Shown: piece after piece, positions 1-64,000 of the stretch
How positions within the stretch are numbered: position 1 is the first letter of the stretch
Layout: each line of letters opens with the position of its first letter
Assembly: GCA_964543655.1 (NCBI GenBank)
Contig: CAZIZE010000063.1
Coordinates: 23,020-87,019 of the forward strand
Reading direction: 5' to 3'
DNA length: 64,000 nt
Source: an uncultured bacterium
GTDB lineage: Bacteria; DYJV01
Made by a program: the position numbers and the translations under genes
Notes under the pieces: generated by a model
What the model saw: the letters and a program-made list of their open reading frames with translations, nothing else
What the model was told of the DNA's origin: nothing
Database searches by the model: none

Positions 1-4
1 AAAA

Positions 5-967
5 ATGAAAAAATTTTTTCTCTTAATATTTTTGCTATTTTTTGCAGCATCAGTTTATTCTGCAAATAAAGAAGTTATTGTTAAGTTAAAGGATAAAACT
101 GTTTCACCAACTACTATAGTTAAACTAAAAAATATAGGAATGGTTATTGGTGACAAAAGATTAGAAAATCTTATTATTGTAAAGTTTAATGAGGGGAGAG
201 AATCGTTTCTATTAAATAAGCAATTTGTTTACAACAAAATATTAAATTTCTATATTTCCAAAAAAGAAAATCCACCTAAAATAGTTTTGATTTCACACAA
301 TGCAATAAAGATATTAAGAAAAACTTATTTTCTTACATCTGAAACAATTCAAAGCCTTATTAAAAAATTTTTAAGAACAAATAAAGAAAAAATATTTAAA
401 CATAAAGAGTATAAGATTATTAAAATTATTTCTCCTGAAAAAATAAGAATACCAGAGAAAAATATAGATATAAGAATTAGCCTATTGTCAGAAAAAAATT
501 GCCAGAGATTACCATTTTTACTGACTTTAATAAATCATCAGAAAGTTGTTAAAGAAGTAAGAGTTTTAGCAATTACAGAAGTAAAGGGAAAGTATGTTGT
601 TGCAAAGAGAAGAATTTTTCTCAGAAAAATATTAACCCCAGATGATGTTGAAGTAAAAGATGTCCCCTTAACATCAATGAAAGGTAATTATTTTACAAGT
701 TTAAAAGATGTTCTTGGAAAAATAACCACAAGATATATTAGAGCTGGTGAGCCAATATCTTCGGATATGATTAAAGAGCCTCCAATGGTAAAAAGGGGTG
801 AGATTGTTGATGTTATTGCAAAAGGAGAGGGAATTGTAATAACAACTAAAGCTAAAGCACTTGAAAATGGATATTTTAATAAAAATATAAGAGTGTTGAA
901 TATGAGCAGTGGCAAAGTATTTGATGGCACTGTTGTTGGATATGGAAAAGTAAGAGTGATTTTTTAG
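5..967 (+). CDS. flgA: Flagellar basal-body P-ring formation protein FlgA
   Basis: N-terminal signal peptide; C-terminal SAF-like region (RYIRAGEPISSDMI...GKVFDGTVVGYGKVRV) typical of FlgA; immediately upstream of flgI. Confidence 0.65.
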   Translation: MKKFFLLIFLLFFAASVYSANKEVIVKLKDKTVSPTTIVKLKNIGMVIGDKRLENLIIVKFNEGRESFLLNKQFVYNKILNFYISKKENPPKIVLISHNAIKILRKTYFLTSETIQSLIKKFLRTNKEKIFKHKEYKIIKIISPEKIRIPEKNIDIRISLLSEKNCQRLPFLLTLINHQKVVKEVRVLAITEVKGKYVVAKRRIFLRKILTPDDVEVKDVPLTSMKGNYFTSLKDVLGKITTRYIRAGEPISSDMIKEPPMVKRGEIVDVIAKGEGIVITTKAKALENGYFNKNIRVLNMSSGKVFDGTVVGYGKVRVIF

Positions 968-972
968 AAATT

Positions 973-2070
973 TTGGAGGAAAAAATGAGGTTTTTGAAGA
1001 TTATTTTTGCAAATTTAATAATCTTAATTTTTGCAACCAATATTTTTGGTGCAAGATTAAAAGATATAATGAATATTAGAGGTGTGAGAGACAATCAATT
1101 AATAGGTTATGGCCTTGTTGTTGGGCTTAATGGCACTGGTGATGATGGAAAAAAGACATCATTTACTTTTGAAGCATTAACAAATATGCTTCGAAATATG
1201 GGTATAACAGTTAATAAAAAAGATATTGATAGCAATAATGTAGCTGCTGTTGTTGTTACTGCGGATCTCCCTCCATTTGGTAAACCTGGTATGAAGATAG
1301 ATGTAATTGTTTCCTCACTTGGTGATGCAAAATCATTACAGGGAGGAACTCTTTTAATGACTCCTTTAAAAGGTCCTGATGGAGTTGTTTATGCAGTTGC
1401 CCAGGGACCTGTGTCAATTGGTGGTTATGTTGCTGGAAATAGAGGAGGAAAAAATTTCCCAACAACAGGTAGAGTGCCTGATGGAGCTATTATTGAAAAA
1501 GCAGTACCTTTTTCATTAACTAAAAAGAAGAAGATTTTTCTCACTTTAAAGAATCCTGACTTTAGCACCAGTTCTAAAGTTGCTGATACTATTAATTTTG
1601 TTTTTAACTCTAATATTGCAACACCAGTTGATAGTTCTACAATTGAAGTTAGAGTTCCAACAAATGAGAACATTGTAAGATTCATTTCTAAAATAGAAAA
1701 AATTGATGTAACTCCTGATACATCAGCAAAAGTGGTTGTTAATGAAAGAACAGGTACTGTTGTTATTGGAGAAAATGTTAGAATAAGCACCATTGCACTT
1801 GCACATGGTAATCTCAGTATTCAGATAACAGAAAATCCTCAAGTTTCTCAGCCAAATCCTCTTGCTGGTGGAAACACTGTAGTAACAAATACAGAGAATG
1901 TAAAAGTAAAAGAGGAGAAGAAAAAATTAATGTTAGTAAATAAATCAGTTAATATAAAAGATCTTGTTAGAGGCTTAAATAGAATAGGTGTTTCTCCAAG
2001 GGATTTAATATCTATTTTGCAGGCAATAAAAGAAGCAGGTGCTTTGCAGGGTGATCTTATAATTATGTAG
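973..2070 (+). CDS. flgI: Flagellar P-ring protein FlgI
   Basis: Signal peptide followed by the strongly conserved FlgI core (GYGLVVGLNGTGD, LQGGTLLMTPLKGPDG, PRDLISILQAIKEAGAL). Confidence 0.9.
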   Translation: MEEKMRFLKIIFANLIILIFATNIFGARLKDIMNIRGVRDNQLIGYGLVVGLNGTGDDGKKTSFTFEALTNMLRNMGITVNKKDIDSNNVAAVVVTADLPPFGKPGMKIDVIVSSLGDAKSLQGGTLLMTPLKGPDGVVYAVAQGPVSIGGYVAGNRGGKNFPTTGRVPDGAIIEKAVPFSLTKKKKIFLTLKNPDFSTSSKVADTINFVFNSNIATPVDSSTIEVRVPTNENIVRFISKIEKIDVTPDTSAKVVVNERTGTVVIGENVRISTIALAHGNLSIQITENPQVSQPNPLAGGNTVVTNTENVKVKEEKKKLMLVNKSVNIKDLVRGLNRIGVSPRDLISILQAIKEAGALQGDLIIM

Positions 2071-2083
2071 TAAAGGAAAGAAG

Positions 2084-2407
2084 ATGGATATAAAAATTGA
2101 TAATAATATTTTAATGAAAAAATTAAACTCTGATATTAATAAACTTTCAAAAGAAGCTAAAGAGATCAAAAATGACAAGAAATTGAAAGATGCGTGTAAA
2201 GATTTTGAAAGTTTTTTTCTCTACTATATGTTTAAAGAAATGAAAAAAACTGTTCCAGAGTATGATATTGTTAAAAAAAGTAATGGTGAAAAAATTTATG
2301 AGTCATTTTACCTTGAGCAAATAACTAAAAAAATGGCTGACAGAGGTGGCATAGGTATTGCAGATATGATTTATAACAACTTTAAACAGGAAAAAATTTC
2401 AAAATAG
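2084..2407 (+). CDS. Rod-binding protein (FlgJ N-terminal-domain-like, no muramidase domain)
   Basis: About 107 aa; FESFFLYYMFKEM...ADRGGIGIADMIY matches the FlgJ rod-binding domain family; position flgI-x-flgM. Confidence 0.6.
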   Translation: MDIKIDNNILMKKLNSDINKLSKEAKEIKNDKKLKDACKDFESFFLYYMFKEMKKTVPEYDIVKKSNGEKIYESFYLEQITKKMADRGGIGIADMIYNNFKQEKISK

Positions 2408-2420
2408 TAGTTGAAAAATT

Positions 2421-2447
2421 TAAAGTTTTTTAATATCCTGCCGATGA
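2421..2447 (+). promoter_or_regulatory. Sigma-28 (FliA)-type promoter upstream of flgM: TAAA-N15-GCCGATGA
   Basis: TAAA at 2421-2424, 15-nt spacer, GCCGATGA at 2440-2447 versus consensus TAAA-N15-GCCGATAA. A hairpin (CCTGCC 2437-2442 / GGCAGG 2460-2465) overlaps the -10 and the Shine-Dalgarno sequence. Confidence 0.55.
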
Positions 2448-2475
2448 AAAAAATAAAAAGGCAGGAGGAGTGAAA

Positions 2476-2778
2476 ATGAAAATAGACACAAACGAATTAG
2501 GAATAAAAAACTTAATAAAAATAGATAAAAAAACTTCAAATAGTAAAGGTAGCTCCTTAAAAAAATCTGAAAGTGCAGATTATGATTCTGTTAGTTTTTC
2601 AGATGATTTGAAAAAAGCAGAAGAAAAAGTAGTTGATGTTTTAAATTATCCTGAAAAGAGAAGTGAAAAAATAGAACAAATTAAAGAAATGATAAAATCA
2701 GGGAAATATAATGTTGATGTTCATAAATTAACAGATAAAATTATAGATGATTTAATTTATGGAAAATTTTATAGGTGA
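2476..2778 (+). CDS. flgM: Anti-sigma-28 factor FlgM
   Basis: Small acidic protein with the conserved C-terminal FlgM helix (IEQIKEMIKSGKYNVDVHKLTDKIIDDL). Start chosen at the ATG 7 nt after AGGAGG rather than the GTG at 2470. Confidence 0.6.
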   Translation: MKIDTNELGIKNLIKIDKKTSNSKGSSLKKSESADYDSVSFSDDLKKAEEKVVDVLNYPEKRSEKIEQIKEMIKSGKYNVDVHKLTDKIIDDLIYGKFYR

Positions 2779-2789
2779 GGTAGAATATT

Positions 2790-3305
2790 ATGAGAAATGA
2801 GCTTGCAAAAAAAACAATCCCATCACTTTTATCTTTATTATCACAGGAGTATCAATTTTATAAGGAATTGGAACAGCTTTTAATAGAAGAGAGAGATTGC
2901 ATAGTTAATATGCAGAATGAAGAATTAACCAATATTAATTTTAAAAAAGAATCGTTGCTTTTAAATATTTTAGAAATAAAAAATGAAAGAGAGGAGATTC
3001 TTAATCAGATAAGCAATTATTTAAACATTAAAAAAGATGATATTTCTATTTCTTTTCTTTTAAAAACTTTTCCTGAATATGAAAAAGATTTTGCTGAATT
3101 TAAAATTAAATTTAAAAAAATTGGGCAGAAAATTAAATCTTTAAACGATATTAATAAACATATCCTTAATTCATCTCTTAATTTCATAAAATCATCTCTA
3201 AACATATTTTATCAAAATTCAAATAGAGCAGTTTATACAAATTTTGGCAAGGTTCGTGTTAATAAAAGTTATATGGCAAAAAGTTCCTTTAGCAGCAAAA
3301 TTTAG
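2790..3305 (+). CDS. flgN: FlgN-like flagellar export chaperone
   Basis: Helical, about 171 aa, FlgN-like N-terminal pattern; position flgM-flgN-flgK. Confidence 0.5.
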   Translation: MRNELAKKTIPSLLSLLSQEYQFYKELEQLLIEERDCIVNMQNEELTNINFKKESLLLNILEIKNEREEILNQISNYLNIKKDDISISFLLKTFPEYEKDFAEFKIKFKKIGQKIKSLNDINKHILNSSLNFIKSSLNIFYQNSNRAVYTNFGKVRVNKSYMAKSSFSSKI

Positions 3306-3331
3306 CCAATAACTTTTTCACGAGGTAAAAA

Positions 3332-5626
3332 ATGTCTTTAGGATTAAGCAATGCTTTGCAAATTGCAAAGACAGGGTTGTATGTAAATGAATACTTAATC
3401 AATGTCCATGGGCAGAATATTACCAATGCAAATACACCTGGATATTCCAGAAAAGAAGTTTCTCTGGAGCCTACTACTCCTATTACAAATGTTTCTCCTG
3501 GTAATGTTGGAACAGGTGTTAAAGTAACAGAGATAAAAAGGGTTGTTGACCAGTTTCTAAATATTCAGTTAGTTAAAAACAATAGTCAGGTAAACAATTG
3601 GGAAGCTGCTGATAAATATCTTCAACAGATTGAGCGAATTTTTAATAATACAGCAGAGGGTTCTTTAAACAGCTCTCTTGATGATTTCTGGAATGCATGG
3701 CTTGATCTATCAAATGACCCATCAAATAGTGCAGCAAGAGAAGCTCTACTTAATAAATCTAAAACCTTAGAGGATTTTTTTCAGACAACAAAATCACAAC
3801 TTGATTATATAAATGGCTCAATTGAGGAAGAGATAAAGGATAAAGTTGATAATATAAATGATATAGTTAGTCAAATAGCTGATTTAAATGATAAAATATT
3901 TAATTCAGAGGTTCATGAAAATAATAATGCAAATGATTTAAGGGATCAAAGAGATAAACTTTTAAATAAACTGTCTTCTCTAATTGATATTTCATATGTT
4001 GAAGAGAATCACCAGTTTAATGTTTTTTTGAATAATGGAACATCTTTAGTTACAGGTGTATTTACAAACACTTTAACAGCAGAAGGTGATTCAGATAACA
4101 GAAATTTAACCTCTATATATTTTAATGGAACCAATGATAACTCAAAAATCAATATAACACATACTATTAAAGATGGTGCTTTGAAGGGATTAATTTATGC
4201 AAGAGATTTAACACAAAAATATGAGGATAGATTAAATACAATTGCAAATGCCATTATGAAAGAAGTTAATAATGTTCACTCTCAGGGTATAGGCACAGAA
4301 GCTCTTACAGATGTTACAGGTTCAGTTAAGCTTGATTATAAAGATGCTCCTTTTAACTATTCTGGGGTGCAACAAGCTGTAAATAGTGGTAGTTTTAAAT
4401 TAATTGTATATGACTCAAATGGTAATGCCACATCAAATACAATTAATATTGGCGACCCTGATAATCAGGTGACAGGAGAGATCAATTCATTGCAAGAGCT
4501 TGTTGACTACATTAATGCAAATGTAGTAAATGTTACAGCATCTTCAAGCAATAATCAACTAAAAATAACAGCAGCTTCAGGTTACTCTTTTGGATTTGCT
4601 GATGATACATCTGGTGTATTATCTGCGCTTGGTGTTAACACCTATTTTAAAGGAGATAGATACTCTTTAACAAAAACTATTAATATAGTTGCTAACAATG
4701 ATCCTGCAAATGCTGCAGGAGATGCAATAACATTTACTGAATTTAGCAAAAAAAGCTTATTAACAGGTCATGAGTATAATATAGAATTTGATGCTTCTGG
4801 CAATATTAATATAACTGATATTAATACAGGAGATAAAGTTTCCAGCATAAAAACTTCAATTTCAGATGGTAAATATACATTAGAATTTGATGGAATAAAA
4901 ATGCAGTTTGGTGCTACCAAACCAGCAAATGGAAGTAAATACTACATTAGAAATATAGATGCAACAAGTGTAATTGATGATGATAATTTTTCCAATCACA
5001 TTTTTAGACTTGATTTTAGAAATGGCACTGATAATCTTTCTGTTTTTGATGTAACTGATAATCTCACTCTTTCAAGTGGAGATTTTACAACTACTGACTT
5101 AGATATTGATGGTGATGGTACTGCTGATCATGTGGCTGTAAATATAAAAAAATTTGGAATTACCGCTACAATTAAAAAAGATAGTTTTGGTGTAGCTCAA
5201 ATTACCCCTGATAAAGTTGGTGCTCAATTTATTGACAACAATATTTCTGATGGCAAAAATATTGCCGCAGCAAAGATTCAAACTGATAATGGAAATACAT
5301 TTTCAATAGGAGATAATAGAAACGCATTAGAAATAGCAGATTTACGGGATAAAAAAGCATTAAATAATGGAAGCTCTACAATAAATGATTATTTAAGCTC
5401 ATTTTTAGCTGAAATTGGATTTGATAGAGGAGATATAAAAAATAAAGTAGATGCTTCTAAGGTTACCCAGGAAAGTCTTCAAAAGCAGAGGGATAATGTT
5501 AGTGGTGTATCTCTTGATGAAGAGATGACAAAGCTTATTCAGATACAGCATGCTTACAGCGCAACAGCAAAATTATTAAATGTTGTTGATAGCTTAATGG
5601 CAACTTTAATTGAAACAGTTAGTTAA
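3332..5626 (+). CDS. flgK: Flagellar hook-associated protein 1 FlgK (unusually long, 764 aa)
   Basis: N-terminal rod/hook family motif (GLSNALQIAKTGLYVNEYLINVHGQNITNANTPGYSRKEV) and C-terminal DEEMTKLIQIQHAYSATAKLLNVVDSLMATLI; large variable middle region. Confidence 0.85.
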   Translation: MSLGLSNALQIAKTGLYVNEYLINVHGQNITNANTPGYSRKEVSLEPTTPITNVSPGNVGTGVKVTEIKRVVDQFLNIQLVKNNSQVNNWEAADKYLQQIERIFNNTAEGSLNSSLDDFWNAWLDLSNDPSNSAAREALLNKSKTLEDFFQTTKSQLDYINGSIEEEIKDKVDNINDIVSQIADLNDKIFNSEVHENNNANDLRDQRDKLLNKLSSLIDISYVEENHQFNVFLNNGTSLVTGVFTNTLTAEGDSDNRNLTSIYFNGTNDNSKINITHTIKDGALKGLIYARDLTQKYEDRLNTIANAIMKEVNNVHSQGIGTEALTDVTGSVKLDYKDAPFNYSGVQQAVNSGSFKLIVYDSNGNATSNTINIGDPDNQVTGEINSLQELVDYINANVVNVTASSSNNQLKITAASGYSFGFADDTSGVLSALGVNTYFKGDRYSLTKTINIVANNDPANAAGDAITFTEFSKKSLLTGHEYNIEFDASGNINITDINTGDKVSSIKTSISDGKYTLEFDGIKMQFGATKPANGSKYYIRNIDATSVIDDDNFSNHIFRLDFRNGTDNLSVFDVTDNLTLSSGDFTTTDLDIDGDGTADHVAVNIKKFGITATIKKDSFGVAQITPDKVGAQFIDNNISDGKNIAAAKIQTDNGNTFSIGDNRNALEIADLRDKKALNNGSSTINDYLSSFLAEIGFDRGDIKNKVDASKVTQESLQKQRDNVSGVSLDEEMTKLIQIQHAYSATAKLLNVVDSLMATLIETVS

Positions 5627-5648
5627 AAAATAAAATGGAGAGAGAAAA

Positions 5649-6779
5649 ATGAGAGTAACACTTGATGGCCAATATCGTAGTATGATATCTTCTCTTCAAT
5701 CACAAATGACAGAAATGACAAATTTGAATGATCAGATTTCAAGTGGAAAAAGACTCCAATATCTTAGTGATGATCCACTTGCTTCAGCAGAAGTTATAAA
5801 GTTTAAAAAACGGCTTACTCATATAGAGCAATACAACAAAGATATTACAAGGGGAAATGCCTGGATTAAATCAACAGATAATGTGCTGGATAATGTTGAA
5901 GGAATAGTGAGAGATGTAAAAACATATGCAGAGCAGGCAGCAACAGAAACTTATGATTATGATAATAGAAAAGAGATCTCTTACCATATTGATGCTATGG
6001 CTGAGGAGATAATGCAAAATGCCAACACAGATATTAATGGAGAGTATATTTTTTCAGGTTTCAAAACAGATAGAAAACCATTTAAAATTCCTGATTCAGC
6101 TTTTCAGAGTACAGGTAGTAATGGCAATAATTTTACAATAAGTGGTTATAAGCATAGTTTTGATCTTAATTTGAAAATCAGGGCAATAGATTCCACACAT
6201 TATGAATTTAGTGTTGATGGGGGCAATACATATATTAATAATAATGGCAGTGGTTTTACCTTTGGAGCAGTTAATCCTATACTTGGTTTCACAATTTCAG
6301 GCACAGCTACTGCAAATGAAGAAGCAACTTTTAACATAGAGCATGAATATCAGGGAGACAATGGAGAGTATAAAGTTGAAACTAATAAGGGACAACATAT
6401 TACAATAAATAAAACAGGAAAAGAAGTTTTTGCTGAGTCAGATGATAAAAATATATTTAAAATTATGGGTAACTTATGGGCAGGACTTGTTACAAATAAT
6501 AGAGACATGATTTCTAACCAGATAGATAAATTAAATAATTTTGAAAAACATGATTTAAAATTACAGGCATGGACAGGCTCAAGTTTAAATAGGCTTGACC
6601 AAATATCAAATAGTATGTTAGTGAAAGATAAAGAGAACACTACCAAGGCTATTTCAGACCTTGAAGATGCTGATGTTAGTGAAGCTATTACAAAGCTTAT
6701 GCAAACTCAAACTATTTATGAAGCTACTTTAAAAGCTACAGCAATGATTTCCAATATAAATATTATGAACTTTTTATAA
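5649..6779 (+). CDS. flgL: Flagellar hook-associated protein 3 FlgL
   Basis: Flagellin-like N- and C-terminal helices (LSDDPLASAEVIKFKKRL...; EAITKLMQTQTIYEATLKATAMISNINIMNFL); follows flgK. Confidence 0.75.
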   Translation: MRVTLDGQYRSMISSLQSQMTEMTNLNDQISSGKRLQYLSDDPLASAEVIKFKKRLTHIEQYNKDITRGNAWIKSTDNVLDNVEGIVRDVKTYAEQAATETYDYDNRKEISYHIDAMAEEIMQNANTDINGEYIFSGFKTDRKPFKIPDSAFQSTGSNGNNFTISGYKHSFDLNLKIRAIDSTHYEFSVDGGNTYINNNGSGFTFGAVNPILGFTISGTATANEEATFNIEHEYQGDNGEYKVETNKGQHITINKTGKEVFAESDDKNIFKIMGNLWAGLVTNNRDMISNQIDKLNNFEKHDLKLQAWTGSSLNRLDQISNSMLVKDKENTTKAISDLEDADVSEAITKLMQTQTIYEATLKATAMISNINIMNFL

Positions 6780-6797
6780 AATAGAAAAGGAAAATTT

Positions 6798-7028
6798 ATG
6801 CTCGTTCTAACACGGAAGTTGGGAGAAACAATAGTAATTTCAGATAATATAAAGGTTACAGTTATTGGGATTTCAGGTAAGCAGGTTAAATTGGGTATTG
6901 AAGCACCTAAAGGTATTTCTGTGCATAGAGAGGAAGTTTTTCAAAAAATAAAAGAAGAAAATATACTTGCATCAAAATGGTCTGTTGATGTAAATGAAAT
7001 AAAAGAAATTTTTAGGAAACAGGGGTAG
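6798..7028 (+). CDS. csrA: Carbon storage regulator CsrA
   Basis: [47 protein letters not shown] is a canonical CsrA. Confidence 0.9.
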
Positions 7029-7031
7029 TTT

Positions 7032-7550
7032 ATGAAAATTTTTTCTACAAGGTTTGGTGAAATTGAGATTAAGGATAATTCTACAATTTTTTTTCCAGAA
7101 GGTATTCCTGGTTTTCAAGATTTTAAAAATTATGTGTTATTAAGAAAAGAAGATAATGATATGTTCTGTTTTTTACACTCAACTGATACTCCTGATTTAA
7201 TGTTTATTCTCACTATTCCTTACCTTGTTTTATTTGATTATGAATTTAATATCCCTACAGAGGATTGTAACCTTCTGGAAATAGAAGAGAAAAATTTAGA
7301 AGATGTAGGTGTATTTGTTATTACAAAAATTGATAAAAATAAAAATATTTTTATAAACTTAAAAGCCCCTGTATGTATTAATTTTGAGAAAAAAATAGGA
7401 AAGCAGATTATTCTATATAACAGCGATTATTCTCACCAATTCAAACTTGAGCCAGAAAAAATTGTTGAGAATTTTAAGAAAAATTTTGATAATTCAAAGG
7501 TTAACCTATCAAAACTGTGCATGAATATGGAAATAGCCACTTCTATTTAA
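7032..7550 (+). CDS. fliW: Flagellar assembly factor FliW
   Basis: FliW family N-terminus (MKIFSTRFGEIEIKDNSTIFFPEGIPGF...); adjacent to csrA as in the FliW-CsrA partner-switch arrangement. Confidence 0.85.
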   Translation: MKIFSTRFGEIEIKDNSTIFFPEGIPGFQDFKNYVLLRKEDNDMFCFLHSTDTPDLMFILTIPYLVLFDYEFNIPTEDCNLLEIEEKNLEDVGVFVITKIDKNKNIFINLKAPVCINFEKKIGKQIILYNSDYSHQFKLEPEKIVENFKKNFDNSKVNLSKLCMNMEIATSI

Positions 7551-8073
7551 TTTTTTCAAAATTATTGGGGAGTAAGTATTTTTTGGCAAGGTCAATGTAA
7601 AGCTGCTTGGCATACAACCAGAACTCTTTATGCCTCTCCTGCACATTGCCAATGATTTCAAAAGGATTACCTGCAACTATTTTTTCATCAGGAATTACAG
7701 CTCTTCTATTAACAACTGCTCCTTCTGCAACAATACTCCATTTGCCAATTACAACATCAAACCCAATAATAGCACCAATGCCAATTACTGAAAAAGATTT
7801 TAGCTCATTGCAGTGAAGTATTGCTCCATGCCCAATTGTAACTTTTTCACCTATTTTAAGAATCCCATTTGGTCTAATGTGTAAATTTGCTCCCTCTTCA
7901 ACAGCTGTGCCATTCCCTATTTCTATGGTGCCATAATCACCTCTTAATATTGCTCCATGGCCAACATAGCAGTTGTCACCAATTATAACATCACCTATTA
8001 CAAGGGCTGAATCACTAACAAAAGAATTTTTCCCAATAACAGGGACTCTATTATTAAATTTGTAAATAGCCAT
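7543..8073 (-). CDS. Gamma-class carbonic anhydrase / hexapeptide-repeat (LbH) family protein
   Basis: Left-handed beta-helix hexapeptide repeats throughout, gamma-CA/PaaY-like N-terminus (AIYKFNNRVPVIGKNSFVSDSALVIGDVIIG). Confidence 0.8.
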   Translation of the reverse strand: MAIYKFNNRVPVIGKNSFVSDSALVIGDVIIGDNCYVGHGAILRGDYGTIEIGNGTAVEEGANLHIRPNGILKIGEKVTIGHGAILHCNELKSFSVIGIGAIIGFDVVIGKWSIVAEGAVVNRRAVIPDEKIVAGNPFEIIGNVQERHKEFWLYAKQLYIDLAKKYLLPNNFEKIK

Positions 8074-8075
8074 TT

Positions 8076-8109
8076 TATAGAAAAAGCACCTTAAAAAATT
8101 AAGGTGCTT
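8076..8109 (-). terminator. Rho-independent terminator downstream of the epimerase gene
   Basis: Hairpin AAGCACCTTAA-N6-TTAAGGTGCTT (8084-8109) followed on the minus strand by TTTTTCTAT. Confidence 0.5.
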
Positions 8110-8115
8110 AAATTT

Positions 8116-8532
8116 TTAGTGACCAGGTTGACAGATTTCAGTTAAAACCCCACCAGAAGCCTTTGGATGAATAAAAGCTACTTTTGTATTATGTGCACCA
8201 TCTCTTGGCTCATTGTCAATAAGTTTAACACCTTTCTCTTTTAAAACTTTAAGTGCTTCATTTATATCTTCCACTTCATAGCAAATATGATGAATGCCTT
8301 CTCTATTTTTTTCAAGGTATTTTGCTATTGGTGAATCAGGTGATGTGGCCTGAACAAGCTCAATATTAACTTCTCCTATTTTGAAAAAAGCAACTTTTAC
8401 TTTTTGAGATGCCACTTCATCAGTGCCATTAAACTGAAAACCCAATTGATCTTTATAAAACTTCATAGATTCTTCAAGGTTTTTTACAGCAATTCCAATA
8501 TGGTTAATTTTTTTAAACATGCTTACCTCCAT
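8116..8532 (-). CDS. Methylmalonyl-CoA epimerase (VOC/glyoxalase fold)
   Basis: HIGIAV...SPIAKYLEKNREGIHHICYEVEDI...GAHNTKVAFIHPK..GGVLTEI matches MCE; sits in a methylmalonyl-CoA gene cluster. Confidence 0.75.
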   Translation of the reverse strand: MEVSMFKKINHIGIAVKNLEESMKFYKDQLGFQFNGTDEVASQKVKVAFFKIGEVNIELVQATSPDSPIAKYLEKNREGIHHICYEVEDINEALKVLKEKGVKLIDNEPRDGAHNTKVAFIHPKASGGVLTEICQPGH

Positions 8533-8544
8533 TTTCTATGGTTT

Positions 8545-8943
8545 CTAATCTCTTTTTACATTTTCTTTTATAAAATCAATGGTTTCCTGAGTATCTGTGC
8601 CAGGAAGAAATATTGCCTTGATTCCATTTTCTTTTAAAAAAGGTATGTCATCTTCTGGTATAATTCCACCACCAAAAACAAGTATATCATCACCACCCAT
8701 TGCTTTGAGGTTTTTAACAACTTCAGGAAATAATTTCTTATGTGCACCTGATAAACAGCTCAGCCCTACTGCATCAACATCTTCCTGAACAGCTGTCATT
8801 GCTATCTGCTTGGGTGTTTGCCTTATACCAGTGTATATTACTTCAAAACCTGCATCTCTAAGTGCCCTTGCAACTACTTTTGCACCTCTATCATGTCCAT
8901 CAAGACCAGGTTTTGCAATTAGAACTCTTATTTTTTTACCCAT
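8545..8943 (-). CDS. Methylmalonyl-CoA mutase, B12-binding small subunit
   Basis: Cobalamin-binding motif [26 protein letters not shown] (DxHxxG) in a 132-aa stand-alone domain. Confidence 0.85.
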
Positions 8944-8975
8944 TTTTACCCCCTAAAATTTTTTCAAAACAAGTG

Positions 8976-10634
8976 TTATAAAATTGTACTTGCCTGATAT
9001 TCACCAAAAACATCTCTTAAAGTATCACAAATCTCCTGTAATGTTGCATAGGTTTTTACAGCTGAAAGTATAAAAGGAACTATATTTTTACCTTCTGATG
9101 CAGCTATTTTTAATTCATTGAGGCTCTCTTTTACTTTATTATTATCTCTCTCTGCTTTAACTTTTTTTAGTTTTTCTACTTGAAATTTTTCAACTTCTTC
9201 ATCTATTTTCAACAACTCTTTTTTATCTTCTTCTTCTATTTGAAATTTATTAACTCCCACAACAATCTGCTCTAATTTTTCAACAGCTCTCTGATATTTA
9301 TACGCACTGTCACTAATCTCCTGATGGACAAAACCTGTTTCAATTGCTTTAATCATTCCACCTATATCATCTATTTTTTGAATATATTCCATTGCTCTTT
9401 CTTCAATTTCATCTGTTAATTTTTCTACCATATAAGACCCTGCAAATGGATCAATGCTATCTGCAACTCCACTTTCATAAGCGATAATTTGCTGGGTTCT
9501 TAATGCAATTCTCACAGAATCCTCCGTAGGAAGAGAGAGAGCTTCATCTCTTGAATTTGTATGAAGAGACTGAGTCCCGCCAAGTACAGCAGCAAGAGCC
9601 TGTAAAGTAACTCTAATAACATTATTGTCAGGTTGCTGTGCTGTTAAAGTAGAGCCTGCTGTCTGAGTATGAAATCTTAGCATCATAGAACGAGGATTTT
9701 TGGCTTTAAATCTTTCTTTCATAATTTTTGCCCATAATCTTCTTGCAGCTCTAAATTTTGCAATTTCTTCAATAAAATTATTATGAGCATTAAAGAAAAA
9801 GGAAAGACGTTGAGCAAAAGAATCAACATCAAGACCTGCTTTAATTGCAGCATCAACATAAGCAATGCCATCAGCAAGTGTAAAAGCAACTTCTTGAACA
9901 GCACTTGAACCTGCCTCTCTAATATGGTACCCACTAATTGATATTGTATTCCATTTTGGCAGATTGTCCTTACAATACTCAAAAATATCTGTAATAATCT
10001 TCATTGATTCTTTTGGTGGAAAAATATATGTTCCTCTTGCAAAGTACTCTTTTAACACATCATTTTGAATTGTGCCTCTTAATTTCTCAATGGCAACCCC
10101 CTGCTTTTCTGCAACTGCAATATACATTGATAATAAAATTGAAGCAGGAGAATTTATTGTCATTGAAGTACTAACCTTGCCAAGGTCAATTCCATCAAAA
10201 AGAATTTCCATATCTTTAAGACTATCTATTGCTACTCCAACTTTTCCCACTTCTCCAGAGGATAATTCACTATCAGAATCATAACCAATCTGAGTTGGAA
10301 GGTCAAAAGCCACTGATAGACCAGTTTGCCCCTGTTCAAGAAGATATTTGTATCTTTTATTTGTTTCTTCAGCAGTCCCAAATCCAGCATATTGCCTCAT
10401 TGTCCAGAATCTACCTCTATACATTGTAGGCTGTACACCTCTTGTAAAGGGGTATAATCCTGGAAAACCCACTTCATCAGCATAATCTTTCCCTTGAATA
10501 TCCTCAGGAGTGTAGAGTCTTTTGATTTCAATTTCAGATGTTGTTTGAAAAGTCTCTCTCCTTTCAGGATATTTTGAAAGAGCCTTTTCTACTGATTGTT
10601 CCCATTGTTTCTTTAATTCTTTGTAATCACCCAT
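8976..10634 (-). CDS. Methylmalonyl-CoA mutase, catalytic large subunit
   Basis: TIM-barrel mutase domain motifs ([37 protein letters not shown]...[14 protein letters not shown]...); forms a split mutase with the small subunit. Confidence 0.9.
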
Positions 10635-10776
10635 TTTTAGCCCCTCTTTGTTTGTTTTCTAATTTTTTAAATACTTTTATAACAACTTTGTTGTACAATA
10701 TTTTGCTAATACCAATACTAACTATTAGACCAAGTATTAAAAAAATTATTTTCAGAAAAAAGTAAAGTATCTGCAT
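10627..10776 (-). CDS. Possible 49-aa single-pass membrane ORF between the carboxyltransferase and mutase genes (speculative)
   Basis: ATG...TGA frame [49 protein letters not shown]; its stop overlaps the mutase start; no convincing Shine-Dalgarno sequence. Position recalls small OadG/MmdD-type subunits. Confidence 0.2.
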
Positions 10777-10781
10777 TATTT

Positions 10782-12335
10782 TTACAATGGAATATTACCA
10801 TGCTTTTTCCATGGATTTTCATCCTTTTTATTTTTTAGCGATTCAAATGATTTAATCAAAATTTTCCTTGTATCCTCTGGTTTTATAACAGCATCTATAT
10901 ATCCAAGATTTGCTCCTTTGTATGGATTTGCAAATTTATCTCTATACTCTTTAATTAATTCTTGCCTTCTCTGCTCAGGATTATCTGAGTTTTGCAATTC
11001 TTTTCTAAAAACTATGTTAATAGCTCCTTCAGGTCCCATTACAGAAATTTCTGCTGTTGGATATGCAAAAACATAATCTCCTCTTAAATGCCTTGGATTC
11101 ATTGCACAATATGCACCGCCGTAAGCCTTTCTTGTAATTACAGTAATTTTAGGTACTGTTGCTTCAGCAAATGCAAAGATAATTTTAGCACCATGTCTAA
11201 TAATTCCACCATATTCCTGATTAGTTCCAGGTAGGTAACCAGGAACATCTTCAAGCACAAGAAGGGGAATATTAAAGCAATCACATGTTCTAACAAATCT
11301 TGCACATTTATCAGCAGAATTAATATCAAGGCAACCTGCAAGCCATGCTGGCTGATTGGCAATAACTCCAACGGCCTCACCATTTAATCTAATAAAACCA
11401 ACAATCATGTTAGCAGCAAATTTGGGCTGAATTTCAAGAAATTTGCCATTGTCTGCTATTAATTTAATAACCTTTTTCATATCATAAGGAACTTTTGGAT
11501 TAGCTGGAACAACTTTATTTAATTCAGGTATAACTTTATCAGGGGCATCATTGCAAGTTTCAACAGGAGGTTTCTCTCTGTTATTCTGAGGTAAGTAACT
11601 GAGAAGTTCCTTAACCTTTGCTATTGTGTCTTCGTCATTTTTTCCTGCAAGGTGTACATTTCCTGATTTTGTCATATGGGTATTAGCTCCACCAAGTGTC
11701 TCATGGTCAACATCTTCACTTGTAACTGCTTTAATAACCTGAGGACCTGTTATGTACATGTAGCTTGTTTTTTCAGTCATAATAATAAAATCCATTATTG
11801 CAGGAGAGTAAACTGCACCACCAGCACATGGACCTAAAATTGCAGAAATTTGAGGAATAACACCAGAGTACAAAGTATTTCTTTTGAAAATCTCAGCATA
11901 ACCTGCAAGAGCAGTTATCCCTTCTTGAATTCTTGCACCACCAGAGTCATTAAGCCCAACAATAGGTGCTCCATTTTTTGCTGCCATATCCATAACTTTG
12001 CATATCTTTTCAGCATGGGTTAGAGATAAAGAACCACCAAGCACTGTAAAATCTTGGGCAAATGCATAAACTAACCTTCCATTTACCTTGCCAAAACCTG
12101 TAACAACACCATCTCCAAGAAATTTATTTTTCTCCATACCAAAATCTGTACATCTATGAACTACAAATTTTCCAACTTCTTCAAAAGTGCCTTCATCAAA
12201 AAATTTGGATAGTCGTTCCCTTGCAGTTAATTTTCCAGACTTATGCTGTTTTTCAATTCTCTTTTCCCCACCGCCTGCTTCTGCTTCACTATTTAACTGC
12301 TCTAATTTTTCAATAAATTCAGTGTAATCACTCAT
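10782..12335 (-). CDS. Methylmalonyl-CoA carboxyltransferase / propionyl-CoA carboxylase beta-subunit family
   Basis: Full-length carboxyltransferase N and C domains (GKLTARERLSKFFDEG...; VPKITVITRKAYGGAYCAM). Confidence 0.9.
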   Translation of the reverse strand: MSDYTEFIEKLEQLNSEAEAGGGEKRIEKQHKSGKLTARERLSKFFDEGTFEEVGKFVVHRCTDFGMEKNKFLGDGVVTGFGKVNGRLVYAFAQDFTVLGGSLSLTHAEKICKVMDMAAKNGAPIVGLNDSGGARIQEGITALAGYAEIFKRNTLYSGVIPQISAILGPCAGGAVYSPAIMDFIIMTEKTSYMYITGPQVIKAVTSEDVDHETLGGANTHMTKSGNVHLAGKNDEDTIAKVKELLSYLPQNNREKPPVETCNDAPDKVIPELNKVVPANPKVPYDMKKVIKLIADNGKFLEIQPKFAANMIVGFIRLNGEAVGVIANQPAWLAGCLDINSADKCARFVRTCDCFNIPLLVLEDVPGYLPGTNQEYGGIIRHGAKIIFAFAEATVPKITVITRKAYGGAYCAMNPRHLRGDYVFAYPTAEISVMGPEGAINIVFRKELQNSDNPEQRRQELIKEYRDKFANPYKGANLGYIDAVIKPEDTRKILIKSFESLKNKKDENPWKKHGNIPL

Positions 12336-12481
12336 AAAATACCTCCATTTATTTTTATATTGAAATTATCAATGTATACAATATATTTTTAAAAAATTCA
12401 ATATTAATTTAACAGTTAACTGGAAGATTTTACATTGATTCAAAGTTCAGTTTTTGCTGATGTTTAAGGAAGTTGCTGAAT

Positions 12482-13561
12482 TTAAAATTTTTTTGCAACT
12501 TCTATTACTGATTTATCAAGGTATTTTGACAATTGAAAATTATTTTCTGGAGCAAAGTTAAAAACTTTTTTCCATACCTTCCTATTTTCCATGCAAAAAT
12601 AGAGTGGAACAATTTTACTCCTTTTTCTAATAAAAGAGACAATTTTTTTATAAAGTTCTATTCTTCTTTGTATAAAATATCTAAACTTGCCATCAAGGCC
12701 TGTATGAAATTCATTGTAGTAAATTTTGGTATTTGGAAATCTTTTAGTGGCAATATCCTTTAAAGCTGGTATAAATCTGAGACAACCTAAGCTAATCCAG
12801 CAAATATTTTTATCAGGAATATTGTCAAAAAGTAGATTTACAACTTTTTCATAATCTTTTTCGCAATCAGGATAATCAATTATAGGATCAAAGTGAAATG
12901 AATTTATAAAACCATTTTCAAAAGCCAATTTTGCAAGTTTAATCCTATGTTCAATTGAAGATGTTAGAAGCTCTTCTTTTCTATTAACTGAAAATGTGTT
13001 TAAAGAAAATGAAATAATGATTCTCCTGTTATGTGATGAGTAGTTTAAAAAATCTTTATCAATATATTTGCTTTTTAATTCTAAAAACATTTTTTTTGAT
13101 TTTGAAAAAAAAGGTATTAAGATTTCATTCCATTTACCAAATTTTTGCAATGCAAAGCTATCTGTAAATTCTCCTGTGCCAACCCTTACTATTTTTCTTT
13201 GCTTTTCAGCATACTCGAGCTCTTCCATCATTTTGTCAATATTTGTAAAAATTGTTAAATAAGGATTTTGAAAATATATTTGTAAAATACAATAACTGCA
13301 ATCCATCGGGCAATGCTCAGCTATGTGTAACACATTGTAAAGACAGCAGAGATATATAGGAGTGCCAGGGCACTTTTTTAAAAAGTTTTGTTTATTTTCA
13401 CACAGATAGATTATTTTTTTTCCATGATTAAGAGTAGTTGTAGGTGGCAGTGAGTCTACAATTTTGTAAGGAGTTCTTTTTAGAATTTTTAATGTATTTT
13501 TAGCAATTTCTGAGTCTACAGAATCTTTATGTATGTATATTTTTTCAATTGAAAAGCTCAT
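12482..13561 (-). CDS. Radical SAM protein, spore-photoproduct-lyase / COG1533-like
   Basis: CxxxCxxC cluster motif CPMDCSYCILQ; size and layout like SplB-type DNA repair radical SAM enzymes. Confidence 0.55.
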   Translation of the reverse strand: MSFSIEKIYIHKDSVDSEIAKNTLKILKRTPYKIVDSLPPTTTLNHGKKIIYLCENKQNFLKKCPGTPIYLCCLYNVLHIAEHCPMDCSYCILQIYFQNPYLTIFTNIDKMMEELEYAEKQRKIVRVGTGEFTDSFALQKFGKWNEILIPFFSKSKKMFLELKSKYIDKDFLNYSSHNRRIIISFSLNTFSVNRKEELLTSSIEHRIKLAKLAFENGFINSFHFDPIIDYPDCEKDYEKVVNLLFDNIPDKNICWISLGCLRFIPALKDIATKRFPNTKIYYNEFHTGLDGKFRYFIQRRIELYKKIVSFIRKRSKIVPLYFCMENRKVWKKVFNFAPENNFQLSKYLDKSVIEVAKKF

Positions 13562-14474
13562 TATACTCCTGCTCTTTTAATAAACATTCTATATTTTTTT
13601 CAATTAACTTCAATTTCTTTAAAAGCTCATCTAAGTTTGAAAAAAAAATCTCAATTTTAAAATTTTCATCTTCAAAAAGAGATGGTGAATAGCAATTTAC
13701 CTTGCTTAAACCTTTTCCTATAAATGATTTTTTAAAATCATTAAATTTAAGATTAAATTTGTAGAAATTGGGGCTGTGAATGGAAATTAGTTTATCAAAA
13801 AAATCTATTTCAAGTTTTTTTGTATACGGTTCATTTATAAATTTGCTGAAAAATTCCTCAATTAATTTATCAATGCTTAAATCCTTTCTTTTAGAAAGGT
13901 CAAATAGCATTTCAAACACTCGCTTCTGTTTGTTATTATTAAGTTTTAGATTATCAAATAATTTTAATATATAATTTTGTGCTTTTTCATTTATTTTAGA
14001 GAGCTTTAAACCTATATTTTTATTTAACGTATTGTTAATATATCTTATTTTTGCATCTAATGTTAAATTTTGAAGAGTTAAGTATTTTTCAACTATTTTA
14101 TCAGAATATTTAATTTCCAAACAATTAAAAACCTTTTTAATTAACTCCAAGCTATTGTTGAAGTATTTATTGATAACTTTTAAAATATTTGAAATTTCAA
14201 TGTCGTTAAAATCCCTAAATGCATTTTTTTTGCAATATTCAAGTAAAATTTCTTCATTAGTAAAAGATTTTTCAATTATTGAATAAGGAAAATCTTTGAT
14301 TTTATAAATTTTTACCCTCTTGTAGCCATCAACTATATAGAAAGAATTTTCTCTTTTTAACAAAATGATAGGTTGTTGAATACCAATTTTTTCAACTGAC
14401 TCTTTTAATTTTTTGAAATCATCTGCACCAGTAAAAGAAATTTCATCAAGAAATTCAAATTTTTTGATTTCCAT
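13545..14474 (-). CDS. ParB/Srx-fold N-terminal domain protein (ParB-like nuclease domain), function unknown
   Basis: N-terminus GIQQPIILLKRENSFYIVDGYKRVKIYK resembles the ParB N-domain signature (PI.V...Y.ii.G.rR); overlaps the radical SAM gene by 17 nt. Confidence 0.45.
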   Translation of the reverse strand: MEIKKFEFLDEISFTGADDFKKLKESVEKIGIQQPIILLKRENSFYIVDGYKRVKIYKIKDFPYSIIEKSFTNEEILLEYCKKNAFRDFNDIEISNILKVINKYFNNSLELIKKVFNCLEIKYSDKIVEKYLTLQNLTLDAKIRYINNTLNKNIGLKLSKINEKAQNYILKLFDNLKLNNNKQKRVFEMLFDLSKRKDLSIDKLIEEFFSKFINEPYTKKLEIDFFDKLISIHSPNFYKFNLKFNDFKKSFIGKGLSKVNCYSPSLFEDENFKIEIFFSNLDELLKKLKLIEKNIECLLKEQEYNELFN

Positions 14475-15300
14475 ACTTTTCCCTTAATTTTTTTAATAAA
14501 GCTTTATATTTTAAATATTCTTCTATTTTTCCCCTTTTTAATGCTCCATTTGTATAAATATCTATTTTTTTTCTTAAAACATTTAAAAGAGCTTTTTTCT
14601 TTAAATTATCTAATTGTTGCTCATTTAATAATTTTAATAGAGAGTAAATTCTATATTTATCTATAGCAGGGATTTTTGAAAGTTGATTGTCATGGCCACC
14701 TCTTTTTACAATTAATTTCTCATTTAAAAGCCCAACTTTATATTTTAATGAAACTCTTAGCCATAAGTCATAATCTTCGCAGGCAATTAAATTTTCATCA
14801 AAGTAGCCAATATCATTAAAAACATCTCTATGTATTAATACAGCAGAGGGGCTGACAATACAAAGCTCCAATGATTTAAAAAAAATATCACCCTCTATTT
14901 TTTTATGTTTTTTTTTTGGGTTAACAAATCTATTTTTTCTCAACCAGAATTCATCTGTCTGGCATATTTTAAAATTTTTCTCCTGCATGTATTTTATCTG
15001 CTTTTCAAGTTTATCTGGAAGCCAGTAATCATCTGAATCAAGCAATGCAATATATTCCCCCTTTGAAAGTTTAATACCTTTATTCCTTGAAAAACTTACA
15101 CCTCTATTACTACTGTTATAGAAGTAAAAAATTTTTTTATTGTCAATTAATTTGAATATAGAAAAATATGTGTCATCTGTTGAAGCATCATCAATAATAA
15201 TTAGCTGCCAATTTTTGTATGTCTGATTTAAAACAGACATAACAGCATGATAAATATAACTCTCCCTATTATAAACAGGAATTATAACAGAAACAAGCAT
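14455..15300 (-). CDS. Family 2 glycosyltransferase
   Basis: MLVSVIIPVYNRESYIYHAVMSVLNQTYKNWQLIIIDDASTDDT, canonical GT2 N-terminus with DxD. Confidence 0.8.
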   Translation of the reverse strand: MLVSVIIPVYNRESYIYHAVMSVLNQTYKNWQLIIIDDASTDDTYFSIFKLIDNKKIFYFYNSSNRGVSFSRNKGIKLSKGEYIALLDSDDYWLPDKLEKQIKYMQEKNFKICQTDEFWLRKNRFVNPKKKHKKIEGDIFFKSLELCIVSPSAVLIHRDVFNDIGYFDENLIACEDYDLWLRVSLKYKVGLLNEKLIVKRGGHDNQLSKIPAIDKYRIYSLLKLLNEQQLDNLKKKALLNVLRKKIDIYTNGALKRGKIEEYLKYKALLKKLREKYGNQKI

Positions 15301-15845
15301 TATTTTACTTCTTTAAAAAAAGTGTAAAAATATTTTACTCCAGAGGTTATTGTTAAAACAAGGGAGATGTATAGAAAAAAGTAGCCAATTGCTTTGGAGT
15401 TTAAACCAAGAAAGGGGTAATAAATAATAAGTGGTATTAATGCTGCTATCTGATAGCCAACTTTGTTTTTACCAGATGGTGATGCCTGAATAACAATACC
15501 TTCTGTTGCAGCAATTGCCCTCAATCCTGTAACTGCAAATTCTCTTGACAAAATAACAATTGCTACCCAGGCTGGCACTCTGTTAAGATGAACGAGCATT
15601 ATAAGAGCTGCAAGAACCATTAATTTATCTGCAAGTGGGTCTATAAATTTGCCAAATGTAGTTACCTGATTATATTTCCTTGCAATATAGCCATCAAAAA
15701 AATCTGTTATAAAAGCAAGAGAAAAAATAATTCCAGCTATTAAAGAAGTTACCCTGTTTTCAAAGTAGAGTAATATAACAACTGGAATTATTGAAATAAT
15801 TCTTGAAAAAGTAAGGCAATTTGAAATATTAAAAAAATTTTTCAT
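15300..15845 (-). CDS. CDP-alcohol phosphatidyltransferase (PgsA-like)
   Basis: CDP-OH_P_transf motif DGYIARKYNQVTTFGKFIDPLADK; start moved to the first in-frame ATG, since the longer ORF begins with a non-ATG start. Confidence 0.75.
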   Translation of the reverse strand: MKNFFNISNCLTFSRIISIIPVVILLYFENRVTSLIAGIIFSLAFITDFFDGYIARKYNQVTTFGKFIDPLADKLMVLAALIMLVHLNRVPAWVAIVILSREFAVTGLRAIAATEGIVIQASPSGKNKVGYQIAALIPLIIYYPFLGLNSKAIGYFFLYISLVLTITSGVKYFYTFFKEVK

Positions 15846-16479
15846 TATGCAAAAATTGCTTGTAAAGAGAGAGAACTTTATGCAAATATCTTCGTGTCTC
15901 CGGATATGGTGGCACACCATTATACCTGGTTACTGAATTTTCACCAGCATTGTATGCAGCAAGTGCTAACTTTGTATTACCATTGAACTTTTTTAATAGA
16001 TATTTCAGGTATCTTGCACCACCACGGATATTTTCCTCTATGTTGTTCAAATTTTTTACACCAAATCGTGAGGCTGTTTCTGGCATTAACTGCATTACTC
16101 CAACTGCACCTTTATTAGACACAACATTATGCTGTAGGTTTGACTCAACAAGAGCTACTGATTTTAATAATTTATAGTCAATGTTGTAGTCTTGTGCTAC
16201 CTTTTTTAAAATATGGATAACATTGGGTAAATTGTAACTTTTAACAATATTGAATTTTACAGGTTTTAGCTTAATCTTTTTAACTACTTTATACTCTTTG
16301 TTAATATGGACACTTGTAATATTAGTAAGCAAAATATTGCCATTACTGTTTTTGTAAATATACAAATCCTCTGAGTGTAGAGTTATTATTGTAAACAGTA
16401 ATAGAGAAATACTAAGAGTTAAGCTTTTCTTTAAGCTCTTTGCCAACTTTAAAAAAAGGCAATTTCTTTTCTGATACAT
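15829..16479 (-). CDS. Lytic transglycosylase (SLT domain) with signal peptide
   Basis: SLT catalytic region ALVESNLQ...GAVGVMQLMPETA...AAYNAGENSV. The start is uncertain: the ATG ORF overlaps the IHF gene by 68 nt, and a TTG at 16446 gives the signal peptide MAKSLKKSLTLSISLLLF. Confidence 0.75.
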   Translation of the reverse strand: MYQKRNCLFLKLAKSLKKSLTLSISLLLFTIITLHSEDLYIYKNSNGNILLTNITSVHINKEYKVVKKIKLKPVKFNIVKSYNLPNVIHILKKVAQDYNIDYKLLKSVALVESNLQHNVVSNKGAVGVMQLMPETASRFGVKNLNNIEENIRGGARYLKYLLKKFNGNTKLALAAYNAGENSVTRYNGVPPYPETRRYLHKVLSLYKQFLHNEKFF

Positions 16480-16687
16480 GGATCACCTCCCCAGTTCTGG
16501 GGTTCCTCCCTTCGTACGGTTTGTACTGCTTAACTTTAAAAGTGCCAAAGCCTCTAATCTCTACTTTATCACCATTTACAAGTGCCTCTTTCATACTGTC
16601 AAAAACTATGTCAACTATCTCCTCAGCTATCTTCCTTTTAAGGTTTTCTTTTTCTGCAAGCTTTTTAACAATTTCAGATTTTGTCAT
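16412..16687 (-). CDS. HU/IHF-family DNA-binding protein (IHF-beta-like)
   Basis: MTKSEIVKKLAEK...GDKVEIRGFGTFKVKQYKPYEGRNPRTGEVIHV is a canonical HU/IHF fold with the beta-arm. Confidence 0.85.
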   Translation of the reverse strand: MTKSEIVKKLAEKENLKRKIAEEIVDIVFDSMKEALVNGDKVEIRGFGTFKVKQYKPYEGRNPRTGEVIHVSEKKLPFFKVGKELKEKLNS

Positions 16688-16802
16688 AATTATACTCCTT
16701 TCATTTCAGTAAGTTAATGGTCAGGTGTGCGGTATTAATATCAATTTAATTTTTTGTCAAGTTTTTGTTGATTTTTTTTAAAAAATATTTTATTCATATA
16801 GT

Positions 16803-17555
16803 ATGAGAAAAATATCCATAATACTTCTATTTCTATTAATGAGTAGTTTTCTCTTTGCAGGAGACAATATTTTTAACAATTACCTTCTGCATCAGGAAAA
16901 TTTTAAAATAAAATATTATAATCCTGCACTTTCCATTATTGAAAATAACATAATTTCAGGAAAAATCAACCTTAAATTAGAAAATAAAAAAAGAGATTCA
17001 TTTGAAAATGACAAATTGCACAAATATTTTGATATTAAAAGTGAAAGTATCACACCTAATATTAAAATAAATCTTCCTGATGAATCTTCATTGAAAATTG
17101 GTTACAATGATGAAACTTCAGAATTTATACCTGTTGCTAAAAAGAAAGAGAGATTTTTAAAAAGAAGTTATAACTTTGACTTTGAGCAATATCTTGGTTA
17201 CAATATTGCCTCCAAGTTTTCATACATTTACCAGAAAGATTACTTTCAAAAACTTAATGATTTTAACCTTACAGAGAAAAAATACCAGATTAATATTACA
17301 AAATTTTTTAACAATAACAAGTTTGATTTCTTGTATCAATATATAGATACAAATGTTGCTGGAACCTATGAAAATATTTATATGCTTCAGGATGAAAAAA
17401 CTCAGAAATTTTCCTTTTCTTATGAAATATCATTTGATAGAAAATTTTCCCTTGTGCTACTTTACTCACTTGAACAAAATGAAAAAGATGATGATTTTAA
17501 TCAGGTAAATTATCTTTATACAGGTTTTAAATATATTTTTGACCTTAACAAATAA
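16803..17555 (+). CDS. Secreted/outer-membrane hypothetical protein
   Basis: N-terminal signal peptide (MRKISIILLFLLMSSFLFAG), beta-rich with aromatic residues, ends in an F-x-L-N-K-like OMP terminus. Confidence 0.4.
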   Translation: MRKISIILLFLLMSSFLFAGDNIFNNYLLHQENFKIKYYNPALSIIENNIISGKINLKLENKKRDSFENDKLHKYFDIKSESITPNIKINLPDESSLKIGYNDETSEFIPVAKKKERFLKRSYNFDFEQYLGYNIASKFSYIYQKDYFQKLNDFNLTEKKYQINITKFFNNNKFDFLYQYIDTNVAGTYENIYMLQDEKTQKFSFSYEISFDRKFSLVLLYSLEQNEKDDDFNQVNYLYTGFKYIFDLNK

Positions 17556-17566
17556 CCTCTCTTAAT

Positions 17567-18160
17567 ATGCTCAAACGATATTCTCATTACAAATTAATTA
17601 ATGGCAGTGTGGAAGTTGATGGAATTAGAATGCATCAAACTGCAAAAATAACACCTATTGAAGATACATTATACAAAATAAATTCAATACCAATAAAAAG
17701 TAGTTACAGGGTACTTGATATATGTACAGGTCTTGGTTACACCGCTATTTATTCAGCTAAGAAAGCTAAGATTGTATTTACAATTGATAATGATCCATAC
17801 ATGCTTGAAATAGCAAAGAAGAATCAAGCTTCATCTCAATTATTTACAGCAGAAAATATTATAAAAATTATTGCAAATGCAGAAGAGATTATAGAGACTT
17901 TTCCTGAAAACTATTTTGATGCTATTATTCATGATCCACCCCGACTTAAGAGAGCAGGTTTTTTATATTCTCAAGATTTTTATAATAATCTTTTTAAAGT
18001 TTTAAAATCTAACAGGCACCTGTTTCATTATACAGGTAAGCCTGGAGTAAAAGCAGGAAAAAATATTCCAGCAGGTGTAAAAAAACGTCTTATTAATGCT
18101 GGCTTTGTTAATGTAAAGTGGATTGAAAAAGCTCTTGGTTTTGCTGCTAAGAAGATTTAG
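17567..18160 (+). CDS. Class I SAM-dependent methyltransferase (amino-methyltransferase-like, DPPR motif)
   Basis: Motif I VLDICTGLGYTAI and motif IV IIHDPPRL. Confidence 0.6.
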   Translation: MLKRYSHYKLINGSVEVDGIRMHQTAKITPIEDTLYKINSIPIKSSYRVLDICTGLGYTAIYSAKKAKIVFTIDNDPYMLEIAKKNQASSQLFTAENIIKIIANAEEIIETFPENYFDAIIHDPPRLKRAGFLYSQDFYNNLFKVLKSNRHLFHYTGKPGVKAGKNIPAGVKKRLINAGFVNVKWIEKALGFAAKKI

Positions 18161-18927
18161 AAACTTCCTGATGCAATTAATGCAGCACCAAAAGCTCCAC
18201 AAAACTGAGGATTTTCAGGGATTAACACCTCACAGCCTGTTTTATTTTCAATAAGTTTTTTGATTATAGGGAAATTTGCAATTACTCCACCTGTTAAAAT
18301 AATAGAATCACCAAAAGTATCCATTTCTATTATTCTTTGACAAACTGAGTTAAAGATTCCTTTTGAAATATTTTCAACAGATTGTCCCTCTTTAATTAAT
18401 CTGATAATCTCTGTTTGTGCAAAAACAGTGCAAAAACTTGCAATAGTAATATCCTCAGTTGCTCTGTTTGCAAAATCTTCTAACTTGTTTAACTCTATCC
18501 CAAGTCTGTTTGCTGTTTCTTCAATAAAAGCTCCTGTACCTGCTGCACATTTTCTATTCATTTTAAAATTAAGTACACTTCCTGTTTCATCTATTGTAAT
18601 CACTTTATTATCCTGTCCACCTATATCTATTATTTTTCCAGGCTTTTTAAAATAGTAATATGCTCCTTTAGCATGACAAATTATCTCTGTTTTAAAGCTA
18701 TTTGCAAACTCAACATTTTTTCTACCATAACCTGATGAGACAATATTTTTAATATGTTCAATTTTTAGATTAGCTTTTCTAAGGAGGTTTTCTTTTAAAG
18801 TTCTACCTGCTTCTGAAAAGCTATAACCTGTTTTCACTAAATGTTTTGCAATAACTTTGCTCTGAGAATCAATTATTACACCTTTGCTCATAGATGAACC
18901 AAGATCTAATCCCATATAATATTCCAT
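18157..18927 (-). CDS. BadF/BadG/BcrA/BcrD-family ATPase (HgdC-like CoA-substrate-specific enzyme activase)
   Basis: GLDLGSSMSKGVII, DIGGQDNKVI, MNRKCAAGTGAFIE, SFCTVFAQTEIIRL, LTGGV all align to the 2-hydroxyglutaryl-CoA dehydratase activator family. Confidence 0.85.
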   Translation of the reverse strand: MEYYMGLDLGSSMSKGVIIDSQSKVIAKHLVKTGYSFSEAGRTLKENLLRKANLKIEHIKNIVSSGYGRKNVEFANSFKTEIICHAKGAYYYFKKPGKIIDIGGQDNKVITIDETGSVLNFKMNRKCAAGTGAFIEETANRLGIELNKLEDFANRATEDITIASFCTVFAQTEIIRLIKEGQSVENISKGIFNSVCQRIIEMDTFGDSIILTGGVIANFPIIKKLIENKTGCEVLIPENPQFCGAFGAALIASGSF

Positions 18928-18945
18928 TGTTGACCCCTATTAATT

Positions 18946-20400
18946 TTATTTTGAAATATTAAATTCCTGGCAATTAACATAACCAACTATTCTGTTATCT
19001 TTTCTGTATAGTGCACAGGCTTTATATGTGCCGTAAATTATATTCCCTTCAAGTTTTAAAGGTGTTGAAACTGAATTAGCATCACCATACAGAGTTAAGG
19101 ATGAGTAATGCTCAATTTTAGAGAAAGTCCAGGTTGGAGAATAATCGGAATTAAGTGAAGTATAGTATAATCCATTGTTATAATGCAAAACAGCTACATT
19201 ATTATCTGGCATTATAAAACCAAAGTAGAAATCAAAGTTACTGCTTAAAGGTGGCAATATAAGGCTTAAGTATAGATAATCACCGTATAAAAATTGAGTT
19301 TTATTAAGCTGTATATATACACCTGTACCATATGCTGAATCAGAAAGATCAACAACTTTATACTTTTCTGTAACATCATAATATGCATGGGAGAGAATAA
19401 TCTCTTTTATATTATCCAAAGAAAAATATGGATTAAGTGATAATAGGTCTGCAATTATACCTGTTACTATAGGTGCAGAAAAAGATGTACCTGTTTGTTT
19501 TAAATAAGAATCTCCAATATAAGTGGTTAAAACCTGCTCTCCTGGTGCAAATATGAAAGTCTGATTATCGTAATCAGAAAATGAACTTTTTTCAAAATCA
19601 TTATTAACAGAGCCAACTCCAAGAACATAACTGTTACTCGCAGGATAACTTTCTTCATCATTACCACCATTGCCAGTTGCTGCAACTAAAATTACACCTT
19701 TTTCTTTTGCATAAGAGATTGCATCTTCAATTGCCTGATTGCTCTGACTCATTTCAATACTCATATTTATAACTTTAGCACCATTATCAACCAGATAATA
19801 AATCCCTTTGGCAACTGAATAATCATCAAATGTAGGGGATGCTCCTTTGTTAATTTTAGCAACAACAAATTTTACATCAGGAGCAACACCTCTTATTCCC
19901 ACACCATTATTTGCAATTGCACCTATTATTCCTGCAACTGATGTGCCATGGCCAAAGCCATCAGAAACATCATAAGAATCTTCTGCTACATTGTAATATT
20001 TTAAAAATTGACCATTTAAATCTTCATGATCAAGTTCAACACCAGAATCGAGCAGACCAACAATAATACCACTACCTTTTGAAATATCAATTAGTTTTAG
20101 ACCATTAACCACTTGAAGCCATGTTTGCTCACCAAGCATTGGATCAGTAGTGTTTGAAAAATTATTACTATAGCTTTTAATGGTACTATTATTACTTTTA
20201 ATAAAATGAAATCTATGAATTCTGTTTGGAATAATTTTAACACCATTAACTGCAAAGTTTTTTAAATTACTTTCTCTTTTGTAATATTTAACAAATTCTT
20301 GATAAGAGTGGGCATTTTTTAATTTCACTATGTAACTTTCAGAAAAGCAAAATGAGTTTAAAATAAAAAAAATTAATAAAAAAGATAGAAATTTTAACAT
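18946..20400 (-). CDS. Secreted subtilisin-like serine protease (peptidase S8)
   Basis: Signal peptide; catalytic triad motifs (GVELDHEDL, HGTSVAGII, GTSFSAPIVTG). Confidence 0.8.
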   Translation of the reverse strand: MLKFLSFLLIFFILNSFCFSESYIVKLKNAHSYQEFVKYYKRESNLKNFAVNGVKIIPNRIHRFHFIKSNNSTIKSYSNNFSNTTDPMLGEQTWLQVVNGLKLIDISKGSGIIVGLLDSGVELDHEDLNGQFLKYYNVAEDSYDVSDGFGHGTSVAGIIGAIANNGVGIRGVAPDVKFVVAKINKGASPTFDDYSVAKGIYYLVDNGAKVINMSIEMSQSNQAIEDAISYAKEKGVILVAATGNGGNDEESYPASNSYVLGVGSVNNDFEKSSFSDYDNQTFIFAPGEQVLTTYIGDSYLKQTGTSFSAPIVTGIIADLLSLNPYFSLDNIKEIILSHAYYDVTEKYKVVDLSDSAYGTGVYIQLNKTQFLYGDYLYLSLILPPLSSNFDFYFGFIMPDNNVAVLHYNNGLYYTSLNSDYSPTWTFSKIEHYSSLTLYGDANSVSTPLKLEGNIIYGTYKACALYRKDNRIVGYVNCQEFNISK

Positions 20401-20411
20401 ATTATATCCTT

Positions 20412-21974
20412 TTATTTAATATTTTGAAGCAAATTTAAAAAGGGACCAACACTTAATAAAATTATAGTAATTGGCAAAAATATTTTATATTCCCTATTTT
20501 CTTTAATAAAAAAACTCTTTGTTGAATAGTATACTATAAATATCTTTATAATTAACATTAAATTAACATCTTTTATTGATAAAAGAAGAATAATTATAAC
20601 ATGAATTATTAAAATTTCAAGTGGATTGTATATGAAAAGGTCAAACTGTTTTTTTATAAAAGTCCTAAATAGTATTAAAATAAATAATAGCATAACAATA
20701 ATATTGGATAAATAGAAAAATTCTTTATTAACTCGGAAAATAATATAGAAATAAATCCAGAAAACAATAAAATTTGAAAAAATTTTTACAGTATCATCCT
20801 TTGAATTAAACATCTGGTTGGCAAGCATTAAAAGGACTATAAGAATAAAAATCAGAGATTTTTGTAGATTCCAGTTTTCAGCTTTATAAAAGAGAATGTA
20901 TATTCCAACTATTGAGAAAATGGTTACAATATTGACAATTAGGAGAGATTTACTTTTTGTAGTGTAAATTTCACCTTTAACTAATTTTCTAATTGCTCTT
21001 CTAATAAGATAATTTAATCTTTTAACCTTTTTTTTAAAATTAAAAGGTTGAAGAATTTTAATAAAAAGAAGTGAAACATAAAAGATTCCTATAACAGAGA
21101 TTGCTATTATTTTTAAATTAATAAGATAATTCTTCAATGTAATTATAGAGATAAAGCAGGATAAAGTGTAAAGTAGTAAAATTACCTGCCTGTCAGTAAA
21201 ACCAAGGTCCATTAATTTATGATGTATATGCTCTTTATCTGATTTAAAGATACTTTTTTTATTTTTCATTCTATTAAAAGCAACCCTTATAACATCCATT
21301 AAAGGAATTATAAGAAATAACACTGGCATTAAAAAGGAAAATGAAACAACAGTTTTTGAGTATATTAGTAAACTCATTGCTGAAATTATAAAGCCAAGGT
21401 ATAAACTGCCACTATCTCCAAGAAAAATTTTAGCAGGTGGAATATTAAATCTTAAAAAAGCTGCAAGAGCTGAGCTAACAATTAAACAGTACAGAATGAG
21501 GTCTTTGTAAGAATTTTGGATTGCAACACTTAAAACACTTGTAAAAAGTATAAAGCTTAATCCTGCTGCAAGTCCATCAACACCATCTATTAAATTAATT
21601 GAATTAATTACAAATATTATCCAGAAAAGTGTAAATAGAAAATTAAAAATTTTAATTTGAAAAAAATTTACCCAATAAATTGATGGAAGCTTATAAATAA
21701 AGAAAGAAACAATTAAAATCTGAAAGAAAAGTTTTGCTAAAGCTGGAATATCAAAAATATCATCAATAATTCCTAATACAAAAATGAACATACCAAAAAG
21801 AATAACCAAATTTACGAACTGATTTTTTATGATTAAAAAAGGTATTAAAGAGGTAACAAAAAATATAATAAAACCCCCTAAAAAGGGGGTGGGTTTTGAA
21901 TGAATTTTTCTTTGTGAAGTTGGGTAATCAAGTAAATTTAGATAATTTGCACCTGAAATAGTTAGTGGTGTCAA
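20412..21974 (-). CDS. Glycosyltransferase family 4 (WecA/MraY-like polyprenyl-phosphate sugar-1-P transferase) with an additional C-terminal polytopic membrane extension
   Basis: N-terminal WecA-like region (LLDYPTSQRKIHSKPTPFLGGFIIF...DGVDGLAAG...FLGDSGSLYLGF) followed by roughly 170 extra hydrophobic residues. Confidence 0.7.
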   Translation of the reverse strand: MTPLTISGANYLNLLDYPTSQRKIHSKPTPFLGGFIIFFVTSLIPFLIIKNQFVNLVILFGMFIFVLGIIDDIFDIPALAKLFFQILIVSFFIYKLPSIYWVNFFQIKIFNFLFTLFWIIFVINSINLIDGVDGLAAGLSFILFTSVLSVAIQNSYKDLILYCLIVSSALAAFLRFNIPPAKIFLGDSGSLYLGFIISAMSLLIYSKTVVSFSFLMPVLFLIIPLMDVIRVAFNRMKNKKSIFKSDKEHIHHKLMDLGFTDRQVILLLYTLSCFISIITLKNYLINLKIIAISVIGIFYVSLLFIKILQPFNFKKKVKRLNYLIRRAIRKLVKGEIYTTKSKSLLIVNIVTIFSIVGIYILFYKAENWNLQKSLIFILIVLLMLANQMFNSKDDTVKIFSNFIVFWIYFYIIFRVNKEFFYLSNIIVMLLFILILFRTFIKKQFDLFIYNPLEILIIHVIIILLLSIKDVNLMLIIKIFIVYYSTKSFFIKENREYKIFLPITIILLSVGPFLNLLQNIK

Positions 21975-22034
21975 AATTAGAGTAACAAAACCTGTAATTA
22001 CAATTAAATAAAAGTAGAGTATCTTACTACCTCT

Positions 22035-22835
22035 TTATTTAACAAATTTTATTTTATATTCCTTTAATAACCTGTTCCTGATTTTACTTCGAATTTTTTC
22101 AGCTTTTTTCTCAAATAAGATTTTTCTGATTTTTTCTTTTATCTGCTCAAAACTCAATGTTTTTGGCTCTTTTTTATCAACTAATTTAATTATTAAATAT
22201 TTGTCATTATATTTAAAAGGCTTGGAAATTTCACCCTTTTTTAAATTTTTTAACACTGACAAAACTTTTTTAGGTAATTTGTCAGCCTCTCTGAAACTAT
22301 TTTGAAATAGAGCTGCAAAAGGGTTTTTCTGATATTTTGCCATTAAAACTTCAAATTTTTTCCCTTTTTTAATTTCATTGTAAACTTTTTCAGCTTCTTT
22401 CTTACTTTTTAATGGAATTTGTGAATATTTGTATTTAGCTTTTTCAATAAAATGGGCTTTATTTTTATTGTAATATTCTTTAACCTCTCTGTCACTGATT
22501 TTTATTTTATTGACTTTCTCCTTTAAATAAGCTTTGTATAAAATTCTGTCAATTTGAATCTGAATTTGTCTTTTTACATCTGGATTCTTATCCAGTTTTT
22601 CCTTTTTAGCTTCTATTGCTCCAACTTTTTGAAGAATGATATTTTCAGCAAATCTTTTTTTATTTCTTAAAATAAATTGCCTGAACTGTACAGGTATATC
22701 TTTAAGATAAAAGTTCAGGTCATTGTCAGTAAAGTTATATTTCTTGCCATTAACTTTATATGTGGCAATTACACCAGCAAAAAGATTGGTTGTTAAAAAT
22801 GTAAAAAAAATCAGACTAATCAAACTTTTCCTCAT
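22035..22835 (-). CDS. SurA-N-domain-like periplasmic chaperone (PpiC/SurA family), parvulin domain not evident
   Basis: Signal peptide, Lys-rich helical SurA-N-like architecture; no clear parvulin signature. Confidence 0.45.
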   Translation of the reverse strand: MRKSLISLIFFTFLTTNLFAGVIATYKVNGKKYNFTDNDLNFYLKDIPVQFRQFILRNKKRFAENIILQKVGAIEAKKEKLDKNPDVKRQIQIQIDRILYKAYLKEKVNKIKISDREVKEYYNKNKAHFIEKAKYKYSQIPLKSKKEAEKVYNEIKKGKKFEVLMAKYQKNPFAALFQNSFREADKLPKKVLSVLKNLKKGEISKPFKYNDKYLIIKLVDKKEPKTLSFEQIKEKIRKILFEKKAEKIRSKIRNRLLKEYKIKFVK

Positions 22836-23673
22836 TAAACTCCTCCTTGACTTTGTAATTAAAATTATTTAATAAACTTAATGTTTTTTTATTTATTTTA
22901 TCTCTTTCCCTATCAAAAAACCAGCCCCATTTGTTGAAATATTTAATAGCAGAAATTAAATGAATTAACAAGTATTTAATTTTTCTATACGATAAGCTGG
23001 CTCTTTTATGTAATGCCTCTATTTCAGGAAAATAAATTGTATAAAAATATTTAGCAACCCTTCTAACAAAGTCAACATCTTCCATATATAGAAAAAATCT
23101 TTCATCAAAATAGCCAACTTTTTTGAATGCATTACTGCTAATAAATAAGCAGCAACCTGAAAGATTGGGTACAAATTGAATTTGCTCTTTTTTCATTGCT
23201 TCAAGATTGTAAAAATCTATTGATTTTTTAAAAAAATTTGGAAAAAATCTTTTAGAGAAAAGGTTAAATGGCGTTGGAATTAAATGGCATGTTGAGGAAA
23301 GATGGTATTCCTCTGTATTGTGTAAAACTTTTGGTGCTAAGATGCCTATTTCTTTATTGTTAATCATAAAATTGTATGCTTTTTCAATATGTTTAGCTTC
23401 AATAAATATATCAGGATTTAAAATTAAAAATATTTCTGATTTTTCTATATATTTTCTAAAAACTATATTGTGACCCTTGCCAAAGCCTAAATTTTTTCCT
23501 GTTTTTATATATTCTATGGCAAATTTGCTTAATAATGATTCATTTAAACTATTCTGGCTATTATCAACAATACATATTCTTTTCTTTAACCTAACTTTGT
23601 TAAGCTCTTTTAATATAGGCTCTATTTCATGAAAAGTGTTATTGTATAATACCATTGAAATAATTATTTCCAT
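22816..23673 (-). CDS. Family 2 glycosyltransferase-like protein
   Basis: GT2-like N-terminus (ISMVLYNNTFHEIEPILKEL...CIVDNSQN) and DxD-like (YMEDVD). Confidence 0.6.
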   Translation of the reverse strand: MEIIISMVLYNNTFHEIEPILKELNKVRLKKRICIVDNSQNSLNESLLSKFAIEYIKTGKNLGFGKGHNIVFRKYIEKSEIFLILNPDIFIEAKHIEKAYNFMINNKEIGILAPKVLHNTEEYHLSSTCHLIPTPFNLFSKRFFPNFFKKSIDFYNLEAMKKEQIQFVPNLSGCCLFISSNAFKKVGYFDERFFLYMEDVDFVRRVAKYFYTIYFPEIEALHKRASLSYRKIKYLLIHLISAIKYFNKWGWFFDRERDKINKKTLSLLNNFNYKVKEEFNEEKFD

Positions 23674-23749
23674 AAGTGGTAATTATCAGAAAAATAATTC
23701 TTCTTCAATAAATATTGACTTTAAAACGTAAATTTAATAATAGATTATT

Positions 23750-25033
23750 ATGGATGAGTCATCAATAATAGATTTATGGCTTACAATTTTGCTAATTGTT
23801 TTAATTATTTTATCTGCTTTTTTCTCAGGTTCAGAAACATCCTTTTTTGCTCTTAACAAATTTAAGTTAATCCATCTTGTAAGGGAGAAGGTTAAAAAAG
23901 CAGAAAAAATTAAAAAGCTGTTAGATGATAAAGAATCTCTTATAGGTGCCATACTTCTTGGTAATAATCTTGTAAATGTTGCAGCATCTTCTATTTCAAC
24001 TTATCTATTTCTAAAATATTTTGGTAACTCAGGGATTGTTTATTCTACTATAATTATGACATTTATACTTTTAATTTTTGCAGAAATCACACCTAAAGTT
24101 TACTCTTCCACCTATCCTGAAAAGGTATCTTTCTTTGCTGCTAATATTATAGAAAAGATAATTTTTATTTTAAAACCATTTTTATATATTACAACTTTTT
24201 TTTCAGGTTTGATTTTGAAAATTTTTTCAGTAAAATCTACAAAAGATAAAATTTACATTTCCAAGGAAGAATTAAAAACTCTTATTCTCACCGGTGAAAA
24301 AAGTGGATTTCTTGATAAAGATAAAAGAGAGATGCTTAACAATTTGTTGGAGTTTAGTGAACTTATAGTAAAGGATGTTATGATTCCAAGAATTGATGTG
24401 ATAATGTTGAATATAGAGAATAGTATTGATGAAATAATAAAAACCATGAATGAAAACAATTATTCAAGATACCCAGTTTATAAGAAAAATATAGATAATA
24501 TTATAGGAATTCTCCATACAAAGACTTTTTTAAATCTTTTTACAACAAAAAAGAATATTACTAAAGATGATATTATCAATAATCTACAGAAAGTGTTTTA
24601 TACTTCAGAGTTTACAAAAATAGAATTTTTATTAAAAAAAATGAAGCAGAACAAAATTCATCTTGCAGTTGTTGTAGATGAGTATGGTGGTTTTGAGGGA
24701 ATTGTTACTCTTGAGGATATTTTAGAAGAGATAGTTGGTGAAATTCAAGATGAGTTTGATACAGAAAATGAAAAGTTTATTAAGATAGATGATTCAACTT
24801 ATATATTGGATGGAGATTTTTCAATAAAAAAATTTAATGAAATTTTTTCAACAGATTTACCCCATGAAGATGAATCAACAATTGCTGGATTTTTTATTGC
24901 AAACATTGGTAAAATTCCTGAGGAGCATGAAGTTACATTTTATAAAAATTTTAAATTCACAGCATTAAAAATAGAGAAACGTACAATTAAAAAATTAAAA
25001 GTAGAGATTAAAAATGAGGAAAATAAGGATTAA
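23750..25033 (+). CDS. CNNM/CorC/TlyC-family membrane protein (DUF21 + CBS pair + CorC_HlyC)
   Basis: N-terminal 4-TM DUF21, tandem CBS domains (VMIPRIDVIML...; LAVVVDEYGGFEGIVTLEDILEEIVGEI) and C-terminal transporter-associated domain. Confidence 0.85.
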   Translation: MDESSIIDLWLTILLIVLIILSAFFSGSETSFFALNKFKLIHLVREKVKKAEKIKKLLDDKESLIGAILLGNNLVNVAASSISTYLFLKYFGNSGIVYSTIIMTFILLIFAEITPKVYSSTYPEKVSFFAANIIEKIIFILKPFLYITTFFSGLILKIFSVKSTKDKIYISKEELKTLILTGEKSGFLDKDKREMLNNLLEFSELIVKDVMIPRIDVIMLNIENSIDEIIKTMNENNYSRYPVYKKNIDNIIGILHTKTFLNLFTTKKNITKDDIINNLQKVFYTSEFTKIEFLLKKMKQNKIHLAVVVDEYGGFEGIVTLEDILEEIVGEIQDEFDTENEKFIKIDDSTYILDGDFSIKKFNEIFSTDLPHEDESTIAGFFIANIGKIPEEHEVTFYKNFKFTALKIEKRTIKKLKVEIKNEENKD

Positions 25034-25150
25034 ATATATTATTTTATTTTTATTTATCTGCTTTATGATTACAGGAATTATAATTGGAGAAAACAAGGTT
25101 ATTTTTAAAAAAGCTATATCTATCTGTCTTAGCTGTATTGGTATTGGTTA

Positions 25151-25996
25151 ATGAAAATTAAGAGAAAAATTTTTCAGGTATTATTTACAATATTTAACAA
25201 TATTTATCTGCTATTTCCTTTCACAGGGAGAATTTATCAAGGAAATCTAAAATATATATGTTCACCAGGATTAAATTGCTATTCTTGCCCTGCAAGTATT
25301 TTTGCATGTCCAATAGGAGCAATGCAAAACTTTTTTACTGGTTTAAAAGCAGGTATTGCATTTGGTAAGTATTATTTTGGTATTTTTGTAATAGGTTTTT
25401 TAGGAACAATAGGTATGTTGTTAGGGAGAATTGTATGTGGCTGGGCATGCCCTTTTGGTTTATTTCAAGAAATATTGTATAAAATACCTACAAAAAAATT
25501 TAAAATTAATTTTTCGTATCTTAAGTATTTAAAATATCTCATTTTAGTTATTATGGTAATTATTTTACCAATATTTCTTACAGACAATTTTGGATATGGC
25601 TCAGCTATTTTTTGCAAGTATCTCTGTCCTGCTGGCACTCTTGAAGCAGGTTTGCCTCTACCACTGCTAATACCTTCTTTGAAAGAAATGATAGGTTTTC
25701 TATATTACTGGAAATTATCAATATTGATAATATTTATAATTTTTTTTATAATTTCCAAAAGGCCATTTTGTAGATACCTCTGTCCTCTTGGAGCAATATA
25801 CTCTTTATTTAACAGATTCTCTTTTCTCCAGTTAGAGAAAGATTTGACAAAATGCACTAAATGCTTAAAATGTGAGGCAGTTTGTCCCATGTCATTAAAA
25901 TTAGATGAAATTCCTAAGGATCAGAATTGTATAAGATGTTTTAGCTGTATTAAAGCCTGTCCTGAGAAAGCAATAAAAATAAGTTTTAGAAGTTAA
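25151..25996 (+). CDS. NapH/MauN-type membrane polyferredoxin (4Fe-4S)
   Basis: Repeated CxxCP-type motifs (GWACPFG, CKYLCPAG, CRYLCPLGA) plus two C-terminal CxxCxxCxxxCP ferredoxin motifs. Confidence 0.7.
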   Translation: MKIKRKIFQVLFTIFNNIYLLFPFTGRIYQGNLKYICSPGLNCYSCPASIFACPIGAMQNFFTGLKAGIAFGKYYFGIFVIGFLGTIGMLLGRIVCGWACPFGLFQEILYKIPTKKFKINFSYLKYLKYLILVIMVIILPIFLTDNFGYGSAIFCKYLCPAGTLEAGLPLPLLIPSLKEMIGFLYYWKLSILIIFIIFFIISKRPFCRYLCPLGAIYSLFNRFSFLQLEKDLTKCTKCLKCEAVCPMSLKLDEIPKDQNCIRCFSCIKACPEKAIKISFRS

Positions 25997-26922
25997 GCTT
26001 TATATGTTTTTTCATAAATAAGCAACATTAAAAGTGCAATAATCATTGGAAGGATAAAATAGATTACCCTATAGAGAAGCAAAGATAAAAATAGAGTATT
26101 AACATTGAAAATATTTTTCAGGTAATAAATTATAATTGAATCAAAAACTCCTATTCCTGCTGGGACATGACTTGTAACTGCACCAATCTGAGCAACTAAA
26201 AATATTGGAAAAAAATTTTCAAAAGATAATCCATTTGGAAGTAAAAAGTAGAATACAAATGATAATAAGAGCCAATCAAGAGTAGAAATTATAGTGATAA
26301 TCACCAATCTTTTGCTACTTGCTATTGGAAATAGAATTTTCCATTTTAAATTAAAAATATCTTTTATTATTGATAATGATGAAAAAGCTAATAAAATAAC
26401 TAAAGAAGCTATTCCTATTTCATAACCTGAAAATTTTATATTAGTAAATGGCAGGTTAAACATATAATTTGGCTCAATAAATAAAAAAGTTATTAAAGAT
26501 AGAAATATTAAACCAACCCAGTAAACCCATGATAAAATAACAAGGTATTTACCAATATCTTTAATATTTATATTCATTTTTGTAAAAAAACGGAACCTTA
26601 AAATTCCACCAAGGAAGGCACCGAAGCCAAGATTATTATTTATTATAAATGTAATGAGTGAGATTAATGACAAACGTTTCAAAGGAATTTTCAATTTTAG
26701 CTGTGAAGCAACAGAAATATCGTAAAATGTAATAATTATATAGTTTAAAATGGTCAAGCCTAATGCCCATATAATGTAATTTATCTGAACAGAATTGAAA
26801 GCAGCAATTACCTTCTCACAGGACAATTCTTTGGAAATTTGAAACATATACCTAAAAGAGAGATAAATAATAGTAGCAATAATAGCTATATTTATAAATT
26901 TTAAGATGCTTTTTTTATTCAT
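25993..26922 (-). CDS. Polytopic membrane protein, UPF0104 / lysylphosphatidylglycerol-synthase-TM-like
   Basis: About 8 predicted TM helices; family assignment by overall topology and sequence feel only. Confidence 0.4.
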   Translation of the reverse strand: MNKKSILKFINIAIIATIIYLSFRYMFQISKELSCEKVIAAFNSVQINYIIWALGLTILNYIIITFYDISVASQLKLKIPLKRLSLISLITFIINNNLGFGAFLGGILRFRFFTKMNINIKDIGKYLVILSWVYWVGLIFLSLITFLFIEPNYMFNLPFTNIKFSGYEIGIASLVILLAFSSLSIIKDIFNLKWKILFPIASSKRLVIITIISTLDWLLLSFVFYFLLPNGLSFENFFPIFLVAQIGAVTSHVPAGIGVFDSIIIYYLKNIFNVNTLFLSLLLYRVIYFILPMIIALLMLLIYEKTYKA

Positions 26923-26928
26923 TACAGT

Positions 26929-27828
26929 TTAGTTTTTTAATATTTCACTTAAATATCCTTTTTGTAGCATTTCTAAATTCAACAAATAGTCAGCTTGATA
27001 AAAGTATTCTTTTAAAGGGGCTTGGGTTTTAATCCATCCTTGTCCATCAGTAATCCAGATGAATTCTATTCCCTGTTTTTTCCAAAATTGATTCATTGTA
27101 ATATATTCACCAGCAGTAGATTTTAACTTGGAACCACCGCCACCATAAAAGTTGGTTTCTATAAAATATAATTTTTTATTTTTACAAATTACAAAATCAA
27201 TTTTTCTATATGATTTATCAACTTTAATATTAAATCCCCATTTATTTTTAATTTTTGAAGCTGTTGCCTGAGATATATAATCAGCATTGTTTAAATAACA
27301 TGCATTAGCTACAAAAATTTCTACAATAGATTCCATTAAAGAGCCAATTCTATTTTTTCGGGCATTACTATCTAAACCAACTTCTACACCTATAACATAA
27401 TCTACTAAATTCTTAATTTTTTTATTAATTAAAAGCTTTCCAATCCCTGATTCTAAAAGAAATTCAGCAAATTTTTCTGCTTCTTCAATGGTGGGTGAGC
27501 TATTTTTAAAGTTGAATCTTTTATATATAAAGCGATTTATATTAACCAAAATCTCCAGAGAATTTTCTCTTATTGCCAAAAGCTTGGGAATAGCTTTTAT
27601 TACCTGTGGATACTCTAAAATAAGCGAAATCGCTTCATTTATAAAGTCATCTTTGCCAATTAGAGAATTTAAAAGATTTAATTCTCGTTCTATTGGAGTT
27701 ATATTCTTTAAAACTTTTTCCCAATTAACAAAGTAATCCCACTTTGTTATTTTATGTTTTAAAGTTTTAATAAAGTAATCAAAAAACTCATCTTCTGATA
27801 TTTTTGCTATTTGACAGATCTTTTTCAT
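26929..27828 (-). CDS. Type II restriction endonuclease, DpnII/MboI family (predicted GATC specificity)
   Basis: Closely parallels R.DpnII: NLVDYVIGVEVGLDSNARKNRIGSLMESIV, FIETNFYGGGGSKLKSTAGEY, WITDGQGW. Confidence 0.85.
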   Translation of the reverse strand: MKKICQIAKISEDEFFDYFIKTLKHKITKWDYFVNWEKVLKNITPIERELNLLNSLIGKDDFINEAISLILEYPQVIKAIPKLLAIRENSLEILVNINRFIYKRFNFKNSSPTIEEAEKFAEFLLESGIGKLLINKKIKNLVDYVIGVEVGLDSNARKNRIGSLMESIVEIFVANACYLNNADYISQATASKIKNKWGFNIKVDKSYRKIDFVICKNKKLYFIETNFYGGGGSKLKSTAGEYITMNQFWKKQGIEFIWITDGQGWIKTQAPLKEYFYQADYLLNLEMLQKGYLSEILKN

Positions 27829-27836
27829 AATTTATT

Positions 27837-28691
27837 TTAAGGTAAAACTCCATAATTTTGAATAGTTTCCTTAACTTGCATTTTATTGAATATAGAATTT
27901 TTTTGTAAAAAAAGCTCCTCACTAATTCTTGGGATAGCAAGTTTTTCTAAATATTGTTTTTCTGAATCTATACCAACAAATTTTCTTTTGTATCTAATAG
28001 CTACAACACCTGTAGTGCCACTACCACAGAAAGGATCAAGCACAATATCGCCTTCATTGCTTGATGCTAAGATAATTCTTTTAAGTAATGTTTCAGGTTT
28101 TTGGGTTGGATGTTTACCAAATTTTTTCTCACCATTTTTAGGAGTATTTATTGCCCAAACACTTCTCATTTGTTTATTTGGTTTTTTTATAAAATCATCA
28201 TTCCATTCACCATTTTTCATTAAATCATAATTAAATAAATGTTTTGCTTTTTTATTTTTTTTTGCCCATAAAAGAGTTTCATGGCTGGCAGTAAACATTC
28301 TACAGGAAAGGTTGGGAGAGGCATTTGGCTTAAACCAGCATATATCATTGATTAAATGCCATCCCTGTTTCTGAAGTGCAAAACCACAAGCATATATTGA
28401 ATGATAAGTCCCTGAAATCCATAATGTCCCGGTTGATTTTAATACTCTTTTACATGCTTCTATCCATTTATAATGAAACTGAAAATCCTCTTCAACACCT
28501 CTACTTTTATCCCATTCCCCTTTATTTACACTTACTCTTTTTCCTGCATGGCAGGTAAATCCATCATTTGAAAGATTATATGGTGGATCAGCAAAAATTA
28601 GGTCTATGCTTTCTTCTGGTAATTGAGTTAAAGTTTCAATTACATCTCCATGGTAGATTCTAATACCAATGTCACTAAAAAATGGTTTCAT
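27837..28691 (-). CDS. N6-adenine DNA methyltransferase, DpnA (M2.DpnII)-like beta-class
   Basis: IFADPPYNLS motif IV, SVNKGEWDK, WISGTYHSIY, NLSCRMFT, FGKHPTQKPE, LDPFCGSGTTGVVA (motif I at the C-terminus); 8 nt upstream of the endonuclease gene. Confidence 0.9.
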   Translation of the reverse strand: MKPFFSDIGIRIYHGDVIETLTQLPEESIDLIFADPPYNLSNDGFTCHAGKRVSVNKGEWDKSRGVEEDFQFHYKWIEACKRVLKSTGTLWISGTYHSIYACGFALQKQGWHLINDICWFKPNASPNLSCRMFTASHETLLWAKKNKKAKHLFNYDLMKNGEWNDDFIKKPNKQMRSVWAINTPKNGEKKFGKHPTQKPETLLKRIILASSNEGDIVLDPFCGSGTTGVVAIRYKRKFVGIDSEKQYLEKLAIPRISEELFLQKNSIFNKMQVKETIQNYGVLP

Positions 28692-28980
28692 AAAAATTTC
28701 CTAAGATTTTTAATATATAACAGATTATTAAATAACTGATAAAAATTTTTTTATTTTCACTTTTAACTATTTTAAGTTGTATAAAATAAAATTCTTTTTA
28801 TGTCAATTTTTGTATAAAAAACTTGTTGAACAAATATAATTCATTTGTTATTATGTTTAAAATTTAATATTTTATACGATTTTCTACTTAAAATGATACT
28901 TGTAATATTTACAATCATCTGTTATTAAATTTTTTTCAACTTTAAACTGTTGACCATAAACTTATTTTAGGAGTGTTTCC

Positions 28981-29697
28981 ATGGCAAAGCTTGGAGTAAA
29001 TGTTGACCATGTAGCAACTATCAGGCAAGCAAGAGGTATTAATGAGCCTGACCCAATTTATGCTGCATTAATTGCTGAAGAAGCAGGTGCATCATGTATT
29101 ACTGTTCATCTAAGAGAGGATAGAAGGCATATACAAGATAGAGATGTTATACTGCTTAACCAAATTATTAAAACCAAACTTAACCTTGAAATGGGTTTAT
29201 TTGAAAATGTTCTTGAAATAGCACTTAAAGTTAAGCCGTATTCAGTTTGCATAGTACCAGAGAGAAGAGAAGAATTAACAACAGAAGGTGGTCTTGATGT
29301 GGTAAAGTTTTTTAATAGCATAGAGGATTATATTAAAATTTTTCATAAAAATAACATTGTTGTAAGTTTATTTGTTGATCCAGATCTTGATCAGATTAAA
29401 GCAAGTAGAGATGCAGGAGCAGATTATGTGGAACTTCACACAGGGAGATACGCTGATGCAGAAAATGAAGAAGTAGAAATGCAAGAATTTCAAATATTAA
29501 AGAAGGCTGCTCAATATACCTTAAATATTGGGTTGGGACTCAATGCTGGACATGGGCTTAATTATAGAAACGTTACTCCTGTTGCAAAGCTACCAAATAT
29601 GAATGAACTGAATATTGGACATAGTATAGTTGCAAGAGCTGTTATTGTTGGTTTTAAAGAAGCAGTTAAAGAAATGGTTCGACTTATTAATTGTTAG
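28981..29697 (+). CDS. pdxJ: Pyridoxine 5'-phosphate synthase PdxJ
   Basis: MAKLGVNVDHVATIRQARG...EPDP...VHLREDRRHIQDRD canonical PdxJ. Confidence 0.9.
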   Translation: MAKLGVNVDHVATIRQARGINEPDPIYAALIAEEAGASCITVHLREDRRHIQDRDVILLNQIIKTKLNLEMGLFENVLEIALKVKPYSVCIVPERREELTTEGGLDVVKFFNSIEDYIKIFHKNNIVVSLFVDPDLDQIKASRDAGADYVELHTGRYADAENEEVEMQEFQILKKAAQYTLNIGLGLNAGHGLNYRNVTPVAKLPNMNELNIGHSIVARAVIVGFKEAVKEMVRLINC

Positions 29698-29709
29698 TGG
29701 AGGATTTTT

Positions 29710-31248
29710 ATGGATTTTGATAAAGTATTGATTCTTGACTTTGGCTCCCAATATACACAACTTATTGCAAGAAGAATTAGAGAGTTAAGTGTATATTCTG
29801 AAATATTTCCTTACAATGCACCTATTGAAAAAATTAAAGATTTTAATCCAAAGGGTATTATTTTGTCAGGTGGTCCAGCGAGTGTTTATGAAGAAAATGC
29901 ACCTGTTATAAGCAAAGATATTTTTGAGCTCAAAGTTCCTGTTCTTGGTATATGCTATGGTATTCAGCTAATAAGCTTTCTTTTTAACGGAGATGTTGAA
30001 AAATCAGCAAAGCATGAGTATGGTTTTGCTATTTTAAAGATAAAAAATAGAGACCTTTTATTTAAAAATCTTCCTGAATCATTTCAGGTATGGATGAGCC
30101 ATGGAGATAAAATAATTAAACTCCCAGAAAATTTTGAAGTAATTGCTTTTACAGAGAATTCGCCATTTGCTGCAATTAGAAATATTGAGAAAAAGATTTG
30201 GGGAGTTCAATTTCACCCAGAAGTTGTTCATACAAACTATGGCAGAGAGATATTAAAAAATTTCTGTTTTGAAGTTTGTAAATGTGAGCCTAACTGGAAC
30301 ATTGGCTCTTTTTTAAATGATACAGTTAAGCAGATAAAGAAAATTGTTGGAAATGAACGAGTTATATGTGGATTAAGTGGGGGAGTTGATTCATCTGTTG
30401 TTGCAGTGCTAATACATAAAGCTATTGGAGAACAATTAACCTGTATTTTTGTTAACAATGGTGTTTTAAGAAAAAATGAAGCAGAAAAAGTGAAAAAAAT
30501 TTTCAGAGAAAATTTTAAGATAAATTTAATTTATGTTGATGCTGAGAATATTTTCCTTGAAAAGCTAAAAGGTGTTACTGACCCTGAGAAAAAGAGAAAG
30601 ATTATTGGAAACACATTTATTGAAGTTTTTGAAAAAGAAGCAAAAAAGCTTGGTAATGTAAGGTTTCTTGCTCAGGGTACATTATATCCTGATGTAATTG
30701 AAAGTGTTTCTTTTAAGGGACCTTCAGCGACAATTAAAAGTCACCACAATGTAGGTGGGCTTCCAGAGAAAATGAATTTAAAGTTAATAGAGCCCCTGAG
30801 AGAGCTTTTCAAAGATGAGGTTAGAAAGCTTGGTAAAGAACTTGGAATGCCTGATGAGATTATTTTCAGGCAGCCATTTCCTGGTCCGGGGCTTGCAATT
30901 AGAATTATTGGAGAGGTTAATAAAGAGAGACTTAATATTTTAAGAGAAGCTGATGATATTATTTTATCAGAAATAAAAGCAGCAGGACTTTACAGAGAAA
31001 TCTGGCAAAGTTTTGGAGTGCTCTTGCCAGTAAAGACTGTTGGTGTTATGGGAGATGAAAGAACTTATGAAAATGTTATTGCAATTAGAGCTGTAAATAG
31101 TGTAGATGGAATGACAGCTGACTGGGTTAAACTTCCGTATGAGTTATTAGGTAAAATTTCAAATAGAATAATTAATGAAATTAGAGGAGTAAATAGAGTA
31201 GTGTATGATATTTCCTCAAAGCCACCAGCTACAATAGAATGGGAATAG
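29710..31248 (+). CDS. guaA: GMP synthase (glutamine-hydrolysing) GuaA
   Basis: GATase1 domain ([25 protein letters not shown]...GICYG) plus ATP-PPase SGGVDSSV and C-terminal dimerisation domain. Confidence 0.95.
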
Positions 31249-31252
31249 TGAA

Positions 31253-31906
31253 ATGAAAAAGATTATTTTAATATTTTTAATCTGTTATGTGAATTTTGCA
31301 TTTGCAAGTGAACTTACAGTAAATTTTGTGCTAAAAAATTTACACAAAAATTATGATAATGTTACAAGTTTTAAAGCTGAATTTAAACAGATCTCTTTTT
31401 TTAAATCAGTTAATAGCGTGCAGGAATTTAAGGGGACTCTTTATTTAAAAAAACCTGATAAAATGAGATGGGATTACACCTTCCCTGAAACACAGCTTAT
31501 TGTCAGTAATGGTGAAAAAATCTGGTATTATTACCCAAAAGATAATCAGGTAAACGTTGGGAATATTTCAAAGAATAACAAAGAAAAAAACCTTATTTTT
31601 ATGTTGCTTGATGGAATTACAAAAGTTGAAAAACAGTTTAATATTACCATGGTAAAAGGGAAAAATAACAAAGACTACATATATTTACAGCTTCTCCCCA
31701 AAAAACCAAATACTTTATTTGATAAAATAATTATTACACTATATAGAAAAAATTTTAAAATAGCCAAATCATACATTTTTTATCTAACAGGAGATATTTC
31801 TAAACTTATTTTTTTAAAAACATATTTAAATGTTAAATTAAGCAACGCTTTTTTTAATTTTAAACCACCAGCAGGATGTGAAGTTTTTCAAATGCCATCT
31901 TATTAA
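31253..31906 (+). CDS. LolA-like outer-membrane lipoprotein carrier protein
   Basis: Signal peptide; F-x-Q-x motif region (FKAEFKQISF...GTLYLKKPDKMRWDYTFPE) typical of LolA. Confidence 0.6.
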   Translation: MKKIILIFLICYVNFAFASELTVNFVLKNLHKNYDNVTSFKAEFKQISFFKSVNSVQEFKGTLYLKKPDKMRWDYTFPETQLIVSNGEKIWYYYPKDNQVNVGNISKNNKEKNLIFMLLDGITKVEKQFNITMVKGKNNKDYIYLQLLPKKPNTLFDKIIITLYRKNFKIAKSYIFYLTGDISKLIFLKTYLNVKLSNAFFNFKPPAGCEVFQMPSY

Positions 31907-31919
31907 TTGAGGAGTAAAT

Positions 31920-33269
31920 ATGAATTTTGCGGAAATTGACAAGAAGTATATATGGCACCCATGCACTCAGATGAAAGATCATGAACAGTTTCCTATTATT
32001 CCCATTGTTAAAGGAAAAGGTGTTTACCTATACGATATTAATGGGAATAAACTTTTAGATGCAATTTCTTCATGGTGGGTTAATATATTTGGCCATTCAA
32101 ATGAGAGGATTAATAATGCAATAAAGAAGCAACTTGACACATTAGAGCATGTTATTTTTGCAGGTTTTACTCATGAGCCAGCTGCAATTCTTGCTGAAAA
32201 ACTTATTAAAATAATGCCTGACAATATAAGAAAAATATTTTTTGCAGACAATGGCTCAAGTGCTGTTGAAGTTGCACTAAAAATGAGCTTTCAATATTTT
32301 CAGCAAATAGGTTTAAAGAAAAAAACTAAATTTATATCAATAGAAGGCTCATATCATGGTGAGACAATAGGTGCACTTTCTGTTGGAGGTATTGATCTTT
32401 ATAAGCAGATATATGCTCCAATATTACTTGACTGTATTAAAGTAAAGGGGCCAGATTGTTTTCTTTGTCCATACAACCTCAATAGGAACTCATGTAATGC
32501 AGAGTGTTTTGAATCAATGCAAAAAGCTATAGAAGAGCATCATGAAGAAATTATTTCAGTAATAATAGAACCAATGGTGCAATGTGCCAATAGTATGAAT
32601 ATTTATTCTGAGAAATATCTTATAAAATTAGCAGATTATTGCAAAAGATATAATATCCACTTAATTGCTGATGAAATAGCTGTTGGATTTGGCAGAACTG
32701 GAAAAATGTTTGCATTTGAGCATGCAAATATAAAGCCTGATATTATTTGCCTTTCAAAAGGTATTACTGCAGGATATCTACCTCTATCTGTGGTTTTAAC
32801 AACAGAAGAGGTTTACAATGTGTTTTATGATGACTATGTTAAATTAAAAGCATTTTTACATAGTCACAGTTATACAGGCAATGCAACAGCTTGTGCTGCT
32901 GCTGTGGAGACATTAAAAATTTTTGAAGAGGAAAAAATTATTAATAAAAATCTTGAAAAAAAAGAAAAAATATATAATAAATTATTAGAGGTATTTGATA
33001 ATCATCCAAATATTGGAGAGATAAGGCAGCTTGGTATGATAGCTGCCATAGAAATTGTAAAAGATAAAGAGAAAAAGATTCGTTTTCCATGGGAGCAGAG
33101 AATAGGTTTTCAGGTATATAAAGAAGCAGTGGCACGAGGAGTATTATTAAGACCACTTGGTGATGTAATTTATTTTATGCCACCTTATGTTATAAATGAA
33201 AAAGAGATTGATTTTATGATAGATGTAGCTTATAAGTCAATAAATAAAATTTTAAAAATAGAGAGGTGA
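31920..33269 (+). CDS. bioA: Adenosylmethionine-8-amino-7-oxononanoate aminotransferase BioA
   Basis: Class III aminotransferase with BioA-specific N-terminus (YIWHPCTQMKDHEQFPIIPIVKGKGVYLYDINGNKLLDAISSWWVNIFGH). Confidence 0.85.
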   Translation: MNFAEIDKKYIWHPCTQMKDHEQFPIIPIVKGKGVYLYDINGNKLLDAISSWWVNIFGHSNERINNAIKKQLDTLEHVIFAGFTHEPAAILAEKLIKIMPDNIRKIFFADNGSSAVEVALKMSFQYFQQIGLKKKTKFISIEGSYHGETIGALSVGGIDLYKQIYAPILLDCIKVKGPDCFLCPYNLNRNSCNAECFESMQKAIEEHHEEIISVIIEPMVQCANSMNIYSEKYLIKLADYCKRYNIHLIADEIAVGFGRTGKMFAFEHANIKPDIICLSKGITAGYLPLSVVLTTEEVYNVFYDDYVKLKAFLHSHSYTGNATACAAAVETLKIFEEEKIINKNLEKKEKIYNKLLEVFDNHPNIGEIRQLGMIAAIEIVKDKEKKIRFPWEQRIGFQVYKEAVARGVLLRPLGDVIYFMPPYVINEKEIDFMIDVAYKSINKILKIER

Positions 33270-33272
33270 AAA

Positions 33273-33656
33273 ATGGCACTTGATACTAAAATGAAAGTTT
33301 TGGTTGTTGATGATTTTGCAACCATGAGAAGAATAATTAAAAACATTTTGAGACAGATTGGTTTTACCAATATTATAGAAGCTGATGATGGTTCTACAGC
33401 TCTTCCTATTCTTGAAAAGGACAATATCGACCTTGTAATCACTGACTGGAATATGCCTAAAATGAGTGGATTAGAACTTCTCAAAGCCATTAGGAGTAAC
33501 CCTAATTTAAAAGATACTCCTGTGTTAATGGTAACAGCTGAAGCTTTAAAAGAGAATATAATTGAAGCTGTTAAAGCTGGAGTTAACAACTATGTTGTAA
33601 AGCCATTTACAGCACAAACTTTACAGGAAAAAATAGAGAAAATTTTTGGGAAATAA
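33273..33656 (+). CDS. CheY-like single-domain response regulator
   Basis: KVLVVDDFATMRRII...VITDWNMPKMSGLELLKAIR...PVLMVTAEA...VKPF matches all CheY conserved positions (DD, D57, T87, K109). Confidence 0.85.
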   Translation: MALDTKMKVLVVDDFATMRRIIKNILRQIGFTNIIEADDGSTALPILEKDNIDLVITDWNMPKMSGLELLKAIRSNPNLKDTPVLMVTAEALKENIIEAVKAGVNNYVVKPFTAQTLQEKIEKIFGK

Positions 33657-33659
33657 TAG

Positions 33660-34595
33660 ATGCCAAATTTATTGCAACTTTTAACAAATGAAGATGGAAA
33701 TGTTAGAAAAGCAGCCCTTCTTGGGCTTGCATATAAGGGAGAAACAACCTCATATAAAAAAATTCTTCCTCTACTTAAAGATAAATATTGGCAAATCAGG
33801 CTTGCTGCTGTTCAATGCCTTGAAATTTTAAAATGCAAGGAAGCTTTGCCATATCTGTTTAGCAGGTTAGGGATTGATGCACAATCTGGGAGAAAAGCAA
33901 TTCTTGATATATTAGCTGTTAGAAAGCCAAAACCTGAAGAAGAGGAAGATTCATCAAATGTTGAAAATTCTTTTAGAGTTAAAAAAGCAATTGCTCATGC
34001 AATTGCAACAATTGATGAAAATTACCTGATTAATCCATTAATAAATTCTTTAAGCTCTGACAATATTAATATGCAGCTTGCTGCAATTACAGGTCTTGGG
34101 AATATTGGTGCAGAATCAGCTGTACCTAAGATGTTAGAATTATTAGATACTGATAATGTATTATTGCAAAAAGCTATTATAGTTTCTCTTGGGAAAATTA
34201 AATCTTATATGGCTGTTGAACGTTTAATTGAGCTTACCGAGCATAGTGACGCTCAAATTAGGATGGAGGCTATTATTGCTCTCAATCATATTAAAGATTC
34301 AAGAGCAATAAAAATATTTATTGAGAAATTAAATGATAAAGATGTTAATGTAAGAAGGACTGCTGTTATTGCACTTGGTAATACCAAGAATCCAGAAATT
34401 TTGGATTTCCTTTTGGATAAGTTAAATGATAATAGTATTGTTGTAAGAAGAGCAGTTGTTTCTTCATTGGTAAATTACAGAGAAGAGAAGGTCCTGACCT
34501 CTCTTGTAAATCTTATGGAGCAGGAGACAGATGAAGACTTTATAAAAGAAATTTCCATGACATTTAATAAAGTTTTTGCAGGAATGTATCAGTGA
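33660..34595 (+). CDS. HEAT-repeat (PBS-lyase-type) protein
   Basis: Multiple approximately 30-aa repeats of the x-VR-xAA-xALG-xIG pattern. Confidence 0.7.
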   Translation: MPNLLQLLTNEDGNVRKAALLGLAYKGETTSYKKILPLLKDKYWQIRLAAVQCLEILKCKEALPYLFSRLGIDAQSGRKAILDILAVRKPKPEEEEDSSNVENSFRVKKAIAHAIATIDENYLINPLINSLSSDNINMQLAAITGLGNIGAESAVPKMLELLDTDNVLLQKAIIVSLGKIKSYMAVERLIELTEHSDAQIRMEAIIALNHIKDSRAIKIFIEKLNDKDVNVRRTAVIALGNTKNPEILDFLLDKLNDNSIVVRRAVVSSLVNYREEKVLTSLVNLMEQETDEDFIKEISMTFNKVFAGMYQ

Positions 34596-35398
34596 AAATA
34601 AAATGCCTAATAGCATCAACAAAAAGAAATTTTATAGATAAAATAACCAGGTTCATTAACAAAGAAAATCTTAGCCAGCTTGATATTGTAGATAAAATAG
34701 ATAGCAAAGAGATATTAAAAAAACATTATGATATTATTATAATTGATGATGATATTTGTGATGATTGGGAAAAGTTACATAAGGATATAAAAGAGACAAA
34801 TATCAACAATATTTTCATTTCAATTGTCAACAAAGTTAATATTGATAAACTTCGTCAAGCCTTTAGAGATGGTATCTATGATGTAATCCATCATAACATT
34901 AATGACAATGAAATATTGCACGTTTTTATGAAAGCTCTTGATACAGCTAAGATAATGAAATCGTGTGAAAAAGTTGTAAAATATTGTACACATAAAATTT
35001 TTTTTGAAATTCCAAGTGAAGTTAATTTAGTAAATGAGACTATTTTGCAGATATTAGAAACAGCAAAACTTGTTGGTTTTATTAAAAACACTGATTTAGA
35101 AAGTAACTTAAGACTTGTTTACACAGAAGCAATAGTTAATGCTATAGTTCATGGAAATAAATCCGATAAGAGTAAAAAGGTTATTGTTGTAGCAGAAATT
35201 ACTTATGAAAAGATGATAGTTTCCATTGAGGATATGGGAGAAGGTTTTGATTTTCAAAAGATAAATAACCCGCTTGAAGAGGATAATTTGCTCAAATCAT
35301 CAGGACGAGGCATATATTTAATAAAAGCAATTATGGATGAAGTAAAGTTTGAAAAAAATGGCAGTAAAATTATTTTAGTAAAGTATAGGGAGGGGTAA
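34592..35398 (+). CDS. Receiver-like domain fused to an HATPase_c (RsbW/SpoIIAB-type anti-sigma-factor-like serine kinase) domain
   Basis: The N-terminal half has REC-like topology but no clear phosphoacceptor context. The C-terminus (EAIVNAIVHGNKSDKSKKVIVV...IEDMGEGFD...SGRGIYLIKAIMDEV) matches the GHKL ATPase N and G boxes. Confidence 0.5.
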   Translation: MKIKCLIASTKRNFIDKITRFINKENLSQLDIVDKIDSKEILKKHYDIIIIDDDICDDWEKLHKDIKETNINNIFISIVNKVNIDKLRQAFRDGIYDVIHHNINDNEILHVFMKALDTAKIMKSCEKVVKYCTHKIFFEIPSEVNLVNETILQILETAKLVGFIKNTDLESNLRLVYTEAIVNAIVHGNKSDKSKKVIVVAEITYEKMIVSIEDMGEGFDFQKINNPLEEDNLLKSSGRGIYLIKAIMDEVKFEKNGSKIILVKYREG

Positions 35399-35418
35399 AT
35401 GGGATAAGGAGCATAGAT

Positions 35419-35712
35419 ATGCAGCAAATTCTCAACTACAATATAAAGGTTGAGAGAGTTTTCCACCTTTATCAGGAGCAAGGTGAGATAAATAGAAGTC
35501 TTTTATCAGAAGAGTTTGAAAAACTTCAAGAGCAAATCAAAGAAAAAGTTAACATGCCAGAAGAGACAGAAACTGATAATAAAGTTAAAGATAAAGAAGA
35601 ACATACTGCCTCTCCAAATAGCTATCAACAAAAGAAGAAAAAATCTAATGAGCCTAAAAAAGAGATAAAATATTTAAAAGAGCCTGATTCAAATATTGAT
35701 ATTAAAATTTAA
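35419..35712 (+). CDS. Hypothetical charged protein (97 aa)
   Basis: ORF with the Shine-Dalgarno-like sequence GGATAAGGAG upstream; low complexity; no recognisable domain. Confidence 0.35.
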   Translation: MQQILNYNIKVERVFHLYQEQGEINRSLLSEEFEKLQEQIKEKVNMPEETETDNKVKDKEEHTASPNSYQQKKKKSNEPKKEIKYLKEPDSNIDIKI

Positions 35713-35720
35713 AAATATCT

Positions 35721-35752
35721 ATTATACAAAACCAACCTTGAATTAAGAGATT
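35721..35752 (+). repeat. Direct repeat copy A (32 nt; ATTATACAAAACCAACCTTGAATTAAGAGATT)
   Basis: Matches copy B at 35984-36015 at 31 of 32 positions. Confidence 0.8.
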
Positions 35753-35788
35753 GTTAGCGCTGAAGCCTTTAAATAGTTGTCAGTTATT

Positions 35789-35923
35789 AGTTCAAAGTTC
35801 AAGGTTAAAAGTTAAATCAGGATTTGGGATTTAGGGATTAGGAATAAGTAGGGGCAATTTATGAATTGCCATTACGGGATATTATATAAGTTTACAGTTC
35901 AACGTTCATAGTTCAATGTTGAA
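35789..35923 (+). repeat. Two clusters of tandem heptamer repeats (unit AGTTCAA) and a GGGATT triplet flanking a perfect hairpin (GGCAATT-TATG-AATTGCC at 35853-35870)
   Basis: 35789-35816 AGTTCAA AGTTCAA GGTTAAA AGTTAAA; 35821-35846 GGGATTT AGGGATT AGGAATA; 35896-35923 AGTTCAA CGTTCAT AGTTCAA TGTTGAA. Confidence 0.7.
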
Positions 35924-35983
35924 AAATACTTTAATAACAGTAAGTTAAAAATATTGCAAATGTCATTTCAAGTAGAAAACTGT

Positions 35984-36015
35984 ATTATATAAAACCAACC
36001 TTGAATTAAGAGATT
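35984..36015 (+). repeat. Direct repeat copy B (32 nt), followed by the palindrome GGGCTTAAGCCC
   Basis: 31 of 32 identity to copy A; the following 25 nt differ between copies but both are GC-richer stem-like segments. Confidence 0.8.
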
Positions 36016-36168
36016 TTTCGGGCTTAAGCCCTCAAAATGACTGTTTTGATGGCAGAGAGGAGCACTGTGTGAAAAAATTACTGTTGGGTTTTACATTTGG
36101 TTTTGGATAAGAGCACCTATAAAAAACAAAGTTGGATTTTATACTTGGCTCTGTATTGGTTATAAAAA

Positions 36169-36240
36169 GCTGGTAAGGGGAATTGAACCCCTGACATGCT
36201 GATTACGAATCAGCTGCTCTACCATCTGAGCTATACCAGC
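36169..36240 (-). tRNA. tRNA-Thr (anticodon CGU)
   Basis: Reverse complement GCTGGTATAGCTCAGATGGTAGAGCAGCTGATTCGTAATCAGCATGTCAGGGGTTCAATTCCCCTTACCAGC folds as a cloverleaf (7-bp acceptor, GCTC/GAGC D stem, anticodon loop TTCGTAA, GGTTCAATT T-loop); CCA is not encoded. Confidence 0.85.
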
Positions 36241-36245
36241 AGATT

Positions 36246-38339
36246 TTAATTTCCCATTATTTCATTATAAGCTTTTATTAGCATTTCTCTGTAATATTCT
36301 ATATCATAAGAATCAGCAATTTGTCTAATTTTTACTCGCTCTTCTGAGACTTTGCTTCTATTATCTGTAATTACATATTCTACACTTTCGCCAGGTTGTA
36401 TATTGGTGAGAGAAGATGCAGCAATTATATTTAGATTTTTATTTTTATATGAAGATATAGGTTTTGAAACTCTTTTTTTTATTACCAGTTCATCAATATT
36501 GACCTCTCCATTTTGTAACAGTAGAAGATATTCTTTTAAAATTTTATTAGCGCGTTTATAATCTGGGAAAATTTTTAACAATTTTTGCTGAAAATTTTTT
36601 ATAAATATAGGGGTGTCCCTTTTTCTAAGCATCAGTCCTCTTACCTTTATTTTGCCATTATCAAATATGCCAAAAAATTTATTCATAACCTGTTTATTTT
36701 TATTCTCTGCTGAAGGAAGAAATTTAATGAATTGATAAATCCCTTCTATGTTGAGGATAAAACCAGTTTTAGTTGATATTTCTTTTGCAATATTTGTATA
36801 TTCTTCTCTTGTGGCATTTTTTTTATATATGTAGAGAGAGTCAGTTACTGCATAAATAATTTTAAACCCACTATTTTCAGCTATTTCTTTTGCTTTTAGT
36901 AGAATATCTCTGCCAGCAGCAGTTGTTGCTTCATGAGCTTCTACACATCCAAATTTTGCATTTTTATATCCTAAATAACCAAAGCAAGTAACGAGCATCC
37001 ATTTTATAGCATTCTGTCTATTTTTAAAAACTTCACTTGCTTTAAAATTTTTGTAAAGCTTTCTTTTTTTTAATAAAGGAGATATTGTCTCCGGGATAAT
37101 ACCTTGTTTTTTCTGACAAAAATAGTAATTAGTGCCAGGTATTTTAAGCTTTTCTGAAATATGCTGGCAACATTTGCAGTTTAATGTTTCAACTGATATG
37201 TTGAATTTTTCAATTATTGATGGATACATTGAAAAAAAGTCAACTTCTGCTACATTCTTGAAAATACCTACAGGTGGCAGGAAAAATAGACCACCTTTGT
37301 CAACTTTTATAAAATCTATTGCCCTTTTGAACCTTTCTGGAAAGGCTTTGTGTGAAGGAATAAGGTAATTATTTTTATAAGCTGTTTTTAGCTCCATTGT
37401 GGATATTGAGGAGCCAGGAGAAATTCTCGCAGCTTCTTGCAAAGGAAGTGAAGTGAGCCGTGCCACTTCTATTAACCCGTCAATTCCAGAATTTTTTACA
37501 AAAAAAGAATTATTAATGTCTATATGAATTCTACCTTTAAGATAGCTTATACTATCTTTAAATACTACTTTACCGTATGAAAAAAAGGAGTAAGATTTTT
37601 TTGATACAATTTTCAGATTATCTGTAGGTCTTGAGAGGGGTATATCTATGTTATATTTTTGGGCTCCAAACTTTATTAGGGGAATAATTACAGGATCTCC
37701 TGATAATGTAATAACCATATCAGGATCATATTCTTTAAAAATATTTCCAATGGAAATAAAAAATTCTTCTGTATCAAATTTTTCAAAAAAAAGTTTCTCT
37801 CCATTGGGCATGGTAATATCAATACCTGTCCATTGTGAATACTTTGGATTGCCCTTGCACACAGGGAATATGCCTAAAATGTTTAAAGGTGGTAATTTGT
37901 AATTTATATCCATGGGATTGTCTAAAGATTTAATAGAGATAATATGGTTGTTATTATGTGTTACTTCAACTTTTGCAAATGGAAAAAGATTGTGCTCAAA
38001 GTAAAATTGCAACAGAGGTGAAAGGTCAGAGTTGTAGACTCCTATATTTTCCTGGTTAAGAAGATAAGCTTTTACATTCCAGAAATTTTTAATATCCATT
38101 TTTATACCATAAACTTTTACCTTTTTTCCTGTGTAAATTTCTCCCATTTCTGTAGAGTAAAATGAAATTTTAAAAAATTTAGATAAATTTTTAATAAATT
38201 TATATGATGATTTAACATAAAGTGTAGGAGTGTAATTAAAGTATAGAAAAGATTTGCTTGCTTCATTATTAACTAAACATAGGAGCAATTTATTGTTATC
38301 AATAAAAGTATCAAGGAGAAAAAGTTCATTCTTTTTCAT
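36246..38339 (-). CDS. Family B DNA polymerase (Pol II / archaeal PolB-like) lacking the 3'-5' exonuclease catalytic motifs
   Basis: Motif A DFFSMYPSII, motif B KWMLVTCFGYLGY, motif C IYAVTDSLYI (YxDTDS), KxY-region NKFFGIFDNGKIKVRGL, plus PolB-typical GRIHIDI and GIIPETISPLLKKRKLYK. Exo I (DxE) and Exo II (NxxxFDxxY) positions are replaced (LLDTF; ITLSGDPVIIPLI). Confidence 0.8.
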   Translation of the reverse strand: MKKNELFLLDTFIDNNKLLLCLVNNEASKSFLYFNYTPTLYVKSSYKFIKNLSKFFKISFYSTEMGEIYTGKKVKVYGIKMDIKNFWNVKAYLLNQENIGVYNSDLSPLLQFYFEHNLFPFAKVEVTHNNNHIISIKSLDNPMDINYKLPPLNILGIFPVCKGNPKYSQWTGIDITMPNGEKLFFEKFDTEEFFISIGNIFKEYDPDMVITLSGDPVIIPLIKFGAQKYNIDIPLSRPTDNLKIVSKKSYSFFSYGKVVFKDSISYLKGRIHIDINNSFFVKNSGIDGLIEVARLTSLPLQEAARISPGSSISTMELKTAYKNNYLIPSHKAFPERFKRAIDFIKVDKGGLFFLPPVGIFKNVAEVDFFSMYPSIIEKFNISVETLNCKCCQHISEKLKIPGTNYYFCQKKQGIIPETISPLLKKRKLYKNFKASEVFKNRQNAIKWMLVTCFGYLGYKNAKFGCVEAHEATTAAGRDILLKAKEIAENSGFKIIYAVTDSLYIYKKNATREEYTNIAKEISTKTGFILNIEGIYQFIKFLPSAENKNKQVMNKFFGIFDNGKIKVRGLMLRKRDTPIFIKNFQQKLLKIFPDYKRANKILKEYLLLLQNGEVNIDELVIKKRVSKPISSYKNKNLNIIAASSLTNIQPGESVEYVITDNRSKVSEERVKIRQIADSYDIEYYREMLIKAYNEIMGN

Positions 38340-38565
38340 GTAGCGTTCTGATTTCTTTTAAAAGCTCTATGCACATTGATAACAATATACCTTCCATTGG
38401 CAGGGGGAAAGAGGAATAAGCGCATGCTTGAATATGTTTTCTTGCTTTTTCCCATAATTCATCAAATATCTCTTGATCCTCTTTTCGAAGTGCGCGTCTA
38501 AAATCTTTGAGATTGCTTTTTTCTCTGTTTAATACGTATGTAAAAGGTGCAACTGTCCTGCCCAT
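38326..38565 (-). CDS. Hypothetical small protein (79 aa) within the lexA-polB operon
   Basis: ORF overlapping both neighbours (14 nt with polB, 37 nt with the RecA-fold gene); no recognisable domain. Confidence 0.35.
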   Translation of the reverse strand: MGRTVAPFTYVLNREKSNLKDFRRALRKEDQEIFDELWEKARKHIQACAYSSFPLPMEGILLSMCIELLKEIRTLHEKE

Positions 38566-39068
38566 AGCTTATTAACCCCTTTTTTTAGATGAAGTGGCTT
38601 TACAATAGATGTATCTTCTATAAATACTTTGCTCTTCTTTTCCACTATTTTATAGTATCCTCTTCTATCAAATCTATTTAAAGTTATAATAGCAGGTGAT
38701 ATGTGAGATAGATAAGATAGAGATTTTCTAAAAATTTTCATTGCATGTATATGAGAAATATTGTCATCATCAAGCAGGGTAGTAAAACCCAGTAGTATAA
38801 ATAGAAAATTTTTACCTGTTTTTTTGAAAAAGAGAATTTTCTCTATAAGTTTTAACATTTGAAATGGTGTGAAAGCTCGGGCAATAAATATATTTTCAAG
38901 AATGGTGTATGGTGTAATTTTCATTGCTACACAGATATTTGATATAAGGTATGGGTCAAATTTGTTTGCAGCATCAACAACAATGATATTGGAATTATCT
39001 CTGAAAATAGCCCTGATATAGTACCAGATAAATTTGTGAATCCCTGAATTACCAGCAACTGCAATCAT
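38529..39068 (-). CDS. RecA-fold protein with a degenerate Walker A (ImuA/SulA-like)
   Basis: IAVAGNSGIHKF (degenerate P-loop) then IIVVDAANKFDPYLISNICVAMKI, which aligns to RecA [21 protein letters not shown]. A later hydrophobic strand ends in DDD (FLFILLGFTTLLDDD), like RecA VIVVDSV. 179 aa, similar in size to SulA or ImuA. Confidence 0.5.
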   Translation of the reverse strand: MIAVAGNSGIHKFIWYYIRAIFRDNSNIIVVDAANKFDPYLISNICVAMKITPYTILENIFIARAFTPFQMLKLIEKILFFKKTGKNFLFILLGFTTLLDDDNISHIHAMKIFRKSLSYLSHISPAIITLNRFDRRGYYKIVEKKSKVFIEDTSIVKPLHLKKGVNKLWAGQLHLLHTY

Positions 39069-39682
39069 GATATTTTCCTTATTATCCCAACAACTTTACC
39101 TATTATTTTAACTTCATCAGGATTGATATTGTTAAGGATAATATCTTCATATTTATCATTTTCAGGATGAAGAATGATAAGGTTGTCCTTTTTTATAAAT
39201 CTCTTTAAAGTAATTTCATTGTAAATAGATGCAACAACAATGTCGTTATGCTCAACATTAGAATCAGTTGATACCACAGCAATATCTCCATCTTCAATAA
39301 GAGCATTTATCATTGAATCACCAATAACTTTAAACATAAAAATATTAGAAAATGGAAAAATTTTAGTATCAACAATGTAGTAATCTTCTGCAACTTCGTT
39401 AATATCAATTGGTGAACCAGCAGCTACATAAGATATAAGAGGAGCTTTTTTTATATTACTGGCTGGCTCTTCAATAGAAAGAGATATACCTCTGGAGATT
39501 TTTTTCTCTTTTTTTAAATATCCCTTTTTTTCTAAAATAGTAACATATTTGAAAGCATTTTTAGGTGCAATGCGAAAATGTTCAGCTATCTCTCTAATGG
39601 TAGGGGGCAGCCCCCTGTTATGTAAAAAATCTTTAATAAATAGATAGACTTCTTTTTCTTTTAATGTAATATTGGGTAACAT
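39065..39682 (-). CDS. lexA: LexA repressor
   Basis: N-terminal wHTH (LKEKEVYLFIKDFLHNRGLPPTIREIAEHFRIAPKNAFKYVTILEKKGYL), Ala-Gly cleavage site VAAGSP, catalytic Ser in VIGDSM and Lys in ITLKRF. Confidence 0.9.
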   Translation of the reverse strand: MLPNITLKEKEVYLFIKDFLHNRGLPPTIREIAEHFRIAPKNAFKYVTILEKKGYLKKEKKISRGISLSIEEPASNIKKAPLISYVAAGSPIDINEVAEDYYIVDTKIFPFSNIFMFKVIGDSMINALIEDGDIAVVSTDSNVEHNDIVVASIYNEITLKRFIKKDNLIILHPENDKYEDIILNNINPDEVKIIGKVVGIIRKIS

Positions 39683-39717
39683 ATGTTACCTATAGTTGAA
39701 AAAAATATTTTTGTCAA
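39675..39717 (-). promoter_or_regulatory. Candidate lexA promoter/operator: imperfect 22-bp inverted repeat TTGACAAAAAT|ATTTTTTTCAA containing a consensus -35 TTGACA, plus a perfect 16-bp palindrome GGTAACATATGTTACC spanning the lexA start codon
   Basis: In lexA sense: TTGACA-N17-TATAGG then AGGTAACAT-ATG. The 22-bp inverted repeat at 39696-39717 matches at 10 of 11 positions per arm. Confidence 0.4.
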
Positions 39718-39797
39718 GTTTTTTATGAAAATTAGTTATTGTGTTTTAATTTTACTAATGCTAATGAAGTGCACATTTGAAATTTTATGGAGAAGAA

Positions 39798-41624
39798 ATG
39801 AAAAAACGTAATCAAAAAATTAGAAATATTGCAATAATTGCCCATGTTGATCATGGTAAAACTTACCTTGTTGATAGCTTGTTTAAATATTGTGGAATGT
39901 TTAGAGAAAATCAGAATGTTGAAGATAGGGTTCTTGATAATATGGAGCTTGAAAAGGAGCGTGGTATTACAATAGCAGCAAAGAATTGCTCAATTTTCTG
40001 GAGAAATGTAAAGATAAATATAATTGATACTCCTGGGCATGCTGATTTTGGCGGAGAAGTGGAGAGAGCACTTTCAATGGCTGATGGAGCTATTTTACTT
40101 GTTGATGCGTCTGAGGGACCAATGCCCCAAACAAGATTTGTGCTGCAAAAGGCACTATCTTCAGGTTTAAAAATTATAGTGGTTATAAACAAAATAGATA
40201 GAAGTGATGCAAGACCAGATGAAGTTCTGGATGAAATTTATGAGCTTTTTTTTGATCTTGACGCAAGTGATGAGCAGATAGATTTTCCTTTGTTGTATGC
40301 AATTGGCAGGGAAGGTATAGTAAAAAGAGAGCTTGAGCATGAAAATGGTGATATGGGAATTTTACTTGATACAATTTTAAAGGAGATTGAAGGGCCTGAA
40401 TATATAGAAAATGAGCCGTTTCAAATGCTTGTATCTGATCTTGGATATTCTGAATATCTTGGACGGCTTGCTATTGGAAAGGTATTTAATGGAGAAGTAA
40501 AGCAGAATGATACATTAATATGCATAAATGAGAAAAATGAAAATATTCCTTTAAAAGTTACTAAAATACAATCTTATGTGGGTATGACTCTGAAAGATGC
40601 TGATGTTTCAGAGAGAGGAGATATAATAGTTATTTCAGGTATTGAAAATGTAAAAATAGGTGACACTATTTGCAGAGCAGACAATCCTAAACCTCTTAAA
40701 AGAATAAGGGTTGATGAGCCAACTGTTTCTATGAAATTTACCATTAATACCTCTCCTTTTGCTGGTATGGAAGGGAAATTTGTGCAGGCAACCAAAATTA
40801 AAGATAGGTTATTTAAAGAAACATTAAGGAATGTAGCTATTAAATTGGAAGAAACTGATGATAAAGACACTTTTATTGTAAAAGGTAGAGGAGAATTTCA
40901 GCTTGCAATTATTATTGAAACAATGAGACGAGAAGGATTTGAATTTAGCGTTGGTAGACCTGAAGTTATTTTTAAAAAAGAAAATGGCAAACTACTTGAG
41001 CCAATGGAGCATGTTTATATAGATTGTAATGAATCTTTCATGGGTGTTGTTACAGAGAAACTTTCCATTAGAAAGGGGAGAATGGTAAATATGGTTAATA
41101 AAGGCAGTGGCAGAGTTAGAATTGAGTTTACTATTCCTTCCAGAGGATTAATAGGTTACAGAGATGAGTTTTTATCAGATACCAAAGGGACAGGTATTTT
41201 AAATTCATTTTTTGAAGGTTATGACGAATATAGAGGTGATTTTCCATCAAGGTTCACTGGCTCTCTTGTTTCAGATAGAAAAGGTAAAGCTGTTGCGTAT
41301 GCGCTTTTTCATCTTGAGCCAAGAGGACGGTTATTTATTACACCAGGAAAAGAGGTTTATGAAGGTATGGTAATTGGTGAAAATAATAAAGCAATGGATC
41401 TTGATGTAAATCCATGTAAAGAGAAAAAATTGACAAATTTAAGAGCAGCAGGGAAGGATGAAAATATAATTTTAAAACCAGTTCTTCCTTTAACTCTGGA
41501 ACAAGCCATTCATTTTATTGCAGATGATGAATTAATAGAGGTTACACCTAAATCTATTAGAATAAGAAAAGAGATTCTTTCAGCACAAAAAAGGAGAAAT
41601 ATAAAGAGCAGGAAAAGTAGTTAA
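39798..41624 (+). CDS. typA: Translational GTPase TypA/BipA
   Basis: IRNIAIIAHVDHGKTYLVDSL, DTPGHADF, NKIDR G-motifs and EF-G-like domains; start set at the ATG after GGAGA rather than the TTG at 39777. Confidence 0.95.
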   Translation: MKKRNQKIRNIAIIAHVDHGKTYLVDSLFKYCGMFRENQNVEDRVLDNMELEKERGITIAAKNCSIFWRNVKINIIDTPGHADFGGEVERALSMADGAILLVDASEGPMPQTRFVLQKALSSGLKIIVVINKIDRSDARPDEVLDEIYELFFDLDASDEQIDFPLLYAIGREGIVKRELEHENGDMGILLDTILKEIEGPEYIENEPFQMLVSDLGYSEYLGRLAIGKVFNGEVKQNDTLICINEKNENIPLKVTKIQSYVGMTLKDADVSERGDIIVISGIENVKIGDTICRADNPKPLKRIRVDEPTVSMKFTINTSPFAGMEGKFVQATKIKDRLFKETLRNVAIKLEETDDKDTFIVKGRGEFQLAIIIETMRREGFEFSVGRPEVIFKKENGKLLEPMEHVYIDCNESFMGVVTEKLSIRKGRMVNMVNKGSGRVRIEFTIPSRGLIGYRDEFLSDTKGTGILNSFFEGYDEYRGDFPSRFTGSLVSDRKGKAVAYALFHLEPRGRLFITPGKEVYEGMVIGENNKAMDLDVNPCKEKKLTNLRAAGKDENIILKPVLPLTLEQAIHFIADDELIEVTPKSIRIRKEILSAQKRRNIKSRKSS

Positions 41625-41873
41625 ACAAAACCAAATTAAAGTAATATATAACGTTTTTTAAAAGGCTTTATATTTGCCAATAATATATTTTTCCACTTAA
41701 AATAATATCTATAATATTTTAAAAGCAAGGTTAGTTTTGTATTAAAATAAATTAATAAAAACTTAACCTACATACAATTGATTTTTTAATTTTTTAATGC
41801 TATATATAAGCTATTCTTGACTTTCAATAAATTATTTGTTATTTGTAATTAAAATTTTGAATATAGGTTCAGA

Positions 41874-42782
41874 ATGGGTAAGCTGAAAAATAGATACAAT
41901 ATAATGATATTTTCCACATCGACAGGCAAAAGCCACAATTGGGAAGTATCAGCAACTCTTATAAAATTTTTTATTTTCTCTTTTATAATTCTTTTAATTA
42001 TTTCTGGTTTTTCAATATACCACTATTTAGAATATGGTTCAAATAAGAAGCAGTTAGTTGCTCTTAAAAAGAAAAATCAAATTTTATCACAGAAAATAGG
42101 AGAGTTTAACAAGGAAATAAATACCTTAAAAGCCAAAGTTGACAAACTTAACAACCTTGGAACCAAGCTTAGAGTAATGGCAAGGTTAGATATACCTGAG
42201 AAAAAAGTTGAAGGTGTTGGGGGACCTTCTTTTGATGATGTTAAAAACTTTATTAATGAAAATAATTTTGAAGATCAGAATATTAAAAAGCTTCACTATG
42301 TTCTTGATAAATTAAATTTTGAGCTAAAGCAGGAAGAGAATAATATTAAACAGCTCTTCAAATATTATAAAGAGAACAATATAAAACTATCATGTACACC
42401 ATCAATCTGGCCTGCTCAAGGTTGGGTGTCATCACCATTTGGTTGGAGAAGAGATCCTTTTACCGGAAAGAGGAGATTTCATGAAGGACTTGACATTACC
42501 AATAGAGTTGGTACTCCTGTTGTTGCACCTGCTGATGGTATAGTGATATTTGCAGGTAGAAATGGAGGCTATGGTAATGTTATATATATTTCCCATGGAT
42601 TTGGTATTTCTACAAGATATGGCCATTTATACAAAATATTTGTTAAAGTTGGCCAGCATGTTCAGAGAGGAGATATTATAGGTGAAATAGGCAATACTGG
42701 CAGAAGCACTGGCCCTCATCTTCATTATGAGGTTAGGCTTAATAATAAACCAGTTAATCCAGTCAACTTTATCCTTGATTAA
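41874..42782 (+). CDS. M23 family metallopeptidase with N-terminal coiled coil (EnvC/LytM-like)
   Basis: HEGLDI...GTPVVAPADGIV...GHL...GNTGRSTGPHLHYEV M23 signature. Confidence 0.85.
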   Translation: MGKLKNRYNIMIFSTSTGKSHNWEVSATLIKFFIFSFIILLIISGFSIYHYLEYGSNKKQLVALKKKNQILSQKIGEFNKEINTLKAKVDKLNNLGTKLRVMARLDIPEKKVEGVGGPSFDDVKNFINENNFEDQNIKKLHYVLDKLNFELKQEENNIKQLFKYYKENNIKLSCTPSIWPAQGWVSSPFGWRRDPFTGKRRFHEGLDITNRVGTPVVAPADGIVIFAGRNGGYGNVIYISHGFGISTRYGHLYKIFVKVGQHVQRGDIIGEIGNTGRSTGPHLHYEVRLNNKPVNPVNFILD

Positions 42783-42861
42783 ACAATCCAGATTTTTCTT
42801 TTATTAAAATAATTTTTGTGTTATTTACATTTAAATTAAAGAATTTTTAAGGAGATTTTTA

Positions 42862-45558
42862 ATGTTAGGCTCTATATTTAAAAAGGTTTTTGGCTCAAAA
42901 AATGAACGGGAAATAAAAAAATTAAAACCTTATGTTGAAAAGATTAACAGTTTAGAAGAGAAGTATGAAAAGTATTCACAAGAACAGCTTAAAGAATTTA
43001 CTTTTAAATGGCTTGATTATTTTAAAAATAATAAATTTAAATCCCAAGAAAAGATAGAAAAAGTTCTTGATGAAATTCTTCCTGATGCTTTTGCAATAGT
43101 TAGAGAAGCCTCAAAGAGAACGTTGAAAATGAGACATTTTGACGTTCAGCTAATAGGTGGTATTGTATTGCATCAAGGTAAAATCGCTGAAATGAAGACA
43201 GGTGAAGGTAAAACTCTTGTTTCTACACTTTCTGCTTATCTTAATGCCCTTGTTGGAAGAGGTGTGCATATTGTTACTGTTAATGATTATCTTGCCAAGA
43301 GGGATTCAGAATGGATGGGTGTAATTTACCACTATCTTGGGATGGATGTTGGCACAATTGTTCATGATCTTGATGATAATGAGAGGAAGAAGGCTTATAA
43401 CTGCCATATTACATATGGTACTAATAATGAATTTGGTTTTGATTATTTAAGAGATAATATGAAATTTGATATAGAAGATTATGTTCAAAGAGAACATTAT
43501 TATGCAATTGTTGATGAAGTGGATAGTATTTTAATTGATGAAGCAAGGACTCCTCTGATAATTTCTGGCCCAACAGATGAGACAACTGATAAATATGTAA
43601 AGATTAATCAGGTAGTAAAATACCTTAATAGAGAAACTGATTTTACTGTTGATGAAAAGAGTAAAACTGTTAGTTTAACTGAAGAGGGAGTGGCTAAATT
43701 AGAAAAACTTTTAAATCAAGGTAATCTCTATGATCCTTCCAATATTGAAACTCTTCACCATATACATCAAGCTTTAAAAGCAAATGTCCTTTTTAAAAGG
43801 GATGTTGATTATGTTGTAAAAGATGGAGAGGTTTTAATAGTTGATGAATTTACAGGAAGGCTTATGCCTGGTAGACGGTATAGTGATGGTCTTCATCAGG
43901 CTCTTGAAGCAAAAGAGGGTGTTACTGTTGAGAAAGAGAATCAAACCCTTGCATCAATTACATTTCAAAATTACTTTAGAATGTACACCAAGTTAGCAGG
44001 AATGACAGGTACTGCTGATACAGAGGCTGTTGAATTTAATAAAATCTATGGTCTTGATGTTATTGTAATTCCTACAAATAAGCCAATGATCAGGAAAGAT
44101 TACAATGATGTAATATATAAAACTGAAAAAGAGAAATTTAAAGCTGTTATAGATGAGATTGTAGAATGTCACAAAAGAGGGCAACCAGTTTTAGTTGGTA
44201 CGATTTCAATTGAAAAATCAGAAATACTCAGTAAAATGCTTGCTAAAAGAGGGATAAAGCACAATGTTTTAAATGCAAAACATCATGAAAATGAAGCGTA
44301 CATAATAGCTCAAGCAGGTAGAAAAGGAGCTGTTACAATTTCTACAAATATGGCAGGTAGGGGTACTGACATTGTTCTTGGTGGTAATCCTGAGATGATG
44401 CTCAAAGAAGAGATGAAATTAAAAGGTAAAGAGTACACTCCTGAAGAGTATGAAAAGAGATTAAAAGAGTTACAAAAACAGTGTGAAAAGGAGAGAGAAG
44501 AGGTTTTAAAAGCAGGGGGACTTCATGTACTTGGAACAGAGAGACATGAAAGTAGAAGGATAGATAACCAGTTAAGAGGAAGGTCCGGTAGGCAGGGAGA
44601 CCCTGGTTCTTCAAGATTTTATGTTTCCCTTGAAGATGATTTAATGAGAATTTTTGGTGGAGAGAGAATTTCATCATTAATGGATAAACTTAAAATTCCA
44701 GAAGGTGAGCCTATTGAAAACAAGTTGATTACAAAATCCATTGAAAATGCCCAGAAAAAAGTTGAAGGTCACAATTTTGAAATAAGGAAGCAGTTACTTG
44801 AATATGATGATGTTATGAATAAGCAGAGAGAGACAATATATTCTCTTAGAAAAGATATTCTCACAGAAGGAAATCTGAAAGAATTAATGTCAGAATTTAT
44901 AGAGGAATATTTTGATTCTGTTTTCTACAAATATATTGATGAAAAGATTAATCCAGAAGAATGGGATTTTAAATCATTAATAAAAGAGTTAGAGTCTGAC
45001 CTTACAATAAAATTTAATATAGACTTTGACAAATTAGAAGATACACCAGTTCAGGAAATTAGAGAGAAACTTTTAAATATTATTTTCCAGGAGTATGAGA
45101 ATAGGGAGAAAACTTTTGGAGAAGAGTTAATCAGACATCTTGAAAAGTTGATTCTGCTTCATTCTCTTGATACTTTGTGGAAGGAGCATCTTCTTAACAT
45201 TGATTTGTTAAAAGAAGGGATTGGGCTTAGAGGATATGCCCAGCAAGACCCTGTTAGAGTATATCAGAAAGAGGCTTATGAGCTATTTTTAAATTTAATA
45301 GATAGTATAAAGATGACAGCTGTTAAAGATTTCTTTAGAATAAGAGTTGTCACAGAAGATGAGGTTAGCAAGCTTGAAGAAGAGACCAAAAAAGATCAAG
45401 AGTTTGTGCTTGTTGCAGGAGGAGAGGCTACTCAGCAAGAGGCAAAGAAAAAACCTCAGAAAAGAAAATTTAAAAAAGTAGGGAGAAATGATCCATGCCC
45501 ATGTGGTAGTGGGAAAAAATATAAGAAGTGTTGCTGGGCAAAGGATCATGCAAAATAA
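42862..45558 (+). CDS. secA: Preprotein translocase ATPase SecA
   Basis: Full-length SecA ([32 protein letters not shown]) with C-terminal zinc-binding [13 protein letters not shown]. Confidence 0.95.
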
Positions 45559-46549
45559 AATAGGTGTAGCCATTAGTGGTGGTATAGACAGCTTTTATGC
45601 ATTAAAGCAATCATTGTTGCATTATGAAAATATTACAGCTGTTTTCCTTAATTTTTTAGATAAAAAAGAGCAAATTAAGAAAGTTCGTCTTATTTCAGAG
45701 TATTTTAAAGTTCCTTTACAAATTTTTGATTGCAGAGAAGAATTTAAAAAAGAGGTTATTGATTATTTTACATCTGAATATTTAAAAGGCAGGACACCAA
45801 ATCCCTGTGTAATTTGTAATGAAAAATTTAAATTTCAGTATATTCTTAAATTCTTCCAAAAAGTTATTACAGGTCATTATGCATGTATAACCTTACATGG
45901 AAATAAATACTTTATTTCCAGAGGAATTGACAGAGCTAAAGAACAATCGTATTTTCTTGCAAGATTAAGCAAAGATATTCTTGAGAGAGTGGATTTTATC
46001 CTTGGTAAAAAAAGTAAAATAGATATAAAATCAGAGGTGGGTAAGGAATATGAACAATTTGGAGTTATCAAAGAAAGCCAGGAGATATGCTTTATTCCCA
46101 ATAATAATTATAAAAAGTTTTTGGAGAAATACGTTGGAGTAAAAGAGGCTGTAGGAGTAATAGTTAGCAAAAATGGTAAAAAATTAGGTTATCATAAAGG
46201 ATTTTTTAATTTTACAATAGGTCAGAGAAAAGGGTTAAATATAGCCATGGGAACACCATACTATGTTACAGGAATTGATGCGGAAAATAATATAGTATAT
46301 GCTGGACCTAAAGATGAAACATTTAACAAAGGATTTGAGATTGAAAATATTTTATGGTATGATGAACCTGATAAATATGAAAATATTAAAGTTAAGGTTA
46401 GATATAGAACCAGTGAAAAACTATGTAAAATCAACAATAACCAGATTTTTTTTATAGAAGATGAGCAGTCAGTTACCCCAGGCCAATTAGCAGTTTTTTA
46501 TTGGAAAAATATAGTGATAGGGAGTGGATGGATAAATGCAGTATTATAA
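45548..46549 (+). CDS. mnmA: tRNA-specific 2-thiouridylase MnmA
   Basis: PP-loop [19 protein letters not shown] catalytic cysteine regions; start at the ATG overlapping the secA stop. Confidence 0.8.
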
Positions 46550-47438
46550 GAATAATATTCTTGAAGCAATTGGAAATACACCTCTTGTAAAGATTAATAA
46601 GTTAAATCCATACAAAAATGTTAATATACTTGCCAAACTTGAAGGTTGCAACCCAGGTGGTAGTGTTAAAGATAGAACAGCTCTCTATTTAATAAAGAAA
46701 GCTATTGAAGATGGTACATTGACAAAGGATAAAATAATACTTGAACCTACAAGTGGCAATACAGGAATAGGTATTGCAATGGTTGGTGCGGTGCTTGAAT
46801 ATAAGACATTAATAGTGTTACCAGAAAGTGTCAGTGTTGAAAGAAGAAAAATTTTAAAAGCATTTGGTGCAGAAATAGTGCTTTCTCCAGCTGACAAAGG
46901 AACAGATGGTGCAATTGATGTTGCAAAAGAAATTTTCAATAGTGACCCAGAAAAGTATATAATGCTTGACCAATTCAGCAATAAAAATAATATCCTTGCA
47001 CATTATGAAACCACAGGAAAAGAGATTATTGAGCAAACAGGTGGTAAAATAGATTACTTTGTAGCAGGTATTGGCACTTCAGGGACATTAATGGGAGCAG
47101 GTAAGAGATTAAAAGAGCACAATAAAGATATAAAAGTAATAGCTGTGGAGCCTATTCTCAATCATAAACAGCAAGGTTTAAAAAATTTAAAAGAAGCTCA
47201 TGTACCACCAATATTTGATATTAGAAGAGTTGATGAAATTGTTCAGATTAGTGATAATGAATCATTTAATTTAACTAAGGAGCTTGCAAGAAAAGAGGGA
47301 ATTTTTGTTGGAATAAGCTCAGGGTCGGCTCTTGCTGGTGCATTGAAAATAGCTGAGAGAATAGAGCAGGGCACAATAGTAGTGGTTTTCCCAGATAGTG
47401 GATTTAAATATTTATCAACAGAGGGTTTATTTGAATAA
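46536..47438 (+). CDS. Cysteine synthase (O-acetylserine sulfhydrylase, CysK/CysM family)
   Basis: PLP-lysine motif [26 protein letters not shown]. Confidence 0.85.
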
Positions 47439-48731
47439 GTGAGATTTTACGTTAAAACATTTGGATGTAAAGTTAATCAATTTGAATCTGAGTATTTTAT
47501 TAACAGCTTAATTAAAAAAGGTTTTAAATTAACGGATAGTGAAAAAGATAGCAATGTAGTTATTGTTAATAGCTGTGCGGTGACAAATGAAGCAGAGCGT
47601 CAGTTAAGGCAATATTTAAGAAAACTGAGAAGGAATTTTGAAAATATAAAAATAGTTTTAACTGGATGCGCAGTTGATTGCACAGAAAAATTTAATAAAG
47701 AGTTGTTTGATACAATAGTATCAAATTATTATAAACAGAACTTACCTTCCATTATTTCTGAAAATAGTAATTCTACATGGTTAGAATCTATATTTAATCA
47801 AAAAGAGTTTGTTGAGCTTAAAGCTGAAGAGAGTTTTCAACATACAAGAAAATTTTTTAAAATTCAGGATGGCTGTTCTAATTATTGCTCTTACTGTATT
47901 ATCCCATATGTTAGAGGTGTTCCAAGGAGCTTACCTGAGGAAAAAGTTTTGGAAAATTTAATTTATTTTTCAGAGAAATTCAGAGAGGTTGTTTTAACAG
48001 GGATTAATGTGGAGATGTATGGGAAAGATTTAGGAATTAGAAATGGTTTTTTAAAGCTTATGGAAAGTATTGAAAAGGAATTGGATAAAAGAGGAGTTAA
48101 AGATTTTAGACTGAGGGTAACATCGTTAAAACCTGATAAAGTTTTATACAATTATGTGGATTTTGTTGCAGAGTCTAAATATTTTGCACCTCATTTTCAT
48201 ATTTCTGTTCAAAACTTTAATAATAAAGTTTTAAAATTAATGAACAGGAATTATACATCAGAAGATATTTTTAATATTGTTGCTAAAATTAGGGAAAAGA
48301 TTGCAAATGCTGGTATTGGTGCTGATATGATTACAGGGTTTATTGGTGAAGGAGAAATGGAATTTGAAGATAATTTGAAAAAAATAGGAGAGATTGATAT
48401 AAACTTTTTCCATATATTCCCTTTTAGCAGGAGAAACAGAACAAAAGCTGAAAAATTAAATGAAACTTGTGACAATAAAGAAAAGAAAAGGCGGGTGAAA
48501 ATTCTAAAAAAAATAACAGATAGAAAAAAAGAGGAGTTTATAAAGAGAAACCTTTTTAGAAAATTTAGTGTGCTCGTTGAAAAAGAGGAAGATGGTTATT
48601 TTACTGGCTATAGTGAAAATTATATAAAAATTTTCATACAAAGAAAAAATCATTTTACATTGAAAAATAAATTTGTTAATGTTTATGGAAAGAAAATTAA
48701 AGATAGATTTTTTATTGAAGCTGAACTATAG
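47439..48731 (+). CDS. MiaB-like radical SAM methylthiotransferase (MtaB/RimO/MiaB family)
   Basis: N-terminal MTTase domain with three Cys (FGCKVNQ...NSCAV...TGCAV), radical SAM CSNYCSYC, C-terminal TRAM-like region. Confidence 0.8.
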   Translation: MRFYVKTFGCKVNQFESEYFINSLIKKGFKLTDSEKDSNVVIVNSCAVTNEAERQLRQYLRKLRRNFENIKIVLTGCAVDCTEKFNKELFDTIVSNYYKQNLPSIISENSNSTWLESIFNQKEFVELKAEESFQHTRKFFKIQDGCSNYCSYCIIPYVRGVPRSLPEEKVLENLIYFSEKFREVVLTGINVEMYGKDLGIRNGFLKLMESIEKELDKRGVKDFRLRVTSLKPDKVLYNYVDFVAESKYFAPHFHISVQNFNNKVLKLMNRNYTSEDIFNIVAKIREKIANAGIGADMITGFIGEGEMEFEDNLKKIGEIDINFFHIFPFSRRNRTKAEKLNETCDNKEKKRRVKILKKITDRKKEEFIKRNLFRKFSVLVEKEEDGYFTGYSENYIKIFIQRKNHFTLKNKFVNVYGKKIKDRFFIEAEL

Positions 48732-48776
48732 ATTAGAGTGCTAAAATTATATGCAAATAAATTAAAGGAGGAGATA

Positions 48777-48971
48777 ATGATTACCAAAGATATGTCAATT
48801 ACAGAAATTGTTCAAAAGTATCCACAGTTAATTGAAGTTTTTCAAAGCTTTGGGTTAGGTTGACTTGGTTGCATTGCAGCTACTTTTGAGACACTTGAGC
48901 AGGGTGCTCAAGCACACGGACTTGATGTAAATGAATTAGTTGATAAATTAAACCAGAAATTGAGTGAGTAG
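48777..48971 (+). CDS. Candidate selenoprotein: DUF1858 / hybrid-cluster-protein-associated redox-disulfide family, with in-frame UGA (48861-48863) at the first Cys of CxxC
   Basis: SD AAAGGAGGAG 6 nt before the ATG. Reads MITKDMSITEIVQKYPQLIEVFQSFGLG-U-LGCIAATFETLEQGAQAHGLDVNELVDKLNQKLSE and is family-like only if TGA is read through. Perfect 8-bp hairpin CTTGAGCA-GGG-TGCTCAAG at 48894-48912, 31 nt after the UGA. Confidence 0.5.
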
Positions 48972-50074
<1,103 letters not shown>

Positions 50075-50075
<1 letters not shown>

Positions 50076-50914
50076 TGAGAGAATTTAACCTTGCTATTTC
50101 AACATGCCCCAATGATACATTTATTTTTTATGCTTTAGTTAATAATAAATTTGAAAATTATAAATTTAATGTTTCTTTTGCTGATATTAATGAGCTTAAC
50201 AATTTGGCTTTTCAAAAAGAATTTGATATTATTAAGGTCTCATTTAATGCATTTGGATTTTTAATGAATGATTATGATCTGCTTGATTCTGGAAGTGCAC
50301 TGGGTCAGGGTTGCGGACCAATAATAATTTCAAAAAATTTTGTGAAAATAGAAGAGCTTTCAGGGAGAAAGGTTGGTGTTCCTGGAAAGTACACAACAGC
50401 AAATTATCTTTTTAACCTTGCTAAAAATGTTGAAACAGAAGATGTATTTATGCGTTTTGACAGAATAATCCCTGCAATTTTGAAAAATGAGATAGATGCT
50501 GGGGTTATAATTCATGAAAGCAGGTTTACATATGAAAGTTATGGGCTTAAAAAAATTTTGGATCTTGGCGAATATTGGGAGAAACACTTTAATACGCTTA
50601 TTCCACTTGGAGGGATTATTGTAAAAAAAAGTATAGAGCCAAATGTAAAAATGGAGATAGATAAGTTAATTAAGCTTAGCATAAATTTTTCAAAAAATAA
50701 TTTTCAGAGAGTTCTACCTTTTATTAAAAATTATGCAAAAGAGCTTGATGAAGCAACAATTAAATCTCATATAGACCTCTATGTTAATCAATATACCTAT
50801 TCCCTTGGAAAAGAGGGAAGTTTAGCAATAGAAAAGTTTTATAAATCAGGTTATGAAAAAGGAATTTTTGAAAATTTTAAATTTTGCATTGTGGGGCAAA
50901 ATGGAATAGGGTAA
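50075..50914 (+). CDS. MqnA/MqnD-family (futalosine-pathway menaquinone biosynthesis) periplasmic-binding-fold protein
   Basis: N-terminal ISTCPNDTFIFYAL signature of the MqnA/MqnD (DUF178/191) family. Confidence 0.6.
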
Positions 50915-50935
50915 AATTTAAAAGGAGGAGTTATA

Positions 50936-53194
50936 ATGTATCTTAACGAGAGGCAAAAGATTGTTCTTGAACGAAGAATTTTACTTAGAAATGAAAAAGG
51001 AGAAGTAGTAGAAACACCAATTGAAATGTTCAGACGAGTTGCTAATTATGTGGCAAAAGCTGAAAAAGAAAGTAAAAAGCAGAAAGAGTATGAAAAAAAA
51101 TTTTTTGAAGTTATGACCAATCTTGATTTTTTACCAAACAGCCCCTGCCTTGTTAATGCTGGAGTGCCAGGTAGAAAGCATCAGCTTGCTGCATGTTTTG
51201 TTCTTGTTGTTGATGATGAAATAGAGAATATATATGAGACATTGAAACATGCTGCTATTATTCATAAAACAGGGGGAGGCACAGGATTTGATTTTTCAAA
51301 AATAAGGCCAGAAGGTGCTATTGTTAATACTACTAAAGGTATTGCATCTGGTCCTGTTTCATTTATGAAAATATATGATGTATCAACTGAGCAAATTAAA
51401 CAGGGAGGAGTTAGAAGAGGTGCAAATATAGGAGTTTTGAGAGTTGACCATCCTGATGTGTTGAAGTTTATTGAAGCTAAAAAAGGCAAAGATTGTCTTA
51501 AAAATTTTAATCTCTCTGTAGCAATAACTGATGAGTTTATTAAAGCAGTTAAGGATGATGATGAGTTTGAGTTGAAACATGAGCATTTTGATAAGACAAT
51601 AAAAGTTAGAGCAAGAGATTTGTGGGATAAAATTGTTAAGAATGCTCATGGTACAGGTGACCCAGGACTTTTATTTATTGATAGAATTAATGAGCTACAT
51701 CCTGTTGCAAATTATGAAATTAGAGCAACTAATCCATGTGGAGAAACTGTTCTTGCTGATGGTGAATTGTGCTGTCTTGGAAGTATAAACCTTTCAAATT
51801 TTTACAATGCAGAAAAGCATTCAATTGATTACAGTAGGCTTGCAGATGTTGTTTCAATTGGTATTAGGTTTCTTGACAATATACTTGATGTAAATGATTA
51901 TCCTCTTGAAAAAATAAAGAAAGTTACACTTGATAATAGAAAAATTGGTCTTGGAGTTATGGGATGGGCTGACCTATTAATAAAATTGAAAATACCATAC
52001 AATTCAGAGGAAGCAATAGAACTTGGTGAAGAAGTTATGAGCTTTATTCTTACTGAAGCTGCAAGGACAAGTTATGAACTTGGGAAAGAAAAAGGGGCTT
52101 TTCCAAATGTGAAAAATTATAAACCTTATCCTGCAATTAAAAACATAATTAAGAATAAACTTGGGTTGAAAATAGATGAATATAAACCAAGAAATGCTAC
52201 TCTCACAGCAATTGCACCTACAGGTACTCTCTCTATAATTGCAAATTGTTCATCTGGTATTGAGCCTGTTTTCTCATTTGAAACTTTGGAAAGAAGAGTT
52301 GATACAGAGATTGTTCATTACCATCCTCTTTACAAAGAGTGGATAGAGAACCATTCTGAGGAGGATAAACCAGATTATTTTGTTACAGCTCATGATGTGC
52401 CTGTTGATTACCATATTAGAATGCAGGCAGCATTTCAGAAATTTAACTGTAACTCAGTTTCAAAAACTATTAATCTTCACAGAGGTGCATCAGAGCAAGA
52501 AGTTTATGATGCTTTTATTAAAGCGTACGATTATGGATGTAAGGGGATTACTGTGTATGTTGATGGAAGCCTTGAAGGTCAGACTCTTTCAATAAAATCA
52601 GAAGCAGAGATGGAAGAGATTCCAGCATGGTTAAAAGAGTATGTTGATGAATACAAAGAAAATGGTGAGGAAGAAGTTGTTGAGTTTATTAAGAAAAATT
52701 ATAATCATCCATTTTTTACAAATGGTTTAAAGCCAATTCAAAGAATTGACCATTTACAGGGTATTACATATAGGATAAAAACAGGTTATGGTAACTTATA
52801 TGTAACAATAAATGAACTTACAGGTAAACCATTTGAAGTGTTCTGCCAGATTGGTAGAAGTGGTGCAAGTGAGCTTGCTAAAGCAGAAGCTGTTGGTAAA
52901 CTTGTATCTCTTGCACTAAGAAGTGGAATCCAACTTGAATACATTATAGAGCAGATAGATGATATTATGGGTAGCCAGCCTATTATTACAAAGCAGGGAT
53001 ACATTAAATCAATTCCAGATGCTATGGCTAAAGTTTTAAAAGAGTATATGGAAAAAAGGCAGAAAAAACAGGTTAAGTCTAAAATAGCCCCAAAAATAGG
53101 TAAGCAGATATGTCCAGAATGTGGAAATGACCTTATCCCTGATAGTAGGTGTCCATATTGTAGTGTTTGTGGGTGGAAAAGTTGCGGTGGTTAA
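50936..53194 (+). CDS. nrdJ: Class II (adenosylcobalamin-dependent) ribonucleotide reductase NrdJ with C-terminal zinc ribbon
   Basis: Class II RNR motifs (NSPCLVNAGV, ACFVL, TNPCGE, thiyl-radical loop) and CPECGNDLIPDSRCPYCSVCGW. Confidence 0.9.
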   Translation: MYLNERQKIVLERRILLRNEKGEVVETPIEMFRRVANYVAKAEKESKKQKEYEKKFFEVMTNLDFLPNSPCLVNAGVPGRKHQLAACFVLVVDDEIENIYETLKHAAIIHKTGGGTGFDFSKIRPEGAIVNTTKGIASGPVSFMKIYDVSTEQIKQGGVRRGANIGVLRVDHPDVLKFIEAKKGKDCLKNFNLSVAITDEFIKAVKDDDEFELKHEHFDKTIKVRARDLWDKIVKNAHGTGDPGLLFIDRINELHPVANYEIRATNPCGETVLADGELCCLGSINLSNFYNAEKHSIDYSRLADVVSIGIRFLDNILDVNDYPLEKIKKVTLDNRKIGLGVMGWADLLIKLKIPYNSEEAIELGEEVMSFILTEAARTSYELGKEKGAFPNVKNYKPYPAIKNIIKNKLGLKIDEYKPRNATLTAIAPTGTLSIIANCSSGIEPVFSFETLERRVDTEIVHYHPLYKEWIENHSEEDKPDYFVTAHDVPVDYHIRMQAAFQKFNCNSVSKTINLHRGASEQEVYDAFIKAYDYGCKGITVYVDGSLEGQTLSIKSEAEMEEIPAWLKEYVDEYKENGEEEVVEFIKKNYNHPFFTNGLKPIQRIDHLQGITYRIKTGYGNLYVTINELTGKPFEVFCQIGRSGASELAKAEAVGKLVSLALRSGIQLEYIIEQIDDIMGSQPIITKQGYIKSIPDAMAKVLKEYMEKRQKKQVKSKIAPKIGKQICPECGNDLIPDSRCPYCSVCGWKSCGG

Positions 53195-53757
53195 TAAGTG
53201 ATATTTTTGAGAAACTTAGAGATATAGATATTATAATAGGTGTAAAATTTGAAAATATTAATTCATTAAAAATTTCTGAAAATATTTTATATATTTCTTT
53301 TTATAGAGGTTTGTTTGGCTTTAATGAAATTAATTATATTAAAGAGATACTTTTTGATAACTTTAATATAACAGAGGCAAAATTTCAACAGGATAAGGAG
53401 AAAATTTTATATCCTTATCCTGTTGTTAATTCAAAATTTAACAATTTCATAACAGAAATTTCTATTGAACAAAATGAGTATATTTTAGAGTTTTTTCAAA
53501 AGGATAATAAGAAACATTATGAAAAATGTAAACATGCTTTTCGCAATATTAATGAATTCCTCACTTATTTATCAAACTATACTTTAAAAAAGGTAAATTT
53601 ATTAGAAGAGCTTTACAGATATAATCAGGTGATTCTCCCTTTTGAGCTTTTTGAAGAAGAAATAGCTTATATTACAGAAAAATGGGAGAGTTTTAGAAGA
53701 AAAGAAAATATAATTAAGTTTGTTGATAAAATTTATTTTAATGTCAAAGGGGGATAG
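53167..53757 (+). CDS. Hypothetical protein (196 aa) with no in-frame ATG, presumably a TTG or GTG start
   Basis: A long open frame is improbable by chance in such AT-rich DNA, but the only possible starts are non-ATG codons overlapping the nrdJ 3' end. Confidence 0.35.
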   Translation: MWVEKLRWLISDIFEKLRDIDIIIGVKFENINSLKISENILYISFYRGLFGFNEINYIKEILFDNFNITEAKFQQDKEKILYPYPVVNSKFNNFITEISIEQNEYILEFFQKDNKKHYEKCKHAFRNINEFLTYLSNYTLKKVNLLEELYRYNQVILPFELFEEEIAYITEKWESFRRKENIIKFVDKIYFNVKGG

Positions 53758-53758
53758 A

Positions 53759-54013
53759 ATGAGCCATCATCACCATCATCACAACCATTCACATGATAAT
53801 TGTACCTCAGAAGAAAAGGGATTAAGAGAAAAGTTAAAAATTTTGGTAGCTCATTGGATGGAGCATAATAATTCACATTTACAAGAGTATAAAAAATGGG
53901 AAAACCGAGCAAAAGAAGAGGGAGAAATAGACCTTGCTGAGATTTTAAAAGAAGTTTGCGAAAAAGTAAAAGAGATAGATATGCTTTACAAAGAGTTAGA
54001 AAAGTTATTATAA
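53759..54013 (+). CDS. Small His-rich protein (MSHHHHHHNHSHDNC..., 84 aa), putative metal-binding
   Basis: SD AAAGGGGGA 5 nt upstream of the ATG; a native run of 6 His plus HxH and Cys at the N-terminus, then a helical tail. Confidence 0.45.
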   Translation: MSHHHHHHNHSHDNCTSEEKGLREKLKILVAHWMEHNNSHLQEYKKWENRAKEEGEIDLAEILKEVCEKVKEIDMLYKELEKLL

Positions 54014-54023
54014 AAATTCAATA

Positions 54024-55577
54024 ATGAAAAAAGTAGAAAATCATCTGATTTTAAATATTACCCGAATGGGTGATATTATTCAATCAGCACCTTTATTAAC
54101 TAATCTTAAAAAAAAAGGTGTAAAGATAAGCTACCTTTTGTTGAGCAATTTTAAAGAAACAGCTACACTTATCCCTGAAATTGATGAAATAATAGAGCTT
54201 GATTTCAGCTCATTGCTTGAAGCAATTGACAGATTTGATTTTGCCACTGCTTTTAATTATTTTAAATATTTTGAAGAAGATTTATTAAAAATAAAATTTA
54301 AAAAATTATATAATCTTTCCTTTTCAAAATTAAGTGCATACCTTTCATATTTTATAAACTCTGATTATAAAAAAGGATTAATTTTCAAAAGAAGTAATGA
54401 ATTTGTTGCAAATGATAACTGGAGTAGATTTTTTTTATCAATAGTAGATTACAGAGAGTTTTCTCCATTTAATCTTGTAGATATTTATTCTATGATTGGT
54501 TCAGCAAATAGTGGAAATATTTTTATTGAAAGAATTGATAATAAAGAGAGCCTGAAAATAGGTTTTGTTATGGGTGCTTCATCGTATGATAGACGTTGGT
54601 CTCCTGAAAATTTTGCTATATTAGCAGAAAAGATTTTAAAAGAATTTCCATTAAGCAGGATAATTTTATTTGGTACAAAATCTGAAAAAGAGCTTGGAGA
54701 AAGATTTTTTAAATACTTTAAGTTCGATAAAGGGAACATAGTGGATTTGATTGGTAAGACAACTGTAAAAGAATTGGCTGAAGAGATAAAAAATATAGAT
54801 ATTCTCATAACAAATGACACAGGTACAATGCATTTAGCATGGTATTTTGGAAAAAGGGTTATTGAGTTATCACTTGGTCCAGCTCTCTATAACACAACAG
54901 GTCCTTATGGAGATGGACACATTGTAGTGCAGCCTGAAATCGATTGTGTTCCATGCAGTTATAAAACAAAGTGTAAAACATTGCATTGCCATAAATTAAT
55001 ATCAGCAGATGTTGTTATGCAATGCTTGAGATTTTTATTAAAAGAAGAGAGAAATTTTTCTTCATGTAATAATGTGAAAATATTGGAAACTTATTTTGAC
55101 AGAAAAGGTTTTCTCAGTTTCAAACTAATTCATGGAAAAAAAACAAAAGATATAGAGTTGAGAGAATTATTGAAAGATATATGGATTGATACTTTAGAAA
55201 AGTGTTTGAAAAAAAATGAAAAATATATTATTAATAGAGAAGCGCGATTTTACCTTATTTACAAATATATTTCAAATATTAAAAAGATAATAGAGAATTG
55301 CTTAAATTATATTGAAAAAAATAGAATTGATGATGTGGAAGGCAGTATTGAGTTACTTTACAATATTGATTATGAGCTGAGAAATCTTATTTACAGTAAC
55401 TATAAAGAGTTAATTCCATTTTATAAATACTTTGAATTTAGTAAAAATTTATTATCAGAAACAGATTTGAAATATAATCTAAAGTCATTAAAGTATTTGT
55501 ACGATATTTTACTATGGCAAATTAAGATGTTAGAATATAAAAATTTAAATGGAGGAGAGTATGAAAGTTTATCTTGA
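54024..55577 (+). CDS. GT9-family (heptosyltransferase-like) glycosyltransferase with a roughly 170-aa C-terminal extension
   Basis: N-terminal ILNITRMGDIIQSAPLL and central GKTTVKELAEEIKNIDILITNDTGTMHLAWYFGKRVIELSLGP resemble ADP-heptose:LPS heptosyltransferase motifs. Confidence 0.55.
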   Translation: MKKVENHLILNITRMGDIIQSAPLLTNLKKKGVKISYLLLSNFKETATLIPEIDEIIELDFSSLLEAIDRFDFATAFNYFKYFEEDLLKIKFKKLYNLSFSKLSAYLSYFINSDYKKGLIFKRSNEFVANDNWSRFFLSIVDYREFSPFNLVDIYSMIGSANSGNIFIERIDNKESLKIGFVMGASSYDRRWSPENFAILAEKILKEFPLSRIILFGTKSEKELGERFFKYFKFDKGNIVDLIGKTTVKELAEEIKNIDILITNDTGTMHLAWYFGKRVIELSLGPALYNTTGPYGDGHIVVQPEIDCVPCSYKTKCKTLHCHKLISADVVMQCLRFLLKEERNFSSCNNVKILETYFDRKGFLSFKLIHGKKTKDIELRELLKDIWIDTLEKCLKKNEKYIINREARFYLIYKYISNIKKIIENCLNYIEKNRIDDVEGSIELLYNIDYELRNLIYSNYKELIPFYKYFEFSKNLLSETDLKYNLKSLKYLYDILLWQIKMLEYKNLNGGEYESLS

Positions 55578-56181
55578 TAACCAGCAGATAGAAGTTGATG
55601 TTAACAAATTTAATAATTTAGAGGATCTTATTTATGAAGTAATGAGTAAGTTTATTCCAGGTGATAGATTGTTGGTTGAAGTAAAAGTTAATGATGTAAC
55701 TTTTTCTGAGAGATGGCCTGGAGAAGCTAAAATAGTCCCTCTTGATAAAATAGTGAAATTAGATTTTCTCACTGTTCCAATAGAAGAAGCTGCATCTAAA
55801 ATGCTTGATGATTTACCGGCTCAGATAGATATGATTCATAAGGGATTGTTAGAAGCAGCAGAGCTTTACAGAGTTGCAGATGAGCAGGAAGCCAACCTAC
55901 ATTTTGTTAAAATGTTAGCTACATTAAGAGATTTTGTAAGTTTTATTACTCAGCTTAGGAAAGCAAATATTATTAATTGGGATAAACTTAATATTGATGG
56001 TATGGAAATAGAAACTCATTATGAAAAACTTAATAAATTAATAGATGAGATGCTTGATGTTCAGGAAGATGAAGATTGGATTTTACTTGCTGATCTTATT
56101 GAATATGAATTAAATCCAATAATGATAAAATGGAAAGAGTTTTTAGAGCAGGCAAATAGGCATTTAAAAGAAAAAATATGA
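55561..56181 (+). CDS. Hypothetical protein (about 206 aa)
   Basis: GGAGGAG Shine-Dalgarno 7 nt before the ATG at 55561; no recognisable domain. Confidence 0.4.
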   Translation: MKVYLDNQQIEVDVNKFNNLEDLIYEVMSKFIPGDRLLVEVKVNDVTFSERWPGEAKIVPLDKIVKLDFLTVPIEEAASKMLDDLPAQIDMIHKGLLEAAELYRVADEQEANLHFVKMLATLRDFVSFITQLRKANIINWDKLNIDGMEIETHYEKLNKLIDEMLDVQEDEDWILLADLIEYELNPIMIKWKEFLEQANRHLKEKI

Positions 56182-58073
56182 AAGAAGTAGTTTATAAAGG
56201 ACATGGCCAAATAGAGAATTACTCTATTGATTCTGCTCTATGGGGTGTTGTTGCCCATGAGCAGAGGCATGCAAATTTTAACAGATATATTTCATCAATA
56301 AAAAATGAAGAAGTAGATCAAGATGTTAAAATTACCATTCAATTTGAAGATGGCAAACCTGTACCAGTAAAAGCCTACACAGAAGCTAAATTTGACAAAA
56401 ATAGTAAAAAAGAAGAAGATTTTTTAAAAGTATTATTTTTAAATTTTCAAATTTCAAAAACCAAAAAAGAAATAGAAAATACTGAAAATAAAGATAGAAG
56501 AATAGAACTATACATTAAACTGAGAGACTATGAGCAGCAACTTGAAAACTTAAAAAAGAGATTATTTATTTCTGACAAAACGGAATATAAAAAAGATAAT
56601 GCCCAATTTTATGGTATTTACGATTTCCAGAAATATAACATTCCACCTGTTAGATTAACAGACCCTTTTTTATCAGGTTATGAAGTTAACCAATTGTTAA
56701 AAGATGCTTATCTTAAAGATAGCTCCTCTACAGCAATGCCTGAGAAATTAATATATCAGAATAAGAATTACAAAGATTATGTTGTTAATGCATTGGAAGA
56801 GCTTTATAGAAAATTTTTGGATTTAGATTCATTTTTAAATGATTATAATTTTCAATTTTATCAAGCTAAATCAAACGATTATTTTAATTTAGTTATTACA
56901 GATAATTACAATGATGGAGAAAAGGAATTTAAGATAAATATTAAAAGCATTGCAAAATCATTTATAGTGTATTCGAAAAAATTTTTTGATCCTTATGAAG
57001 CTCTTGGGATAAGTGGTAGTTTTAAGTTAAATGGAGTAGAAATAGATGTTGATACTACAGATTCACTTTATGATATTGTTGAAAAGATAAACTGGGGTGA
57101 AGATACCAATCACAATGGTGTTCTTGATTATGATCTTGGAGAAGATGTTAATAATAATCAGCAGTTAGATGGTGGGACATCTGATCATGGGATATATGCT
57201 TATATTGAAAATAACAGATTGTTTTTAAAAAATTTTGAAACAGGAGATAAAACCATTGTAATAGATGATTCAGATAATATTTTACACAATTTTAACATTA
57301 TAGCTGAAAATCCTGATGATGATTCATATTATTTCCCAAATATTTTTCAAAAGGGCACAAATGCAGATGTTGTTATTAATGGAAAAGAAATCTCTTCTGT
57401 TTCAAATCTTATTTCATACAATGGAATGTTATTTAATTTAAAGCATGTTACCAATGGTGATTATACTCTTAAAATTAATGCTGATAATGATACTGTTTTT
57501 AATAAAATTAAAATGTTTGTTAATGAGTACAACAGAGTAATTAAAGATTTAAATGAAAAATTAGAAGATGATAATTTTACCAAATCTTTTGTTGTATTAA
57601 AGATGAAGAGGGAGCTTACAGAGGCAGTATTTTCTGATGTTAAAAATATTGATGTAACAGATATAGGATTTAATTTATTAGATGAGAAAAATTATATTAC
57701 CCCTTTGCAACTAAGAGATCTTACTAATAAAAAATTTAATTTAAGCTTACACGATTTACTATATTCTATTGGTATTAAAAATAACAATGATGAAACAATT
57801 GAGATAGATGAAGACACATTAAAAAATTCTATAAAAAAGAATAAAAGTGGAGTGTATAATCTATTTTTTTCTGAAAATGGAGTGGTAAATAGATTAAAAG
57901 AAGTTGTAAACAAAGTGATTAATACAGATAATGGAATGATAGCAAATGAAATCAGCCAGATCTCCTCAGAAAAATTATCAGAAATATTCAAGCTTTATGA
58001 AAAAGAAAAGGTTTATGCTCAATACTATGCTGAAAAATTAGGAACAATTAATGAAATAATAACATTAAAATAG
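56178..58073 (+). CDS. Hypothetical large protein (631 aa) with two dockerin/EF-hand-like Ca-binding loop motifs
   Basis: DTNHNGVLDYD and DVNNNQQLDGGTSD match the DxNxNGxxD loop pattern; otherwise no assignable domain. Start overlaps the previous gene by 4 nt. Confidence 0.4.
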   Translation: MKEVVYKGHGQIENYSIDSALWGVVAHEQRHANFNRYISSIKNEEVDQDVKITIQFEDGKPVPVKAYTEAKFDKNSKKEEDFLKVLFLNFQISKTKKEIENTENKDRRIELYIKLRDYEQQLENLKKRLFISDKTEYKKDNAQFYGIYDFQKYNIPPVRLTDPFLSGYEVNQLLKDAYLKDSSSTAMPEKLIYQNKNYKDYVVNALEELYRKFLDLDSFLNDYNFQFYQAKSNDYFNLVITDNYNDGEKEFKINIKSIAKSFIVYSKKFFDPYEALGISGSFKLNGVEIDVDTTDSLYDIVEKINWGEDTNHNGVLDYDLGEDVNNNQQLDGGTSDHGIYAYIENNRLFLKNFETGDKTIVIDDSDNILHNFNIIAENPDDDSYYFPNIFQKGTNADVVINGKEISSVSNLISYNGMLFNLKHVTNGDYTLKINADNDTVFNKIKMFVNEYNRVIKDLNEKLEDDNFTKSFVVLKMKRELTEAVFSDVKNIDVTDIGFNLLDEKNYITPLQLRDLTNKKFNLSLHDLLYSIGIKNNNDETIEIDEDTLKNSIKKNKSGVYNLFFSENGVVNRLKEVVNKVINTDNGMIANEISQISSEKLSEIFKLYEKEKVYAQYYAEKLGTINEIITLK

Positions 58074-58082
58074 GATTTTAAA

Positions 58083-58508
58083 GTGAAAGAAAAATTTTTA
58101 ATTATTATAGATGAGGAAAAGAAAATTTACAATGAGATTTACTCGTTAAATTTGACACTTTTAAACAAAGTTAAAAGTTTTGAATTTGAGGAATTTAAAA
58201 AAGATGTTTTAAAGAAAGATAAACTTATTAATGAGCTTCAAAATTTTGACAAAGAATTGATGAATTTATGGCGCAACTGGGAAGAATATAAAGAGCTGTT
58301 TTCTGAAAATGAGAAAAATAATATTAGGGAATTAAAATCATTAATGGAGAAAAATTTTGAAATTGAAAATATAATAATTTCTGAATTTGAAAAATTAATG
58401 GAAAAAGAGAAAACAAAAAATAAGCATATTCAGAAAGGTAAAGCAGCTTTTAATGCTTATAAAACCAAAAAAGTATCATTCCCATATTTTGTAAATGAAA
58501 AGGGTTAA
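58083..58508 (+). CDS. Hypothetical coiled-coil protein (141 aa)
   Basis: ORF convergent with fliS; heptad-rich; no domain recognised. Confidence 0.35.
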   Translation: MKEKFLIIIDEEKKIYNEIYSLNLTLLNKVKSFEFEEFKKDVLKKDKLINELQNFDKELMNLWRNWEEYKELFSENEKNNIRELKSLMEKNFEIENIIISEFEKLMEKEKTKNKHIQKGKAAFNAYKTKKVSFPYFVNEKG

Positions 58509-58522
58509 GCGGAAATTTCCGC

Positions 58523-58951
58523 TTATGCCCTTAGTTCTGATAAATTAACTTTTCCTTCTGGTAAGTTAGCAGTTTCTGATTCTTGAGGATTTTTTTTGCT
58601 AATTTCTTCCCATGCTTCTTTTAAAGTATTTAAAATAGAGATTACTTCCATAATCATTTTTTTATTTTTTGAAATATTTGCTTTCACAAGGTAGAAGTAT
58701 AGAAAATTGTAAATTTTTCTCAAATTTACAGCGATTTCACCACCTTCTTTCATATTGAGGGAGTTGTTTAGCTCATCAATAATATCTTGTGCTTTTGAGA
58801 TGTAGATACCCTTATTTGCCATGTCATTTTTTTCCAAATATTGAATGGCTGTTTTTAGGAATGAAATTGCACCATCATAGAGCATTACAACAAGTTTTAA
58901 CCTGTCACTTGTGGTAACCTGCATTTTTTGATAATTCATGTAATTGTTCAT
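58523..58951 (-). CDS. fliS: Flagellin-specific chaperone FliS
   Basis: YQKMQVTTSDRLKLVVMLYDGAISFLKTAI...KAQDIIDELNNSL is canonical FliS. Start moved to the ATG preceded by GGAGGA (MNNYMNYQ...), which removes the 86-nt overlap with fliD. Confidence 0.8.
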   Translation of the reverse strand: MNNYMNYQKMQVTTSDRLKLVVMLYDGAISFLKTAIQYLEKNDMANKGIYISKAQDIIDELNNSLNMKEGGEIAVNLRKIYNFLYFYLVKANISKNKKMIMEVISILNTLKEAWEEISKKNPQESETANLPEGKVNLSELRA

Positions 58952-59006
58952 TTTATCCTCCTGAAAAGTTTTTCCTTTTTCAATTTGTATAGCAATTGAC
59001 GTGCCA

Positions 59007-61424
59007 TTATATTTGAGGTAGTTTGGCAATATTTGCCTGAAGGTATTGCATTTGGCCATTAAGCTGTGAAAGGGTTGCTTCCATTCTTGCAAATTGGTTT
59101 TGCAATCTTTTTTCTATAGATAAAATTCTATTTTTTTCTCTATCAATTTTAGTATCTATATTATTGATTATGCCGTTATAATTGTCAATTAAAACATTTA
59201 AAGGTCCATGATTAGGATCAAGAAGATCATCCAATTTGTTGTTTAATGTTTTTGTAACACCTGTAAGTAGTCTTATTTCAGCATCATATGTGCCATCTAC
59301 TGATGTATCAACAAGCAATTGTAAACCAGCTTCAGGATTACCAGCTTGACCAACTATATAGTTGCCATCTATAGTGGCATCATGACCATTTATTGTTGCT
59401 GCTGTAATTGTTCCACCTGATACAGTTACTTCAACTTCATAAGTGCCTGGTTCAGTAAGATTTTTTACATGGCTGTCATATGTAATTTTATTGGTTGTGG
59501 TATCATTTCTTCCTACACAATCAGCACCAAAAAGCAGTGCAACATCATCAGGATGATCTTGCAAAGCTTCTTCAAGTTTTGCACTATCTATTTCAAGATA
59601 TTTATCATCAACAGTTTTTATACCAATGGAGCTTAATGAAACGTATCTTTCAGAGCCTGGTGGAGGTTCAATAGAATTGATAGATTTAAATCCTGGTGGA
59701 ATTTCTGTTGCAGTTCTCATAATGTCGTATTGCACCATTTGTGCAGCATAATTACTTTGTAAAGTTCCTGCTTCTTTTGTCTGTGCATCATACTTTACAA
59801 CATCATCCATATATTTCATTAAATCGTTATATGCATCAACAAAGTTTTGTATTTTTTCTTCCATTGCAGAAGTGTCATTTGCAACAACAATAGTGGTATT
59901 ACCTGTAGATTTTAAAGTAATAGTTACACCATCAATAAGGTCTGATATTACATTGGAATCATGCTGAATGTATTGTGTTGGATCAGTTGGAAACCCATCT
60001 AATCTCACCATAGAATTTTGTGCTTCCTGTGTTTTGGTAAAAGTTGCAGATGTGAAATTTGTTGTACCAGAACTCCCATCAAGTGTAGTAGCTGTATCAT
60101 CAATTTCTATAGTATATGCAGCTCCCTGATTTTTACCTGTGAGAACAAGATGGTATGAATTACTTAACCCCTGTCCATCATTAACTATAGTGGCAATAAC
60201 TCCTGGGTTTTTGCTATCTTCATTTATTGCATCAGCAAGATCTTTTAATGTTGCACCATCTGCAACTGATACCTGAATTGTATCACCACCTGCATATTTG
60301 TAAGCAAAAATTTTTGCTGAACCACTGCTATTAATTATAGTATCTTCAGAAGCTACTCCAGCATGTAATTCCTTTTCTGTTTGAGCAAGACCAGAATCCT
60401 GAGCTTTTTGTAAATCTGGTGCCCATAAATCTATTTTGAATTTATCTCCTTCAGTGTAAGTTGTGTTGGCATTTAAGGTAATTTGAACCCCTTGTTCCAC
60501 ATCAAAAGTCCCTGTAGCGCTTGTTTCAATAACTCCTGATTTACCAAGCTCATCATCTGTCCATCTGATTTTTACTGTGTCTCCTGCACCTAAATCTCCA
60601 CCTTGAATTACCTCAAAATTAATTGATTTATTGGTAACTCCAGTGTAGGTGCCTCCACTTGTAACATTACTTGAGCCAGATGTTCCTACAATATCCTCAA
60701 CATCGTCAATATTTGTATTGACAAAGTCTGTGGAAGTGTTGTTGGTTGGCACTGTAATTGTATTAGCACTACCACCTGATTGGCCTGTTAAAACCAATCT
60801 GTAAGGATTACTTGTAGAACTATCATTTAAAATACTTGCAACAATTAATTTATTCCCACTTCCATCATCATTGTCTGAATCACCATTAATTGCATTAGCT
60901 AACTCCTCAAGGCTAAGATCACCACTGCTATCAGCATCATAGGCTGAGGCCTCTGTGTCTGTAACAGTAATTGTATGGCCACCTATAGTTAAAACAATTG
61001 CATTTGTAGCACTACCAAGTGTGTAAACAGAGTCAGTTGAAGCAGAGAATCCCTGAGATGCAAGTTTATGATTAATTGCTGAACCAACAGTGAGATTGTA
61101 TGAACCAGGTTCAGCAAGAGGAGTGTTGGTTACAGTTGCTACACTTTCATTGCTTGAAAGGGAAGTTCTTGAATAAAAGTCGTTAAAAGAATCAAGAGCT
61201 GCAACAGAAGATTGAAAGGTACTGAGTTTTGAGTTATAATTTTGCAGTTCATCTATTTTCTTTTGCCATGATTCTTTCCAAACTTCCATTCTGTTAACTG
61301 TAACAGATTCCTGTTTAACAACGGCATCAATAATACTTTTGTAGTCTATTCCTGAAGCAATACCTGTAAATGTTATTGATGGTCCGGCAGTTGTGCTTAC
61401 TGCATCTGCCATATTTCCCTCCAA
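59007..61424 (-). CDS. fliD: Flagellar filament cap protein FliD (HAP2), long form (805 aa)
   Basis: FliD N-terminal (ITFTGIASGIDYKSIIDAVVKQESVTVNRME...) and C-terminal helical regions (ILSIEKRLQNQFARMEATLSQLNGQMQYLQ); large central insertion. Confidence 0.8.
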   Translation of the reverse strand: MEGNMADAVSTTAGPSITFTGIASGIDYKSIIDAVVKQESVTVNRMEVWKESWQKKIDELQNYNSKLSTFQSSVAALDSFNDFYSRTSLSSNESVATVTNTPLAEPGSYNLTVGSAINHKLASQGFSASTDSVYTLGSATNAIVLTIGGHTITVTDTEASAYDADSSGDLSLEELANAINGDSDNDDGSGNKLIVASILNDSSTSNPYRLVLTGQSGGSANTITVPTNNTSTDFVNTNIDDVEDIVGTSGSSNVTSGGTYTGVTNKSINFEVIQGGDLGAGDTVKIRWTDDELGKSGVIETSATGTFDVEQGVQITLNANTTYTEGDKFKIDLWAPDLQKAQDSGLAQTEKELHAGVASEDTIINSSGSAKIFAYKYAGGDTIQVSVADGATLKDLADAINEDSKNPGVIATIVNDGQGLSNSYHLVLTGKNQGAAYTIEIDDTATTLDGSSGTTNFTSATFTKTQEAQNSMVRLDGFPTDPTQYIQHDSNVISDLIDGVTITLKSTGNTTIVVANDTSAMEEKIQNFVDAYNDLMKYMDDVVKYDAQTKEAGTLQSNYAAQMVQYDIMRTATEIPPGFKSINSIEPPPGSERYVSLSSIGIKTVDDKYLEIDSAKLEEALQDHPDDVALLFGADCVGRNDTTTNKITYDSHVKNLTEPGTYEVEVTVSGGTITAATINGHDATIDGNYIVGQAGNPEAGLQLLVDTSVDGTYDAEIRLLTGVTKTLNNKLDDLLDPNHGPLNVLIDNYNGIINNIDTKIDREKNRILSIEKRLQNQFARMEATLSQLNGQMQYLQANIAKLPQI

Positions 61425-61442
61425 TTAAAATACTCTTACTCT

Positions 61443-61471
61443 TTTATCGGTAATATTTTCCTATACTTTAA
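61443..61471 (-). promoter_or_regulatory. Sigma-28-type promoter upstream of fliD (TAAAG-N15-ACCGATAA on the minus strand)
   Basis: Reverse complement of 61443-61471 is TTAAAGTATAGGAAAATATTACCGATAAA. Confidence 0.45.
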
Positions 61472-61537
61472 TTTTTTGCAATAAAAATACCAAAATAAAT
61501 TATTGTAACAAAAAGTGGAATATGTTAATATTGAAAA

Positions 61538-62650
61538 ATGGATTTTGAACATGGTGGAAATATTATTCAGATGAGCAGAAACCTTGGAGTTGAAGAAAGT
61601 GAATTATTAGATTTTAGTGTAAATATTAATCCATTAGGTTTCCCTGAAAACTTTAAAAAAGTTATAATTGATAATATTAATAAATTAAGCTTTTACCCAG
61701 AAATTTATTCTCAATCATTAAAAGAGGAAATTTCAGCACAATTATCAATCTCTTCTGATAATATTGCAGTAGGTAATGGCTCCACTCAGCTTATTTATTG
61801 TTTGCCAGAAGTATTGAAATTGAAAAAAGCAGTTGTAGTGGAACCAACATTTTCAGAGTATAAAAAAGCATTAATCAGATATAATTGTAAAGTAGAAACA
61901 TTTATGTTAAATGAAGTTGATAATTTTATTATAGATGTTGAGCTATTAATTAACTTTTTGCAACAGAGAGAATTTGATGCACTTTTTCTATGTAATCCCA
62001 ACAATCCCAATGGTTATTTAGTAAAAACAGATGAATTGAAAAAGCTTTCAGAGTTTATGGAAAAGAGTCGAAAATTTTTAATAATTGATGAGGCGTTTAT
62101 TGATTTTACTGGAGAAAGAAGTTTTAGCAGCTTTCAATACAATTATATTGTTATTTTAAAATCCCTAACAAAGATTTTTGCAATTCCTGGGTTGAGGCTT
62201 GGATATTTAAAGGCTAACAGAACTATTATAGAAAGTATAGAAAAAATTTTAGAGCCCTGGTCAGTAAATATATTTAGCCAACTAATAGGAATAGAAACTT
62301 TAAAACAGGATAAGTTTATTGAAAATACAAAAAAATTCCTTGAAAAAGAAAGAGATTTTGTTGTAAAAGAACTCTCTAAAATTAAAGGAATAAAAATCTT
62401 TCCTTCTTATACAAATTATTTGCTTATTAAAATTTTAACATCTGTTAATGTTAATCAATTGGAAAAATATCTTTTGTGTAAAAAGATTTTAATAAGAAAT
62501 TGTTCAAATTTTTATGGATTAGATGAAAAGTTTTTTAGAATATCGATAAATGATCGTAATTCTAACATAAAATTGATTAAGGAATTAAAAGAATTTTTTC
62601 AAATTAATTTAGCAGGAAAGGGAGAAAATGAGGGAACTTTTCAAAGGTGA
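61538..62650 (+). CDS. cobD: L-threonine-O-3-phosphate decarboxylase CobD (class I/II aminotransferase fold)
   Basis: [66 protein letters not shown] parallel the Salmonella CobD signature blocks. Confidence 0.75.
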
Positions 62651-64000
62651 AATTAACCAGGTGCCAATAGAAGATGAGCTTCAAAAATCGTACTTAGAGT
62701 ATGCTATGAGTGTTATTATCGGGAGGGCACTACCTGATATTCGAGATGGTCTCAAGCCTGTTCATAGGAGAATTTTATTTGCCATGCATGAACTTGGCAA
62801 TGTTTATAATAAACCATACAAAAAATCAGCAAGGATAGTGGGTGAAGTTATTGGTAAATTTCATCCACATGGTGATGCTGCTGTTTATGATACTATTGTT
62901 AGAATGGCTCAAGATTTTTCTCTGAGGTATCCTCTTATAGATGGTCAGGGGAACTTTGGCTCAGTTGATGGTGATCCACCAGCAGCAATGAGATATACTG
63001 AAGTTAGAATGGCAAGAATTGCATCAGAGTTTCTTGCTGATATAGATAAAGATACAGTTGATTTTGTACCAAATTACGATTCTTCATTGCAGGAACCAGT
63101 AGTTTTACCAACAAAAGTTCCAAATTTGCTAATTAATGGCTCTTCTGGAATTGCTGTTGGAATGGCTACTAATATTCCACCTCATAATTTACGAGAAATT
63201 ATAGATGCACTTACTTCATTAATTGATAATCCTGATTTGTCAATTGACGAACTTTTAAAAATTGTACCTGGCCCAGATTTTCCAACGTATGGAATTATTA
63301 AGGGTAGAAAAGGGATAGAAGATGCTTACAGAACAGGTAGGGGTAGCATTACTGTTTTTGGCAAAACAGATATTGAAGAATTAAAAGGAAAAAGATTTGC
63401 AATTATTATCAAAGAGTTGCCATACCTTGTTAATAAAGCTAAACTTATAGAAAAAATAGCAGCTCTTGTAAAAATGAAGAAGATAGATGGGATTTCAGAT
63501 ATTAGAGATGAATCTAACAGAGAAGGTATGAGAGTTGTTATAGAATTGAAAAAAGATGCGCAGCCTCAGGTTATCTTAAATTATCTTTATAAACATACAC
63601 AGTTAAAAAGCAACTTTGGGATTATTTTACTTGGAGTTTTAAATAATCAGCCAAGAATTTTCAACTTAAAAAATTTACTTACAAGCTTTATAGACCACAG
63701 GAAAGATGTGGTTATAAGAAGAACAAAGTATAACCTTAAGAAAGCAGAAGAACGGGCTCATATTTTAGAAGGATTAAAAATAGCAGTTGAGAACATTGAT
63801 GAAGTTATTAAAATTATTAGAGGTTCTAAAGATCCAAAGGAAGCTAAACAGGCTTTAATAAATAGATTTGATTTTACACCTATTCAATCACAGGCTATTC
63901 TTGATATGAGATTGCAGAGATTAACTTCATTTGAAATTGACAAGTTAATAGAGGAATATAATCAAATTTTAAAACTTATATCAGAACTCAGGGAAATTCT
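62628..64000 (+). CDS. gyrA: DNA gyrase subunit A (N-terminal part; continues past the window end)
   Basis: [70 protein letters not shown], active-site Tyr region AAMRYTE. Confidence 0.95.

Follow-up and report, generated by a model that had tools for sequence, protein, structure and literature searches.

DUF1858 is listed as a predicted prokaryotic selenoprotein family with the motif CxxU (PMC9312934, PMC13188914), and a CxxU representative, WP_012065717.1 (...GLHCLGUPGATMES...), is printed in the deep-Sep supplement. The 2026 review treats different Sec positions as separate subfamilies and gives DUF1858 a single CxxU entry (PMC13188914). Sec at either position of a CxxC motif is known from the Trx-like 1 family, which occurs as both UxxC and CxxU (PMC2398784). 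The papers found to mention DUF1858 give the family no function and no experimentally characterised member, and literature searches on TIGR03980, or on redox disulfide together with hybrid cluster protein and selenoprotein, yielded nothing relevant.

Here we describe a gene in a 64,000-nucleotide stretch of bacterial DNA (referred to as the window) that encodes a DUF1858 protein with a predicted Sec at the other position of this motif. The gene shares with WP_012065717.1 the Pfam family, a similar single-domain size and a Sec within the same C-x-G-C, whereas the residue replaced is the first Cys in the window gene (U-L-G-C) and the second Cys in WP_012065717.1 (C-L-G-U). Since Sec is not at the second Cys, the window gene falls outside the catalogued CxxU subfamily, and it looks like an uncatalogued sub-type when judged against the 2022 and 2026 catalogues. 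The Cys-form DUF1858/TIGR03980 proteins, of which 2k5e and 2k53 are solved examples, have the same length, the same predicted five-helix fold (TM 0.87) and the same conserved residues bar the first Cys. Unlike the Cys forms, the window gene has TGA for TGY at the first Cys and a downstream hairpin, and its neighbours are mtaB and tgt, not hcp. No hcp-like gene was found among the annotated ORFs of the window, although the NCBIfam name implies an association with the hybrid cluster protein.

Two further groups of proteins invite comparison. The thioredoxin-fold UxxC selenoproteins (Trx, Grx, Prx-like and DsbA-like) have the same UxxC with Sec as the N-terminal member of the pair and are likewise small; by analogy, the window protein may share with them a presumed thiol/selenol-disulfide exchange, but those oxidoreductases have a thioredoxin fold, whereas the window protein is predicted to be all-alpha. 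The ScdA_N domain of the iron-sulfur repair proteins RIC, ScdA and YtfE has a related fold and shows weak whole-domain similarity to the window protein, which, unlike RIC/ScdA/YtfE, has no di-iron hemerythrin-like domain. In the ScdA alignment, the G-C-L-G-C region of the window protein has two gapped residues and a differing sequence.

The gene occupies positions 48777-48971 of the forward strand and, if its in-frame TGA is read through, encodes 64 residues with a predicted Sec29 and the motif U29-L-G-C32; this assignment is based on the frame, the profile matches and pN/pS. Direct reading of the DNA bore out the 64-codon frame with a strong Shine-Dalgarno site and a TGA at codon 29 that had been put forward in the preliminary description. 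The frame starts with ATG at 48777-48779, preceded by AAAGGAGGAG at 48764-48773; the Shine-Dalgarno core GGAGG, read directly at 48767-48771 on the same strand, is separated from the ATG by a 5-nt spacer, and the frame ends with a TAG stop at 48969-48971. The TGA (48861-48863, forward strand), which is the predicted Sec codon, is aligned with the first Cys of CxGC, and TGC at 48870-48872 of the same strand encodes Cys32, the putative resolving or partner cysteine of UxxC, which is invariant in three homologue alignments. The read-through product of 48777-48971 is MITKDMSITEIVQKYPQLIEVFQSFGLG-U-LGCIAATFETLEQGAQAHGLDVNELVDKLNQKLSE, 64 residues in length. The peptide given earlier agrees with this sequence as far as it was printed, with the last two residues (SE of ...KLSE) left off. 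As had also been pointed out, the TGA hides the frame from the ORF list, which gives only a 41-aa fragment at 48738-48863. In the window, the segment 3' of the TGA has neither a start codon nor a Shine-Dalgarno sequence of its own.

Profile searches were run with Cys substituted at codon 29. The protein matched Pfam DUF1858 (PF08984) with E = 1.4e-22 (80 bits against a cut-off of 32.2, profile positions 1-59 of 59) and NCBIfam TIGR03980 (prismane_assoc, 'hybrid cluster protein-associated redox disulfide domain') with E = 9.3e-28 (96 bits against a cut-off of 44.95, profile positions 1-58 of 58). The membership in DUF1858/TIGR03980 that had been proposed from the sequence is thus supported by both profiles, end to end and above the curated cut-offs; identity to the nearest Cys-form DUF1858 proteins is 49-71%. 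The placement of the TGA at the first Cys of the CxxC motif turned out to be exact in the homologue alignments, where C-x-G-C is nearly invariant: the TGA column holds Cys in 131 of the 136 small homologues retrieved. The other five comprise three with W-x-G-C, one with C-x-G-W and one truncated fragment (P0019), which is a 41-aa truncated call of the window's own gene. The 'W' is TGA in the DNA of P0001, P0004 and P0006, that is, in all those fetched, the gene caller having used code 4, and none of the 136 homologues carries an annotated U. In the window protein C32 is present, and the first position of the C-x-G-C pair is filled only if the TGA is read as Sec (or Cys). The pattern of TGA-x-G-C plus the downstream DUF1858 residues occurred once in the window and not at all in 100 shuffles.

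A species-representative genome collection and a metagenome collection were scanned for a degenerate DNA pattern in which TGA-x-Gly-Cys precedes the conserved Ala, Glu, Gly and Ala-His-Gly codons. The results showed that 11 of the 12 genome matches and all seven metagenome matches are full-length DUF1858 genes with TGA at the codon in question; the twelfth genome match, L010 (59% GC, Bryobacterales), was rejected as a chance pattern with no DUF1858 frame. With the loci obtained by protein look-up, the total came to 16 distinct TGA genes, encoding 14 distinct proteins, from independent assemblies. Their contigs span 26-59% GC and bear the labels Bacillota, Clostridia, Symbiobacteriaceae or just 'bacterium'; every gene is preceded by its own GGAGG-type site, has a start codon of its own and ends with a normal stop at codon 64-67. 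The possibility raised in the preliminary description that close relatives have a sense codon at this position had the opposite outcome: the nearest relatives, with protein identities of 91%, 88%, 86% and 77%, have the TGA, as do more distant ones, and in these TGA-carrying relatives the downstream coding sequence is intact and selected. In 16 pairs, pN/pS (Nei-Gojobori) after the TGA was 0.02-0.43, and the values before the TGA were in the same range. The window gene and L013 differ 3' of the TGA by 12 synonymous and two non-synonymous changes (pN/pS 0.05), and L006 and L012 by 14 synonymous and one non-synonymous change (pN/pS 0.02). By this measure, purifying selection is equally strong on either side of the TGA.

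The 57 large ORFs of the window were annotated with NCBIfam or Pfam, and the flanking 10 kb at each end were also read. No other selenoprotein genes were found among these 57 ORFs and in the 10-kb flanks; the only other striking candidate in the window for a gene with an in-frame TGA, a single BioA-TGA-CheY frame (31920-33656), proved to be two complete genes. The window overlaps two contigs of the ENA assembly ERZ27262694. Its SecA has relatives at 74-95% identity and is approximately 64% identical to that of MAGs assigned to Deltaproteobacteria, Thermodesulfobacteriota or Desulfobacterales.

Downstream of the TGA, at 48894-48912 on the forward strand, CTTGAGCA and TGCTCAAG form an inverted repeat, perfect over 8 bp, around a GGG loop. 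This candidate SECIS hairpin can be written as CUUGAGCA-GGG-UGCUCAAG, with either an 8-bp stem or a 7-bp stem and an apical A-GGG-U. Thirty nucleotides separate it from the TGA, so that it starts at nucleotide 31 after that codon, in keeping with the perfect 8-bp hairpin with a G-rich loop noted previously 31 nt downstream. The hairpin alone has a free energy of -10.3 kcal/mol (z = -2.75 relative to shuffles); over the entire 65-nt stretch that follows the UGA, the MFE does not differ from that of shuffles (z = -0.86). The stem is intact in all five genes of the window clade (the window, L013, L015, L018 and L008; 77-92% protein identity). The closing A-U has become U-A in L008, by a non-synonymous CAG->CTG and a synonymous GGT->GGA change, and in L018 a U-A has become a U.G wobble, so that pairing is kept. 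In this clade, third positions vary in 50 of the 57 codons outside the hairpin and in two of the six inside it (Fisher p = 0.007, from few related sequences), and both of the variable third positions inside keep the pairing. When a two-helix structure was considered over all 17 Sec-form sequences, 66.7% of cells were paired, compared with at most 41% in slid controls, and there were 16 double-sided changes, compared with 8.2 ± 1.7 in shuffles; since the helices were picked after viewing the sequences, these statistics are descriptive.

The relation of the hairpin to the UGA can be followed in the Cys forms. In the set of 32 fetched loci, only Sec-form genes contain the exact 19-mer hairpin. 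The Cys homologues L031 and L032 gene B have the identical L-E-Q-G-A-Q-A peptide, spelled CUUGAACAAGGUGCACAGG and CUUGAACAGGGUGCCCAGG, and these sequences form no stem (-3.2 and -1.7 kcal/mol). L032 has a Sec paralogue 200 nt upstream of the Cys paralogue; the 3' halves of the two are nearly identical DNA, and in the hairpin region they differ at exactly three sites, all synonymous and all within the hairpin (GAG/GAA, GCT/GCC and CAA/CAG). The hairpin tracks the UGA and not the peptide. The Cys form L027 retains five of the eight hairpin pairs; since the hairpin also lies within the codons of a conserved peptide, part of the pairing is a by-product of coding. Rfam searches of the whole window at gathering scores, and of the locus at E <= 10, returned a tRNA-Thr and chance matches, none of them for the hairpin. 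A small hairpin at +6 to +22 (loop AUU), drawn by RNAalifold at +7 to +21, was rejected as a SECIS candidate: its pairing is partly forced by the G-C-x-A-A codons, its pairs are broken at each of two positions in two of the five clade members, and its loop has no G.

The published model of the bacterial SECIS (PMC13188914) describes a loop of 3-9 nt, a stem of 4-16 bp, an MFE of <= -7.5 kcal/mol, a G in the first two loop positions, typically within N1-G-[G/U]-N-N2 with N1 and N2 paired, and a spacing of 16-37 nt from the UGA to the apical loop. The 48894-48912 hairpin agrees with this model in loop size, stem length, apical pattern and MFE. The spacing from the UGA to the loop in the window is 37 nt (loop AGGGU) or 38 nt (GGG), which is at or just beyond the limit. 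The earlier suggestion that the hairpin could be part of a bacterial SECIS is therefore compatible with the model, with the spacing at its limit, and with the structure-preserving substitutions in relatives. The CxxU genes L026 and L032 gene A, in which the TGA is at the second Cys, carry an identical 19-nt hairpin, CUUGAGCAGGGUGCUCAAG, in the same codons, but 21 nt after the UGA, with the loop at 28-29 nt, in the middle of the range. The UGA of the window gene is 9 nt farther from the hairpin because Sec is at the first Cys, and we read the two arrangements as one SECIS serving both Sec positions of the DUF1858 motif. It is mainly because the same hairpin is found at central spacing in the CxxU genes that we accept the candidate despite its marginal spacing, and we consider it likely that 48894-48912 is the SECIS of the UxxC gene. 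The Bacillota-type UxxC genes are without the window hairpin. They have a proximal one at columns 17-33 after the UGA, with loop GUU and a spacing of approximately 20 nt, in which compensatory changes from A-U to G-C (L011, L016) and from G.A to U-A (L014) are found. This proximal hairpin cannot form in the window, where there is an A.G mismatch. Thus, no single SECIS covers all UxxC forms, and the two solutions hint at more than one origin.

We modelled the fold with AlphaFold from a 73-sequence alignment headed by a Cys homologue with 70% identity. The model of this homologue (pLDDT 90) is all-alpha, with five short helices, and the motif pair is located in a loop running into helix 3. For a CxxC motif, a helix N-cap is the classic redox location. 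In a Foldseek search, the model matched 2k5e and 2k53, two unannotated NMR structures (TM 0.87), followed by 2fi0 and the YtfE N-terminal domain, and phmmer agreed. Thus, the all-alpha model and the PDB matches suggest that the fold is not thioredoxin-like. The similarity to ScdA_N and to RIC N-termini (PDB 9r7j, 5fnn) is weak and below cut-offs (E = 5e-5 and 6.5e-5).

The UxxC gene belongs to a same-strand run of secA, mnmA, cysK/M, mtaB, the UxxC gene, tgt, an MqnA-type menaquinone gene and nrd. The upstream neighbour, mtaB (47439-48731, forward strand), encodes a radical-SAM tRNA ms2t6A methylthiotransferase (TIGR01579, 362 bits), and the TTG start of the downstream neighbour, the tRNA-guanine transglycosylase gene tgt (48972-50075, forward strand), abuts the DUF1858 stop codon. 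The UxxC gene is directly 3' of mtaB in every one of the seven Gram-negative-type loci (the window, L013, L015, L018, L008, L007 and L017); the two genes share an ATGA stop/start overlap in L015, L018, L008 and L007, and their ORFs overlap by approximately 11 nt in L017. The gene following the UxxC gene is tgt in the five window-clade loci (the window, L001/L013, L015, L018 and L008). The Bacillota loci have other neighbours; a gene for a C_GCAxxG_C_C redox protein lies just upstream in L014 and approximately 3 kb upstream in L011. The conserved translational coupling to mtaB raises the speculation that the UxxC protein may serve MtaB, and we regard the link as a lead to function, not as evidence of function.

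Since an in-frame UGA within a selected reading frame has been kept over the long term, a SECIS-like hairpin is linked to that UGA, and the family already contains selenoproteins, it is highly probable that 48777-48971 is a functional Sec-encoding gene in which the TGA of codon 29 is read as selenocysteine. Standard gene callers treat the gene differently, as the 41-aa call P0019 illustrates, and if the TGA were a true stop, the locus would be a pseudogene or the product of a sequencing or assembly error, giving a 28-residue peptide or nothing, with the downstream DNA decaying. The lack of Sec machinery in the sequence at hand would fit such a reading: selA, selB and selD were found neither in the 64-kb window and the 10 kb on either side of it nor in the fetched loci, and no tRNA-Sec was found in these sequences either, ARAGORN having been run on the window and 24 loci. 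Over part of a metagenome-assembled genome, such an absence is uninformative rather than negative. A true stop is extremely improbable, given a TGA shared by 16 distinct genes whose assemblies and samples are independent, the low downstream pN/pS with many synonymous changes, a frame and a stop (around codon 64-67) that are kept everywhere, the lack of a start codon or Shine-Dalgarno sequence for the window's downstream part, and the fact that there is no conserved long antisense ORF to account for the downstream conservation. Code reassignment or non-Sec read-through, with TGA specifying Trp (code 4), Gly (code 25) or another standard amino acid, is very unlikely as well. The public calls of three relatives (P0001, P0004 and P0152) do show W, code 4 being chosen for low-GC contigs, and the window has only 29.7% GC. 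But TGA works as an ordinary stop in the rest of the window, as had been stated in advance: it ends nine of the 57 large ORFs, including the full-length BioA and LexA, which stop at TGA exactly where their full-length profile matches end, and CheY starts 3 nt after the BioA TGA. In relatives, mtaB, just upstream, stops at a TGA that is part of an ATGA overlap with the DUF1858 start, approximately 85 nt before the recoded TGA. MAGs with 45-59% GC, labelled Bacillota, Clostridia and Symbiobacteriaceae, share this TGA; Trp or Gly would break a motif whose first position is Cys in 131 of 136 homologues; and reassignment would not predict a conserved UGA-linked hairpin.

A selenoprotein gene in which another, weaker or non-canonical element directs Sec insertion is also conceivable, and 48894-48912 would then be kept for codon or peptide constraint, for mRNA stability or to make ribosomes pause ahead of the coupled start of tgt. 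In favour of this view, the 37-38 nt spacing sits at the model's edge, other UxxC genes use a more proximal hairpin whose loop lies roughly 20 nt past the UGA, the Cys form L027 still has five of the eight pairs, and RNAalifold also draws the small hairpin at +7 to +21. We nevertheless find it rather improbable, as the +7 to +21 hairpin is broken at two positions in two of the five clade members and has a loop without G, the proximal hairpin is unable to form in the window, the 19-mer follows the UGA rather than the peptide, and the 48894-48912 type is the sole candidate in the CxxU forms, where it has the canonical spacing of 28-29 nt. With respect to chemistry, the simplest and most likely reading of U29/C32, given the motif and the NCBIfam family name, would be a selenenylsulfide redox couple, and we put the chance of a redox-disulfide-type function, as opposed to metal or Fe-S handling, at about even. 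The U/C pair could instead be a metal or Fe-S ligand or a site handling NO or iron, by comparison with the RIC/ScdA/YtfE N-terminal domain. The similarity to ScdA_N and RIC N-termini is weak but specific, the predicted fold is not thioredoxin-like, the product of the adjoining gene, MtaB, is an Fe-S enzyme, and a DUF1858-SufT fusion has been reported (PMC4982691). Against this, the NCBIfam title 'redox disulfide domain' points to redox chemistry, the modelled position of the CxxC at a helix N-cap is typical of redox sites, and Sec-for-Cys swaps occur mostly in redox motifs (PMC13188914), and we see metal or Fe-S handling as possible but on the unlikely side.

If the gene encodes a selenoprotein with a selenenylsulfide couple, as we favour, its function can be envisaged as follows. 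The gene would be expressed from the mnmA-cysK/M-mtaB-[UxxC gene]-tgt cluster, with translation starting at the ATG at 48777 and the stop being overridden at UGA-29. Sec would be inserted by SelB and Sec-tRNA(Sec), probably recruited by the mRNA hairpin at 48894-48912 acting as a bacterial SECIS. The product would be a 64-residue all-alpha DUF1858 (ScdA_N-like) domain with U29-x-G-C32 in a loop capping helix 3, and, as the motif and the family name suggest, it would most likely cycle between selenol/thiol and selenenylsulfide as a small redox or sulfur-relay protein. More speculatively, the protein may serve the radical-SAM methylthiotransferase MtaB. A tentative and, in our judgement, doubtful extension is that the UxxC DUF1858 proteins are a distinct subfamily in which Sec has moved from the second to the first Cys, with the SECIS re-used 9 nt farther away, and which in one Gram-negative lineage has become a dedicated, coupled selenol redox or sulfur-relay partner of MtaB. 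Under the same reading, the gene might be part of a wider tRNA-thiolation/modification operon, mnmA-cysK-mtaB-X-tgt.

The gene described here introduces no new principle: both the exchange of Sec and Cys within redox motifs and the switching of Sec positions are established. Most UxxC genes are invisible in the gene calls inspected, where they appear as fragments of 41 aa or 31 aa, or with 'Trp' under the wrong code 4; thus, a recurrent selenoprotein sub-type is absent from annotation. The CxxU/UxxC pair, with the same hairpin 21 or 30 nt after the UGA, may be regarded as a natural experiment on SECIS distance, and it also informs the migration of Sec within the CxxC motif. For the DUF1858 family, the conserved coupling to mtaB would provide the first testable lead to a function.

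The gene immediately 5' of the Sec-form DUF1858 gene (that is, the form with a predicted selenocysteine in its CxGC motif) is mtaB (TIGR01579) in the window and in the homologous loci L013, L015, L018, L008, L007 and L017, and in L015, L018, L008 and L007 the stop codon of mtaB and the start codon of the DUF1858 gene overlap within the sequence ATGA. The gene directly 3' in the window clade (the window, L013, L015, L018 and L008) is tgt, whose TTG start abuts the DUF1858 stop codon; the mtaB–DUF1858–tgt stretch occupies positions 47439-50075 of the window. Since mnmA and a cysteine synthase gene precede mtaB there, the window cluster consists of sulfur and tRNA-modification enzymes throughout. 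As listed, the mnmA ORF shares 71 nt (45488-45558) with the 3' end of secA, and because the MnmA profile match begins only at residue 24, the true mnmA start is probably near 45557. L008 (DYJV01000049.1) has 34% GC and the synteny mtaB–DUF1858(Sec)–tgt–mqnA, as in the window clade. Its contig is labelled 'Candidatus Methylomirabilis sp.', a bin label that looks doubtful given this GC content and synteny.

The locus L032 carries two DUF1858 paralogues in tandem on a single contig (461-652 and 851-1042), one a predicted Sec form of the CxxU type (TGA at 554) and the other a CxxC form, with 53 of 64 residues identical. When the hairpin regions of the two paralogues were compared, exactly three differences were found, all of them synonymous and all within the hairpin. 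The gene call for L032 annotates only a 31-aa fragment beginning at the Met after the TGA. Gene calls also mask predicted selenoproteins in the public protein collection (entries P0001, P0004, P0152, P0006 and P0019), either by showing the TGA as Trp, code 4 having been picked for low-GC contigs, or by reducing the gene to a 41-aa N-terminal fragment.

An apparent 604-codon read-through ORF at 31920-33656 (+) was rejected: the BioA stop is TGA and cheY starts 3 nt further on in the same frame, and since the BioA and CheY profiles each match at full length, these are two ordinary genes. Elsewhere in the window, co-directional genes for lexA, an unannotated 179-aa ORF that overlaps lexA by ATGA, and a family-B DNA polymerase (36246-39682, -) look like an SOS-type translesion cassette, followed by tRNA-Thr(CGT) at 36168-36240. 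The adjoining DpnII-family endonuclease and CcrM/DpnII-type adenine methyltransferase genes (26929-28691, -) are a type II restriction-modification pair. Genes for methylmalonyl-CoA mutase, epimerase and carboxyltransferase lie at 8116-12335, and flagellar clusters border the region on its two sides (flgA, flgI, flgJ, flgM, flgN, flgK, flgL, csrA and fliW at 1-7550; fliD, fliS and a second FliD-like gene at 55549-61424).

The window-type hairpin is absent from the UxxC genes of the Bacillota-type MAGs (L006, L019, L012, L022, L021, L011, L016 and L014), which instead have a proximal stem-loop in columns 17-33 after the UGA, its GUU loop lying approximately 20 nt from the UGA. In two of these loci, genes for a C_GCAxxG_C_C 'putative redox-active protein', a family itself among the listed selenoprotein families, lie 5' of the Sec-form gene (L014, 7131-7568; L011, 313-732). 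The proximal stem-loop shows compensatory changes, and its presence in genes that lack the window hairpin suggests that their SECIS is an independent second solution or had a second origin.

Follow-up and report, generated by a model that had tools for sequence, protein, structure and literature searches.

A divergent FliD paralog with an HExxH-signature domain in a putative composite flagellar accessory locus of an uncultured bacterium

Organization of the locus

Six consecutive plus-strand genes lie between nrdJ and the flagellar genes fliS and fliD in an uncultured bacterium (lineage DYJV01, contig CAZIZE010000063.1), raising the question of what these genes encode and whether they form a single flagellar unit. 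The window referred to below is the whole 64,000-nucleotide stretch of this contig that was analyzed. A preliminary description had reported a packed, partly overlapping block running from nrdJ and converging on fliS/fliD. The ORF list and a reading of the junctions bear this out: all six ORFs are real as first described, and fliS and fliD are both encoded on the minus strand. The features of the locus are as follows.

ORF1, 53167–53757, plus strand: 196 aa, TTG start at 53167 or GTG start at 53173, lineage-specific
ORF2, 53759–54013, plus strand: 84 aa, DUF8180 (precomputed Pfam)
ORF3, 54024–55577, plus strand: 517 aa, GT9-family GT-B glycosyltransferase
ORF4, 55561–56181, plus strand: 206 aa, DUF8043 and DUF8042 (precomputed Pfam)
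ORF5, 56178–58073, plus strand: 631 aa, FliD (HAP2) paralog
ORF6, 58083–58508, plus strand: 141 aa, GTG start, helical, candidate of the FlgN/FliT type
Palindrome AAGCGGAAATTTCCGCTT, 58507–58524, no strand: perfect, occupies the gap that separates the stop codons of the convergent ORF6 and fliS
fliS, 58523–58951, minus strand: 142 aa, canonical flagellin chaperone (PF02561 1e-38, TIGR00208 2.3e-29)
Canonical fliD, 59007–61424 (or 61412), minus strand: 801–805 aa, FliD_N, Flagellin_IN and FliD_C
Sigma-28-type promoter-like site TAAAGTATAGGAAAATATTACCGATAA, 61444–61470, minus strand: near-consensus, upstream of the canonical fliD

The six-gene block has a G+C content of 26%. The ORFs are not due to chance, since stop codons are frequent at this composition and both length and order are kept in a relative with 40 to 58% identity, where ORF2 is longer (175 aa). 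ORF4 and ORF5 overlap at an ATGA and there are junctions of 9–17 nt, which together point to a single predicted operon. One relative lineage (L003/L008) shows synteny across the entire block, and the convergent fliS/fliD arrangement is kept in two further relative lineages, L002 and L003/L008. The palindrome AAGCGGAAATTTCCGCTT is likely a bidirectional terminator, and it was left unscored by the terminator scan because no T-run follows it. Sigma-28 control of the block, proposed at the outset as a check, found no support: the plus strand upstream of and within the six genes contains no sigma-28-type site comparable to the near-consensus TAAAGTATAGGAAAATATTACCGATAA of the canonical fliD. The sigma-70 scan was uninformative in the AT-rich DNA of the window, and the Rfam scan of the window identified one tRNA and nothing else.

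ORF5 is a divergent FliD paralog

The preliminary description held that only the glycosyltransferase was recognizable, which proved wrong. Beyond the DUF8180 of ORF2 and the DUF8043 and DUF8042 of ORF4, the ORF5 product contains a FliD_C domain (PF07195) at residues 393–599 (57354–57974) with an E-value of 3.5e-20 (72.9 bits against a cut-off of 25.4). ORF5 is a divergent FliD paralog with an added N-terminal domain of about 75 residues carrying an HExxH/GHG signature and with two calcium-type loops in its head. It displays the D1-D2-D3 fold of FliD/HAP2 and retains the C-terminal helices. Residues ~78–222 form a helical linker or FliD_N equivalent; FliD_N (PF02465) was not found in the Pfam scan at E<=1, the model places helices 163–222 in the equivalent position, and the Flagellin_IN match is weak and below threshold. 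In distant relatives with the same N-domain, FliD_N is found at the equivalent position (3.2e-10 in the L005 protein and 2.4e-6 in P0016). The D2-D3 region features INWGEDTNHNGVLDYDLGEDVNNNQQLDGGT at residues 304–334 (57087–57179), which confirms the two DxNxN loops of the calcium-binding type noted earlier for the 631-aa protein.

Characterized FliD/HAP2 caps (PF02465, PF07195; 5h5v, 6sih, 9gnz) share with ORF5 the FliD_C domain, the D1-D2-D3 fold, the C-terminal helices and the adjacent fliS and chaperone genes. ORF5 differs from them by approximately 160 extra N-terminal residues that include the invariant HExxH domain, by having no Pfam-detectable FliD_N, and by the two DxNxN loops inserted in its head. 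It also coexists with the canonical FliD of the window, to which it is ~26% identical over a 174-residue segment.

ORF6 is a candidate export chaperone

The gene encoding ORF6 directly follows that of ORF5 in every relative. The ORF6 product reaches no Pfam or NCBIfam threshold, and neither FlgN nor FliT was returned at E<=1 by Pfam. The profile of the ORF6 clade matches the FlgN of lineage L102 in hhalign (89.3%, E 2.1e-6, 134 columns), a protein of 135 aa that passes the PF05130 threshold (1.5e-12, 48.6 bits against 30.5). Within the wider family of small proteins to which ORF6 belongs, the weak Pfam matches that recur most often are to FliT (5 of 30, best 0.0058) and FlgN (3 of 30, best 0.018), all of them sub-threshold, and the NCBIfam scan of this family gave no match. 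The small proteins of Desulfovibrionales align weakly by hhalign with both ORF6 (E 7e-4) and FlgN (E 0.015). No match was obtained between ORF6 and Salmonella FliT and FlgN or between the ORF6 profiles and PDB sequences. ORF6 is accordingly a candidate flagellar export chaperone of the FlgN/FliT type (PF05130, PF05400): it resembles these proteins in its length of ~140 aa, its all-helical structure, its position directly after the presumed substrate gene and its profile match to a threshold-passing FlgN, and it departs from them in its sub-threshold scores and in a C-terminal motif of its own, NAY-x10-FVNEKG, with the family form (A/G)Y-x8-13-F[IV]N/S-K-G.

The ORF3–ORF4 cassette

ORF3 had been described as a GT9-like enzyme with a long C-terminal extension, and both parts of this description are confirmed. 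Glyco_transf_9 (PF01075) is matched at residues 177–316 with an E-value of 6e-17 (62.2 bits against a gathering score of 22 bits), and the motifs RMGD (residue 14), DRRW (residue 189) and NDTGTMH (residue 264) are intact. The glycosyltransferase part spans residues 1 to ~322 and ends in the cysteine motif CVPCSYKTKCKTLHC (residues 308–322, 54945–54989), which is followed by a helical extension of ~195 aa (54990–55574). This cysteine motif, of the form CxxC...C...C, and an extension of 178–218 aa are present in all 42 cassette GT9 proteins examined, and the extension has no match in Pfam or the PDB.

The best solved relatives of ORF3 are 3tov and 1psw, and the enzyme shares with WaaC/WaaF (PF01075, TIGR02193/02195) the GT-B fold over residues 9–339 along with the GD, (K/R)RW and D(S/T)GxMH motifs. 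Unlike WaaC/WaaF, ORF3 carries the C-terminal extension, has an obligate DUF8043/8042 neighbour, and scores below half of the equivalog cut-offs. It falls under the cut-offs of all three NCBIfam models for LPS heptosyltransferases I/II/III (WaaC/WaaF/WaaQ), with 63.3 bits against 134.6 for TIGR02195 (aligned over residues 9–339), 60 against 185.3, and 20.9 against 170.2.

The next gene, ORF4, is preceded by the Shine-Dalgarno sequence GGAGGAG and encodes a small alpha/beta N-terminal domain (residues 1–73) followed by a four-helix bundle (74–205). It is FlaG-like in position alone, with no FlaG (PF03646) match at E<=1. Genes of the ORF3 and ORF4 families make up a near-obligate pair in different phyla, and a small gene resembling ORF6 generally comes next: of 71 metagenome loci, 68 have the GT9 gene upstream of the DUF804x gene, and 56 of those 68 have the small gene downstream. 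The cassette has 1763 homologs, mostly in Desulfovibrionales.

The Desulfovibrionales cassettes never adjoin flagellar genes in the loci examined. Genes for RlpA, a lytic transglycosylase, GGDEF/EAL and PilZ proteins and housekeeping genes flank it in approximately 30 long loci of Desulfovibrionales-like genomes, and one locus encodes further glycosyltransferases downstream of the cassette. Upstream of it, sigma-28 motifs show no enrichment (3 of 41 against about 5 expected), and the characterized close families of the GT9 are all LPS heptosyltransferases. These observations would suit a cassette that serves the cell envelope through a lipid- or polysaccharide-linked acceptor, unrelated to flagella, with ORF5 secondarily inserted into that operon in this lineage. 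Such an origin is nevertheless considered rather unlikely, as the cassette's third gene shows a weak relationship to the FlgN/FliT chaperones and is, in the clade of the window, the partner of the FliD paralog. The distance of the GT9 from the WaaC/WaaF cut-offs and its unique extension also argue against it, as does ORF4, which stays beside ORF5 in three independent sub-clades even where the GT9 is absent.

Literature searches returned nothing on DUF8042, DUF8043, DUF8180 or TP0873, nothing on GT9 enzymes in flagellar glycosylation, and no motility data for the Desulfovibrio orthologs. A sigma-54-like excess is present upstream of the cassette, with one lineage as its main source.

The HExxH domain and the role of ORF5

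The N-terminal domain of ORF5 covers residues 1–75 (56178–56402), with HEQRH encoded at 56256–56270. It is invariant across 13 homologs and exhibits an HExxH/GHG signature resembling a metal site, in which HEQRH falls on a predicted helix and the invariant H9 and E13 are possible further ligands; the confidence of the domain model is 60–76. A profile of the domain retrieved 72 proteins from 1.84 billion representatives, ~12 of which are FliD-like (600–870 aa) and the others 180–340 aa in length. Two of the four stand-alone members looked up show the gene order flagellin-FliW-X. In L102, the HExxH-FliD gene lies between fliK-flgD-flgE-maf and fliJ-fliI-fliH-fliG-fliF, followed by the gene for the 135-aa FlgN.

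Peptidase families gave no Pfam or NCBIfam match for ORF5, its N-terminal 135 residues or 10 family members, and no report of a FliD with an HExxH motif was found in the literature. A possible resemblance of the domain to PF12118 (SprA-related, "CJM1_0395 putative metalloprotease") was considered, and this family was never matched in the same Pfam and NCBIfam scans.

FliD caps are not known to have a folded domain ahead of their N-terminal helices, and the cap function of ORF5 is uncertain because its folded domain in this position is unlike known caps. ORF5 could instead be a FliD-derived enzyme or adhesin that is secreted or displayed at the tip by way of the flagellar apparatus, or an intracellular regulator, with the 805-aa FliD acting as the cap. 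The canonical fliD-fliS pair with its own sigma-28-type promoter fits this alternative, as do the extra N-terminal residues, the undetected FliD_N, the HExxH signature and the calcium-type loops, and enzymatic filament proteins such as flagellinolysin exist (PMC5595980). ORF5 nonetheless keeps the complete D1-D2-D3 architecture and the C-terminal helices, and its distant relatives keep FliD_N. In L102 and L005 there is no second fliD within 10 kb of the HExxH-FliD in the flagellar clusters, where it is possibly the sole cap. A role other than that of a cap is judged unlikely. Flagellinolysin has a recognized metallopeptidase domain inserted in the flagellin hypervariable region (PMC5595980) and shares with ORF5 an HExxH-type module on a protein of a flagellar axial family; the module of ORF5 differs in being small, unclassified and N-terminal on a FliD paralog, with putative catalysis.

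Conservation of linkage and ORF1–ORF2

The first two genes of the block are restricted to the closest relatives. ORF1 had been noted as lacking an ATG start, and it contains no Met codon anywhere. Its start and the end of nrdJ share 28 nt, an overlap also seen in L003/L008, where the syntenic relative is 45% identical over the full length. ORF1 has no match in Pfam, NCBIfam or PDB sequences and was found in none of 80 metagenome loci. ORF2 is preceded by a strong Shine-Dalgarno sequence (GGGGGA), and its N-terminus (MSHHHHHHNH) confirms the natural His6 reported for it. The C-terminal part is helical and conserved, with an HWxEHNxxH motif, and is 46% identical in the L008 relative, a protein of 175 aa with a far longer His/Cys-rich N-terminus. 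Matches of ORF2 to PDB sequences are expression (His) tags only.

Linkage within the block thus splits into ORF1-ORF2 (closest relatives only), ORF3-ORF4 with the small gene (across phyla) and ORF5-ORF6. Relatives exist with ORF4–ORF6 minus the GT9 or with ORF5-ORF6 alone, and in a third sub-clade CheY, CheD and CheR genes adjoin. On balance, the block reads as a composite flagellar accessory locus of two or three modules rather than as one six-gene unit. The earlier proposal of a flagellar accessory role holds for the FliD paralog ORF5 and the FlgN/FliT-like ORF6, a pair that also occurs in a core flagellar cluster elsewhere, and fails for the six genes as a single unit. The genes are not a set of mundane families without conserved linkage, and yet linkage of all six is not supported.

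That all six genes constitute one flagellar glycosylation island, as first suggested, is very improbable: the tight packing with overlaps, the syntenic block in one relative lineage and the glycosyltransferase gene adjoining flagellar genes are outweighed by the absence of ORF1 and ORF2 from every other locus with ORF3–ORF6 family genes, by the relatives that have only ORF4–ORF6 or ORF5-ORF6, and by the gene content of the annotated stretch (~46 kb to the window end), which includes no sugar-nucleotide, nonulosonic-acid or Pse/Leg/heptose biosynthesis genes and no Maf (MptE-like) or FlmG homolog. Maf and nonulosonic-acid biosynthesis genes do occur next to genes for the HExxH domain elsewhere (lineages L097, L102 and L005).

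Proposed mechanism

Under the composite reading, ORF6 would bind ORF5 in the cytoplasm and bring it to the export gate of the flagellar type III system. At the tip of the filament, ORF5 would then form or join a cap-like structure, beside or replacing the canonical FliD, so that the flagellum would carry calcium-binding loops and a metal-dependent domain, possibly a hydrolytic one. The GT9, with ORF4 as partner or adaptor, may use a nucleotide-sugar as donor to glycosylate a flagellar export substrate that is bound to its chaperone, prior to export. The idea is shared with Maf (PMC4065374) and FlmG (bioRxiv 10.1101/2022.03.25.485807), in which a cytoplasmic glycosyltransferase with an extra substrate-binding domain modifies the substrate before chaperone binding and export. 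In contrast to these systems, ORF3 belongs to GT9 and is not of the MptE-like or FlmG type, and nonulosonic-acid pathway genes are not adjacent.

Jointly, it is tentatively proposed, as a possibility on the unlikely side, that the HExxH module is an undescribed flagellum-associated metal-dependent enzyme domain, present in FliD paralogs or in small proteins whose genes follow fliW, and that the GT9-DUF8043/8042-FlgN-like cassette is an undescribed GT9-type system for pre-export glycosylation of a flagellar export substrate. The current view of FliD caps is that they are purely structural. A paralog of the cap with a conserved metal-site domain, shared with uncharacterized genes beside fliW and flagellin, would bring an enzymatic or regulatory element into filament assembly, and the locus offers a first functional lead for DUF8042, DUF8043 and DUF8180. 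The cassette is also present in Nitratidesulfovibrio, Oleidesulfovibrio and Pseudodesulfovibrio, genetically tractable sulfate reducers in which its function and proposed flagellar link are directly testable.

Organization of the six-gene region

The region between nrdJ and fliS contains six plus-strand ORFs, whose positions match exactly those in the preliminary description. Gene junctions were inspected directly in the sequence. The window comes from a 101-kb metagenome contig (ENA ERZ27262694).

Features of the region between nrdJ and fliS
53167–53757, plus strand: ORF1, 196 aa, TTG start, zero Met codons, overlapping the 3' end of nrdJ
53759–54013, plus strand: ORF2, 84 aa, N-terminus MSHHHHHH, strong Shine-Dalgarno sequence
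54024–55577, plus strand: ORF3, 517 aa
55561–56181, plus strand: ORF4, 206 aa, Shine-Dalgarno sequence GGAGGAG
56178–58073, plus strand: ORF5, 631 aa, overlapping ORF4 at ATGA
58083–58508, plus strand: ORF6, 141 aa, GTG start preceded by AGGA

The block has a G+C content of 26%, so long ORFs are very unlikely to occur in it by chance. A relative (loci L003/L008/L010) retains all six ORFs in the same order and at similar lengths with only 40–58% identity, and its flanking nrdJ, fliS and fliD genes are 70–79% identical. The label of L003 (DYJV01000049.1), "Candidatus Methylomirabilis sp.", looks unreliable; the syntenic locus has only ~26–35% G+C. A perfect 18-nt palindrome, AAGCGGAAATTTCCGCTT (58507–58524), takes up all of the space between the stop codons of ORF6 and the convergent fliS; the terminator scan overlooked it because no T-run follows.

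The first two genes are lineage-specific, being present only in the window and the L003/L008 lineage and absent from 80 further loci. ORF1 has no match in Pfam, NCBIfam or PDB sequences, and ORF2 belongs to the precomputed family DUF8180. The ORF2 homolog in L008 (7315–7842) is 175 aa long, with ~108 His/Cys-rich residues preceding the conserved C-terminal part, which makes this tail, metal-binding in appearance, highly expandable. The hundreds of PDB chains matched by the MSHHHHHH start (53759–53790) are expression tags and were rejected as a search artefact.

ORF5 and ORF6 as a cap-paralog/chaperone pair

ORF5 is a divergent paralog of the flagellar cap protein FliD with an added HExxH module. 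It matches Pfam FliD_C (E 3.5e-20), Flagellin_IN weakly, and the NCBIfam FliD models at ~5e-19, well under the equivalog cut-offs. Identity to the canonical FliD encoded by the convergent gene (801/805 aa) is only ~26%, and ORF5 is thus an old paralog and not a recent copy. Compared with known FliD caps, ORF5 differs in its N-terminal module and in the Ca-type loops of the head domain; the two loops recognized in the preliminary description indeed lie within an invariant segment of that domain, INWGEDxNxN...D..GED.N.N..LDGG. The module spans ~75 residues, is arranged as hairpin-helix-hairpin, and is invariant at Y6, G8-H9-G10, E13, Y15 and H27-E28-x-R30-H31 among 13 homologs (41–73% identity). 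Pfam FliD_N was not matched in ORF5 by the Pfam scan. It is detectable ~300 residues into more distantly related proteins that share the module (P0015, P0016 and, in L005, one of 787 aa), which argues that the module was added in front of a FliD that is complete in other respects.

ORF6 is predicted to be a FlgN/FliT-type export chaperone. Searches of Pfam, NCBIfam and PDB sequences gave no direct family match for ORF6 itself. The link comes through P0149, an 801-aa FliD-like protein carrying the module; the 135-aa gene directly 3' of it matches Pfam FlgN above threshold (1.5e-12, 48.6 vs 30.5 bits) and FliT weakly. A profile of the ORF6 clade (n = 6 proteins) aligned end to end with this FlgN (hhalign 89%, E 2.1e-6), and a wider 30-sequence alignment gave 87% hhalign probability. 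ORF5 is followed by ORF6 in every relative, including loci with that pair alone. ORF5 and ORF6 were concluded to form a cap-paralog/chaperone pair.

The HExxH module family

The module is an unclassified domain, with zero matches in Pfam-A and NCBIfam. Its profile matched 72 of 1.84 billion representative proteins, of which ~12 are FliD-like (600–870 aa). In the remainder (180–340 aa) the module is combined with a coiled coil and a hydrophobic C-terminus. Contigs could be read for four stand-alone members: two of these follow flagellin (638–650 aa) and FliW genes, in that order; the short contigs of the other two lack flagellar genes.

Stand-alone module proteins, 248–251 aa
L097:2711–3457: directly after fliW and a 638–650 aa flagellin-like gene
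L100:3725–4480: directly after fliW and a 638–650 aa flagellin-like gene

Downstream of the L097 gene are TPR and Pse-type flagellin glycosylation (sugar) genes. P0149 is embedded in a core flagellar cluster (fliK, flgD, flgE, a Maf-like gene, fliJ, fliI, fliH, fliG, fliF, fliE, flgC, flgB). In L005 (5146–13835; MAG labelled Nitrospira sp.), the 787-aa HExxH-FliD is encoded between NeuB-like, cytidylyltransferase, radical-SAM and GT2 genes on one side and, on the other, two motA-motB pairs plus a PilZ gene; it is not followed by a FlgN-like gene.

ORF3 and ORF4 as a GT9 cassette

ORF3 is a GT9 enzyme and not an ortholog of the LPS heptosyltransferases. It matches PF01075 (6e-17), aligns with the heptosyltransferase II model across residues 9–339 and retains the GD, RRW and DTGxMH motifs; its scores fall below half the WaaC/WaaF cut-offs. 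A CxxC-x6-C-x4-C motif is followed by a ~195-aa helical extension; the Cys motif and an extension of 178–218 aa occur in 42/42 cassette GT9s examined, and the extension matches nothing in Pfam or PDB. ORF4 is a DUF8043/DUF8042 protein by precomputed Pfam matches. Its model (pLDDT 86) suggests a small alpha/beta domain and a four-helix bundle, a fold too generic for classification. A profile search gave 1763 ORF4 homologs, all annotated as hypothetical, and Desulfovibrionales (Pseudodesulfovibrio, Nitratidesulfovibrio, Oleidesulfovibrio, Desulfonauticus) account for most of them.

Among 80 metagenome loci, 71 have room upstream, and in 68 of these an extended GT9 gene directly precedes the ORF4-type gene in the same orientation; the other three are from the window's own clade. 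Directly downstream of the ORF4-type gene, 56/68 loci have a small ORF6-like gene, and the FliD paralog lies between these two genes in the window's clade only. ORF3 and ORF4 form a pair whose conservation reaches far beyond the window's lineage. In L032 (10995–13601), downstream of the cassette lie a shorter second GT9 (413 aa) and a Glyco_trans_1_2 + DUF3880 protein, a hint that some lineages make a multi-step glycan. L092 (11815–12409) has a second partial DUF8043/DUF8042 copy and a second small gene ~1.2 kb downstream of the cassette; this could reflect local duplication or a repeat in the assembly.

Linkage and predicted function

The six genes do not hold together as one unit, since linkage splits between sub-clades. 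A second sub-clade has ORF4-ORF5-ORF6 with the GT9 absent, adjoining lytic transglycosylase and CheY/CheD/CheR genes, and a third has ORF5-ORF6 alone. The GT9 cassette is linked to flagella less strongly than ORF5 and ORF6 are. The cassette could instead serve envelope glycosylation and have no connection with flagella, as its neighbours in the Desulfovibrionales-type loci examined (RlpA, lytic transglycosylase, GGDEF/EAL, PilZ, housekeeping) include none that are flagellar, and upstream sigma-28 motifs are not enriched (3/41 vs ~5 expected). Against this, ORF6 and the cassette's third gene share a C-terminal motif, the third-gene family aligns with ORF6 (hhalign E 7e-4) and FlgN (E 0.015) in a single comparison each, FliT and FlgN are its two most recurrent weak Pfam matches, and ORF4 still adjoins the FliD paralog where the GT9 is missing.

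ORF5 could alternatively be an exported enzyme or adhesin and not a cap, for which a likeness to flagellinolysin (PMC5595980) is invoked. Least supported is a single six-gene glycosylation island, an earlier suggestion in its flagellar form; no sugar-nucleotide pathway genes or Maf homolog occur nearby, in the gene-annotated stretch from ~46 kb to the window end.

In the favoured cap-paralog reading, ORF6 would pilot ORF5 to the flagellar export gate, and ORF5 would form or join a cap-like tip structure bearing Ca loops and a metal site. Together with ORF4, the GT9 enzyme may modify a chaperone-bound export substrate, a logic analogous to that of Maf and FlmG (PMC4065374; bioRxiv 10.1101/2022.03.25.485807) with a different enzyme family. 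Each component falls into an established protein class (a cap protein, an export chaperone and a GT9 enzyme); a categorically new function is possible for the module and the cassette. A literature search found no paper describing the GT9-DUF8043/8042 cassette, the family of stand-alone module proteins or a FliD that bears the HExxH module.

Promoter-like elements and the fliD locus

Promoter-like sites near fliD and fliS
61444–61470, minus strand: near-consensus sigma-28 promoter-like site, TAAAGTATAGGAAAATATTACCGATAA (TAAA-N15-ACCGATAA), ~20–30 nt upstream of the canonical fliD start
58992–59006, minus strand: sigma-54-like element TGGCAC-N5-TTGC, TGGCACGTCAATTGC, before fliS in the 55-nt fliD-fliS gap

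The sigma-54-type element suggests that fliS may be transcribed from an RpoN-dependent promoter of its own. The promoter-motif scan of the window found no comparable sigma-28- or sigma-54-like site before the six genes, and these may be transcribed by read-through from nrdJ. In L008 (15649–17956), a partner-switching set (STAS / SpoIIE-phosphatase / anti-sigma-kinase) comes after the canonical fliD, at the position that an aminotransferase gene and gyrA occupy in the window.
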